DNA from: Eledone cirrhosa
Lineage: Eukaryota
Direction: 5' to 3'
Assembly: GCA_964016885.1 (NCBI GenBank)
Contig: OZ024740.1
Location: 60,636,001-60,700,000 of the forward strand
Length of the DNA stretch: 64,000 bases
The translations under genes and the position numbers were made by a program. The notes beneath the pieces were generated by a model that saw nothing but the letters and a program-made list of their open reading frames with translations, did no database searches and was not told the origin of the DNA. Positions 1 to 64,000 of the stretch are shown in pieces (positions within the stretch are counted from its first letter, which is position 1; each line of letters opens with the position of its first letter).

Positions 1-172
1 AAAGTCTGTTTAGAATATATGCAGGCAAAAAAATAGGACAAAGACAATAAACGGAAACACGAGAAAAATAAGCACGTCGACAGAGAAACGGAGACAGGGA
101 AACCAGGATAACTGCAGAGAGACAGTAGAAACATGGACAATAAGACAAGGAACTTCCCATCATTAATTACCT

Positions 173-362
173 CGGTGGATTGGCTATATAGGTAGAGAGT
201 GGGACACTATGCTTTGACGCATAGAGTTATGGCCCTTTACCGTCTGAGTTCAAATTCCGCCGAGGTTATCTTTGCCTTTCATCCTTACGGGGTCGATAAA
301 ATATAGTACCAGTAATACACTGGGATAATTGTGGCCTTGTGCCAAAAGTAGAAACAATTAAT
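173..362 (+). mobile_element. tRNA-derived SINE, family 1 (Meta-domain-like body)
   Basis: A-box-like GGTGGATTGGC, B-box GAGTTCAAATTCC, body GCCTTTCATCCTTACGGGGTCGATAAAA, (ATT)n end; at least 8 copies in the window. Confidence 0.85.
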
Positions 363-419
363 TACCCATCATGGTTGGTGGATTGGCAGTATAGGTAGAA
401 ATAGCCAAAAATCTGCCGC

Positions 420-1090
420 CGTTGTGCAGTGATGGTAACCCATAAAATTATTCAACCACGCCTTTTCCATGGCCTCCTCATCACGCAGAACATTCTCATT
501 ATTGTCCTAAGGCAACGTCAGTAGATTCTAAAGGTCTTTTTCCATGTCTCGCAGGTGAAGCTTTATGTCTTTGCTGATGGAGTAGTTGGACCATTCAGGC
601 TTCAGAAACTGACAGACAGCTGCAGCTTTGTTAGCAGAGTCTCTTTTCCGCATGAGTTCTTGAGTTGCCATCTTTAACGAAAACACTGATCAGGTATGCG
701 AATATATCAACGGAATCTAGAGTCTAGCTCTCCATCTGGATGGTTGCTGCTGTGCTTCTCCAATGAGCATCAACTGGTCTTTTCAATGTTGGTATGAAGA
801 CCAACCTTTGAGCTGCTGTTGCTCACACTGGTGGTCATGTCTTGTATTATAGTAGGTATAGTATTAAGGGGTCCCAGACTGTCAGCGAAATCAAGTTCTG
901 TGAGTCTTCCCTGTTTCCATTTGAGGTCGTATATTGGATGCCCAGTGGACTTCCACATGATAAAATTCAACATCAACAGGAGCAAAAAGGGGGAACAGTA
1001 CACATCCTTGACACCTCTCTGATGACATCGAAACTCGGCATTTCCATCTGTTGTTCTGACACGGCAACGCATCCTTCAGGTGGGCGCTCC
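420..1090 (-). pseudogene. Decayed RTE-type reverse transcriptase fragment
   Basis: Frameshifted pieces QGCVL-SPFLLLL, KQGRLTELDFAD, SSKVGLHTNIEKT and NKAAAVCQFLKPEWSN resemble RT domains 4-7. Confidence 0.75.
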
Positions 1091-2639
1091 ATACAGCGCG
1101 ACGATCTTCCATAAGGATTCTCTGATTAAGGAGTTTGCTTTGCAACCACGCGTCCGTATTTGTGTTTACGTTTATACAGTTTAACAAACCGATTCGATAA
1201 ATAAAGATCGATAAAAAGAATAGCAAACTGAGAAAATTAAGTGCTGAAGTCGTCTAAATCCTAAACCAGTAAAAGCATATAAGAATATGAGTCGTTTTTT
1301 TTAACAAAGTTGAGAGAGTGGGTGCCATGAAACATAAAAATTGTTGTTCTGCCTAACTTTCTTCACTTTTTATTCTTCTTAATGTTGTCTTTCTCCTAAT
1401 TCTCTTGCCTTCACTGAGGTTGTACCTTTTTATAAGGAGGATTTTTTTTCTTTCATAGTTTCTTTCCTCGAACATCTGTTTTGTGAAACTCTCATCTTGT
1501 TTTCTCGGTGGATATCATCTTAATTCGTTAAAATCTTCTGCTGGTCGTTATCTGATTTCAAGGTATGCAACGATGATTTTAGATGATTTTTATTTTATTT
1601 CCATTTCTTTTATAGCTTCTAACATTAAATTGTTGCTTGGGTCATACTGTATTTATGGTTACTTTTACTGTCGATTTGAGATTTTTGTCCGTAGACGAGA
1701 ATCGAAATTTCGAGCTTCATTTTTGTTCTTCATAAAATTATTCCAAAAATGGAAAATAAATTATTTTCAAAACATTGTGCAGAATGTGCACTACATTCTT
1801 CTTTGCTCATGTTGCCATTATCAACTGAATTTTCCTCATCACGCTCCCATCCCTTCAGTTCGACATTGCATTTGCTATACAAATTTATTTATTTTACTGA
1901 AGTAATTCTAACTCACTTCAAATCAGCTATTCAACAGTTGTTAATCAGAAAACTACAAATATTGTCATGAACAGCACCTTTCTTTAATCTATTCAACAAC
2001 CTTACAAGAAAGTAAGCCTTAAAATTGTGTTCAGAACAATTTGTTATTAATAGTTCTGACATCGCCTTGCTAAAAGTGACTTCCAATAACATTTTTAAAA
2101 TACAACCTGCATTAGGCAAAAGAGAAACAAATTTCACTTTTTAATATATTGCCTGTTTACAGTATTGCAATTAAAATATATACAGTAAATATGAACTCAA
2201 GACCCATAACATACTTTGCTGTTTTGCTCTGATACCCTTAAATTGAATCTGTGATGTTTGTTTTAAGATCACAAACATTTCAGGAATTTTCATGAGTGAA
2301 AATGACAATAATCGGCTATAATCGTAAATAAAATGAAAAGTGAAGAAAAGAACGTGGACGTTGCCTAAGTCATCCGTATAATGATAAAGTTCGAACGATT
2401 TATTATGAAAAAATTATAAAAGAAAATGAAATATGAAATAAAAATTATTAAAATAAAGTGGTTAAATTTCACTGAAAATTGCTAAATATTACATTAAAGC
2501 ATATATAAAAATGTATTCAAAAGCAAAAAAAGAAACCTTATTTAGTAAGAAAAAAGAAAAAAGGGAAAACAAAAGGAAAGAAAGAAAAGGGAAATATATC
2601 AACAAAAAAACAAGAGAGAAAGAAAGAAGAAAAAGAACG

Positions 2640-3135
2640 GGAAAGGGAGGGGATGGTGTCGCGGAAGAGAAAGGGCGAAGGTGATTGAGCAAGGGGGAAG
2701 GAGTGCTGCGCCCGCGGACAAGACGGCAAAATCATTCCCACGGACAATGGCCAGTGACACGCTGCAATAGCCTCCTCAGACGGGCCGCCGACGTCCGATC
2801 TTGCGGAGGAGTTCGGCAGTACGAGGTCCAAGTACGCCTGCGGTGCGAAGCGGGTTGCGATGCCGGGGTTTGTGACCGAAACGACTAAGTTGAAGGGGGG
2901 GACGTGTCGCAGCAGGTGGCGACCCAAATGAGGGATCTACCTCCTTCGAAGTTGACATGTTTAAGACATTGTATGAATGTACTGCGCCGCCTCATGCATC
3001 GCACGATATGTTTCTTTCAATCTGTTGTTCTACATAACTTCTACTGTGTTTGTGTAAGTTGATTCATCGTTTGGTTCAACAAAATGTTGGCTATGGCTAA
3101 CGGCGAAGAATTGCGAAGATGACCGGAAGTGTTAT
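2640..3135. promoter_or_regulatory. GC/CpG-rich island, possible promoter/first exon or structured ncRNA
   Basis: Only strongly CpG-rich non-repeat stretch in the window (about 2650-2950); ETS-type CCGGAAGT at 3123-3130. Confidence 0.35.
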
Positions 3136-3687
3136 TTTTACTGGCGAATATTTATAAACATAACACTAGCTAATGAGGGCGCCTCTATATGGTCGCTTGA
3201 CCTATTAAAAATAGCAGCCAAATAAATTTCCCTCAAAATTCATTCGACTAGCTTTTTAAAAAGCCCACATTGGATTATGTAGTAAGGGATAAAGAACATT
3301 TGAATAGGGGTGAGAAGGTCATAGCTGGGATGGGGATTTGATTGTAAGTCTGCTTGATCAGAACTGATCCGGTGCTAAACGACAACATCAAAATCAGTAC
3401 TGTTTAGCACTAATTTAATTATTTGTCACCTCATTTCATACCAACTTTATAAACCTTTTATTCCTTCTTCATTCTGTCATGAACCACAAATAGGATAATC
3501 TAGCAAAAGCACATTCTGTAAATGCATATAAACTCTGGAAAATATTAATTTATATTAACTCTCAATGTCCTGCATGAAGCCACGTTAGCAAGGTACTCTT
3601 TAAAGATACAAAACAGCACAGTAACTGCATCACACTGAATATTAAAGTCATTATATTAAAACTGCAAATGTTCACAATAGTCTGTCC

Positions 3688-3875
3688 CAGACTTGTCAAC
3701 TATCCCAGTCCGACGGGGAGATCTCCCATCTACTTTGGGATGGGTGAGAGATGTCTTCAAATGGGTATAGCTTTCATTACGTAAAATCTCCCCAATTTTG
3801 CCTCATTTCTCCCCGTTTGGGAGCACTTTTTTTCATGGTACTCCCCGTTTGGATTTTTAGAGGTTGGCAGGTTTG
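3688..3875. mobile_element. Non-autonomous DNA transposon (hAT-like MITE)
   Basis: Imperfect TIRs CAGACTTGTCAAC / GTTGGCAGGTTTG; flanks CTGTCC / CTGTCT; internal CTCCCCGTTTGG repeated. Confidence 0.5.
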
Positions 3876-3997
3876 CTGTCTATTTATAAAGATACAACAA
3901 ACGTTTGACTTGAACGTATTTCGTTTTAGATATGTTCTACTAAATCATTACACGATGTTAACTAATCAACGCTTCATATTCCATTATTTACTTGAAT

Positions 3998-4203
3998 CAG
4001 GGCGGTGGATTGACAGAATTGGTAGAGGGTCAGATGCCATGCTTTGCAGCTTAGAGTTACGGCCCTTTATGATCTGAGTTCAAATCCCGCTGAAGTTAAC
4101 TTTGCCTTTCATCCTTACAGGGTCGATAAAATAAAGTACCAGTCGGGGTCGATTTAATCCCCTCCACCCAAAATTTGCTGGCCTTGTGCCTATATAAGAA
4201 ACC
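3998..4203 (+). mobile_element. SINE family 1 with target-site duplication
   Basis: Full consensus; CATTATTT(T)ACTTGAAT on both flanks. Confidence 0.85.
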
Positions 4204-5210
4204 ATTATTTACTTGAATGACATCTTTCAATTTATTTAGATTCAATTCTTGTCAACTCACATGTATCGATTTGTTGAAATACATCCAAAAATTTCACCCA
4301 TCACTTCTAATCACTAACCATGGTTTATAAAAAAATATTTTTGTTTCTTCCTTTTTTTTTCATTAATCAAAATAACTCGAATCAAAAAACATATGACCCT
4401 TCAGTCACGACACGAAAATCTCTCTGTTGTTAGTGTCATGAAAAATACCCTCTGTAAAGGGATTGGTCAAAATATATGGTCGAGGGAACTTTTAAGCTGT
4501 GTCTGAGACATGATAATCTCCCTAATGCCAATATCACGATGAAATACACTGTAAACTGTGGAACGTATGTAAGCGATATGCGGTACTGAGCGTTTTTGAG
4601 AGGTCAACAGCTTTGATAAAGTACTGACCTGATCCATGACGACCCATCCAACTCTTGCTCGCAAAGAAAAAGGACCTTGAATGATAATGACCTACAAAAT
4701 TCTACAAATATTTGTTAGAGGATTCAGGATATTTTATTATTTGATAATTTGTGTCAAGTTATTTTTTAGATGAAATTTGAATGTCTTGCTTTTATTTTCA
4801 TTTTTTTAATTCAATTTTTTCTACCATTTACTTGTCTTTAATTCATCTTTCTAAAGTTTTGCACAAAAACTTCTTTTCCGATATTTTTTTTTATTACTAT
4901 TTAATGTAATTATATAAGACAAGAACTCTATTTTAAGCGTGATTGGTAATAAACATTTGTTATTTTCATGACATGCAGGATTTTTTCCTGTTGTGATAAA
5001 CTATAGCTGTAGGACAATCAAAAAGAAGCTGACAGAAAAAGATATTCTATAAAAATACACAGAGAGAACCATTAACAGATAACTCCATCAGCTGTATAGA
5101 CTCGGATATCTTAGGTAACCACCAAAAATATGTATATAAGTAAAGTATAAATTTATCTATTTCCTTCCCTCGCAGACATATTCTACTTCTTGTGGAATAA
5201 TACTTGTTTA

Positions 5211-5392
5211 TACTATTGGCACAAGGCCAGAAATTGCCCAGTACATTACTAGTACTTTATTTTATCGACCCCGTAAGGATGAAAGGCAAAGTTAACCTCG
5301 GCAGGATTTGAACTCAGAATGGCAAGGGCCGTAACTCTATGCGTCAAAGCATGGCGTCCGAACCTCTACCGATACTGCCAATCCACCGCCCA
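5211..5392 (-). mobile_element. SINE family 1
   Basis: Reverse complement of the consensus; TGTGGAATAATAC on both flanks. Confidence 0.85.
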
Positions 5393-5569
5393 TGTGGAAT
5401 AATACCATCTTGTGGAATAATACTGACAATGAAATAGTTATGTTCTCTCTCCAGAGTCTCACGATCAAGCTGCATTGCCATGCAGTAGAATCGAACCTAG
5501 AATCACGTGGCTGCTAAGCGAAATTTTTAACTACAGAACTCTTTCAATCACTCAAATAAAATAAAGTCT

Positions 5570-5830
5570 AGTCTGTCTCAAGCCCAGAAGCTCATCAGAC
5601 CAGTGCTTATCCTGGTTTTTGTGGCAAGAAGCAACTGCTTGTACATGACTTCCCCTGGACAGGGCACCAGTCCAACGCAACTACAGCTGCTGGTACTCAT
5701 TTTCAGCTGAGTATATTGGAGCAATGTGAAATGAAGCGTTTTGCTGAAAAACACAACACACAACCCAGCCCAGGAATCAAACCCACGACATTTTGATCAT
5801 AAGCCCAACACCCTTATCACTCAACCCTGT
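5570..5830 (-). mobile_element. Older CORE-like tRNA SINE
   Basis: CAGCTGAGTA..TGGAGCAATGTGAAAT..CACAACAC..GGAATCAAACC shared with SINE family 2. Confidence 0.6.
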
Positions 5831-6121
5831 AGAAAAAATGTCACTACATAACACGTTATTATAAAAAATAAATTTAACAAAAGTCTCAATTATTTTATAG
5901 TGGCAATATTCCAACATTATACCGCTCTTTCTCATTCAACCAATTTAATATGATAGTTTCTCAAAATCCTTAAAATAGTGACATTGTTTTGTCTTGAATT
6001 CTCACCAAACCTGAACTCCATTCAAATTGCTGCCATAGCATTATGTCAAAGTTAATTTCAAGAATATTATACACACACACACACACCGACACACAAACAC
6101 ACAAACACACACATAAACACA

Positions 6122-6746
6122 TACATGGAGACTCAAAAACCACTGGCTCCATTTTGTGTCACTGTACTGTATATTCATTTTCTAACCGATCAACTTTAAA
6201 TCTCAAGACATGGCAGCTAGAACGTCTGAAAAGACAAGACTCTAATGGGAATTCCAGCGCCAGATTTTTTTGTGTGAAACACTGCTATAAGTGTTGCTTG
6301 TACAAGAAGGTCCAGGTGCAACTTCATGCATTTTTTGGAACGGACAAACCTCCCTTCAAATCCAATATAAAAACTGGGTGAATACGTTTGGGACGTATGG
6401 GACAGTGAGGAATCTCAATACAATATCTGAGGACCACCCTACCAACTCTGGACGAACAAGGAAGCATATACAGACTGTTATTGACATAGTCCTAGAGTCT
6501 GTTGAATAAAGCCCATAACGATTACTGCTCAGAAGCCATTCCTTGGGTCTCTCCATAGAAACTTAGGAATCACTTGGAACATATGCTATAAATCAGGGCA
6601 GAAACATCAGAAGTTACTGAATGTTTGATATGTTTTTTTTTAATGGCTAGAACTAAATATATTTGGAGTTCCGTCAGTTATTGTGTAAAAATGAATTATG
6701 AAGACAAAAAAAATAGGTCAGTTTCTTTTTTAGTCACCCTGTGTAT
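6122..6746 (+). mobile_element. Internally deleted Tc1/mariner element with transposase N-terminal HTH remnant
   Basis: Frameshifted FCVKH..KKVQ..FFGTDKPPFKSNI / WVNTFGTYGTVRNL..SGRTRK..IDIVLESVE; right end GTCACCCTGT and degenerate left end TACATGGAGACTCAAAAA. Confidence 0.65.
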
Positions 6747-6794
6747 ACATATATATTTTTTCAAAATTTCAAAGTTCCAAACTTCTCTCTCGCT

Positions 6795-7035
6795 CTCTCC
6801 ATTTCAAAACAGAGGTCTAACAAAGCCTCTCGATTTGTATTTAGATCGAGATTGTTGTTCTTTCCAATCACTCCTTTCCATGTCAGGTGATCAATGCCAA
6901 CATGTACATTGGTGTCTCCCACTAGGATATATGACTCAGTCTTAACTACATCTAATGCTGCAATGACTTCACCAAGGAAGGATCTGTATTTGTTCCACCT
7001 ACCAATTGTCAATGTTTGCTCTCTTCCTGACCCTT
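6795..7035 (-). pseudogene. AP-endonuclease fragment of an RTE-like LINE
   Basis: YILVGDTNVHVGIDHLTWKGVIGK..NTNREALLDLC resembles the APE motif GDFNAHVG..W.GVIG..N.NG..LL..C. Confidence 0.7.
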
Positions 7036-10000
7036 AAACATATTGCCTATATTATTTTTTTTATATATTTATAAAATGAAATTGAAAACCATGAATAAAT
7101 AAACTTCAACACAATTAAACTATTTTTTTTTAAACAGTATTTTTAAGATATTCCAAACATTTTTAATGATATATGTATGTCTAAATATTTGTATATTGAT
7201 TCAAGTGAAATGTTATCAAGCTATTGTGCTAAATGACTTAAGGATTGCAAAATAAAAATAAATTCATAACTATAAATTTAAATTGACACATTATTTTCTT
7301 GAAATCAAACATATCTAATTAACTTCAGGAAATCAGTAGAAAATAATAGTAAATTAAAAGTAAAGAAAAATATGGAGCAACTTTAATCAATATTAAGTCA
7401 GATAATTTTAGTCCAATGAGGAAAGATACCACCCACATCTTTACATACCCCCCTCAGAATATAGTCTGATATAGTTGATGTTGACTTTAAACATCTGAAG
7501 GTTGATGTGTGTAGAGAAATGTCATCGGAGAGGGCGTTCCAGTAAATTTTAAGTTTTGGGGAGAAAGGAAAGGATTGAATGGAATGTCTGGTGAGGAATT
7601 TATGAAATTAAATAAGGAGCAGAAATGATGAAAGATGGAGAGATAAGTGCATTGTATGGGTTTAGATGGTGGTGGGTTTTACACTGCTTGTTAATTTGAA
7701 AGAACAGGAAGTGTCAACTTGACGGAGAAAGCGACAGGAACGGACAGAGGATATTGTGAGTACATTGTCTGTAATGCAGTCTGTGAATATCTGCAACATT
7801 GTCTCAATAAAAAGTGTGGATCAGACTTAAGATTTAAATAGTTAACATCTATTCAGGAACAAGGAATTTTGGTAACTGAAGAAGAGACATTTTTTTTTCT
7901 TTTTCACTATATAGTTTAGTTTGCCTATTATAGAAAGATTCCTTTCAAAGATGACGAAATATTTGAAACAATAGTAGTAACTTCAACTACCAAAATCCAG
8001 TAGCAAACTACATCTGATATGAAGTTTATTAAATAACATAGAAAATAGTTTGATCAATTCGAGCATAAAAAGCTCCCATAGAGAGTAAGTTGTTCATTTG
8101 AATGAGATATGTAAAAAAAAAAATGTTTTCTTATCTTTTCTTTTTTATCATGTTTTATTTTGTTTTACTGAAAACTAATAAGAAACTGGTTATAAAGAAA
8201 ACTATATGTAAAATAAGTATGGCGAAGATTGAAGTTGGTCTTGAATCTATGGAAAGAAAACTAAGCGATAATTCTAAAACAATGAAGATTTGAGTTAGGA
8301 TTTCTTTACTTCATGCTTATTTTACACAAAAGATAAGTAAACAAAAGCATAATTAGTTATAATCAAATTTAGTCCATGGTTTCTGAAAAATTGCAAATTT
8401 TTGCATACAATCAATATTACTTAATGTTCTACCAAAATACACCACTTATATACCTAATTCAGTAATTTCAAGTTACTAGTTTCTTTATTTGTGCAAAAGC
8501 CAGATATAGTCCATTGCGGGATTACTATAAATGAGAAAAATGTAAGTCGTTTCACCACTGGACTTTCAGACTAAATGCAAAAGGAACTTTATGATCAATA
8601 AATCTTTCCGTACACTTGCCACTAAATGACTGAGCAATGTCCTTTCAAGCGTTATTATCAATTCTGTCTCTAATTTCCAATTCTCTCTCTATTCATTTCC
8701 ATTACCGCTCTAAGCCAGTTTCCTAAACTCACTATGCTGTTATGCCGACAGCAGTCTAAGCTTCCTTGCTACATATACTACACAGTTAAAAAAGATAAAT
8801 TGAGAAACTTAATACTTTTTCATTAAAGCAAAAGAATACTCTAAACCCCTGCAGCTTTCATATAAGATTCGATTTTTCTCAGTCACATAAAACTTCTCTT
8901 GCAAATAGTGATGATGATGATGTCATCATCATCATCATCAGTTATAATATCATTCCTAAGATCCTTCACGATGCATGACACTACTGCTATTCTCTGATGA
9001 TGATGATGATGATGATGAAACTGAGGACTAAAAACATTAATGGATTTAGGAATGCTGCTGTTTGAAACTAAATATAAAGGACAAATAGGAAAAACTTTAA
9101 TAAAAGTGAATAAACTCAAACACAGTCGTATCTTTAATGCATGTCTGGAAAAAATGGTGTTCCCTATTTAGCTTGCCTTCCACATGCATACACATGCTCG
9201 CATGCACACACACACACACACATATACTTACAAGCATACACATATATATATATATGACATAATGGCTGCAACTCGATTTCGAGCATTGCTATCGCTTAAT
9301 ACTTAAGCATGAGCATCACAGATGTGGCTTTTTAATCCTACTAGGGACTTGCCTATGGCCAGCAATGACATGCATCACAAAAATTGTCATATATCAAGCT
9401 ATGTCTGTGCTTGAAGCTTTTTTAAGTGAGGAAAGGCTTTGCACAAGGCCAATCCCATTCTCTGAACATCGAATGCATTCACCGAAAAAGAAGAACTGGT
9501 CTAATCATTGGATGCAAATGATGTTGCAGGTTTTGTATCAGAGTGACTTTCTCCTAGAGAGATGTCTTAATAATGAAGAATAGAAGTCTCTCGCTCCACA
9601 AAAAAACAACACATACATACATACATGATGGCTGCAAACTCTGCAATCGCTTGTCAGATTACAGAAAATGGTGTACTTTTAGGCTACAGCCAGCCACATG
9701 AACCTGTAAAATATCATGAACAAGCAATACCTGTGCTTTGGAGGATTTTTAAGTGGGTAAAGACCTTGCACTCGACCAATCCTACTTTCTGCGCATCAAA
9801 AACACTACTCGAAAAGGAGAACTGAACATCATCGGATGCTTCTGAAGCCGCAGGTTTTTTTTTTTCAGAGTTTCTCTTTCTTAGAAAGGTTTTGTAACAA
9901 CAACTGGGGGCCTTTCACTCCCAGGTAAAAAAGAAAAGTACTATTTGGATGGCCGTTGACTCTGTTGAGTTCCTCCGCCCTTTGCCAGGTTTTGTATTTC

Positions 10001-10199
10001 ATCTTGCAGGGTGTCCAAATATCACTCTCTTCACCAAGTAAGCTTGTAATATTCATATATGTAGGCTCAGGCATGGATTAAGGAGTAGGGTGGTGCTGAA
10101 GCCCCACTTCCCCCTGAGGTTAAAAACTATTTCATTAAACTACTTTAAATTGAAATAAATTAATAATGAAATATCACTACAAATGTCATTGTCACCATC

Positions 10200-10540
10200 A
10201 TAATTATTACTGGTGCCACGACAAACAGCACTAGGTCCACAACATAAGGAGGTTGTACTGGTGCCACGACAAACAGTACCTAATCTACTCGGTAAGGTCA
10301 TCATGCTGGTGCCATAACAAAAGGTACCCAGTATAGTCTGTAAGGTGGTAATATTGGTACCATGACAAAAAGTACCCAGTCTAACCTGTAAAGTGGTTGG
10401 CATTAGGAAGGGCATCCAGCCATAGAAAAACAAGCCAATAAACAGAGCATATGAGCAAGACTTGATCACCTGACCTGTCTAGGTTCATAATGTGACAGAC
10501 TATCTAACCCATGCAAGCATTGAAAATGGACATTAAATGG
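10200..10540 (+). mobile_element. RTE-tailed SINE/LINE 3' end with four tandem ~50-bp subunits
   Basis: Repeated TGGTGCCAYRACAAA..GYACC, then GGTTGGCATTAGGAAGGGCATCC and AACCCATGCAAGCA..GGACATTAAA. Confidence 0.6.
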
Positions 10541-10544
10541 TAAT

Positions 10545-10856
10545 AATTGTTTCTACTTTAGGCACAAGGCCAGCAATTTGAAGGTGCTTTATTTATTGAC
10601 CCTGTAAGGATTAAAAGCAAAGCTAACCTCGGCGCGGGATTTGAAATCAGAACGTAAAGGGCCATAACTCTATGTCGCAAAGCATGGTGTCTGGCACTCT
10701 ACCAATACTGCCAATCCTCCACTCTAAGGGTAATAATAATTATTTCTACTTTTGGCACAAGGCCAGCAATTATCCCAGTGCATTACTGGTACTTTATTTT
10801 ATCGACCCCGTAAGGATGAAAGGTAAAGTTAACCTCGACGGGATTTGAACTCAGAA
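10545..10856 (-). mobile_element. Two tandem SINE family 1 copies (one full, one partial)
   Basis: Reverse-complement consensus at 10545-10722 and 10740-10856. Confidence 0.8.
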
Positions 10857-11696
10857 TAGCAATATATATATATACAGTCTAACCCATGCTAGCATGGAAG
10901 ATGGACGTTAAATGAAGATGATGATGATACAGAATTACGATTTAGCTTCATGCATAGCTGTTTACTGAAATTTCGTATTTCTAAAGAAATATGGTATGTT
11001 TATGGATAAACATTTAGAAAGTTGTAGCTATGCAAAACACCGGGGCTATGGCCCTCTAGTGGTGTCAAGGGGGGCAGCCGTCAATGCATTTCGAACTTAA
11101 CTAGTTCTCATCAGGACGATCCCTCCCACACTTGCAACTACTGGACTTATATATATATAATGCACCTGGTGCATTCTGTAGTGTGGGAACATATGTAAGT
11201 CAGTAGCTCCAATTAAGTGCAAACTTGGTCTGTGACAACCTGTCCAACCTGTGCTAGCAGGGAAACTCTCGTTGATGATGATGAATGATGATGAAAAGGA
11301 TGATACATATGTATACAATGAAAAACATCTTTTCCAGAAACTATTCTATTTCCAAGTTATTTGTTTCTGCTCACACAATGCCAAGGGTGGCAGCTTTACA
11401 GAATTTGTAGATCATTGAATAAAAAAACTTTGCAGTATTTAGTTATGTCCCTATTTATTCTGAGAACAAATCCAGCTCTGGTCAACTTTCATCTTTCCGG
11501 GGTTGATAAAGTCTTGAGCCCTTGTGATCAATAAAAGAAATAGTTATTATTTATTTTATTTTCATTGTATGCTGTAACTACCAAGCACAGGTCTGTGTGC
11601 CTTGCATATGTGCAGTGTTGTTTCTATTATATTGAAAGTACTCTTCATAATATGTATGCAAAACCTTGAAGTGTTATTTTTTGTTGTTGTTATTAA

Positions 11697-12020
11697 TCCC
11701 ACCAAGATTAACTTTGCCTTTCATCCTTACGGGGTCGATAAAATAAAGTACCAGTAATACACCGGGTAATTACTGGCCTTGTGCCAAAAGTAGAAACAAT
11801 TATTAGGGCAGTGGATTGGCAGTATTGGTAGAAGGTCAGACGCCATGCTTTGCAGCATAGAGTTACGGCCCTTTATGATCTGAGTTCAAATCCTGCCAAG
11901 GTTAACTTTGTCCTTACAGGGTCGATAAAATAAAGTACTAGTCATGCACTGGGGTCGATTTAATCGACTTTCCTCGCTCTCAAAATTGCTGGCCTTGTGC
12001 TTATATAAGAAACCATTATT
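11697..12020 (+). mobile_element. Two tandem SINE family 1 copies (one partial, one full)
   Basis: Consensus body at 11697-11803; full copy at 11806-12020. Confidence 0.8.
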
Positions 12021-12821
12021 ATTTCCAATCAGTTTGTTGAAAGATGGGTGAGAGTGGCGAACATGGTCCATGTGAATGGGCCTGCCTTGAGCATACACCA
12101 GTAGATTGGAGTAGAAAAACTGGGAGAGGGCACTTTGCCCTAGTGGACAGGGTGACTGTGGCTTTTGTGGGATTTCTACACAAGTCACCCTTAGAGTCTC
12201 CTCACCTTTAGGGAAGTTGTTATGTTTGTTTTAAATGTTTATTTTCTTATTCTCTTTTATACATTTTATTTTACACAAAGAAAACCCACACTGTACCGTC
12301 TTTAATGTTTCCTTAATGTGAGCCTTGTGTGGCTTATAAAGAAATTATTATCATTATTGTTATTATTTCATCTAAATAACAAAGGAACCTGGGATTGCTA
12401 TTTTCAAGACTAAAAAACAAATTTGAAAGATTAAGATAAGTTTTAACACAACTGGCAGAGAATTTCTGACAAAAGTCACAATGAAGGTGATTGTGTTGTG
12501 ACTTTCAATTCTGTTATGAGAACTCTAGAGTGAAATGCCACAGGAAATCCACTTTGGAAGAGAAACTTCAGTATTGTTATTGGTATTTTATTGATCTCAA
12601 CATGAGATTTTTTTTCCTTTACTGGATGGAGAATAGCTGCTGTCCAAATCATTTACAACTTCTGTTGTACTATTTATAGTTAAGTGCTTTTGTTATGGAT
12701 TCAACAGACTGCTGATAATTCAAACAGCAGATCAACACGTTTGTGCTTTCTCTATTTTAAGCATGCGTCATATTGCTGTGACACCAAGCAAGTTGCAGTG
12801 ACAAGCAAGCTACAAAGACTT

Positions 12822-13895
12822 ACCGTATACACTGAATATAAACTGATTCAAATAAAAGCTGAGCCCTCTATTTTATATCAGAGAAGCAGGCAAAAATCAA
12901 AACTCTGTTTATCATCATCATCATCATAACCACATGCTTAACTTCTGTAGTCCTTGCGGGGATCATCATCATCAAGAACTAATATATATATATATATATC
13001 ATCATCATCATCATCCTCATCATCAGTCCCTTGACTTCTGTAGTCATTGGGGGAGATCCTACTACAGAAGTATCACACACTCAAAATAGTCTATCAACAG
13101 GGGCCATCAACAAATCTAATCATTTGTGTCCATTCTTTGACATTGTCCAACCTGTTTATATGCTGAGGCAGCTAATCAACACATTATGTATAAATTCTCA
13201 TGTAAAATATATTTATGAAGTTTTAATATTTTGATGTTTAAAATGTTTTAAGTATCATTTAGAGAATAGTTTTTGTTTCATAACTTCATTATATAATGCT
13301 ATTTTACTATTTCATCTGTTTTATAAAGTTTCAACAAGTTTCTTGAATTTTTGTTTATTTTTGGCTACATTGTAAAGGAAGAGAGAGACAGCAAGCTAGA
13401 GAAAGTAGAGGAAGAGCAAAAAAAGTGAGAGTGAGAGCAAGAAGGAGAGTGAGTGAGAGCAATAAAATACAAGTCAAAAGTAAGATTTCAATCTTACGTA
13501 AGATTGAAAGAAAAGGTATTAAGTCAGAGAAAAACAGTTGGCACATGTGTGCATGTATGTATATGTGTACACACGTATGTGTGCAGGCAAGTGTGTGCAC
13601 ATATACATGCATGTATGTGTATGGGATATTTATGAATTAAAAAGTTCAAATTAAAAAGGTTTGTTAGAAATATTTTCAAGGGAATGCATAAATATCATTC
13701 ATAATAATGTAGTAAATGTAGAAAAACAGTGTTTCGTTGTAAAATAATCACTCCAGATATTTTAGCACCTTATTTATGTAGAATTGAAAGTTGGTGAAAT
13801 TGGCAAAATATTGATCTCGAATATAAGTCGACTACATTTTACCATCGATTTGTTTTGTCACATATCTCTCAACTTATAAATGAGTAAATACGGTA
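12822..13895. mobile_element. Possible old pogo/Tigger-like non-autonomous element with nested insertions
   Basis: Left TACCGTATACACTGAATATAA and right TTATAAATGAGTAAATACGGTA form imperfect inverted repeats. Confidence 0.35.
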
Positions 13896-14614
13896 ATTCA
13901 TTATTAACAACAAATTATGGAGATAATATGTTAAAAATTGCATTCACTGATTAGTTTTTCATTTCTTGTGTGTGTGAAACCTGCTAAGAAGTAAAGACTT
14001 TAATTGATAAAGAGTGCCCCTTGAATCATTTGATCTCTCCTCTTCCTCGTGACAAATTAGCTTATACCAAGTAATGAAATCTTTTGGCAAATATTTCTGT
14101 TTTCCCTATGCCGTTGTCTGTAAATAGATGCCAATAAAATATTCTTTATTATTTTCTTTATTTCTTTTATATTCTGTCAAGTATTTCAATGTCACTACAA
14201 TTCAGACCATATCCAGATATTAACCTAAAGTGATGTAATATAATACCTAATAAAATTTATAGGCATCTGATGTGTTTGTGTCTCACAGTCTTGCAACTGG
14301 ATATAATAAACAATTTCTCCCAATGCAGCCATTCTTTTGTCAGTTTCAAACTCAGAAGGGCTAAAACACTAATTGGTCAAAGCATTTTTCCATCTCATCG
14401 TCATAATGTGTTAATAAGGAATTGTTAATTAACTTAAATAAAATGTTTAACAAATTATTTTTCAAGAGATAAGATTTCAATAAACATTATTCAATAAGCT
14501 ATTAATCATCATAAAATATATATATATATATTTTTTTTTACCTTCAGAATTTGTTACCTTTAACACCTATGGTTCCAATAATATTAGATCTTTACAGTGA
14601 TAGTTTTAACCATG

Positions 14615-15060
14615 CTTCTTCTTCTTCTTCCCCTTCCTCTTCCTTCTCCTACTGAGTGGGTGGTGAAGGCAGTGTCCTCAGACAAGCCTTTCAAAAGGTC
14701 CTATCAGAAGCAACCATCTTCAAATGATCAGGCTGGATCTCCAAGTAAGACCAACGAAAGTTATGGATGTTATCTAACCATCTTGCTTGTGGTCTACCTC
14801 TGTGTCTCCTGCCAGTTGCCTTTGCTTGTAAAATCTGTCTTGCAATTCTTTCCTTGGACATTCTAGCTGCATATCTGTATTACCAGAACTGTGATCTTTG
14901 GATAAGTAGTGGCTCTACATTGAGCAACTCCTTGATCTCTAAGTAACATCTCTAAGTAACATTACTCCAGAGACCCTTTGGAGGAACCCCATTTCAGTTG
15001 CTTGTAATTGCAGTAATATTCTTTCTGTCACTTTCCAAGATTCATGATCATAGGTAAGGG
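14615..15060 (-). mobile_element. Decayed RTE 3' end with (AAG)n tail
   Basis: ILQAKATGRRHRGRPQARWLDNI-like C-terminal motif next to (CTT)n. Confidence 0.55.
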
Positions 15061-15884
15061 TAAGCATAAATACCAAATTGAGGATAACAAGATTGTTTTG
15101 TACACCTACTTCTTTCTGATGACCAAGTGCTGAAGCAATAATCTAAATTTGTTTCTCAGTGGATATTTCTCTTTCATTATTCCTTCACATCTTCTTTTCA
15201 AGAAAAATGCAATTGATAATTTTAATATATGATTTATTCACAAAGCTCAAATATTTTTTATTGTTGCAATTTGAAAGTTATTAACATTTTACTATCACTG
15301 TTCAAATTGTGTCCCAAATCAATATCAATAAATTTCAATTGCATTCCATATCAATAACACTAACCCCTAATTTCATCTTTAATTTTCAAGAAGAGTCTAT
15401 TAACTTTATTATTTTATAATATACTATTTTCCCAAGTTGTTTTTGCTGTTAAAAGGTGAAAATTCCATCTTCCTTGGAGATTTAAATTAAATTTCATTAC
15501 TGTAAAAATGTTTACTATTATTTTCACAACTTTTTGAGTATGGTGTAGCATGGTATTCTATTTCCAATTGCACTTTCCTGGAAAAATTCTATGAAAGGTT
15601 AGATATTTATATAAGATTCACAAATCTATAATGTGCTTCAATCCTTATGAATCAATACATTAAATTAAATTATCCCCAGTTCTATTTTTATTTAGTCAGT
15701 TCTCATATACAAACACATAGGTATAAATAGCGGCCCATGCATATACACAGAAATATCTAGAGATATTGTATACATCAGCCACATTTATTCTCACATAGAG
15801 AATAAACATGTATTTTTATTTCCTCAAATACCTTTTGAAATAAAATCACAAAAGAATGATAAAATAGATAGTAGAATTACATTA

Positions 15885-16103
<219 letters not shown>

Positions 16104-19100
16104 GTAATGTAATTCTATACAATCCATTGACTTATCTTATTTTTAGTAGATATACTTAACTTTTTGAATCAGACTTTTTCTTCGTAGAATTCATTCTTGT
16201 ATCATTCTGACTGAAATTTATCTTATTTATAATATTCTATAAGTAGTTTGTTCATTGTTACTCCAAATATATAACAAGAAACTCACAATAGCACATTGGA
16301 TTTCTGTTCCAATTTAATTTAGATTATGTCTAGCTAGATCTTTTGTGAGGTGGTGTTTGAGAATTGGCTGATTTTAAAAATGACACCAATTATTGAGTGT
16401 AAAACCTTTATGTTAAAATCTGCCAGTTTAAACATTGTGCTTTATAAACGATGTTTATTAGGAACAGTTAAGATTACATAAAGTATCCATATTGTAACAC
16501 ATACATGAAGGTTCTGTCATCTACTGCAAACATTGTGTTTTGGCTGTACCCTACATTCAATATTAATTTTTAATATCCTGTTGCTCCTGAAACCACATTA
16601 GCAAGACCTTTATGAGGAACAGCACAAAATTTGATGTTTTACACTAATAGCTAATCCATTTTACCATTCTGTTCCTGCGATGTCTAAAATATAATGAATT
16701 AACTCTTAACATTCAGTAATTATTTAGTAGAAAATATCTAAAAACAGGTTTGTTAATTCAAATGTTAACAGTATCTTTACTAGTGGACAGATCATTGTGA
16801 AATTTTGCAATATAAGAGTGAAACTTCAATTTTGATTAAATGGAATGCAGAATTAAGTATTTGTCTAAAGGATTTTTGTTATTTATAAAAGTATCTACTT
16901 TAATAAAAAGAAATCATACTTAAAGATTATTTTCAAAATAAAATATTTTTATAAGATGATGTTAACTTACTTTATCATGAAAAGTTTATAGAGAAACACT
17001 GCTTTGTCTGTTGTATTAAATATTTTAAAATGTGTGATTTTAATATAGTCTTTCTAATATTGACAAATTTTTTGCTTAGTTTTTCTAACTATATTGATAT
17101 AATCCTTGTGATCTTATCACAGTGTTGACCTAGTCTTTCAAAGGTTATCCCAATGAAATTTGATATTTATTTTTCTTTGAAAAGATATCAGTGAAATCAG
17201 ATAAATAAATTTTAAGATATCCATAGTGTAAATCTTTTCTGAAATTTGAAAAAAAAAAAACAAGAAAGAAATATTTTGCAAAAGTTATTAAAAACATTTT
17301 TCATCTGGCTCGATGACATCAGCTTGTCAAATTGTCTTTGAAAATAAAATATACATCTATAGCTTTAACATAAGTTTTTCGGTGTTTTTTTTTTGTTGTT
17401 TTTCATATCATTCCTAATATAACAAATATTAAAACTAAAAGGTTTTTTTTTTTGCTTTTTTCAGCAGTTTTGCTGATTAATGGAGGCTAACAAGAAAATT
17501 TCGTTTTCATATATATTTCCTTCAACCATAAAGATGTTTTTTTTTTATTGATCAATAAGATGCAAATAAATCTTGGCTTCCACTGAGAAATGTCTATTTT
17601 CTTAATTTAATCATAAAAAGTAGCCGATGTCAAACAATGACATTTCATACAGAAATAAAGGACAAATAAGTGTCTGAAATTGTTAAAAAAATAAAATGAA
17701 AAACAAAAGAAACTTTTAAACATTGCATTCTTGTTAGAACACACAAATATCAAAAGAAGAGACAATATACAAAAGCACATTACAACCAACATAAGCAGAA
17801 AAACTATTATGAATGTCTAACAAATATTTTTCTTTAATAATATATTCTGCAGAAATTATTAGTAAATGTCTATTTCTTTCTAAATCTGTTCTTGAATCAG
17901 CAAAATCTCTTGAGTTCCTATTTTGCAGTAAAGTAAGTGTTAACATACTTAATGTTGTGAACTATGCAATATTAATTAATTCAAGCTACATGGATAATGA
18001 GAAGAAAAATATCATTACCTTAATCACTGATTCTGCTAAAGAAAGGCTATAGAGAAAACTTGAAATTAATAAATGTAATTAAAAATAGACTGCAGTTATG
18101 GTGACAATTTCAGGCATATCTAATAAGGCCTCATCAGCAAAGCATAATTTAATTGTTACTGCTAGATCTTAGAATGACAAGAAAGAAATTAAAACTTTTG
18201 TTTTAAGCAAACAGTAAAGATTAGGGAAAGCTAGATATAGCAGCCAAATCCTTCTCAAATCACACCGGACAGTTCTTTAAAAAGGAAGGATACATTTTAT
18301 AATGTTGTCCCAGAAACATCATACCTGAAAAAAAAAAAAAAAAAAGATGAATGGTCACAATTGAAATATTTTGGATCATCGGTTTGCTCAAACGGGTTAA
18401 ACAACCAATCAAGAGATGATTATTCATTAATATACTGTCACATGACCAAATGCCACAGATAATTGACAATGACTGTCTTGCAAAGTTGATAGTGGTTACC
18501 TCACAGTACTAATTTTGAATTACCCAACGATCTTCTTTCATGATAAAAGAACAGTCAATGAGGCTCATTTTTTCAACTTCACTACTTTGCCACCACTTCT
18601 ACCATCATTTAACACTAATGAAGGCAGCCTCTATTTAGTCGCGCAACCACAACAAAATTTTGACTAAAGCTTCTTAAAATCACACCATACTATTTTGAAA
18701 GAAGCAGGGACACATTGGATGGTCATGATATGAATGTCTATAATCAATGTTTGGCTCAGTCAGAGCTGACCTAAGGCTAAACATCATACACAATAACAAA
18801 AGAAGCCTCTTCATGACAACTCAATCTGCTAGAAATAGCAGTGAAATCAAAAGGAAGGAACATATTCGATAATGTAAACCTGTACATAGCTAAAAAGATG
18901 TTTTTGTCATAGCTGCAATACTTTTGATCATAGGTCTGCTTAATTATGGCTAACCTGGGGTTAAACATGAGCAATGGAACCACGATTTATTCAACTTACA
19001 GTCATTCAACTTGTTAGAAATGACAGCGAAATCCCAGCCAACCATCTTAAGTTTTAAAAAAGCATGCATTGGACAATGTATGGACAACACAAATATGACA

Positions 19101-21408
19101 AGGTGGGCATGGTTAGAACACATTTGAATATTGAACCAGAGCTGAGTTAAGCACAACAATGGTGAACTATAACATAAAATGATTGATTTATAGTATTGCT
19201 ATTCTATTTACTACATAGTAGTGTTACAGTCCTATTAGGTTATACTATTGATATTATCCAGTATTAATTCTAGTAGCTTATATGTTCACTATTCAATTTA
19301 TTTAACATTTTAGTACTCTATTAATTGATTGGTTCATAAAAGCAAAAGCTACTAACAAAAGCAGCCACTCCATTTAAAGTTAACTTTAAACATAAGCACA
19401 GTGATATTTGAATTGTAATTATTCTATTATAAATTAGCAAATTCCACCATGATGCTGTCTATCACTTGTGGCAGCCCTAATCAATGGAATGCTTGAAATT
19501 CAATTTCAATTAGCTTTTGTTAAATAACAGTAAGACAGAACCACTACCAACCCCTTTACATACAGTTGAACAGCTGTTTGTTGTCCTTTTCTCACATATT
19601 TTCCCTTTCCCCTGTTTACAGCTTTGTCTACTTATATTCCAATATATTCCCCCTTCTAATACCTCTCTCCCTCCTCTCCCTTTCTTTTCCCAAACTTTTC
19701 TGATATTTCCCCAAGAGAAGAAAAATCTAATTAAGTAAGTAGTAACAAGCTGATAGCTTCTTAAATAATACCCAAATTTGCTTAGAAAGTGAACGAAAAT
19801 GTCTGAAATGTTATGACTTTCTTAATTATCTGTTGCCTTTTTTGTGTTAGTTCAGGTGGACAGCTACAGAAGTATCTATGTTAGTCAAAGTATTTCAGTA
19901 CGAAGACAATAATCATTCTTGTTTGCAGACATTTTTCTCCTTGGAATTCTTCAGCAAAATGTTAATAAATAGATAGGAAATGAATGATTATTTTGTCCAA
20001 AGTTGTTTGCTTCAATTTATCTTCTTGAACAAATTAACTCATGATGAATCACAAGTGAATCTGCTTCAAATAATATATTTTCCCCTGTCTAACCAGTTGA
20101 GTATTTGTACTTCATTTAGTATCTGGATCAAAACACAGCATAACTTGCTGAAGCAGAAAATTACTTTTATGTTAAATTAAAAATACAAGCAGGCAGATTC
20201 AAAAAGAAAATGCTTGAAAAATCTCTTTCAAAATTGATATTTTTAGAAGGATTTTAAACAAAATATGAAAAGGGATTTTTTTTTAATTTACAAAATATCT
20301 AAAAAAAAAAATAAGAGTAAAAACAAAATTCTGTAAAGTCCTTTCAAATTCTTTTGAAGAATTTCAGTTTTTTTTTTCTCTTTATTTAATGAAAAGAAAA
20401 TAATTTTATTATTGTGCTTGCATGCACATGCACTTTTAGTTATGAATGAACTTGTGGTTATGAATGGACTTATAGTTATGAACATATAGCATTTTGTTTT
20501 CATCAATAAACATCTTGTTGATTTCACTAGTTCTGTGGACATTCCTATAATTGTTATGATGAGCAGCTTTAGTTAAACCTGCTCATACAGACCTATTTTA
20601 TTATTTTATATTGTAAACAATTCTGATGAATTGATTACAGAATTCCAAAGAACCAATCAGTGATTCCCTGCATTTATGATAGGGAGTGTATGTAACTCAG
20701 TGTAGAACAAATATTGCAAAGGATCACATTTGAAGTGATCCAGTTCTCATCAAAGTTTGTATCTTTCAGTGTTATATATCAGTATAAAATTACACACTTA
20801 CATATATTCAATAACATGCACAGAAACACACTAATATATAGAGAGAAAGACACATACATGTGTTGGACTGCCATCAATATGACAATGAATGTTCCGTGTG
20901 TTCAAACAATAGAACAACCTATTTGTGGACTTAATGTGCAAGTGGTTGAGCATACTGCAGACATGTCTAACACGATTCTCGGAAAGAATTGGCATGATAC
21001 AGTATGTGATAAGGCTGGCTGTTAGAATTACTGGTGCAACTGACTTTTTCCAGTCCAGTGGACTGAAGTAATGAGAAATAAAGTATTTCGCTCAAGGACA
21101 CAATATGACATTAGGATTCAATGTCACAAATGTGAGCCAAACACCCTCACCACTCACACACATTGCCCTCATTGCTTTTACATCTGCTTTTCCATGCTAG
21201 CATGGGTGGGACAGGTCTTTCTTGAGGCAACGTTTAAGTTGGATGCCGTTTCTTATGGCAACTTTTATAATCACTTCTTATGACATGCAGAGATATGCCC
21301 ACTATCAATGCTGTCACACACACACACACGTACGCACGCGCCGTCGCCGCCACCACCACCACCACCACTATCATCATCATCATTATTATTATTATTATTA
21401 TTATTATT

Positions 21409-21600
21409 GGTGAATTGGCAGTATAGATAGAGGGTCAGACATGCTTCCAGCATACTTACGTCCCTTTATGGTCTGAGTTCAAATCCAGCCAAAGTTAACT
21501 TTGCCTTTCATCCTTACGGGGGTCGATAAAATAAAGTACCAGTAATACACTGGGTAATTGCTGGCCTTGTGCCAAAAGTAGAAACAATTATTATTATTAT
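21409..21600 (+). mobile_element. SINE family 1
   Basis: Consensus sequence within an (ATT)n tract. Confidence 0.8.
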
Positions 21601-21753
21601 TTAACGTCCATCTTCCACGCTAGCATGGGTTAGATGGGATTGTCCCACTTGAGGCAAGATTGGTCGGGTGAGCAGGTCTCGCCCGTATAGGACTGTATCT
21701 GGCAGGTTTTCTACAGCTGGATGCCCTTCCTAACACCAACCACATTTACAGTG

Positions 21754-21794
<41 letters not shown>

Positions 21795-22047
21795 CATGGA
21801 AAGATAATCTCATATTTGTCTGTTTACAAAGGGAATAGCAGAATCTTTTTTTTACATTTGTTTAATATATACTGTATTGTACATAAATATTTATCATGTT
21901 ATGAATTACACTAACTATGAATGCACATTATGCAAACTGGATTATGGTAATGAAAGGGCTGTCTACTATACAAATACACACCCAGTCACATACACACTCA
22001 CACATTTAACATTCTAAAGTGTTTCCAATTAATGATATATTTGTGCA

Positions 22048-22672
22048 GAGAGAAGGCTACGTTGGTATGGTCACATGATGCGCATGAAAGTCGATAGCTG
22101 TATAACAAAGTGCAGGGCAATAGAGATAGACGGTAGCCATGGAATAGGCAGACCTAGAAAAACCTGGGACGAGCTGATAAACTCCGACCTCACACACTTA
22201 CACCTCTCCAAGACAATGTCACTGGACCGAGACCTTTGGCGGTACTCAGTAATAGAGAAGACCCGCCTTACCTAAATACATAGTAAAACCTACTACAGCC
22301 AGTAGGCATCTCTAACAAAATACACCCCGTCCCACCACCCTCACCCCATCCACACCACCCCCTTCTATGTAAAGTTATGTTGGTGCCACACCATCCAGGC
22401 CGAAACAAATGAGATCTTGTAGGTGTCACAACAAAAAACACACAGTCCACGCTGTAATGTGGCTGTGTAGGCAACACGGTAAAAACCTCCCAGACCCACA
22501 CTGTAAATGTGGTTGGTGTTAGGAAGGGCATCCAACTGTAGAAAACCTGCCAGACAGTCCTATGCGAGCAAGACAATCACTCTTGCCTCAAGTGGGAATA
22601 CCCCCGTCCAAACCCATGCAAGCGTGGAACACGGACGTTAAACGTTGATGATGATGATGATGATGATGATGA
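22048..22672 (+). mobile_element. RTE LINE subfamily 1, 3' end only
   Basis: ERRLRWYGHMMRM..GRPRKTW..WRYSV, 3' UTR and (GAT)n tail near-identical to 32530-33151 and 61120-61748. Confidence 0.9.
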
Positions 22673-22694
22673 TATATATATACACCATGCACAT

Positions 22695-22748
<54 letters not shown>

Positions 22749-22842
22749 GCAGTGTATAATTGTGCACAAAGCAGCTGAAATATACTCCATCTGCATATAT
22801 ATGAATAAATATGTATGTATGTATATGTATGTATGTATGTAC

Positions 22843-22899
<57 letters not shown>

Positions 22900-23714
22900 C
22901 GTGCGTGTGTGTGCGTGTGCGTGTGTGTGTGTGTTTATAAATATATATATATATATATTGAGAGAGATATTGGTACACACATTTACACATTAACATACAC
23001 ACACACATACACGCATGTATATGTGTGTGTGTGCATGCAAATGTTTATGTTTGTCTCTTATTTTTCTGTCCATTAATGAGGTACAAGTTATTAATATGAC
23101 AGATGAATATAAAGTTACCAGTTTTAATTATGGCATCATATTCAGTAAGGGCAAAAAGTAAATTAGTTTTCTTGATATAAAATTATATGGTTTGAAATGT
23201 CTCTCTTAAGAAAGACGTGATGTATAGTATCTCATAAAAAGAAACATACGAACCAAACACTATACTACTCTGTTACTTCTTTAAAATTTCCTATAATATA
23301 GAATAATAATTTGAATTGACCTTTCGACCAAATCTAATAATTTTTGTTTAAGAAAATAATGAACAAAATAACAAATAAATTCTCTGTAATTTAGTTTGAT
23401 TCATTTTATATGACCTTAAATGTAAACCAATAAATAGATTTATAATATTTTCTCTCCATAATTTTGATTTTAACATACATGTACACATACACTTACAAGT
23501 ACACATGCACACACACACATACAAATACACATACAAGTACACATGCACACACACACATACAAATACACATACACTTACAAGTACACATGCACACACACAT
23601 ATGCACAAATAGGTAGACAGACACACACACATATGCACAAATAAGAAGACAGACACACACACACATATGCATGACAATGTGGCACCTTAGGCAAGTGTCT
23701 TTTACTATAGTGTT

Positions 23715-24444
23715 GAGAGAGAAGGAGTGAAAGGAGAATAGGAGGAAAGAAATAAAATGGAAGAGAAAGATAGGAAGAAAGAAAAAAGGAAAAAAGGAAA
23801 GACAGAGTAAGAGAGAAAGATAGACGGAAATAAAGATAAAATGGTAAAAGGAAAGGGAAAAGAAAGAAAGGAAGGAAGAGAAGAAAAAGAATTGAATGAA
23901 CGATAGAAAAGGGAGAGAAAGAAAGAACGAAATACAGATATGAAAGGATAATAGATAGAAAAAGGGAGAAAGAAAGAAAGGTAGAAAGAAAGAGAGAAAG
24001 ACATGTATAAAAGAATCATAGATAGAAAGAAGGAAAGAAAAAAGAAATAAAGAAAGACGGGTATGGAAAGAAAGAAAGAAAGAAAGACACGTATGGAAGG
24101 GAGAAAGAAAAAAGAAATAAAGAAAGACGGGTATGGAAGAATGAAAGAAAGAAAGAAAGAAAGAAAGACAGGTATGGAAGAGAGAAAGGAAGTAGGAAAG
24201 AAAGAAAGACAGGTATGGAAGAAAGAAAGAAAGAAAGAGAGAAAGAAAGACAGGTATGGAAGAGAGAAAGGAAGTAGGAAAGAAAGAAAGACAGGTATGG
24301 AAGAAAGACGGAAAGAAAGAAAGAAAGACGGGTATGGAAGAATGAAAGAAAGAAAGAAAGAAAGACAGGTATGGACGAAAGAAAGAAAGAAAGAAAGACA
24401 GGTATGGAAGGGAGAAAGAAAGAAGGAAAGAAAGAAAGACAGGT

Positions 24445-24480
<36 letters not shown>

Positions 24481-24610
24481 CAGGTATGGAAGAAAGAAAG
24501 AAAGAAAGAAAGATAGACAGGTATGGAAGAGAGATAGAAATAAAGAAAGACAGGTAAGGAAGAATGATGGAGACTGAAATATAGAAAAGGGAAGAAAGAA
24601 AGGTTTAAAA
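23715..24610. repeat. Polypurine tract with a GAAAGAAAGACAGGTATGGAA minisatellite (about 24040-24560)
   Basis: About 14 recurrences of AAAGAC(A/G)GGTATGGA separated by (GAAA)n. Confidence 0.9.
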
Positions 24611-24697
24611 GAAATGAAATGCAGTGTAAGAGATGTATATTAAAGGATTAGAAATAAAGAATGACTATGAAGTATATCAGCATCTCTAATTTATATG

Positions 24698-27600
24698 ATT
24701 GATAGAGCTGTCTATATCAATGATAGAGCTGTCTATATCAATGATAGAGCTGTCTATATGAATGATAGAGCTGTCTATATGAATGATAGAACTGTTTATA
24801 TCAATGATAGAGCTGTCTATATCAATGATAGAACTGTCTATATCAATCAATGATAGAGCTGTTTATATCAATGATAGAACTGTTTATATCAGTGATAGAG
24901 CTGTCTATATCAATGATAGAGCTGTCTATATCAATGATAGAGCTGTTTATATCAATGATAGAGCTGTTTATATCAATGATAGAGCTGTTTATATCAATGA
25001 TAGAACTGTCTATATCAATCAATGATAGAGCTGTTTATATCAATGATAGAACTGTTTATATCAATGATAGAGCTGTCTATATCAATGATAGAGCTGTCTA
25101 TATCAATGATAGAGCTGTCTATATCAATGATAGATATGTCTATATCAATGATAGATCTGTCTATATCAATGATAGAGCTGTCTATATCAATGATAGAACT
25201 GTTTATATCAATGATAGAGCTGTCTATATCAATGATAGAACTGTTTATATCAATGATAGAGCTGTCTATATCAATGATAGAGCTGTCTATATCAATGATA
25301 GAACTGTCTATAGCAATGATAGAGCTGTCTATATCAATGATAGAGCTGTCTATATCAATGATAGAGCTGTCTATATCAATGATAGAGCTGTTTATATCAA
25401 TGATAGAGCTGTCTATATCAATGATAGAGCTGTTTATATTAATGATAGAGCTGTTTATATTAATGATAGAACTGTTTATATCAATGATAGAGCTGTTTAT
25501 ATCAATGATAGAATTGTCTATATCAATGATAGAGCTGTCTATATCAATGATAGAGGTGTCTATATCAATGATAGAGCTGTCTATATCAATGATAGAGCAG
25601 TCTATATCAATCAATGATAGAGCTGTCTATATCAATGATAGAGCTGTCTATATCAATCAATGATAGAGCTGTCTATATCAATGATAGAGCTGTCTATATC
25701 AATGATAGAGCAGTCTATATCAATGATAGAGCTGTTTATATCAATGATAGAGCAGTCTATATCAATGATAGAACTGTCTATATCAATGATAGAGCTGTCT
25801 ATATCAATGATAGAGCAGTCTATATCAATGATAGAACTGTCTAAATCAATGATAGAGCTGTCTATATCAATGATAGAGCTGTCTATATCAATGATAGCAC
25901 TGTCTATATCAATGATAGAGCTGTCTATATGAATTATAGAACTGTTTATAACAATGATAGAGCTGTCTATATGAATGATAGAACTGTTTATATCAATGAT
26001 AGAACAGTCTATATGAGTGATAGTGCTGTCTATAGCAATGATAGAGCCATTTATATCAATGATAGAGCTGTCTATATCAATGATAGAGCTGTCTATATCA
26101 ATGATAGAGCAGTCTATATCAATGATAGAACTGTCTATATCAATGATAGAGCTGTCTATATCAATGATAGAGCTGTCTATATCAATGATAGAGCTGTCTA
26201 TATCAATGATAGAGCTGTGTATATCAATCAATGATAGAGCTGTCTATATCAATGATAGAGCTGTTTATATCAATGATAGAGCTGTGTATATCAATCAATG
26301 ATAGAGCTGTCTATATCAATGATAGAGCTGTCTATATCAATGATAGAGCAGTCTATATCAATGATAGAGTTGTCTATATCAATGATAGAGCTGTCTATAT
26401 CAATGATAGAGCTGTCTATATCAATCAATGATAGAGCTGTCTATATCAATGATAGAGTTGTCTATATCAATGATAGAGCTGTCTATATCAATGATAGAGC
26501 TGTTTATATCAATGATAGAGCTGTCTATATCAATTATAGAGCTGTCTATATCAATGATAGAGCTGTCTATATCAATAATAGAGCTGTCTATATCAATCAA
26601 TGATAGAGCTGTCTATATCAATGATAGAGCTGTCTATATCAATGATAGAGCTGTCTATATCAATGATAGAGCTGTCTATATCAATGATAGAGCTGTCTAT
26701 ATCAATGATAGAGCTGTCTATATCAATGATAGAGCTGTCTATGTCAATGATAGAGCTGTTTATATCAATGATAGAGCTGTCCATATCAATGATAGAGCTG
26801 TTTATATTAATGATAGAGCTGTTTATGTCAATGATAGAGCTGTATATATCAATGATAGAGCTGTTTATATCAATGATAGAACTGTTTATATCAATGATAG
26901 AACAGTCTATATGAGTGATAGTGCTGTTTATATCAATGATAGAGCCATTTATATCAAGGATAGAGCTGTCTATATCAATGATAGAGCTGTTTATATCAAT
27001 GATAGAGCTGTCTATATCAATGATAGAGCTGTCTATATCAATGATAGAGCTGTCTATATCAATGATAGTGCTGTCGATATCAATGATAGAGCCATTTATA
27101 TCAAGGATAGAGCTGTCTATATCAATGATAGAGCTGTTTATATCAATGATAGAGCTGTCTATATCAATGATAGAGCTGTTTATATCAATGATAGAGCTGC
27201 TTATATCAATGATAGAGCTGTTTATATCAATGATAGAACTGTCTATATCAATGATAGAGCAGTCTATATCAATGATAGAACTGTCTATATCAATGATAGA
27301 GCTGTTTATATTAATGATAGAGCTGTTTATATCAATGATAGAACTGTCTATATCAATGATAGAGCTGTCTATATCAATGATAGAGCAGTCTATATCAATG
27401 ATAGAACTGTCTAAATCAATGATAGAGCTGTCTATATCAATGATAGAGCTGTCTATATCAATGATAGCACTGTCTATATCAATGATAGAGCTGTCTATAT
27501 GAATTATAGAACTGTTTATAACAATGATAGAGCTGTCTATATGAATGATAGAACTGTTTATATCAATGATAGAACAGTCTATATGAGTGATAGTGCTGTC

Positions 27601-30033
27601 TATAGCAATGATAGAGCCATTTATATCAATGATAGAGCTGTCTATATCAATGATAGAGCTGTCTATATCAATGATAGAGCAGTCTATATCAATGATAGAA
27701 CTGTCTATATCAATGATAGAGCTGTCTATATCAATGATAGAGCTGTCTATATCAATGATAGAGCTGTCTATATCAATGATAGAGCTGTGTATATCAATCA
27801 ATGATAGAGCTGTCTATATCAATGATAGAGCTGTCTATATCAATGATAGAGCTGTCTATATCAATGATAGAGCTGTTTATATCAATGATAGAGCTGTCTA
27901 TATCAATGATAGAGCTGTCTATATCAATGATAGAGCTGTCTATATCAATGATAGAGCTGTCTATATCAATGATAGAGCTGTCTATATCAATGATAGAGCT
28001 GTCTATATCAATGATAGAGCTGTCTAAATCAATGATAGAGCTGTCTATATCAATGATAGAGCTGTCTATATCAATGATAGAGCTGTCTATATCAATGATA
28101 GAGCTGTCTATATCAATGATAGAGCTGTCTATATCAATGATAGAGCTGTTTATATCAATGATAGAGCTGTCTATAACAATGATAGAGCAGTCTATATCAA
28201 TGATAGAGCTGTCTATGTCAATGATAAATCTGTTTATTTGAATGATAGAGCTGTCTATATCAATGATAGAGCTGTTTATATCAATATGATAGAGCTGTTT
28301 ATATCAATGATAGAGCTGTTTATATCAATGATAGAACTGTTTATATCAATGATAGAACTGTTTATATCAATGATAGAGCTGTTTATATCAATGATAGAGC
28401 TGTCTATATCAATGATAGAGCTGTCTATATCAATGATAGAGCTGTTTATTTCAATGATAGAGCTGTCTATATCAATGATAGAACTGTCTATAACAATGAT
28501 AGAGCAGTCTATATCAATGATAGAGCTGTCTATATGAATGATAGAGCTGTTTATATCAATGATAGAGCTGTCTATATGAATGATAGAGCTGTTTATATCA
28601 ATGATAGAGCTGTCTATATGAATGATAGAGCTGTTTATATCAATGATAGAGCTGTCTATATCAATGATAGAGCTGTTTATATCAATGATAGAGCTGTTTA
28701 TATCAATGATAGAGCTGTCTATATCAATGATAGAACTGTTTATATGAATGATAGAGCTGTTTATATGAATGATAGAGCTGTCTATATGAATGATAGAGCT
28801 GTCTATATCAATGATAGAGCTGTCTATATGAATGATAGTGCTGTTGATATCAATGATAGAACTGTCTATATCAATGATAGAGCTGTCTATATCACTGATA
28901 GAGCTGTTTATATCAATGATAGAGCTGTCTATATGAATGATAGAGCTGTTTATATCAATGATAGAGCTGTCTATATCAATGATAGAGCTGTTTATATCAA
29001 TGATAGAGCTGTCTATATCAATGATAGAGCTGTCTATATCAATGATAGTGCTGTTGATATCAATGATAGTGCTGTTGATATCATTGATAGAGCTGTTTAT
29101 ATCAATGATAGAGCCGTCTATATCAATGATAGAGCTGTTTATATCAATGATAGAGCTGTCTATATCAATGATAGAGCTGTTTATATCAATGATAGAGCTG
29201 TCTATATCAATGATAGAGCTGTCTATATCAATGATAGTGCTGTTGATATCAATGATAGAGCTGTCTATATCATTGATAGTGCTGTTGATATCATTGATAG
29301 AGCTGTTTATATCAATGATAGAGCCGCCTATATCAATGATAGAGCTGTCTATAGCAATGATAGAGCTGTCTATATCAATGATAGAGCTGTTTATATCAAT
29401 GATAGAGCTGTCTATATCAATGATAGAGCTGTCGATAGCAATGATAGAGCTGTCTATATCAATGATAGAGCTGTTGATATCAATGATAGAGCCGTCTATA
29501 TCAATGATAGAGCTGTCTATAGCAATGATAGAGCTGTGTATATCAATGATAGAGCTGTCTATAGCAATGATAGAGCTGTCTATATCAATGATAGAGTTGT
29601 CTATGTCAATTATAGAGCTGTCTATATCAATGATAGAACGATAGAACTGTTTATATCAATGATAGAGCTGTCTATATCAATGATAGAGCTGTCTATATCA
29701 ATGATAGAGCTGTCTATATCAATGATAGAGCTGTTTATATCAATGATAGAGCTGTCTATATCATTGATAGAGCTGTTTTTATCAATGATAGAGCTGTTTA
29801 TATCAATGATAGAGCTGTCTATATCAATGATAGAGCTGTCTATATCAATGATAGAGCTGTCTATATCAATGATAGAACTGTCTATATCAATGATAGAACT
29901 GTCTATATCAATGATAGAACTGTCTATAACAATGATAGAGCAGTCTATATCAATGATAGAACTGTCTATATCAATGATAGAGCTGTCTATATCAATGATA
30001 GAGCTGTCTATATCAATGATAGAGCTGTTTATA
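24698..30033. repeat. 21-bp tandem satellite (ATCAATGATAGAGCTGTCTAT)n, about 250 copies
   Basis: Direct inspection; variants GTTTAT and AGAACT, with periodic +ATCA insertions. Confidence 0.98.
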
Positions 30034-30611
30034 TGTGTTGGAAGATGTTCAAGAAGGTGAAATTCCCTAGACAGGAGAACTAAAACACAAAAAAAAAAAA
30101 GTTAATGCATCACAAAAGAAAAAACGAACAGTATTTGGAGCAGGCTGTCAGAATAAATAACATTATATTTGCTATGAATGAATAAGAAAATTGTTTCCAT
30201 ATTAAAATAAAGAATATATAATTTTTAAGGGACACCATGAAAGCAGAATGGTAAAGATGTTTTAAATGTAAGAGAAGACATAACTGACTTAGATACTGTT
30301 ATAATCAAAACAAATTGCTATCTCTGAAAAGAAAACATACTCAACCATGTATGTATGTGTGTATGTGTGTGTGTATGTACATATGTATGTATGCGTGTGT
30401 GTATGTGCGCGTGTGTGTATGTACATGTGTGTGTGTGTGTATGTACATATGTATGTGTGTGTGTATGTATGTATGTTTGTGTGTGTGTGTATGTATGTAT
30501 GTGTGTGGGTGTGTATGTTTGTGTGTGTGCGTGTATGCATGTATGTATGTGTATGTATGTATATGTATGTATGTGTGTGTGTATGTATGTATGTGTGTAT
30601 GTATGTATGTA

Positions 30612-30866
30612 CATTCCCTTTCTCTTAATTTCAAGTACATTTTTAACTGGCCACCTACCTAGTGGCAAGGTTGTAAAAGAAAAGAAATTGTCATCTCTTG
30701 AATAGCAAGAATGTTATGCAAATTTTGATGGTGCCAGATATCATAGCTATTTGTATATACATAAATTAGGGAGCTGCTCTCTTTGTCAACAAATCTAAGT
30801 TCAGTCATACTTTGGTCTAAATGGGCTGGTATATAACCTGTAGCTCCAATAATAATGGGTATGTAT
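30612..30866 (-). mobile_element. Older R4/Dong-like 3' end with (CATA)n tail
   Basis: Diverged copy of 48040-48290, abutting the (TATG/TG)n tract at 30345-30612. Confidence 0.8.
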
Positions 30867-31302
30867 CATCATCAGAGTTCTTACATCTACTTTATTCTTT
30901 TCATGCTTGCATTTTGAGACAGTTTTGATTTAATGACTTGATAACCTTCTTAAAGCAATTGCTTACCTTATTATAAAATATGGTATATATACCATTGAAG
31001 CTCCTCAAATTGCTAGATATAGCTGTAATGTTTATGAACGAGATAAGCAAATGTCATCACTGGTTTCTATAAACAGTGTTGATTCAATGTTTGTGGTGAC
31101 TAGCAACTGGCATACACAACCATATATGTGTCTTTGCACATATAAGCTCGCATATCTGACAAGATGTCGAAAAAGAGTCGAGCCCCATCACCTTGTTTGT
31201 ACCCTGAGCTGATCGATATCGAAACAGTTGTAATATGCAAATAAAGTTTGTACATATGCTGCAACACTGAATACTATTCTTTTAAATTTATTTACACTCA
31301 CC

Positions 31303-33151
31303 GTCACCCGCATAGTTAACCAAGTCGTACAGAATGGGGTTGTTCCGAAGGACTGGCATAGCAGCATCATCGTTAACTGTTATAAGGGTAAAGGAGATGC
31401 CCTAGATAGGAGTAACTATAGAGGCATTAAATTAATCGACCAGGCAAAAGTACCACAGACGCTCTTTTCATTGTACGACAACTACAGGAGAAGTACCTAG
31501 CTAAAGGTAAACCCCTATACTTAGCTTTTGTCGACTTGGAGAAAGCCTTCGACAGAGTCCCCCGCTCCATTATCTGGTGGGCTCTTAGAAAACTAGGTGT
31601 TGACGAATGGCTTGTGAGAGCTATACAAGCCATGTATAAAGAAACAGTCAGCAAGGTTAGAATTAACAACGAATATAGTGAAGAGTTTAGCGTAAAAGTT
31701 GGCGTCCATCAGGGCTCTGTTCTCAGCCCCCTACTATTTATTATTGCCCTTCAGGCTATAACAGAGGAGTTCAAGACCGGCTGCCCATGGGAACTCCTAT
31801 ACGCAGACGACCTGACACTCATAGCTGAATCAATGGCCGAGCTAGAGAAGAAATTCCAAACATGGAAGCACGGCCTAGAATCAAAAGGACTTAAAATTAA
31901 CCTGGCTAAGACTAAAGTTCTAGTTTGTAGGAAAGAAAATAAGGCGGCGGTCCCTTCTGGGAAATGGTCATGCTCAGTGTGTAGGAAAGGCGTAGGTAGA
32001 AACTCCATTTTATGTCCCAAATGCAATGTATGGGTGCATAAAAGATGTAGTGGGATCACAGGTAAGCTAACTAAGAACATAGATTTTACATGTGGCCGGT
32101 GCTCTGGTGCAATAAGTATCAGCAAGTGCCCACAAAATAATAGCTCTTTCAATTGCGCAGAGGGTTCTATAGAAATAGTGGACAGCTTCCGTTACCTGGG
32201 CGATAAAATCAGCAGTGGGGGAGGGTGCTCTGAAAGTACAGTAGCTAGAGTCAGAACTGGTTGGAAAAAGTTCAGAGAGCTTATACCACTATTAGCTGCT
32301 AAAGGGTTCTCCCTAAAAATGAAAGGCAGGTTGTATGATGCCTGCATACGAACAGCAATGTTGCATGGCAGTGAGACCTGGGCATTGTGTGCAGAGGATA
32401 TACGCAGACTAGAGAGGAATGAAGCTTGCATGCTCCGCTGGATGTGTAACAGTAATATACGTGAACGGCAAAGCATAAACGAACTAAGGAAAAAATTAGA
32501 AATAAGAGGGATCAGATGTTGTTTACTCGAGAGAAGGCTACGTTGGTATGGACACATGATGCGCATGAAAGTCGATAGCTGTATAACAAAGTGCAGGGCA
32601 ATAAAGATAGACAGTAGCCACGGAATAGGCAGACCTAGAAAAACCTGGGACGAGCTGATAAACTCCGACCTCACACACTTACACCTCTCCAAGACAATGT
32701 CACTGGACCGAGACCTTTGGCGGTACTCAGTAACAGAGAAGACCCGCCTTACCTAAATACATAGTAAAACCTACTACAGCCAGTAGGCATCTCTAACAAA
32801 ATACACCCCGTCCCACCACCCCCACCCCATCCACACCACCCCGTTCTATGTAAAGTTATGTTGGTGCCGCGCCATCCAGGCCGAAACAAATGAGATCGTG
32901 TAGGTGTCACGACAAAAAAACACACAGTCCACGCTGTAATGTGGCCGTGTAGGCAACACGGTAAAAACCTCCCAGACCCACACTGTAAATGTGGTTGGTG
33001 TTAGGAAGGGCATCCAACTGTAGAAAACCTGCCAGACAGTCCTATGCGAGCAAGACAATCACTCTTGCCTCAAGTGGGAATACCCCCGTCCAAACCCATG
33101 CAAGCGTGGAACACGGACGTTAAACGTTGATGATGATGATGATGATGATGA
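31303..33151 (+). mobile_element. RTE LINE subfamily 1, 5'-truncated; RT ORF 31536-32756
   Basis: DLEKAFD, GVHQGSVLSP, LLYADD, PHD finger, (GAT)n tail; 85-nt deletion at about 31443. Confidence 0.95.
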
Positions 33152-33407
33152 CTCTGCACACTAAAGCCATAACTCTGGAATACAACCCAACCAAAATGGG
33201 CTTCATAACAGCATTGAGTGCTTTGAACGGCGTGCCACCTGTAACTGTTTTTACACACTTAACCAACATATATATACACATATATATATATATATATATT
33301 GAAATGGAACCATCAGGAGGGCACTTTTACAACCCCTTTCTAAAACACTCCTTAAACACCCACAACACTCCCAATCAATTATCATGCTCTTACCATTCAC
33401 TATTTTC

Positions 33408-33442
<35 letters not shown>

Positions 33443-33529
33443 CATACTCTCAAGCATGAACCTAATACTAACACCTTGTACTGCACTCTTCGTTATTGTT
33501 TTTGTTTTTTTGTTTTAACTTATATATAT

Positions 33530-33790
33530 CATCATCATCATCATCATTTTTTACGTCCGCTTTTCCCTGCTTGCAAGGGTGGGACGGGAACTGATTCTGG
33601 CTTGATTTCTACAGCTGGATGCCCTTCCTAACACCAACCTCATTTACAGTGAATGCTGGGTGTTTTTTTACTGTGGCACCTACACGACCACTTTGCAGTG
33701 GAATGATAGGGACCCCAGTCCCTATCATCTCATTTCTACAGCTGAGTAAACTGGAGCAATGTGAAATAAAATGTCTTGCTCAAGGAAACA
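33530..33790 (-). mobile_element. SINE family 2, 5'-truncated
   Basis: Matches 46433-46827. Confidence 0.8.
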
Positions 33791-34289
33791 ATATATATAT
33801 GTGTATGCTTTAATTCCTTTAAAGCTTCATCAACACTCCTTCACTCCCACACTCATTAAGAAAACCCTCCCCCTAACACACCCAAATCTCTTATATATAG
33901 AGTCACACATCACAACACAACTTGAGATCAGTTTGACAATTGCCACCGATGAATGCGAGAAAGTTCTCCAGGAAAATTAACCAGGAATCTTTAAAAAGTC
34001 TCCCTACTGAAGTTAACTTCTAGATCTACAAAACGAAATTGTAAAATTATAATATTATAAAATTAAATTAAATTGTTTAGAACTACAAGTGAAGCCATCC
34101 TTTTCCTTTTTCTTTAAATATATATATATATCACAAAGAAGTCATCATGATTTCTTTTGAATGAAACAGTTCTAGTCCTGTAGAAGCCATTTCTATATTA
34201 AATTTGATGTTTTCACTCTACTAATATATTGTGTACCTTACTTACTGTGGTTACGCCCAATTGAACCTGGAACTCACAAACATATTATA

Positions 34290-34327
<38 letters not shown>

Positions 34328-34562
34328 ATTTCAGCGAGATTCGTATTTCAGCCAGGGTTGAAAACAAGCGAACCGCAATATCCGAGTTATGCTGGCAAGT
34401 GCTCCATGGACCAAATAGAGACCAGAGCAATAAACATAGGTTATAAGGCCAAACAAACTGAGATGGCGGTCAAGAAGCCATCAACCACCTAAGCCAAAAA
34501 GACGAGGCAAGCTAAACAGGTCAAACAAAATAAATGAAATATATATATATATATATATATAT

Positions 34563-36197
34563 ATCATCATCATCATCATCATCATCATCACCGTTTTACG
34601 TCCGTTCTTCCACGCTAGCATGGGTTAGACGGGTTGTCCTGTTGTGGGCAGTGTCTGGTCGGCTGACCATGCCTTGCTCATACAGGAACTGATCTGGCTT
34701 GATTTCTACAGCTGGATGCCCTTCCTAACACCAACCTCATTTACAGTGAGTGCTGGGTGCTTTTTCGTGGCGCCTACACGTCCACTTTACAGTGTGGGCT
34801 GGGTGCTTTTTTGCCGTGGCACCTCCACTACCACCTTGCGGTGGGGGGAGTGGGGGCATATTGTTTATATGCTTCAGCATGTACCCATGGGAGGTCGGGT
34901 ACCCTGTATTACTGCGTGACGCCAGAAGTCACGGTCGTGTGTCATTGACTTTGAGAGGTGTAGTTGGGTAAGGTCGGCTTTTATCACCTCATCCCAAGTC
35001 ATCTTGGGTCTCCCCACTCCGCGGTTTCCATCAACTTCTAGTGCTCTGCACCTTTTTATGCAGCTGTCATCCTTCATATGCATCACATGTCCATACCAGC
35101 ATAACCGCCTCTCCTGCACGCAGCATTTGATTCCTCTTATGCTCAGTCTCTCTCTCAATTCCTTTATGCTTTGTCGTTCACGTATATTACTGTTACACAT
35201 CCATCGGAGCATGCAGGCTTCGTTTCTCTCTAATCTACGTAAGTCTTCCACCTTCAGCGCCCAGGTCTCACTACCATGCAACATCGCTGTTCGGATACAT
35301 GCATCATACAGTCTGCCTTTCATTCTGAGGGAGGAGCCTTTTGCAGCTAGCAGTGGTAGTAGTTCCCTAAACTTCTTCCATCCCATTCTTACCCTAGTTA
35401 TTGTACCTTCTGAGCACCCACCTCCGTTGCTAATTCGGTCACCTAGGTAGCAGAAGCTGTCTACTGTTTCTACAGGGCCCTCCCAGAGATTGGTGGTACT
35501 TGTTTCCTGTGGCTGTTTGCTTGCTGTTTCAGCACAGCTGCTGCATGTGAATCCTACATTCTTAATTAAGCTTCCTGAGATCCCGCTACATCTCTTGTGT
35601 ACCCATTGTTTGCATTTGGGGCAGAGAATGAAGTTCCTACCTACACCTTTCCTACATACTGAGCAAGGCCATTTCCCTGAGGGGATCTGGGTTCTGTTTT
35701 CTCGTCTACTTACAAGGACCTTAGTCTTTGTCATGTTGACTTTGAGGCCCTTTCTCTCTAGTCCCTGCTTCCAGGTTTGGAATTTATTCTCTAGTTCTAC
35801 CATAGATTCAGCTATGAGTGCGAGGTCATCAGTATACAGGAGTTCCCATGGGCATCCGGTCTTAAACTCCTCTGTTATTGCCTGCAGGACTATGATGAAC
35901 AGGAGAGGGCTAAGAACAGAGCCCTGGTGGACCCCAACCTGTACGCTAAATTCCTCGCTATACTCATTGCTAATCCTAACTTTGCTGACTGCTCCCCTAT
36001 ACATCGCTTGTACCACTTTCACAAGCCATTCATCTACTCCTAGTTTTCTAAGAGCCCACCAGATTACTGCACGTGGAACTCTGTCAAAGGCTTTCTCAAG
36101 GTCGACAAATGCCAAGTAGAGTGGCTTACTTTTAGCTAGGTACTTTTCCTGTAATTGCCTCACAAGGAAGAGGGCATCAGTGGTGCCTTTCCCTGGT

Positions 36198-36202
<5 letters not shown>
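34563..36202 (-). mobile_element. RTE LINE subfamily 2, 5'-truncated; RT ORF about 34874-36200
   Basis: FVPGKGTTDA, DLEKAFD, QGSVLSP, catalytic YADD mutated to YTDD, PHD finger, (GAT)n tail. Confidence 0.95.
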
Positions 36203-36245
<43 letters not shown>

Positions 36246-36258
36246 ACCTTTCCCTGGT

Positions 36259-36297
<39 letters not shown>

Positions 36298-36413
36298 TTT
36301 TACCAAGGGTAAATAGTGAAGCCTTAACAAAATGAATATTTGAACTCTACTTCTGTATTGAGTACTCTTTTCTGTCAGCCATCAACAACATACGGATGGA
36401 TATATATATATAT

Positions 36414-38636
36414 AATGTGTCAAGGAAAACCGTGATATTGTCGGGGAGAAGTGTGTCCTTAATGATGATGATGTACTTGCCATCACTGACGCTGATAAGA
36501 AGGTAGCTTGGAAGTGTCACGACGAAAGGCTACTAAATGAGGAGAATAAATGGGAGAAAGACAGTCTCCCCCACATCGATCCAATAGAGGGACCAGCAGT
36601 GTTAGTCGAAGGTAGTATAATAAGTAAGGCAATCAAAGATATGAAGACGGTTAAGGCGGCTGGGCCTTCGGAAATAATTGCTGAAATGCTGAAAACATCT
36701 GGAACGGTGGGACACACTATAGTCACCCGGATAGTAAACCAAGTCATACAGAATGGGGCCATTCCGAAGGACTGGCATAGCAGCATCATCATTAACTGCT
36801 ACAAGGGTAAAGGAGATGCTCTTGATAGGGGTAACTATAGAGGCATTAAATTAATCGACCAGGTCATGAAGGTCACAGAAAAAGTAATAGCGCAACTAAT
36901 CAGAGAACGAATTGATCTAGATGAAATGCAGTTCGGGTTTGTGTCAGGTAAAAGTACCACAGACGCTCTTTTCATTGTACGACAACTACAGGAGAAGTAC
37001 CTAGCTAAAAGTAAACCCCTATACTTAGCTTTTGTTGACTTGGAGAAAGCCTTTGACAGAGTACCCCGTTCCATTATCTGGTGGGCGCTTAGAAAACTAG
37101 GTGTTGACGAATGGCTTGTGAGAGCTATACAAGCCATGTATAAAGAAACAGTCAGCAAGTTTAGAATTAACAATGAATATAGTGAAGAGTTTAGTGTAAA
37201 AGTTGGTGTTCTTAGCCCCCTACTATTTATTATTGCCCTTCAGGCTATAACAGAGGAGTTCAAGACCGGCTGCCCATGGGAACTCCTATATGCAGATGAT
37301 CTAACGCTCATAGCTGAATCAATGGCTGAACTAGAGAAGAAATTCCAAACATGGAAGCATGGCCTAGAATCAAAAGGCCTTAAAGTTAACTTGTCTAAGA
37401 CTAAAGTTCTAGTTTGTAGGAAGGAAAATAGGGCACCGGTCCCATCTGGGAAATGGCCATGCTCAGTGTGTAGGAAAGGAGTAGGCAGAAACTCCATTTT
37501 ATGTCCCAAATGCAAAGTATGGGTGCATAAAAGATGTAGTGGGATCACAGGTAAGCTAACTAAGAATATAGATTCTATATGTGGCCGGTGCTCTGGTGCA
37601 ATAAGTAGCAGCAAGTGCCCACAGAATACTAGCTCATTCCATTGCACAGATGGTTCTATAGAAATAGTGGACACCTTCCGTTACCTGGGTGACAAAATCA
37701 GCAGTGGGGGAGGGTGCTCTGAAAGTACAGTAGCTAGAGTCAGAACGGGATGGAAAAAGTTCAGAGAGCTTATACCACTATTGGCCGCTAAAGGGTTCTC
37801 TCTAAAAATGAAAGGCAGGCTGTATGATGCCTGCATACGAACAGCAATGTTACATGGGAGTGACACCTGGGCATTGTGTGCAGAGGATATACGCAGACTG
37901 GAGAGAAACGAAGCTTGCATGCTCCGCTGGATGTGTAATAGTAATATACGTGAACGGCAAAGCATAAACGAACTAAGGGAGAAATTAGGAATAAGAGGGA
38001 TCAGATGTTGTTTAATCGAGAGAAGACTACGTTGGTACGGTTACGTGATGCGCATGAAAGACAACAGCTGTATAAAAAAGTGCAGGGCGATAAAAATAGA
38101 CGGTAGCCATGGAGTAGGCAGACCCAGAAAAACCTAGGATGACTTGATAAATTCCGACCTCACACACTTACACCTCTCTAAGACAATGTCACTGGACCGA
38201 GATCTTTGGCGCTACACAGTCATACAGACTGCGTTGCCTAAGTACAAAGCGAAACCTACAGTCAGTAGGCACCTCTAAAAAAATACACCCCCGTCCCACT
38301 ACCCCCACCCCATCCACACCGCCCCTTTCAATGTAAAGTTATGTTGGTGCCACAACATCCAGTCCGAAACAAATGAGGTCGTGTAGGTGTCACGACAAAA
38401 AAAAACACACAGTCCACGCTGTAATGTGGCCATGTAGGTAACACGGTAAAAACCTCCCAGTCCACACTGTAAATGTGGTTGGTGTTAGGAAGGGCATCCA
38501 GCCGTAGAAAACCCGCCAGTCAGTCCTATACGAGCAGGACAACAAATTTTGCCTCAAGTGGGAAAACTCCCGTCCAAACCCATGCAAGCGTGGAAGATGG
38601 ACGTTAAACGATGATGATGATGATGATGATGATGAT
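36414..38636 (+). mobile_element. RTE LINE subfamily 1b, 5'-truncated; ORF 36599-38137
   Basis: RT domains present; 15-nt in-frame loss of HQGSV and a premature TGG>TAG at 38135; (GAT)n tail. Confidence 0.95.
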
Positions 38637-38990
38637 ACTAGAGTAAAGCATGTCCAGAGAATTATTTGATAATATATATACATCATCTCTACTCCTAATT
38701 AGCACAATTAACCACACAAAAATCAATTAAACCAGGCTATAAGAATTAAAGGCATCTATGAAGAAACAGTAAATAGATACTGTCGTGCTGTCGAAATGTT
38801 GGGTAGATATTCTATAGCGGTTGCACGTGAAGACGCCGCGATGGTGTATCTATTTACTGTTTCTTCATAGATGCCTTTAATTCTTATACCCTGGTCTAAT
38901 TGATTTTTGTGTGGTTAATTGTGCTAATTAGGAGTAGAGATGATGTATATATATTATCAAATAATTCTCTGGACATGCTTTACTCCAGTA
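38637..38990. repeat. Long inverted repeat (about 144-bp arms, about 65-bp spacer)
   Basis: 38637-38780 is the near-perfect reverse complement of 38846-38990. Confidence 0.92.
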
Positions 38991-39093
38991 TTTCGCTCTG
39001 ATTAATTTATTAATTCTCCATTGAGCCACAACGTGAAAAGTTGCAAAAACACCTGTAACTGTTTAATTGGTGTATGTGTAAATATTTATATTT

Positions 39094-39140
<47 letters not shown>

Positions 39141-39438
39141 GTATTTTCTATACCTAAATGCTCAATCAGTTAATGTAGGAATCTTCTAAAGTCTACGGTA
39201 TTTTAAACACACATTCCAACCATCATCATCATCATTTAACAGACAGTTTTTACTGGAAGCAAGAGTTGGACTAATATATATAAATATATAATCAAAGAAG
39301 GAGTGTCTAGCGTTATAATAGTAATAAATAGCAATTCCATTGCCTAGGGGGCAGTTGATGAGGAAGGTAAATGTTTTGTTCATTCATCTCATGTATTTCA
39401 TTTTCTTTTTTTGTTTATTTTCTGAGCACAACTTTGCA

Positions 39439-39565
39439 ATTTATAGACAATCATATATATATTTATAGACAATCATATATATATATATATTTATAGACAA
39501 TCATATATATATTTATAGACAATCATATATATATATATATTTATAGACAATCATATATATATATA
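39439..39565. repeat. Minisatellite ATTTATAGACAATC(AT)n x5
   Basis: Direct inspection. Confidence 0.9.
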
Positions 39566-39606
<41 letters not shown>

Positions 39607-39791
39607 AAATAAAATGAAAACGAAATTTCATTTCTCACTCTTAGTACGGCACTTACTTTTATTTCAACTTATCGTTTTCGGTATGCCTGACCGACTTAGC
39701 TCACTCAATATGCAAATTAGGCTGCTCAGCCGTTAATTTTCATAAGGAAAGTATATACTTTCGAACGTTCAACTATCTGGCAGATGGGTAT

Positions 39792-39834
39792 ACGGTGCTG
39801 ATGATAGCTAACAAGCTTGAAACTAGTACATCGT
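39792..39834 (+). ncRNA. Minimal type I hammerhead ribozyme, copy 1
   Basis: ACGGTG-CTGATGA-tAGCT aaca AGCTt-GAAA-CTAG-TA^CATCGT; predicted cleavage after 39828. Confidence 0.85.
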
Positions 39835-39988
39835 TCCTGTGTCAGTGTTGAACAAAAAGGTGACGTGGTTGCCTTAACACCGTACGGCAAAAAAATTCAG
39901 GCTGTTCAGTTTGTTTACAAACGAACAAAGCGGCGTTATAATAAGCGTCCGCTAAACTGATACGTGCATATATGTATGTGTACCTGTA

Positions 39989-40074
<86 letters not shown>

Positions 40075-40310
40075 TGCTACTGTACGTCTGTATACATATA
40101 TGTATGTACGTATACACGCATACTTACATTTAAGTAAGTGCCGTACTAAGAGTGAGAAATGAAATTTCGTTTTCATTTTATTTCAACTTATCGTTTTCAG
40201 TATGCCTGACCGACTTAGCTCACTCGATATGCAAATTAGGCTGCTCAGCCGTTAATTTTCATAAGGAAAGTATATACTTTCGAACGTTCAACTATCTGGC
40301 AGATGGGTAT

Positions 40311-40353
40311 ACGGTGCTGATGATAGCTAACAAGCTTGAAACTAGTACATCGT
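40311..40353 (+). ncRNA. Minimal type I hammerhead ribozyme, copy 2
   Basis: Identical motif; predicted cleavage after 40347. Confidence 0.85.
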
Positions 40354-40507
40354 TCCTGTGTCAGTGTTGAACAAAAAGGTGACGTGGTTGCCTTAACACC
40401 GTACGGCATAAAAATTCAGGCTGTTCAGTTTGTTTACAAACGAACAAAGCGGCGTTATAATAAGCGTCCGCTAAACTGATACGTGCATATATGTATGTGT
40501 ACCTGTA

Positions 40508-40577
<70 letters not shown>

Positions 40578-40813
40578 TGCTACTGTACGTCTGTATACAT
40601 ATATGTATGTACGTATACACACATACTTACATTTAAGTAAGTGCCATACTAAGAGTGAGAAATGAAATTTCGTTTTCATTTTATTTCAACTTATCGTTTT
40701 CGGTATGCCTGACCGACTTAGCTCACTCGATATGCAAATTAGGCTGCTCAGCCGTTAATTTTCATAAGGAAAGTATATACTTTCGAACGTTCAACTATCT
40801 GGGAGATGGGTAT

Positions 40814-40856
40814 ACGGTGCTGATGATAGCTAACAAGCTTGAAACTAGTACATCGT
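40814..40856 (+). ncRNA. Minimal type I hammerhead ribozyme, copy 3
   Basis: Identical motif; predicted cleavage after 40850. Confidence 0.85.
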
Positions 40857-41009
40857 TCCTGTGTCAGTGTTGAACAAAAGGTGACGTGGTTGCCTTAACA
40901 CCGTACGGCATAAAAATTCAGGCTGTTCAGTTTGTTTACAAACGAACAAAGCGGCGTTATAATAAGCGTCCGCTAAACTGATGCGTGCATATATGTATGT
41001 GTACCTGTA

Positions 41010-41059
<50 letters not shown>

Positions 41060-41171
41060 TGCTACTGTACGTCTGTATACATATATGTATGTACGTATAC
41101 ACACATACTTACATATATATATATTAATCGATGAAAAAAGAGTTAGTTGATGTGTGATCAACTTGTTCATA

Positions 41172-41410
41172 TCATTATCATCATCAGTCCCTTAACTTCT
41201 GTAGTCGTCGGGGGAATCCTACCGCAGAAGCAGCACACACTCAAAATAGTCTATCAACAAATCTGGTATCGTCATTTGTGTCCACTCTTTGACATTGTCC
41301 AACCAGTTTTTGCGTTGGCGTCTCTCCCTGCGTCCACCTTCTCAACAGTGCCTTCTATCATGGTTTTGCATGGGCTGTCATGTCATGTGAGCTGGACAAA
41401 CCAGGTTACG
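41172..41410 (-). mobile_element. BovB-like RTE 3' end (related fragment at about 13000-13155)
   Basis: HDSPCKTMIEGTVE followed by a frameshifted KNWLDNVKEWT-like C-terminus; (GAT)n tail. Confidence 0.65.
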
Positions 41411-41434
41411 TCACATGACATAACAGCCTATATA

Positions 41435-41535
41435 CAGGGTGTCCCCCAAAAATGTATACACACTTCAACAGCATTCTAATAAATATTGCCTGTACAGGTA
41501 ATCAGAGTGTGTATACATTTTTTTCGGACACCCTG
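41435..41535. mobile_element. Tc1/mariner-type MITE (deletion derivative of 54234-54458)
   Basis: TIR CAGGGTGTCC..AAAAATGTATACACACT and its complement; TA on the left flank. Confidence 0.8.
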
Positions 41536-41536
41536 T

Positions 41537-42086
41537 CATCATCATCATCATCATATCTTCCACGCTAGCATGGGTTAGACGGGAATTGTCCCAATTGAGA
41601 CAAGATTGGTTGGGTGACCGTGTCTCGCTCATATAGGACTATCTGGCAGGTTTTCTACAGCTGGATGCCCTTCCTAACACCAACCACATTTACAGTGAGA
41701 ACTGGGAGCTTTTTACTGTGTTACCTACACGACTATATTACAGTATGGACTGTGTGTTTTTTTTGCCATGACACCTACACAACCTCATTAGTTTGGACTG
41801 GATGTTGTGGTACCAACTTTACAGAGAAAGGGTGGTGTTGGTGGGAGTGGGAGGATGGAGTAAGGGTAGTGGGTTGGGTGTATATTTGGTTAAGAGGTGC
41901 CTACAGAGTGTAGGTTTCCTTTTGTACATAGGCAAAGTGGGTCGTCTGTATAAATGCGTGGCGCCAAAGATCTCGGTCCAGTTGCATTATCTTAGAGAGG
42001 TGCAAGTGTGTAAAGTCGGAATTTATCAAATCGTCCCAGGTATTTCTGGGTCTGCCTACTCCGTAACTTCCATCGATTTTGATCAC
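41537..42086 (-). mobile_element. Diverged RTE subfamily 1 3' end
   Basis: IKIDGSYGVGRPRNTWDDLINSD; 3' UTR and tail. Confidence 0.85.
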
Positions 42087-42893
42087 CCTGCATTTCTAAC
42101 CCTGTATATAGATATATTGTTATACATTGGGAGGGTCATGCTGCCAATAAAAACACACATACTATTTGAGTTTCACTTTGATATTATAATTTAGCATTGC
42201 TTAATTTAATAACCAGATGGTTGTTTAGTTGTTGATTGTCAAAGCTCTTTTGTCACACATTTTTTAAGCTCTTCAGTGACTAATATATATGTGTGTGTGT
42301 GCAACAGTTTTTCTTGCAGTTTCTGTCAACCAAATTTAATTATAAAACATTGATTACCCCATGCTTACTTGTCAAATTTCCATGTAGTTTAACTGAACTC
42401 ACAAAATGTGGTTCTGAAGCAAACTTCTTAACCACATAGCCATGCCTACACCTATATATATAAATGTATGGGTGTGTATGTGTGTGCATGTGTGTGTTCG
42501 TGTGTATGTGTGTATGCATGGGTGTGTGTATGCATGTGTGTGTGTGTGTGTAGGTGTGTGGGTGTGGGTGTGGGTGGGTGGGTGTTCATGAGTGTGTGTG
42601 TATGCATGTGTGTGTTTGTGTGTATGCATTTATATATTATATTCCAGTTAGATGTTCTTCCGCCAAATAAGAAAAGCTGACATACAAAAATATATTATGA
42701 AAGCCAATACAAATATTTGATCCTGTCTTTCAATAAATTTATTTTCAATTTTCAATAGTTTTACTACATAAAAAGTATTAAAATGAAATTAAACAATTTA
42801 ATAAATATTAATGAAATAAAGGACATAAAAAATAGTAAGAAAAGAAATTGGACATAGGGATTGAAAAACAAACAAAAATATTGTCATATTTAA

Positions 42894-43114
42894 CCCTTTA
42901 CCATTTAAACCGACCATAACCAGCCAGAATTCGCTTACCTCTTTCTGTTCAAACCAGTCATAACTGGCCACTCATACTGATGTTAATGTATTGTTCTCAA
43001 AATAAACAATATCAAAATCTCATAGATTTGAAATTATGTGAGATATTTATGTGAGGTAAAGCCTTTACCATGAAAATACAATAGTAAATATAGAGTAATG
43101 TGAATCCTAAAGGG
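42894..43114. mobile_element. piggyBac-type MITE
   Basis: TTAA|CCCTTTA ... TAAAGGG|TTAA. Confidence 0.55.
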
Positions 43115-43654
43115 TTAAAGAAAGAAGGAGAAAGGAAGGGAGCAATGAAGGAAGGAAGAATATCTAAATAAACATTCACATATAAACCAATCAATATCAT
43201 ACATCTTAAATTTGACAAACATTTCTTAAAATAGAAAAAAAAAAGGTTTACACAAAATCCAATATAGGTGAAATTTGACAATCAGAAATTTGTATTCAAA
43301 AATTTACATTGATATAATGTTCCAGTAGAGTGTATCTGCTGCCTCATTATGAAGATATATATTTAACTAAACAACAACAAAAGATTCTACAACCTACATA
43401 GCCTGACTTTCCTATTTATCATAAATTCTTGAATGCTACAGATGGACAGACACACTTACATTCATGTAACAATTCACATAATCTTCTGTATTTCTGAGCT
43501 GAAATTAAATGCTTTCTTTTGATTATGGCAAGATACATATGAATTATTAGAGTATGTTACAGTTACTTGTGCATTTCCTTTTAGATTGAACACATTTTTA
43601 TATAAATGTATGTCTACAATGTATGTAGGCGTTAGTCACACACATATGTATGTA

Positions 43655-43920
43655 TTATAATAATAATAATATAATAATAATGAAATCATTGTGTACACTG
43701 CTCAGGCGCACTACAACTCATCAAAGGTGCATATATAGTATTATGCATAATGTACAAATGTCAGGAAAGTGAATAGTGAATGAGTTATGATATACATGTG
43801 TGCGTATGTTTGGAGGGGGGATATCAGGTGTAGTGTTGGCAAATTTCAGGAAGCATGGAGGTTTTAAAGGATGCAGTGTCTTGGCAGCTAACAACTGATG
43901 CAGGTAGTTAGTTCCATGTA
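43655..43920 (-). mobile_element. CR1-group LINE 3' remnant
   Basis: WN*LPASVVSCQDTASFK resembles the WN.LP..VV...S...FK C-terminus; (TTA)n tail. Confidence 0.5.
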
Positions 43921-44431
43921 TGTATTATGTATGTATGTTTGTATGTATGTATGTATGTAGGATTTGGTCACACACATATGAATGTATGTATGCACAGGAA
44001 CATGAAAATACTCAGTTTGGTGCCACTGGGAGTGAGAGAGCACTAGTCCTTGTGAGGACATCATGCTAGGAGAAGGAAAACTCTGATGTAAAACCTGCAA
44101 TTCAATGGTATCCAATGATGTTGACCAGTTCTTCTTTTCAGATACCTGTTACTGTTATTCAGTGGGATTGGTCAATTACAAGGCCTTATTTCACTTTAAA
44201 AAAACTTCAAACACAGGCATCCCTTGATCTAAATGTCTTACATGTGTGTTGTATGAGCATGGCTGTCTATAGCTGAAAAGGTTTTTTTTGTGTTTTTTTT
44301 TTTTGCTATAGTATATGCAGAAAGGAATATAAGTCTTGGCAGGGCTAAAACGTTGCATTTGTGCTACCTATATATGAGAAAACGATCAAGTCATGGCAAT
44401 TCTTGAAATTGAGATGCACCCATTATGTATG

Positions 44432-45050
44432 TCATCATCATCATCATTTTAACCTCTGCTTTTTCACACTTGCATGGGTTGGATGGGCCTTTCTCAGCAT
44501 GGCATCTCACCACACATCGCAATCCTTTGTCATCACCTCTGTGAGTCTCAGTGGTTTGAGGTCCGCTCTCACCACCTCTGCCCAGGTCTTTCTTGGTCTA
44601 CCTCTACTGTAGCTTCCTTCCACTGGCATTTCTTGGCACTCCTTCACCTAACGATCATTGTCCATGTACATCACATGTCCAAACCAAAGCAGTCTTCTCT
44701 CCTGCACACCAACCTGGATTCCTCTTAAACACAGCTTTTCCCTCAACTTGTCCAAGCTCTGCCTTTCTCTCACATTTACATGGTACATCCAATGATGCAT
44801 GACTGCTTCATTTCTCTCCAGTCTGCACAGGTCTTCTGCAGTTACTGCCCATGTTTCACTACCATGCAGCATCTCACTTCACACACAGGCCTCATACAGA
44901 CATCCTCAATTGCCAGCCTTTACTTTGCTTGTTGCTCCTTTATACATGGCCTGCATGGCCCCCACAAGCCATTTGCCTATACCTAATTTTCCAAGTGCCC
45001 ACCAGATTACAGTGTATGGGACCCTGTCAAATGCCTTTTCCAGATCTACA
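44432..45050 (-). mobile_element. Old, internally deleted RTE copy
   Basis: DLEKAFDRVP fused to MLHGSETWAV..RRLLWFGHV. Confidence 0.8.
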
Positions 45051-45790
45051 GTATCTAATCTAATCTGGCCAAGTTTACACTAGCAAATAAGAAGAAATAA
45101 GGCCACCCCTAGGAGCATAGGATTTGGTGTACTTCATATTTGTTTCGGTTGCTGAATACAATCAGGGGTCACTGCTTCTCATGAAGGTCAATAGTTCCCT
45201 TCTAACTCGAGCGGGAACGCCTTTCCATTGTCAATTTGCATTGATCATCTGCAAAGCCACATTGTTCTCAGAAGCACTACACCAGTCTTTCGATGCGTGC
45301 AGCTGGAACTACTGCCACCCATTGATTTGGCAGGATTGCAGCTCATTTCTACAGCTGAGTAAACTGGAGCAATGTGAAATAAAGTGTCTTGCTCAAGGAG
45401 ACAACACATCACTCGGTCTGAGAATCGAACTCACAATCTTTCGATTGCAAGCCCAATGCTCGAACCACTAAGCCATGTGCCTTCACGGTACAGTAGCTTA
45501 CTCTTAACTAAGTGAAGTCATTTAATTTGTGTTCATTAAGTGGGAAGTTAATTTTCAGAAGGGTTTGGATTAAGTTACTAGTTAATTTCAACGATTCGTC
45601 CAAACCCATGCAAGCATGGAAGATGGATGTTAGACGATGATGATGATGATGATGATTCAATTTAACTGGTTCTGGTTTATATTGTTATATAAGTTTGCTT
45701 GAGTCTATGGATAGTATTGATTTGGTGCAGATTTGTTAGCGTTCAAGTTAAGGCAACTCGCCCCCTCAATCTATTTTATTTCTCATTCTT

Positions 45791-45826
45791 TCTTCTGATG
45801 AAGGACTAGCATCCTAAACGTTAAGA
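45791..45826 (+). ncRNA. Degenerate minimal hammerhead (Penelope pLTR type)
   Basis: TCTT-CTGATGA-AGGA ctagca TCCT-AAAC GTT-AAGA; G12 of GAAA is lost. Confidence 0.5.
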
Positions 45827-45909
45827 CCCTCTTCCTGCTATATTGTTAACCTAATATATCCCCTCCATGTACTGTACCGATTGTGTTGTTATTTCTGTTT
45901 ACCTTTTAC

Positions 45910-45940
<31 letters not shown>

Positions 45941-45948
45941 TATAAATG

Positions 45949-45980
<32 letters not shown>

Positions 45981-45982
45981 AA

Positions 45983-46053
<71 letters not shown>

Positions 46054-46164
46054 GTGTGTGTGTGTATATATATATATTTATATATATATATATAAATGTG
46101 TGTGTGTGTATGATGATGTGTGTTTTTGTTTTCAAATCCACATTCAATAAAAACACCAGGATTT

Positions 46165-46224
46165 TTTCATTCTGATGACTGAAAGCAGATTTGTTTGCTT
46201 TCAAGAAACCACTGGTAAATGAAA
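46165..46224 (+). ncRNA. Type I hammerhead ribozyme with long stem II
   Basis: TTTCATT-CTGATGA-cTGAAAGCAGA..TTTGCTTTCAa-GAAA CC act GG TA^AATGAAA. Confidence 0.7.
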
Positions 46225-46287
46225 TAATTATCTTATGTTGTTTATTACATAACTATATATATATGTATATAAATGTGTGTGTATATA

Positions 46288-46358
<71 letters not shown>

Positions 46359-46433
46359 TCTTTTACCTGTTCCAGCCATCCGCCTGAGGCCATCTTGGGG
46401 CACCGCCATACATATATATATATATACATATAT

Positions 46434-46827
46434 GGAGGCACATGGCTTAGTGGTGAGAGCATTGGCCTTGCAATCAAAAGGTTGTGAGTTCAATTCTCAG
46501 ACCGGGTGATGTGTTGTTTCCTTGAGCAAGACACTTTATTTCACATTGCTCCAGTTTACTCAACTGTAGAAATGAGATAATAGAGACTGGGGTCCATATC
46601 ATTCCACTGCAAAGTGGTCGTGGAGGTGCCACGGCAAAAAAGCACCCAGCCCACACTGTAAAGTGGAAGTGTAGGTGCCACGGAAAAAAAAGCACCCAGC
46701 ACTCACTGTAAATGAGGTTGATGTTAGGAAGGGCATCCAGCTTTAGAAATCAAGTCAGAATCAGTTCCCGTCCCACCCTTGCAAGCAGGGAAAAGTGGAC
46801 GTAAAATGAAATGATGATGATGATGAT
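46434..46827 (+). mobile_element. SINE family 2 (tRNA head, CORE-like domain, RTE-derived tail), full length
   Basis: TGGCTTAGTGG A box, GAGTTCAATTC B box, CCTTGAGCAAGACACTTTA core, (GAT)n tail. Confidence 0.85.
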
Positions 46828-46837
46828 ATATATATAT

Positions 46838-47340
46838 CGACTTGATAAATTCCGACCTCACACACTTACACCTCTCCAAGACAATGTCACTGGACCGAGA
46901 TCTTTGGCGCTACACAGTAATAGAGAAGACCCGCCTTACCTAAGTACAAAGTGTAACCTACTACAGTCAGTAGGCATCTCTAACAAAATACACCCCCGTC
47001 CCACTACCCCCACCCCATCCACACCACCCCTTTCAATGTAAAGTTATGTTGGTACCACAACATCCAGCCCGAAACAAATGAGGTAGTGTAGGTGTCACGA
47101 CAAAAAAACACACAGTCCACGCTGTAATGTGGCCATGTAGGTAACACGGTAAAAACCTCCCAGTTCCACACTGTAAATGTGGTTGGTGTTAGGAAGGGCA
47201 TCCAGCTGTAGAAAACCCACCAGACAGTCCTATGCGAGCAAGACAACCACTCTTGCCTCAAGTGGGAAAACTCCCGTCCAAACCCATGCAAGCGTGGAAT
47301 ATGGACGTTAAACGATGATGATGATGATGATGATGATGAT
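46838..47340 (+). mobile_element. RTE subfamily 1 3' end
   Basis: Matches the 3' UTR and tail of the other copies. Confidence 0.9.
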
Positions 47341-47501
47341 ACATGTATCGTTCAGGCTTTGGGAGTTAACTCCCTTACTTTCTTTTCATATCAACAGAAG
47401 GGAGTTTGGGCTTTCAAATTGCAAAGACATTGTCAGTTGGGGGAAATTTTTCCCTACTCTCCATATTCAGACTGCAAAACTCTATTTGTGTGTGTGTGTG
47501 C

Positions 47502-47538
<37 letters not shown>

Positions 47539-48039
47539 AGAAACATCCTTTCTTTCAAGCTTATTTCATTATAAACAGGATTTAGAAAATGTTTTACAAC
47601 CTTTTTTCTGTATTTCATTATAATTTTTCTCTATTTTTTTTTCTGCTGCTTGTTTCTTTTTTAATGTTTGTTCTTGTTTTTATTTAAGAAATTGTACACA
47701 CAGACAGACACGTGTGTGTGTGTGGTGAGGTACCTTTGGCATATTGTATCAGCATTCCAAGGTGACATGTCTTCTATTTTCTGGACATCTACCCTCACAG
47801 TGAAGTATGCTGAGTGTGTCATTTTTTTTTCTTTTATGAATTGCTTAGTCTGTAAGATAGAATAATACAAAACAATGAAGTGATGTTTTAATGATGTATG
47901 TATGTGTGTATGTATCTGTGTGTGTTTCTATGTGTGTGTGTATGTATGTATGTATGCATGTATGTAAGTGTGTTTGTGTATGCATCTTTGTATGTATATA
48001 TGTATGTATGTGTATGTTTGTATATGTATATATGTATGT

Positions 48040-48845
48040 ATATCCCTTTCTCTTAATTTCGAGTATATTTTTTTGACCGGCCACCTTCCTGGTGGCAAGG
48101 TTGTAAAAGAAAAGAAATTGTCATCCCTTGAATCGCAAGAATGTTTTGCAAATTTTGAAGGTGACAGCTATCGCAGCCATTTGTAGACTATGAATTAGGG
48201 AGCTGCGCTCTTTGTCCACAAATCCAAGTTCAGTCATACTTTGGTCCAAACGGGTTGGTATATAACCCGTAGCTCCAATAATGATGGGTATGAAGCTAAA
48301 GGTGTATCTTGGATACTGGATTTGTAAACTCCTCATCAATGGTCCGTAGATGTCCTCCTTCTCCTGCATTTTTCTGACAACGTTTACATCAAGTGGGCAG
48401 TTGATCTCCACAACAGAACACGTTTTCAATGTGTGGTCCCAAACTACAATATCAGGCCGGTTGTGCTTTAATTTGGTGACAGTTTTTATTTTCAGGTTCC
48501 ACCAGTATTCCTTAGTGCCATCTGTCTCAATATATTCTTCCTCGTTTGTTTTTAATTTTGTTTTCCGAAGTGCATTCCAGATGGTTCTAGCTATTCCATC
48601 GTGTCTCATGGGGAGGTAGTAGCGAGATGACATTCTTTCGCAGCTGGCAACAATGTGGCTTACATCCTCGATCTTTGTTTTACATAGCCTGCATTTATTG
48701 TCAGCTGATGGCCCTCCCCTTTTGTGCAGCAGATATTTGGTAGGGAGTTCTTGTTCCTGTATTGCATAGGGATCTCCCTCAAGGTGTGATGTCATAAACT
48801 TGTCGGACCTCCATGCCAGGCTTTTTGAGTGGTTTTTCCGCTCTA
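48040..48845 (-). mobile_element. R4/Dong-like non-LTR element, 5'-truncated; ORF 48121-48795 (zinc knuckle plus restriction-like endonuclease)
   Basis: AIQEQ, CRLC..H....C, RHD, NRPDIVV..VE..P, K..KY-like EKEDIY, PIIIGATG. Confidence 0.9.
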
Positions 48846-48857
48846 TGGTCTGTGTTT

Positions 48858-48889
<32 letters not shown>

Positions 48890-48899
48890 TGTATGTATG

Positions 48900-49515
48900 T
48901 TGTGTCAGGTCACCAGTTGGTGCTACTGGTAACATGTATCCCAGTACAACCTGTCTCATGGTCGGGTCGTTGGCGACTAAACTGGCAACCCCACCAAGGT
49001 TTCTTGGTGAGGAGGGTGACTTTGGACATCCTGCAGGACTAAAAACAAAACCTGTCAAAGGGCAAAGGAGCTCTTAAGAGTCAATGGCCTTCCAAAATCA
49101 CCGGGAGAGATGACCCCTTAGCCTTTGTCAAGGCAGAATTCTAGGAGAAGGAAAACTCTGATATAACACCTGCAACCCTGATGGTATCCAATGATGTTGA
49201 CTTGTTCTTCTTTTTGGTAAATATCATCTTGGTTAAGAGAGTGGGACTGGCTTTGTGCAATGCCTTTGCTCACTATAAAAGCTTCACGGCACAGGCATTG
49301 CTTTATATCTGGAGATCTCTCTGCACTTGTCATCACATGGTACCATGGGCCCAGCACTGTGTGTCAATAATTGTCACAGGTGTAGTGTTTGTACCAGAGT
49401 TTTCAAGTCGCTGGCTGGACTCAAAAGTCACACTCGTTCAGCGCATCGGTAGGGGTCCTCCTACATGGATATAAAGTAGTGGCCGTACTCGAAAACGAGT
49501 TGGCAGCCACCATGT
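48900..49515 (+). mobile_element. Bipartite internally deleted RTE derivative (5' UTR plus C2H2 3' end)
   Basis: CTAGGAGAAGGAAAACTCTGA (RTE 5'UTR-like, also at about 44066) joined to CSVC-TRV-F-KSLAG-L-KS-H-TRSA-H* (49381-49452) and a (TATG)n tail. Confidence 0.6.
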
Positions 49516-50409
49516 ATGTATGTATGTATGTACATATACACATACATACATATACACATACATACATAAAAACACACATACACACACGTATACATACATG
49601 TGTGTATGTGTGTTTGTATGTATGTATGTGTATTTGTACGTATGTGTGTGGGTATGTGTATATGTATGTATGTATGCTTGTATGTGTACATGCATGTATG
49701 TATGTATGTGTGTTTGTATGTATGTATGAATGAATGTATGTGTGTATGCATGTGTATGTATGTATGTGTGCATGCATGCATATGAGTATGTGTATGTAAG
49801 TATATACATATGTATGTAGAGAAGTTGCATTAATGTATTAAAGAGTAATTTTTACCAGATTAGGTCTGTTTCCCTCAGTTAAGAAGGTAATGCAAAGCAA
49901 AGCAGTGACATACAAAAGCCTCAGCTTCAAATGTATATAAATACAATACATATACACATGTACAAACATAAGGAAAAGTAATTAATACATAAAATAGACT
50001 TAATAATTCTTTCTAACATTGACTCAAGGTCAGCAATTAGGTAATAAGAGAAAGTCAATTACATCAACCTAGGTACTTAATTAGTATTTTATTTTATCAA
50101 CTCTTTATGAAAGGCAAAATTTACTTCACCTGCAGGAGTAGAATTAGAACTTAAGGGCTCTGGGGCAGTTCAGGTTTGGTGGGCAACTCTCATGTAACAA
50201 CACACACACATATATCATCATCACCATTTTATGTCCATTTTTCGATGCTTGCATGGGTCAGACGGGTCGTACGCGTCGAGAGAGAAGTCTGGCCAGGATT
50301 GATCACGTTCTACCTTGCTCTGACGGGACTGTGAATTTGGCTGGGGTTTTTTACACCAAAGTCACCATTTTATGTCCATTTTTCCATGCTAGCATGGGTT
50401 ATATATATA

Positions 50410-50458
<49 letters not shown>

Positions 50459-53400
50459 TCATAAGCAGAGAGAGAGAGCAGAAATTGAATAAAGAGAAAA
50501 AGATTTGAATTTCTTCAAATAGTAATTCCTGAGGTCAAATAATGGAGATATCAAAGGAATCGTTCATTCTGTAGATACACACACACAGGCATATAACCAC
50601 ACATACACTCTCATACGTATATATGCACATCAAGCACCATCATTGATAAAAGGTAACAAGAACTCTGTTTGAAGTGGGGGCCCTGATCGAAGGAAAGGAG
50701 GTGGCAGGGTATTCGCCCCCAACAGCCCCTGATAAATTCAGCCTAGCCATCTGGGTTTTGAACTCAAAGTAGAAAATCATAACTAAATACTACCGATTCT
50801 GCCAAACCACTACCCTAAAAAGAGTTAATAATTATTTGTACTTTAGGCACAAAGTCAGTAATTTGGGGGAGAGGAAAGTCGATTATATAGATCCCAATAC
50901 TTGGCTGGTACTTTATTTTATTAATCTCAGAAGGATAAAAGGCAAAGTTGACCTCAGTGAGGTTTCAAACTAGAATGTGAATAGAGCACTAGGAAATACT
51001 GCATGCATTTCATCCAACTCTCTAACAACTCTAAACTAATATGCATTGCACCTAGGAGTTGGATCATACTCTTGTTCAGTGCTTTGTTGCCAATCCTGTC
51101 AGCACCATCTTAGTCACTTAGATTGCCAAGTTGCCCTTATGATGTGTCTCCAGCTGTGATTATACAGTTATAGTGCATATATTACACTGATACAAGTCAA
51201 CACAGAAACCATTGCTGATGTGAGTCCAAGTGATCATCATCATAGGCTAGTGATGCAGTAGAAGCTATGTGAAATCATGCCTCCAAATCTGTGAGCAACT
51301 GATTGACCCGTTGGAAATTTGTAACCAATAATTCTATTGTTCAGAAAATCATCATCATTATTTAACATTTGTTTTCCTTGCAAGCAGGGGTTGGACTGCA
51401 TGTGACAGACCACATCAGAACTACTTAATCAGAACTACTGAGCTCTCAAATGGTCCAAGGCTTGCATCTTGCTTAGATATGTTTTTTGTATTCTATAGAG
51501 TGCAAAGAGTTCATTTTATCATGGTACCAGCACTAGGGAGGTGCTTTCATCTTTGACACAACTGAAGAATCTTCCTGACCCTTTATTGAGTGTAACATTG
51601 CCTTGAGATACTTGAACTTCTCCTCCTACTTCACTGGAACTCTGCTCACAGAAAGAGTGCAGAGTGCAGGCTTCCTTGAGAGAATGAGTGTCTCAGTCTT
51701 TGCAGCAATAATTTTCATTCCTGCCATGCAGCACTCAGCAGCAAACCTTTCAAGTGCATCTCAGAGATTACCATCTTAGCCGCAAATTCTAGCCGACTGA
51801 TCTTACATTCGCCAGTTCTGTTACCACTTCCAACCTAGCTGCACATGTCAATCCTGCATTACTAAAGATAATTGTGAACTTATTATTGTTTTAGAACAAG
51901 GTTATAATTATGTTTGTATAGAGAATGATTTTACTGTCATCAGTATTATCATAATTTTTAAGTTCATTGTTGCAAGTTGGCATGGGCTACACACTAGTGT
52001 CTGTAACGCAATTGTTTTCATTTGTTTACACATCTCTAAATTTTTAAACATCTTTGCAGCATATATCACTATGAATTATGCAAAAACATTTCTAATAAAA
52101 TTACCAGATTTTAATCTTAGGGGAAGATTTCTCTGCCGCACTCTCAAATATACTCTACTTTATGCCTTGCCTGTGTCACTAAATTCTTGTAAAACATGCA
52201 CACACACACATTTTTAAGTGATGTATTATACCAGGAACTAATCATTTAAATCTTAAGCTTGGCCACATGCTGTGTTGATTGGCCTCCACCAACTCTGCAT
52301 TCCTTCACTTCTAGCATCTCACAAAGATCTATTATCTCCCCTACTCTCTCTCTTCTCTACATCATTATTTTTTTGTCAATTACTTCTAACCTCATACAAT
52401 TTTACCAACCATTGCAGATTCTTCATTTCCTATTACCACATTTCCTTACAATGTAATGTCACACCTGAATATCTTTTGCAGTGCCTAACCTTTCTTTTTA
52501 AATTATTACACTGAAACAAACACTTACATGGTTACCTTTCGGCAAGAGAAATAAATGATCAACTATCAACTGAACATTTAGACAAAATATCTATGGAGTT
52601 TTTTGGGTGCTATAAACCAGATTCACTTTTATACCATGTAGTATCATTAAATTTTAATGCTAAATCCATAGGTAACTACTCATATGTATATTAAGTTATC
52701 TCTAGGAGTAACACAGTGATTCCTGCAATAGTAATAAGCTTATTGGCAATATATTGGTTGATTGTTCTGAAGTGACAGAATTTATCATTATTCATGAATA
52801 AAATTTATTTTTAACACTACTTTAAATCAATGAATATATCATGTTATTACATTGCTAAAAATATGTTTGCCTTAGGGACTAAAATAATTCTACAATGAAA
52901 AGCAGCCAGATTCATCTCCTGATTTCTAATATTAATATTGCGTTTTTAATTTTTCCTCTTCCAAATTACCTTAAAAATTCAAATTAAAAAAATATTCACA
53001 ATTTTTTTTCCAATCTGATATTAACAGCAGTGAGTTGTCTTTTCTGCATATCAAGTAAGTTATAGAAGCCAAATTTTTCAATTATTGATTTGTCTAGAAA
53101 ACATTTTAGTTAGCTAGAATCTTTGTATTCATCTTCATCCTTTATCAGAGATACAGATTTTAGAAACCACTTCCTCTTCACTTATTTTGCACCTGTTTAG
53201 AATACTCATGTGCTATTTGTAAATCTCATTTTCCTTTTAAATTCTGTTTAATGTTATTATAAGCAGCTTTTTAAAATTTTGTTTAGTCTTCTGACTCATT
53301 TCAACATGTTTATTTTATTAAAATAGTCATAACATAACAAATGCTCTTGATTATATTTCTAAATAATATAGTTTTGTGTTTTGGAGTTACTGCTAAAATA

Positions 53401-53896
53401 TTCCTTTCTGAAAAAAAAAAATATATATATAATAATTTAAAAATATGATTATAGAGATGTTTATCAAATTAAAAATAATATTCAAAAGTAATAACAAACA
53501 CAACATATATGTTTGGATGCATGTGTGTATGCATTTGTGTGTGTGTAAATGTGTGTGTGTGTGAAAGAGAGAGAGAGAGATATATAATGAGTGAGTGAGT
53601 GAGTGAGTGTGTGTGTATGTGCAACCCAAAATATAAATTTCGATTTCTTTTGGCTATGCATAGTGCCAATTTTTGGCAGAAAAAAAGATATTGGTGAACT
53701 GTGGGTCTAATCTTGGTAACATAGGTGGTACCTATATTATTGAGCCCCAAGTAACAAAATTCAAAGTTGACTCAATCAGGTTTCCAGCTTACAATTGTTT
53801 TATTTGTATCACCACCATCTGGATATCCTTAAAATATTAGATAATATTTTGACTAGGATGTTAGAGAAAATAATAATTAGAAGTATAAGTAATATA

Positions 53897-54088
53897 ATTG
53901 TTTCTACTTTTGGCACAAGGCCAGCAATTATCCCAGTGTATTACTGGTACTTTATTTTATCAACCCCATAAGGATGAAAGGCAAAGTTTACCTCGGCGGG
54001 ATTTGAACTCAGACCATAAAGGGTTGTAACTCTTTACTGCAAAGCATGGCGTCCGACCCTCTACCGATACTGCCAATCCACCACCCTT
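53897..54088 (-). mobile_element. SINE family 1
   Basis: Reverse-complement consensus. Confidence 0.85.
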
Positions 54089-54233
54089 GCCAATATAATA
54101 TTCAGTAGTTTCAACTGATAATTCAAACAAGCTCATGTACCTGATACATTAGATGGTTACTTGAAATATTAAAAACATTGATTTCTTTTTATTATTATTA
54201 ATTTCATAGTATTATATATATATATATATAATA

Positions 54234-54458
54234 CAGGGTGTCCACAAAAAATGTATACACACTTCAACAGCCAAAAATAATGCATTAAAATAAATTCTAT
54301 TTTATATGCATTATTTAAATTATGTAAACATTTTTGGGTGTTTACATACAACTGAATTATGTCTGTAGATTATTTTGTTTTGGGGAAAGGCTGTGCATTC
54401 TAATAAATATTGCCTGTACAGGTAATCAAAGTGTGTATACACTTTTTGGGACACCCAA
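54234..54458. mobile_element. Tc1/mariner-type MITE in (TA)n
   Basis: TIR CAGGGTGTCC.CAAAAA.TGTATACACACTT and its complement. Confidence 0.8.
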
Positions 54459-54984
54459 TATATATATATATATATATGGTATACATGGCAATGTGTACCC
54501 AGTTTAGAATAGGTTACAATGAAGAATTGAAATTGGTATCTTGCTGAATCCTAAATTCCAAAAAATATAACTAACATTACAAATTCTTTTAAACAGAAAT
54601 ATCTCACTTATAATAATGTGTTATAAAACACATCTTCACATATAATTCATAAAACAGTGACTATTGTAAAGACTTTCCAGTGGCATTAAACCATGTGAGG
54701 AAGTTTAAACAAAAAAATAAGATACTGACTCATATTGTACAGCTGCCATTAATCTATGGTACTCTATACATCTCTAAAACATTTCAATCCTTTCCATCCA
54801 CTGTAAATAGATATAAATCAACATGTGTTATATACTTCTCAATATGTGTACATACATATCAATATAAACACGAACCTCAAACATGAACATATATTACTTA
54901 TTGAAAGCCAGCAAATAGAAAAGAATACAAAATATTTTGCTAGCAACTACCAACCATATATATATATATATATATGTGTGTATA

Positions 54985-55633
<649 letters not shown>

Positions 55634-55857
55634 GTAAACGGAATAGAAAATGCTGACAAATTGTTCACAGTTGAAAAATGGTTTAATTAGGAATAAAAGA
55701 GTATTAGTGATTGTATGGGTTAGTATTCAGTTGTGGTTTTAAGTTTTTACCGGTTGGGCATTCCTAAATGCTTTTCAAAAATAATTTTGAGATAGAGTGT
55801 CCGTGCTGTTTGATCTGATATATATATAGTTATGTAATAAACAACATAAGGCAATTA

Positions 55858-55918
55858 TTTCATTTACCAGTGCTTTCTTAAAAGCAAACAAATTTTGCTT
55901 TCAATCATCAGAATGAAA
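55858..55918 (-). ncRNA. Type I hammerhead, paralog of 46165-46224
   Basis: TTTCATT-CTGATGA-TTGAAAGCAAA..TTTGCTTTTAA-GAAA gCACTG GTA-AATGAAA; the C>G change breaks stem III. Confidence 0.6.
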
Positions 55919-56229
55919 AAATCCTGGTGTATTTATTGGCATTGGGTTTTAAAAACAAAAATATAATCTATATGAAAGTGAGGGTGGAGAAGGAAGAAGG
56001 AAAGGAAAAATAAACACACATGCAAACACACACACACACACACACACACAATTATATACATACACATATATATATATATACATACACGCATACATACACA
56101 CACTCATATACAGACACACACATATATACGTGTATATATACATACACATACATATACACATACATAGAGATTTAGAGATAATATATTAAAACAGAGTGGA
56201 TAAGATTGTAGAAATATTATAAGTGTAAT

Positions 56230-57097
56230 TATAATTTATATATAGTTCTAAACGTTGAATTTAGGCGATGTCTACAATAACTAAATAAATTCGTCCTTAT
56301 ATTAATAGAGTTCTGACATTTAAGTATGAAGAAAATTTCCTCAACACACAATTTGCAAAATCTAGATAAAGCTGTGTTTCAGTACGCGGGTACTCTTGAA
56401 ATTATTTCCCAAGTTAAAGAATAGTCCATATTTTTGCATTTTAAATTCCATATCAGGTTTGAAAGAGAAGTTGAAGATTTGTTATCAAGTCTTTGGAAAG
56501 AGCATTTGTGATTATTCCAGCGACTTTTAAATTCTGTAGAAGTTGCACCTACATAGTTAAATATATTATCACTGGTTTTGACTGTGCATTTATAGACCAC
56601 GTCCTTATCTAAGCACTTATTTTTTAAAGGACAGTTTAATTTAATTCTACAGTTACATTTTGCGGAGTTGATGTTATTCGGAACGGTACTATTATGTTGG
56701 ATAATGCTAGAGATATTACTGCTATTTTGGTTATGGTTTAAATTTCTATTATTGATTCTATTTATATTTCGTGCTATGTTCATAGTAGTAGAGTAAGATA
56801 GTTTTATTGTATGTCTGTTAAAGATTGAGTGGTATCTATGGGCTTTAGGAAAACATTTATCTAGTGCTTTAAAGAATAGCTTTGCTGAAAGTGTTTTAAT
56901 GCTTAATGAGAATGGGAGTGAGTATCAAATATTATTTCTAGTTCTATTTCTTCTGTTAGTTTTAGAGTTTAAGTTAGATTTTTTATTGTAATTATAATTA
57001 ATAGTAGGGTTATTTGCCTTATCACTGTTGTCGATGTATTTAATCTTATTTATATAGCCTGCTCTATTTAAAGCTTCATTATAATATTCTGCCATAT
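56230..57097 (-). mobile_element. Penelope-like element 3' fragment (RT thumb/linker plus GIY-YIG endonuclease), disrupted
   Basis: YYNEALNRAGY, CNCRIKLNCPLKNKC, VVYKC..YVGAT..FKSRWNNH, SLSNLIW..WEII, CKLCVEE, CRH. Confidence 0.9.
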
Positions 57098-57250
57098 CGT
57101 CAACAATGGCCATTTAATATCATTCAATATTTACTCCAGTAAGTTGTTGAGTGCTCTAAATCAGTTATAAATATTTATGTTTGTCGGACTTCCAACAAAT
57201 TAAATACAACTTCTACTTATATATATATATATATATATATATACTTAATG

Positions 57251-59072
57251 TCATCATCATTTTATGTCCGCTTTTCCCTGCTTGCAAGGGTGGGATGGGT
57301 CTTATTCAGCACAGCATCTCTCCACTTGTCATGGTCCTTCGTCATCTCCACCGTGAACTTCAGCGATCTGAAGTCTGTTTGCACCACCTCCGCCCATGTT
57401 TTTCATGGTCTACCTCTACCACGTCTTCCTTCAACTGGTATTTCCTGGCACTTCTTCACCCATCGGTCATCCTCCATGCACATCACATGTCCATACCACC
57501 GCAGTCTCCTCTTTCGCACACTAAATTCTCTCCCTCTCAGACAGTTTCTCTCTCAACACATCCATGCTGGGTCATTCACGCACATTGACATTTCACATCC
57601 AACAGAGCATGCTTGCCTCATTTCTCTCCAGCCGTCGCATATCCTCTGCAGTTGCTGCCTATGTCTCACTACCATGCAGCATCGCGCTCCTCACACAAGC
57701 ATCATATAACCGACCTTTCGTACGCAGGGAGAAACCCTTCCTCGTCAGCAGAGGAAGCAGCTCCCTAAACTTCTTCCAGCCCGTCCTTATTCTAGATACT
57801 ATGGCCTCGGAACACCCCCTCCCATGCTAATCTGGTCTCCTAGGTACCGGAAGCTATCCACCACTTCTATAGCACCCGCCTGCATTTGAAAAATGTGTCT
57901 ATCAATGCGACTTCTACTGTCTAATGTCCCTGTACATCTACTGCATACATATTTCTCCCTACCTGTTAGTTTGCCTGCTATCCCACTACATCTCTCGTGT
58001 ACCCAGGATCTGCATTGTGTACATTTTATAGAATTTATGCGAGTTCCTTTTCTGCATATCGAACATGGCCATTTCCCTGACGGAATCAGAGTTTTGTCCT
58101 CTTTTCTACTTATCAACACTTTTGTCTTAGCTAGGTTCACTCTCAGTCCTCTTGCTTCCAAATGCTGTTTCCATAGCCAGAATTTATTCTCTAGCTCCTC
58201 TGCTGATTCTGCCATAAGTACCAGATCGTCAGCATAGAGAAGTTCCATGGACAGCCAGTCTTAAACTCCTCTGTTATGGCTTGGAGGACTATAATGAACA
58301 AGAGCAGGCTGAGGACCGAACCTTGATGTACTCCTACTTGTATCTGGAATTTCTCACTAAACTCCATTCCTACCCTGACTTTACTGACAGCACCTCTGTA
58401 CAAAGTTTGCACTGTCCTCACCAGCCATTCCTCAACACCTAGTTTCCTTAGGGACCACCAGATGACAGATAGGAGTACCCTATCAAAGGCCTTCTCTAGG
58501 TCAACAAAGGCTAAGTATACTGGCTTATTCTTCTCTAAGAACCTCTCTTGTAATTGTCTCACCAAGAAAAGGGCATCTGTTGTACTTTTCCCAGGCACAA
58601 AACCAAACTGCATCTCATCTAGTTTGACCCGTTCTCTAATTAGTTGTGCTAATATCCTTTCTGCCACTTTCATAACCTGATCCATCAGTTTTATACCCCT
58701 ATAATTGCTCCTCTCCAGAGCATCCCCTTTACTTTGTAGCAATTTATGAGAATACTGCTGCACCAGTCTTTGGGTATGACACCACCATATATAGCCTGAT
58801 TGATGATGCGTGCAACCAGTTTAGTGCCTACGTCCCCTGATGCCTTCAGCATCTCAGCAACTATCCCTGACGGTCCAGCAGCCTAACCATTTTTCATTTC
58901 CTTAATCGCCTCTTGGACCCTATATTCGTCAATCTCAATAGCTGGTCCCTCTGTCTGATCTACTAAGGGTAATTTCTCGCTCTCCCATTCGTTCTCCACA
59001 TTCATCAGTCTCTCATAACGACATTTCCAGGCCTCCTTTTTCTGATCATTTGTGATACTAAGTACACCGGCA
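57251..59072 (-). mobile_element. RTE LINE subfamily 3, frameshifted, short 3' UTR
   Basis: Pieces NYRGIKL, DLEKAFD, QGSVLS, LLYADD, PHD finger; (GAT)n tail. Confidence 0.92.
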
Positions 59073-59130
59073 TATATATATATATACTTTATATTTATAT
59101 ATATATACTTTATATATATATATATATAAT

Positions 59131-61748
59131 AAATTTCAAAGCATATTACTTGATGCTTTCGACAGTAAGGAAGAACATTTAGAGTCGGACAATATAGAGG
59201 GAGAGTGGGAATTTCTGAAAGCAAACCTGCTGTTGGCGACAGACGAAGTCTGTGGCTGGAGCAGGCCTATAGGCAGGAGGAAAGTAACATGGTGGTGGAA
59301 CAGTAAGGTGGAGGGGTCAATTAAGGCCAAAAAGCAGGCTTGGAAAGTATGGCGGGATGGGGGAAGTAGAGAAGACTATCAAGTGGCCAGGAGGGAAGCT
59401 AGGAGACAAGTGTACTTAGCAAGAAGGGAAGCTGAGGAAAGAAAGTTCAAGCATGTTCTACAACGCGATGACCAAAAACGTGAGGTGTTCAGGATTGCTA
59501 GGCAATGCGTCAAGGAAAACCGTGATATTGTCGGGGAGAAGTGTGTACTAAACGACGATGGCATACTTGCCATCACCGACGCTGATAAGAAGGTAGCTTG
59601 GAAGTGTCACTATGAAAGGCTACTAAATGAGGAGAATAAATGGGAGAAAGACAGTCTCCCCCATATCGACCCAATAGAGGGACCAGCAGTGTTAGTCGAG
59701 GGGAGTATAATAAGTAAGGCAATCAAGGATATGAAGACGGGTAAGGCGGCTGGGCCTTCGGAAATAGTTGCTGAGATGCTGAAGGCATCTGGCACGGTGG
59801 GACACACCATGGTCACCCGCATAGTTAACCAAGTCGTACAGAATGGGGTTGTTCCGAAGGACTGGCATAGCAGCATCATCGTTAAGTGTTATAAGGGTAA
59901 AGGAGACGCCCTAGATAGGAGTAACTATAGAGGCATTAAATTAATCGACCAGGTCATGAAGGTCACGGAAAAAGTAATAGCGCAACTAATCAGAGAGAGA
60001 ATTGACCTAGATGAAATGCAGTTCGGGTTTGTGTCAGGCAAAAGTACCACAGATGCTCTTTTCATAGTACGACAACTACAGGAGAAGTACCTAGCTAAAG
60101 GTAAACCCCTCTACTTAGCTTTTGTCGACTTGGAGAAAGCCTTCGACAGAGTCCCCCGCTCCATTATCTGGTGGGCTCTTAGAAAACTAGGCGTTGACGA
60201 ATGGCTTGTGAGGGCTATACAAGCCATGTATAAAGAAACAGTCAGCAAGGTTAGAATTAACAACGAATATAGTGAAGAGTTTAGCGTAAAAGTTGGCGTC
60301 CATCAGGGCTCTGTTCTCAGCCCCCTACTATTTATTATTGCCCTTCAGGCTATAACAGAGGAGTTCAAGACAGGCTGCCCATGGGAACTCCTATACGCAG
60401 ACGACCTGACACTCATAGCGGAATCAATGGCCGAGCTAGAGAAGAAATTCCAAACATGGAAGCACGGCCTCGAGTCAAAAGGACTTAAAATTAACCTGGC
60501 TAAGACCAAAGTTCTAGTTTGTAGGAAAGAAAACAAGGCGGCGATCCCTTCTGGGAAATGGTCATGCTCGGTGTGTAGGAAAGGCGTAGGTAGAAACTCC
60601 ATTTTATGTCCCAAATGCAAAGTATGGGTGCATAAAAGATGTAGTGGGATCACAGGTAAGCTAACTAAGAACATAGATTTTACATGTGGCCAGTGTTCTG
60701 GTGCAATAAGTAGCAGCAAGTGCCCACAAAATACTAGCTCTTTCAATTGCGCAGAGGGTTCTATAGAAATAGTGGACAGCTTCCGTTACCTGGGCGATAA
60801 AATCAGCAGTGGGGGAGGGTGCTCTGAAAGTACTGTAGCTAGAGTCAGAACTGGTTGGAAAAAGTTCAGAGAGCTTATACCACTATTAGCTGCTAAAGGG
60901 TTCTCCCTAAAAATGAAAGGCAGGTTGTACGATGCCTGCATACGAACAGCAATGCTGCATGGCAGTGAGACCTGGGCATTGTGTGCAGAGGATATACGCA
61001 GACTAGAGAGGAACGAAGCTTGCATGCTCCGCTGGATGTGTAACAGTAATATACGTGAACGGCAAAGCATAAACGAACTAAGGAAAAAATTAGAGATAAG
61101 AGGGATCAGATGTTGTTTACTCGAGAGAAGGCTACGTTGGTATGGACACGTGATGCGCATGAAAGTCGATAGCTGTATAACAAAGTGCAGGGCAATAAAG
61201 ATAGACGGTAGTCACGGAATAGGCAGACCTAGAAAAACCTGGGACGAGCTGATAAACTCCGACATCACACACTTACACCTCTCCAAGACAATGTCACTGG
61301 ACCGAGACCTTTGGCGGTACTCAGTAACAGAGAAGACCCGCCTTACCTAAATATATAGTAAAACCTACTCCAGCCAGTAGGCATCTCTAACAAAATACAC
61401 CCCGTCCCACCACCACCACCCCCACCCCATCCATACCACCCCGTTCTATGTAAAGTTATGTTGGTGCCGCGCCATCCAGGCCGAAACAAATGAGATCGTG
61501 TAGGTGTCACGACAAAAAAACACACAGACCACGCTGTAATGTGGCCGTGTAGGCAACACGGTAAAAACCTCCCAGACCCACACTGTAAATGTGGTTGGTG
61601 TTAGGAAGGGCATCCAACTGTAGAAAACCTGCCAGACAGTCCTATGCGAGCAAGACAATCACTCTTGCCTCAAGTGGGACTACCCCCGTCCAAACCCATG
61701 CAAGCGTGGAACACGGACGTTAAACGTTGATGATGATGATGATGATGA
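59131..61748 (+). mobile_element. RTE LINE subfamily 1, longest copy (lacks APE, 5'-truncated)
   Basis: Uninterrupted reading frame, 3' UTR and (GAT)n tail. Confidence 0.97.
59233..61350 (+). CDS. RTE reverse transcriptase with embedded PHD finger (705 aa, frame open from the truncation point at 59131)
   Basis: TWWWN, GKAAGP, YKGKGD..NYRGIKL, QFGF, DLEKAFD, QGSVLSP, YADD, RLRWYGHV, GRPRKTW. Confidence 0.9.
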   Translation: MATDEVCGWSRPIGRRKVTWWWNSKVEGSIKAKKQAWKVWRDGGSREDYQVARREARRQVYLARREAEERKFKHVLQRDDQKREVFRIARQCVKENRDIVGEKCVLNDDGILAITDADKKVAWKCHYERLLNEENKWEKDSLPHIDPIEGPAVLVEGSIISKAIKDMKTGKAAGPSEIVAEMLKASGTVGHTMVTRIVNQVVQNGVVPKDWHSSIIVKCYKGKGDALDRSNYRGIKLIDQVMKVTEKVIAQLIRERIDLDEMQFGFVSGKSTTDALFIVRQLQEKYLAKGKPLYLAFVDLEKAFDRVPRSIIWWALRKLGVDEWLVRAIQAMYKETVSKVRINNEYSEEFSVKVGVHQGSVLSPLLFIIALQAITEEFKTGCPWELLYADDLTLIAESMAELEKKFQTWKHGLESKGLKINLAKTKVLVCRKENKAAIPSGKWSCSVCRKGVGRNSILCPKCKVWVHKRCSGITGKLTKNIDFTCGQCSGAISSSKCPQNTSSFNCAEGSIEIVDSFRYLGDKISSGGGCSESTVARVRTGWKKFRELIPLLAAKGFSLKMKGRLYDACIRTAMLHGSETWALCAEDIRRLERNEACMLRWMCNSNIRERQSINELRKKLEIRGIRCCLLERRLRWYGHVMRMKVDSCITKCRAIKIDGSHGIGRPRKTWDELINSDITHLHLSKTMSLDRDLWRYSVTEKTRLT

Positions 61749-61749
61749 T

Positions 61750-61790
<41 letters not shown>

Positions 61791-61792
<2 letters not shown>

Positions 61793-62700
61793 GGGAGGGT
61801 GCGCTGAAAGTATAGTAGCTAGAGTCAGAACGGGATGGAAAAAGTTCAGAGAGCTTATACCACTATTGGCCGCTAAAGGGTTCTCTCTAAAAATGAAAGG
61901 CAGGCTGTATGATGCCTGCATACAAACAGCAATGTTACATGGCAGTGAGATCTGGGTATTGTGTGCAGAGGATATACGCAGACTGGAGAGAAACGAAGCT
62001 TGCATGCTCCGCTGGATGTGTAATAGTAATATACGTGAATGGCAAAGCATAAACGAACTAAGGGAGAAATTAGGAATAAGAGGGATCAGATGTTGTTTAC
62101 TCGAGAGAAGACTACGTTCGTACGGTCATGTGATGCGCATGAAAGACAACAGCTGTATAAAAAAGTGCAGGGCGATAAAAATAGACGGTAGCCACGGAGT
62201 AGGCAGACCCAGAAAAACCTGGGACGACTTGATAAGTTCCGACCTCACACACTTTCACCTCTCCAAGACAATGTCACTGGACCGAGATCTTTGGCGCTAC
62301 ACAGTCATACAGAAGACCCGCCTGGCCTAAGTACAAAGCAAAACCTACAGTCAGTAGGCACCTCTAACAAAATACACCCCCGTCCCACTACCCCCACCCC
62401 ATCCACACTTAAATGTGAAGTTATGTTGGTACCACAACATCCAGTCCGAAACAAATGAGGTCGTGTAGATGCACGACAAAAAAACACACAGTCCATACTG
62501 TAATGTGGCTGTGTAGGTAACACGGTAAAAACCTCCCAGTTCTACACTGTAACGTGGTTGGTGTTAGGAAGGGCATCCAGCCGTAGAAAACCCGCTAGAC
62601 AGTCCTATACGAGCAGGACAACAAATCTTGCCTCAAGTGGGAAAACTCCCGTCCAAACCCATGCAAGCGTGGAAGATGGACGTTAAACGATGATGATGAT
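61791..62700 (+). mobile_element. RTE subfamily 1b, 5'-truncated
   Basis: ORF 61866-62330; tail meets the next element's tail. Confidence 0.92.
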
Positions 62701-64000
62701 CATCATCATCATCATCATCATCACCGTTTTACGTCCGTTCTTCCACGCTAGCATGGGTTAGACGGGTTGTCCTGTTGTGGGCAGTGTCTGGTCGGCTGAC
62801 CATGCCTTGCTCATACAGGAACTGATCTGGCTTGATTTCTACAGCTGGATGCCCTTCCTAACACCAACCTCATTTACAGTGAGTGCTGGGTGCTTTTTCG
62901 TGGCGCCTACACGTCCACTTTACAGTGTGGGCTGGGTGCTTTTTTGCCGTGGCACCTCCACGACCACCTTGCGGTGGGGGGGGGGGGGCATATTGTTTAT
63001 ATGCTTCAGCATGTACCCATGGGAGGTCGGGTACCCTGTATTACTGCATGACGCCAGAAGTCACGGTCGTGTGTCATTGACTTTGAGAGGTGTAGTTGGG
63101 TAAGGTCGGCTTTTATCACCTCATCCCAAGTCATCTTGGGTCTCCCCACTCCGCGGTTTCCATCAACTTCTAGTGCTCTGCACCTTTTTATGCAGCTGTC
63201 ATCCTTCATACGCATCACATGTCCATACCAGCGTAACCGCCTCTCCTGCACGCAGCATTTGATTCCTCTTATGCTCAGTCTCTCTCTCAATTCATTTATG
63301 CTTTGTCGTTCACGTATATTACTGTTACACATCCATCGGAGCATGCAGGCTTCGTTTCTCTCTAATCTACGTAAGTCTTCCACCTTCAGCGCCCAGGTCT
63401 CACTACCATGCAACATCGCTGTTCGGATACACGCATCATACAGTCTGCCTTTCATTCTGAGGGAGAAGCCTTTTGCAGCTAGCAGTGGTAGTAGTTCCCT
63501 AAACTTCTTCCATCCCGTTCTTACCCTAGTTATTGTACTTTCTGAGCACCCACCTCCGTTGCTAATTCGGTCACCTAGGTAGCAGAAGCTGTCTACTGTT
63601 TCTACAGGGCCCTCCCAGAGATTGGTGGTACTTGTTTCCTGTGGCTGTTTGCTTGCTGTTTCAGCACAGCTGCTGCATGTGAATCCTACATTCTTAATTA
63701 AGCTTCCTGAGATCCCGCTACATCTCTTGTGTACCCATTGTTTGCATTTGGGGCAAAGAATGGAGTTCCTACCTACACCTTTCCTACATACTGAGCAAGG
63801 CCATTTCCCTGAGGGGATCTGGGTTCTGTTTTCTCGTCTACTTATAAGGACCTTAGTCTTTGTCATGTTGACTTTGAGGCCCTTTCTCTCTAGTCCCTGC
63901 TTCCAGGTTTGGAATTTATTCTCTAGTTCTACCATAGATTCAGCTATGAGTGCGAGGTCATCAGCATACAGGAGTTCCCATGGGCATCCGGTCTTAAACT
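62701..64000 (-). mobile_element. RTE subfamily 2 (continues beyond the window); ORF 63006 to >63935
   Basis: Near-identical to 34563-35870, with YADD intact. Confidence 0.95.

What the first reader, a model, noticed from the sequence alone, without database searches (positions are those of the whole stretch)
39604..41113. Tandem trimer of hammerhead-ribozyme units: candidate cephalopod retrozyme / circular-RNA retroelement
Seen: three near-identical non-coding units, each containing an identical type I hammerhead. Stem I is ACGGTG/CATCGT, extendable past an internal loop by ATGGG/CCTGT. The core is CTGATGA...GAAA, stem II is AGCT-AACA-AGCT, stem III is the palindrome ACTAGT, and the cleavage triplet is GUA. 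Cleavage after 39828, 40347 and 40850 would release monomers of 519 and 503 nt. Known: minimal type I hammerheads with a palindromic stem III occur in Penelope-like elements and metazoan non-LTR retrozymes, cleave best as dimers, and tandem copies yield circRNAs. Inference: this is a non-autonomous element copied by rolling reverse transcription of a circular RNA, since the unit boundary is offset about 220 nt from the cleavage site. The monomer is on the long side and carries a length-variable (TA)n. I cannot tell whether this family has been described.
Basis: partly seen in the sequence, partly recalled or inferred. Interest (0 to 1): 0.85.

Follow-up and report, generated by a model that had tools for sequence, protein, structure and literature searches.

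The report
Penelope-pasted retrozyme carrying U6-type promoter
This is one copy of an abundant non-coding repeat whose units each carry a predicted self-cutting RNA motif and the promoter motif of this genome's U6 gene, and whose mirror-image insertions suggest it is likely pasted in by a Penelope-type jumping-gene enzyme copying an RNA, probably a circle.

Summary
The three hammerheads and their 519/503 spacing are real, but this is not a plain trimer: 39604-39658 is an inverted 55-bp arm. The family has 10,672 exact ribozyme cores in the genome. Insertions sit in (TA)n as two head-to-head arms ending at two fixed sites about 60 nt apart, one arm at each site (18 of 18 pairs on one contig). 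That is the Penelope 'tail' footprint; Neptune-type elements here end the same way, and two loci join Neptune and retrozyme arms directly. Sense-strand A>G bias points to an edited RNA intermediate; one array has period 3 (p 0.002), as a multi-unit circle would give. Each unit carries the 12-bp motif found at -78 of this genome's U6, RNase MRP and U6atac genes, plus a TATA box, just before the ribozyme; five other hammerhead families share this layout. Cleavage, circles, transcription and the helper family are unshown. Earlier scan notes report the two-arm build for other families and genomes. Verdict: new variant of the non-LTR retrozymes.

The parts
39604..39658 (-). short inverted arm (unit positions 2-56), ending outward at the 'A' terminus (end of the ~60-nt tail)
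   Evidence: 100% reverse complement of 40132-40186; same terminus in many loci
39657..41114 (+). long arm: unit position 46 onward, about 2.9 units, ending outward at the 'B' terminus
   Evidence: B terminus pattern matches here
39709..39758 (+). U6-type upstream motif TATGCAAATTAG (39709) and TATA box (39751), unit 1; predicted start near 39782
   Evidence: positions; same motif at -77 to -79 of U6, MRP, U6atac
39792..39834 (+). type I hammerhead 1, predicted cut after 39828
39987..40071 (+). internal (TA)n, predicted long RNA hairpin
40119..40191 (+). B site (loop of an AC-rich hairpin) followed by the ~60-nt tail up to the A site, internal copy
40228..40277 (+). U6-type motif (40228) and TATA box (40270), unit 2; predicted start near 40301
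40311..40353 (+). type I hammerhead 2, predicted cut after 40347
40506..40574 (+). internal (TA)n of unit 2
40731..40780 (+). U6-type motif (40731) and TATA box (40773), unit 3
40814..40856 (+). type I hammerhead 3, predicted cut after 40850
41008..41056 (+). internal (TA)n of unit 3
39559..39603 (.). left flank: 12-nt mark ATATATATTAAT then (TA)n; likely left copy of a target-site duplication
   Evidence: similar duplicated marks in L205, L221, L269
41117..41128 (.). right flank: same 12-nt mark; likely right copy of the target-site duplication

Best explanation
This is one insertion of a non-coding, 10,000-copy hammerhead repeat (a non-LTR retrozyme) that is likely transcribed from a U6-type promoter inside each unit, predicted to self-cleave as a dimer, and likely inserted into (TA)n by a Neptune-type Penelope-like enzyme that would start two cDNAs at two fixed sites on one RNA, probably a circle. 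Steps: (1) inferred: the internal motif plus TATA box starts RNA about 16 nt before the ribozyme core; read-through gives multimers. (2) Inferred from homologous ribozymes: two hammerheads pair through the palindromic stem III and release ~500-nt monomers, sometimes dimers or trimers, which a host ligase closes. (3) Inferred from scars: ADAR edits the (UA)n hairpin. (4) Shown as DNA footprint, inferred as mechanism: the endonuclease cuts (TA)n on both strands, one strand primes at site A and the other at site B, each cDNA runs through the cut/ligation point for a variable number of units, and the two arms join head to head by short microhomology. Carrying whole units keeps the upstream promoter, which a linear transcript would lose.
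For: Footprint: on contig C1, 18 of 18 A-B terminus pairs within 6 kb point outward, against 1 A-A and 0 B-B outward pairs. Of 80 loci chosen by the A terminus, 51 have an inverted arm ending at or near B (46 with TA flank), 5 end in the internal TA, 1 at A, 2 other, 19 have no inversion, 2 run off the edge. Among 54 clusters from the first 100 core matches, 16 have both strands and all 16 are head to head. The 80%-identical subfamily uses the same two ends. 31 of 44 tight junctions overlap by 1-11 nt. Four Neptune-type families (RT, Cx4CxxC linker, C-terminal GIY-YIG) occur here and end in (TA)n; F1, F3 and F4 show two termini 38-66 nt apart. PMC11167929 showed two adjacent internal start sites, in an AC-rich stem loop, giving the tail; site B lies in such a loop. 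Direct Neptune-retrozyme joins in L105 and L141. One RNA source: variants shared within an arm 182/416, between opposite arms 63/201, between insertions 492/10024. RNA intermediate: deep TG versus CA interruptions of the internal TA 55 to 4 events, 15 to 4 loci, p 0.019, flanks 33 to 29; locus-shared private A>G versus T>C 12 to 3, p 0.035. Circle: array L142 has period 3 (p 0.002); circular monomer folds at z -5.6. Promoter.
Against: No RNA data: cleavage, circles and transcription are unshown. One of nine predicted Xenopus dimers cleaved in vitro (10.64898/2026.07.22.740005), and this ribozyme has a U-U or C-A mismatch at the base of helix II. Periodicity was significant in 1 of 5 arrays tested (others p 0.064, 0.10, 0.50, 0.50) and could come from DNA-level duplication. 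The motif-TATA spacing is 43 nt against 47-48 in U6 and MRP, and T4 runs (T6 in 29 of 35 units of the older subfamily) in the tail would stop polymerase III before the A terminus. All private substitutions together show no A>G bias (39 to 36). The unit's ends show no significant likeness to any Neptune family's ends (p 0.17-0.73), and the two joins could be insertion plus deletion.
Confidence: 0.68

Rival explanations
1. Same element and same Penelope helper, but the template is an uncleaved linear read-through RNA; arrays grow by template jumps or unequal crossing over, and the hammerhead is not needed for spread.
For: PMC11167929: ribozyme mutants did not affect insertion in vitro and unprocessed RNA was the main substrate. 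Arm inner ends are not enriched at the cut site (7 of 56 in 215-235, 4.2 expected, p 0.13), which fits an uncut linear RNA as well as a circle. 4 of 5 arrays lack significant periodicity.
Against: The core is kept across subfamilies about 80% alike (98.3% of stem cells paired, triplet GUA or GUU) and six families put a hammerhead behind the promoter. Young dispersed insertions hold up to 10 units in one arm, with period 3 in L142.
Confidence: 0.2
2. The unit is the pseudo-LTR of an autonomous Penelope-like element not yet seen, and these are its truncated ends.
For: Identical insertion architecture; pseudo-LTRs carry type I hammerheads (PMC4209133); Xenopus retrozymes resemble pseudo-LTRs (10.64898/2026.07.22.740005). 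Only 150 of 10,596 GIY-YIG candidates were scored.
Against: Units follow each other directly with no ORF. No blastn likeness to the pseudo-LTRs in 50 GIY-YIG loci beyond 3 separate insertions. Across 193 loci holding the unit (overlaps counted separately) Neptune DNA abuts it only through (TA)n or at two joins. The five Penelope-like elements checked lack the U6-type motif.
Confidence: 0.08
3. A DNA-level satellite or fold-back repeat that expands at (TA)n without RNA, or an assembly artefact.
For: Tandem units with microsatellites; no read or contig laid spans the whole locus.
Against: Fixed paired termini, dispersed 98-100% identical copies on many contigs, strand-biased A>G, target duplications, units with private differences, and family reads in independent samples including strand-inversion joints.
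Confidence: 0.04

Closest known systems
Metazoan non-LTR retrozymes (Cervera and de la Pena 2020, PMC7229834: coral, mussel, axolotl; parts 2-4 of 6 and passages read, supplement not readable)
   Same: Tandem non-coding units, GC 34%, canonical type I hammerhead with palindromic helix III, U-U at base of helix II as in axolotl HHR_Amex2, self-paired predicted circle, Penelope-like elements in the same genome.
   Different: Unit about 460-550 nt (reported 170-400 nt in that paper), internal (TA)n, two-armed insertions with fixed termini, (TA)n targeting, an internal U6-type promoter and A>G scars are not described in the parts read. Circles and cleavage were shown there, not here.
Vertebrate non-LTR retrozymes as derivatives of Penelope-like elements (Li, Clavereau, Pollet 2026, 10.64898/2026.07.22.740005; parts 1-3 of 5 read, supplements closed)
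   Same: Proposes Penelope-like helpers; unit lengths 51-972 bp cover this one.
   Different: Their evidence is co-occurrence and pseudo-LTR likeness. Here no pseudo-LTR likeness was found; the evidence is the insertion footprint and two direct joins. No mollusc was sampled there.
EN+ Penelope-like elements, Neptune clade, and Poseidon PAc (10.1101/2021.04.23.441226, passages; PMC11167929, parts 1-2 of 4)
   Same: Inverted 5'-truncated arm, tail on one end only, microsatellite bias, two adjacent internal start sites in an AC-rich stem loop, both target strands primed.
   Different: No ORF; tail about 60 nt rather than 30-40; multi-unit arms; U6-type rather than CCAAT-type promoter.
Schistosoma hammerhead SINE-like repeats and newt satellite 2 (review PMC6765202, passages; snRNA-type promoter of satellite 2 recalled, not read)
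   Same: Promoter followed by a hammerhead in each tandem unit; the upstream unit drives the next.
   Different: Schistosoma repeats are described as SINE-like polymerase III units and newt transcripts as polymerase II products. Here the motif matches the host's U6, MRP and U6atac upstream element and not U2.

Membership tests
non-LTR retrozyme | tandem short non-coding units each with a type I hammerhead | tested here: met
   no ORF of 120 aa in the element
non-LTR retrozyme | conserved hammerhead core and stems | tested here: met
   15 representatives: 98.3% cells paired, 3 pairs with two-sided change, each in one sequence; Rfam below gathering score
non-LTR retrozyme | dispersed high copy number, no LTR/PBS/PPT build | tested here: met
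   10,672 exact cores; architecture
non-LTR retrozyme | target-site duplication longer than 4 bp where present | tested here: inconclusive
   hidden by (TA)n; duplicated marks in the window and, by eye, 3 of 41 loci listed
non-LTR retrozyme | self-cleavage in vitro | not testable with these tools
   needs transcription assay
non-LTR retrozyme | expressed as circular RNA | not testable with these tools
   no RNA holder listed
Penelope-like element (autonomous, EN+) | ORF with RT and GIY-YIG | tested here: not met
Penelope-like element (autonomous, EN+) | inverted 5' arm, tail on one end, two fixed termini | tested here: met
Penelope-like element (autonomous, EN+) | sequence kinship to a pseudo-LTR | tested here: not met
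   only five Penelope-like families sampled
type 3 (U6-like) polymerase III promoter | host upstream element and TATA box | tested here: met
   12-bp motif equal to that of U6 locus L162; consensus in 13 of 20,000 shuffles
type 3 (U6-like) polymerase III promoter | host spacing between the two elements | tested here: inconclusive
   43 nt here, 47-48 in U6 and MRP; 41-48 across six hammerhead families
type 3 (U6-like) polymerase III promoter | start site and polymerase III dependence | not testable with these tools
   needs 5' RACE, inhibitors or ChIP

The most novel reading that the evidence does not exclude
Several retrozyme families in this genome have captured the host's gene-external U6-type promoter, which only tandem or circular copying can preserve, and a Neptune dimer copies one edited RNA circle (of one, two or three units) from two adjacent start sites at once, sometimes pairing it with its own RNA in a single insertion.
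Probability: 0.35. Interest if true: 0.78.

Novelty: new variant of a known kind. Interest (0 to 1): 0.56.

Why it matters
Who mobilises animal retrozymes and what transcribes them is proposed rather than shown in the papers read. This family names both start sites on the RNA, the target, candidate helper proteins with recent copies, and a predicted promoter and start point, so each step can be tested with an existing in vitro Penelope assay and simple RNA mapping. A retroelement keeping an upstream U6-type promoter would also give a reason for tandem or circular replication, and a compact natural cassette for making circular RNA.

Tried and rejected
No RNA holder listed for the unit; this says nothing on expression. 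Arm inner ends are not clustered at the cut site or the predicted start (7 and 2 of 56; scan p 0.96). Terminal likeness to Neptune families F1-F4 seen by eye did not survive shuffling. The 1045-aa ORF inside an array in L149 is a LINE (APE, RT, PHD) inserted later, not the helper. Neptune ends next to retrozyme ends across a TA tract (L002, L072, L150, L198, L201, L221) were read as shared target, not chimeras. U2 upstream regions lack the motif (0 of 6 distinct ones), so an snRNA polymerase II promoter was not supported. Rfam miRNA hits are TA-repeat noise. The first TG/CA count (89 to 5) included inherited border changes and was replaced by the stricter count. Sequence look-up in earlier scan notes found no look-alike; a word look-up for U6 promoter plus retrozyme found nothing.

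Full report
Observation. The ribozyme is canonical type I by the description in PMC4209133 (passages), with a one- or two-pair helix III inside the palindrome ACUAGU and a U-U mismatch at the base of helix II like axolotl HHR_Amex2 (PMC7229834). Rfam scores it below threshold.

Family. The 3.0-Gb genome holds 10,672 exact copies of the 32-nt core (control 0). The 40 best candidates of 1,681 are 98-100% identical to the window unit over its length. An older subfamily about 80% alike had 3,946 candidates. Across 15 representatives the stems stay paired in 98.3% of cells; two-sided changes are few (3 cells) and related sequences can beat the shuffle control, so this is modest support. Downstream hairpins show clearer compensatory change. 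A circular monomer with the TA tract shortened folds at z -5.6 against 100 shuffles. Pieces of the family occur in runs of three other coded organisms that were laid; two further runs gave nothing.

Insertion footprint. Arms end at two fixed sites: A, at unit position 56-61, and B, at the unit's last bases, about 60 nt apart, each followed by (TA)n. Exact end-plus-TA patterns gave 396 A and 247 B matches. On contig C1 (67 A, 37 B), all 18 A-B pairs within 6 kb point outward; there was 1 outward A-A pair and no outward B-B pair. I fetched 80 of the first 100 listed A ends: 46 have an inverted arm ending at B with TA flank, 3 a very short one, 1 without TA, 1 partial, 5 end in the internal TA, 1 at A, 2 other, 19 have no inversion, 2 run off the edge (automatic classes; the A-side TA is there by selection). 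Less biased: among 54 clusters from the first 100 core matches, 38 show one strand and all 16 with both strands are head to head. The older subfamily uses the same ends. A arms often stop at the B site (17 of 50 end in positions 1-15, against 1 of 33 B arms), as expected if both primings act on one RNA, though a hairpin pause would do the same and A arms reach this point first. [quoted passage not shown] PMC11167929 (parts 1-2 of 4) showed that the tail lies between two internal start sites in an AC-rich stem loop and that both target strands are extended. Site B sits in the loop of an AC-rich hairpin in both subfamilies.

Helper. The genome has 10,596 GIY-YIG candidates, 150 scored. Twenty long-ORF loci gave four families with RT, a Cx4CxxC linker and C-terminal GIY-YIG, hence Neptune-type, and one further family; F1 and F4 have copies 95-99% identical in protein. 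They end in (TA)n. In L105 the last 140 nt of F1 form one arm and the retrozyme the other, joined by a 2-nt overlap with no other F1 DNA seen nearby. In L141 a 3.2-kb F2 arm and a short inverted F2 piece run straight into unit position 234 and on to a B end. Both could be insertion plus deletion. No sequence kinship between the unit and these pseudo-LTRs was found, so the helper family is not fixed.

RNA intermediate and circle. Both arms of an insertion share private variants (63 of 201, same arm 182 of 416, between insertions 492 of 10,024). Prompted by an earlier scan note I tested for editing: interruptions deep in the internal TA on the sense strand are TG 55 times and CA 4 times (15 versus 4 of 86 loci, p 0.019), while flanking TA is balanced (33 to 29). 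Private variants shared by two or more units of a locus are A>G 12, T>C 3 (p 0.035); all private variants are 39 to 36. Arm ends ignore the cut site, so the template is circular or uncut. Many arrays have near-identical units; of five arrays tested, L142 has period 3 (p 0.002), L016 and L240 show period 3 and 2 without significance (p 0.064, 0.10), two show none. Circles of one to three units explain this; DNA duplication can too.

Promoter. Each unit has TATGCAAATTAG and a TATA box before the ribozyme. The same motif lies at -77 to -79 in 4 of 6 distinct U6 upstream regions shown (three independent promoters), and in none of 6 U2 regions. Two genes fetched afterwards as a check agree: RNase MRP (1 of 1, -78) and the best U6atac locus (one mismatch; 1 of 5, the rest look like retrocopies). 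The consensus appears in 13 of 20,000 shuffles of the unit, and 206 of 216 units keep the 12-mer (overlapping loci counted). A genome search that excluded the window's usual next base found 479 motif-TATA-CTGATGA matches, control 0; the 30 fetched fall by eye into this family (5) and five others (9, 9, 4, 2, 1), most with recognisable hammerheads and spacings of 41-48. Two of those families look distantly related to this one. The search requires the motif, so it does not say what share of retrozymes have it. Against polymerase III: spacing 43 rather than 47-48, and T runs in the tail that must be read through. I put a working promoter at about 0.65 and polymerase III at about 0.4.

Literature and novelty. 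Retrozymes, their circles and a proposed Penelope helper are published (PMC7229834; 10.64898/2026.07.22.740005, parts 1-3 of 5). Promoter-plus-hammerhead units are known from Schistosoma and newts (PMC6765202, passages; the newt snRNA-type promoter is recalled). Ten searches listed no paper describing a cephalopod retrozyme, this two-terminus footprint for retrozymes, a U6-type promoter in one, or editing scars; the library lacks most subscription papers, and the supplements of PMC7229834 and of the preprint could not be seen and may bear on this. PMC8967140 (passages) notes Penelope expansions in coleoids without ribozymes. Earlier scan notes reached the two-arm reading for other families here and in other genomes; I had it before seeing them, and they are not independent evidence. 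The host was not identified. Verdict: new variant of a known kind, interest 0.56.

Noticed in passing
L273-L302: Five other hammerhead families with the same U6-type motif and TATA box; one (L278 group) has the exact U6 spacing of 48 and looks old and dispersed; L284/L291 is a 466-nt tandem relative with the same ACTAGT stem III.
   Followed up: partly
window about 11065-11130, minus strand: A truncated copy of the L273-type hammerhead family; weaker hammerhead-like starts at 18137 (-), 5598 (-), 45795 (+).
   Followed up: partly
window 38635-38991: Near-perfect inverted repeat, 146-nt arms, 98% complementary, 65-nt spacer, beside (GAT)n; MITE-like or another two-armed insertion.
   Followed up: no
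window 31431-38137 and 59062-63582: LINE copies with RT followed by a PHD finger, some in inverted pairs; a 1045-aa APE-RT-PHD ORF of this kind is inserted in a retrozyme array in L149.
   Followed up: partly
window 24692-30034: 5.3-kb minisatellite with a 21-bp unit (about 250 copies).
   Followed up: no
window 39439-39595: Minisatellite of GACAATC plus variable TA directly left of the insertion; not part of the unit.
   Followed up: no
L061, L069, L141, L063: Neptune-type families F1, F2 and F3 have only degenerate hammerhead-like motifs, while F4 (L064) has a canonical one; pseudo-LTRs hold internal microsatellites and CCAAT boxes.
   Followed up: partly
L105:400-700 and L141:6455-7265: Short two-armed insertions made only of Neptune F2 ends, both arms ending at the same terminus in L105.
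   Followed up: no
G000 C19 near 31.78-31.84 Mb; C3 near 307.35-307.45 Mb: Tandem clusters of a variant U6 (about 1.8-kb period) and of U2 (about 2.2-kb period); U2 upstream regions carry a TATA-like tract near -30.
   Followed up: no
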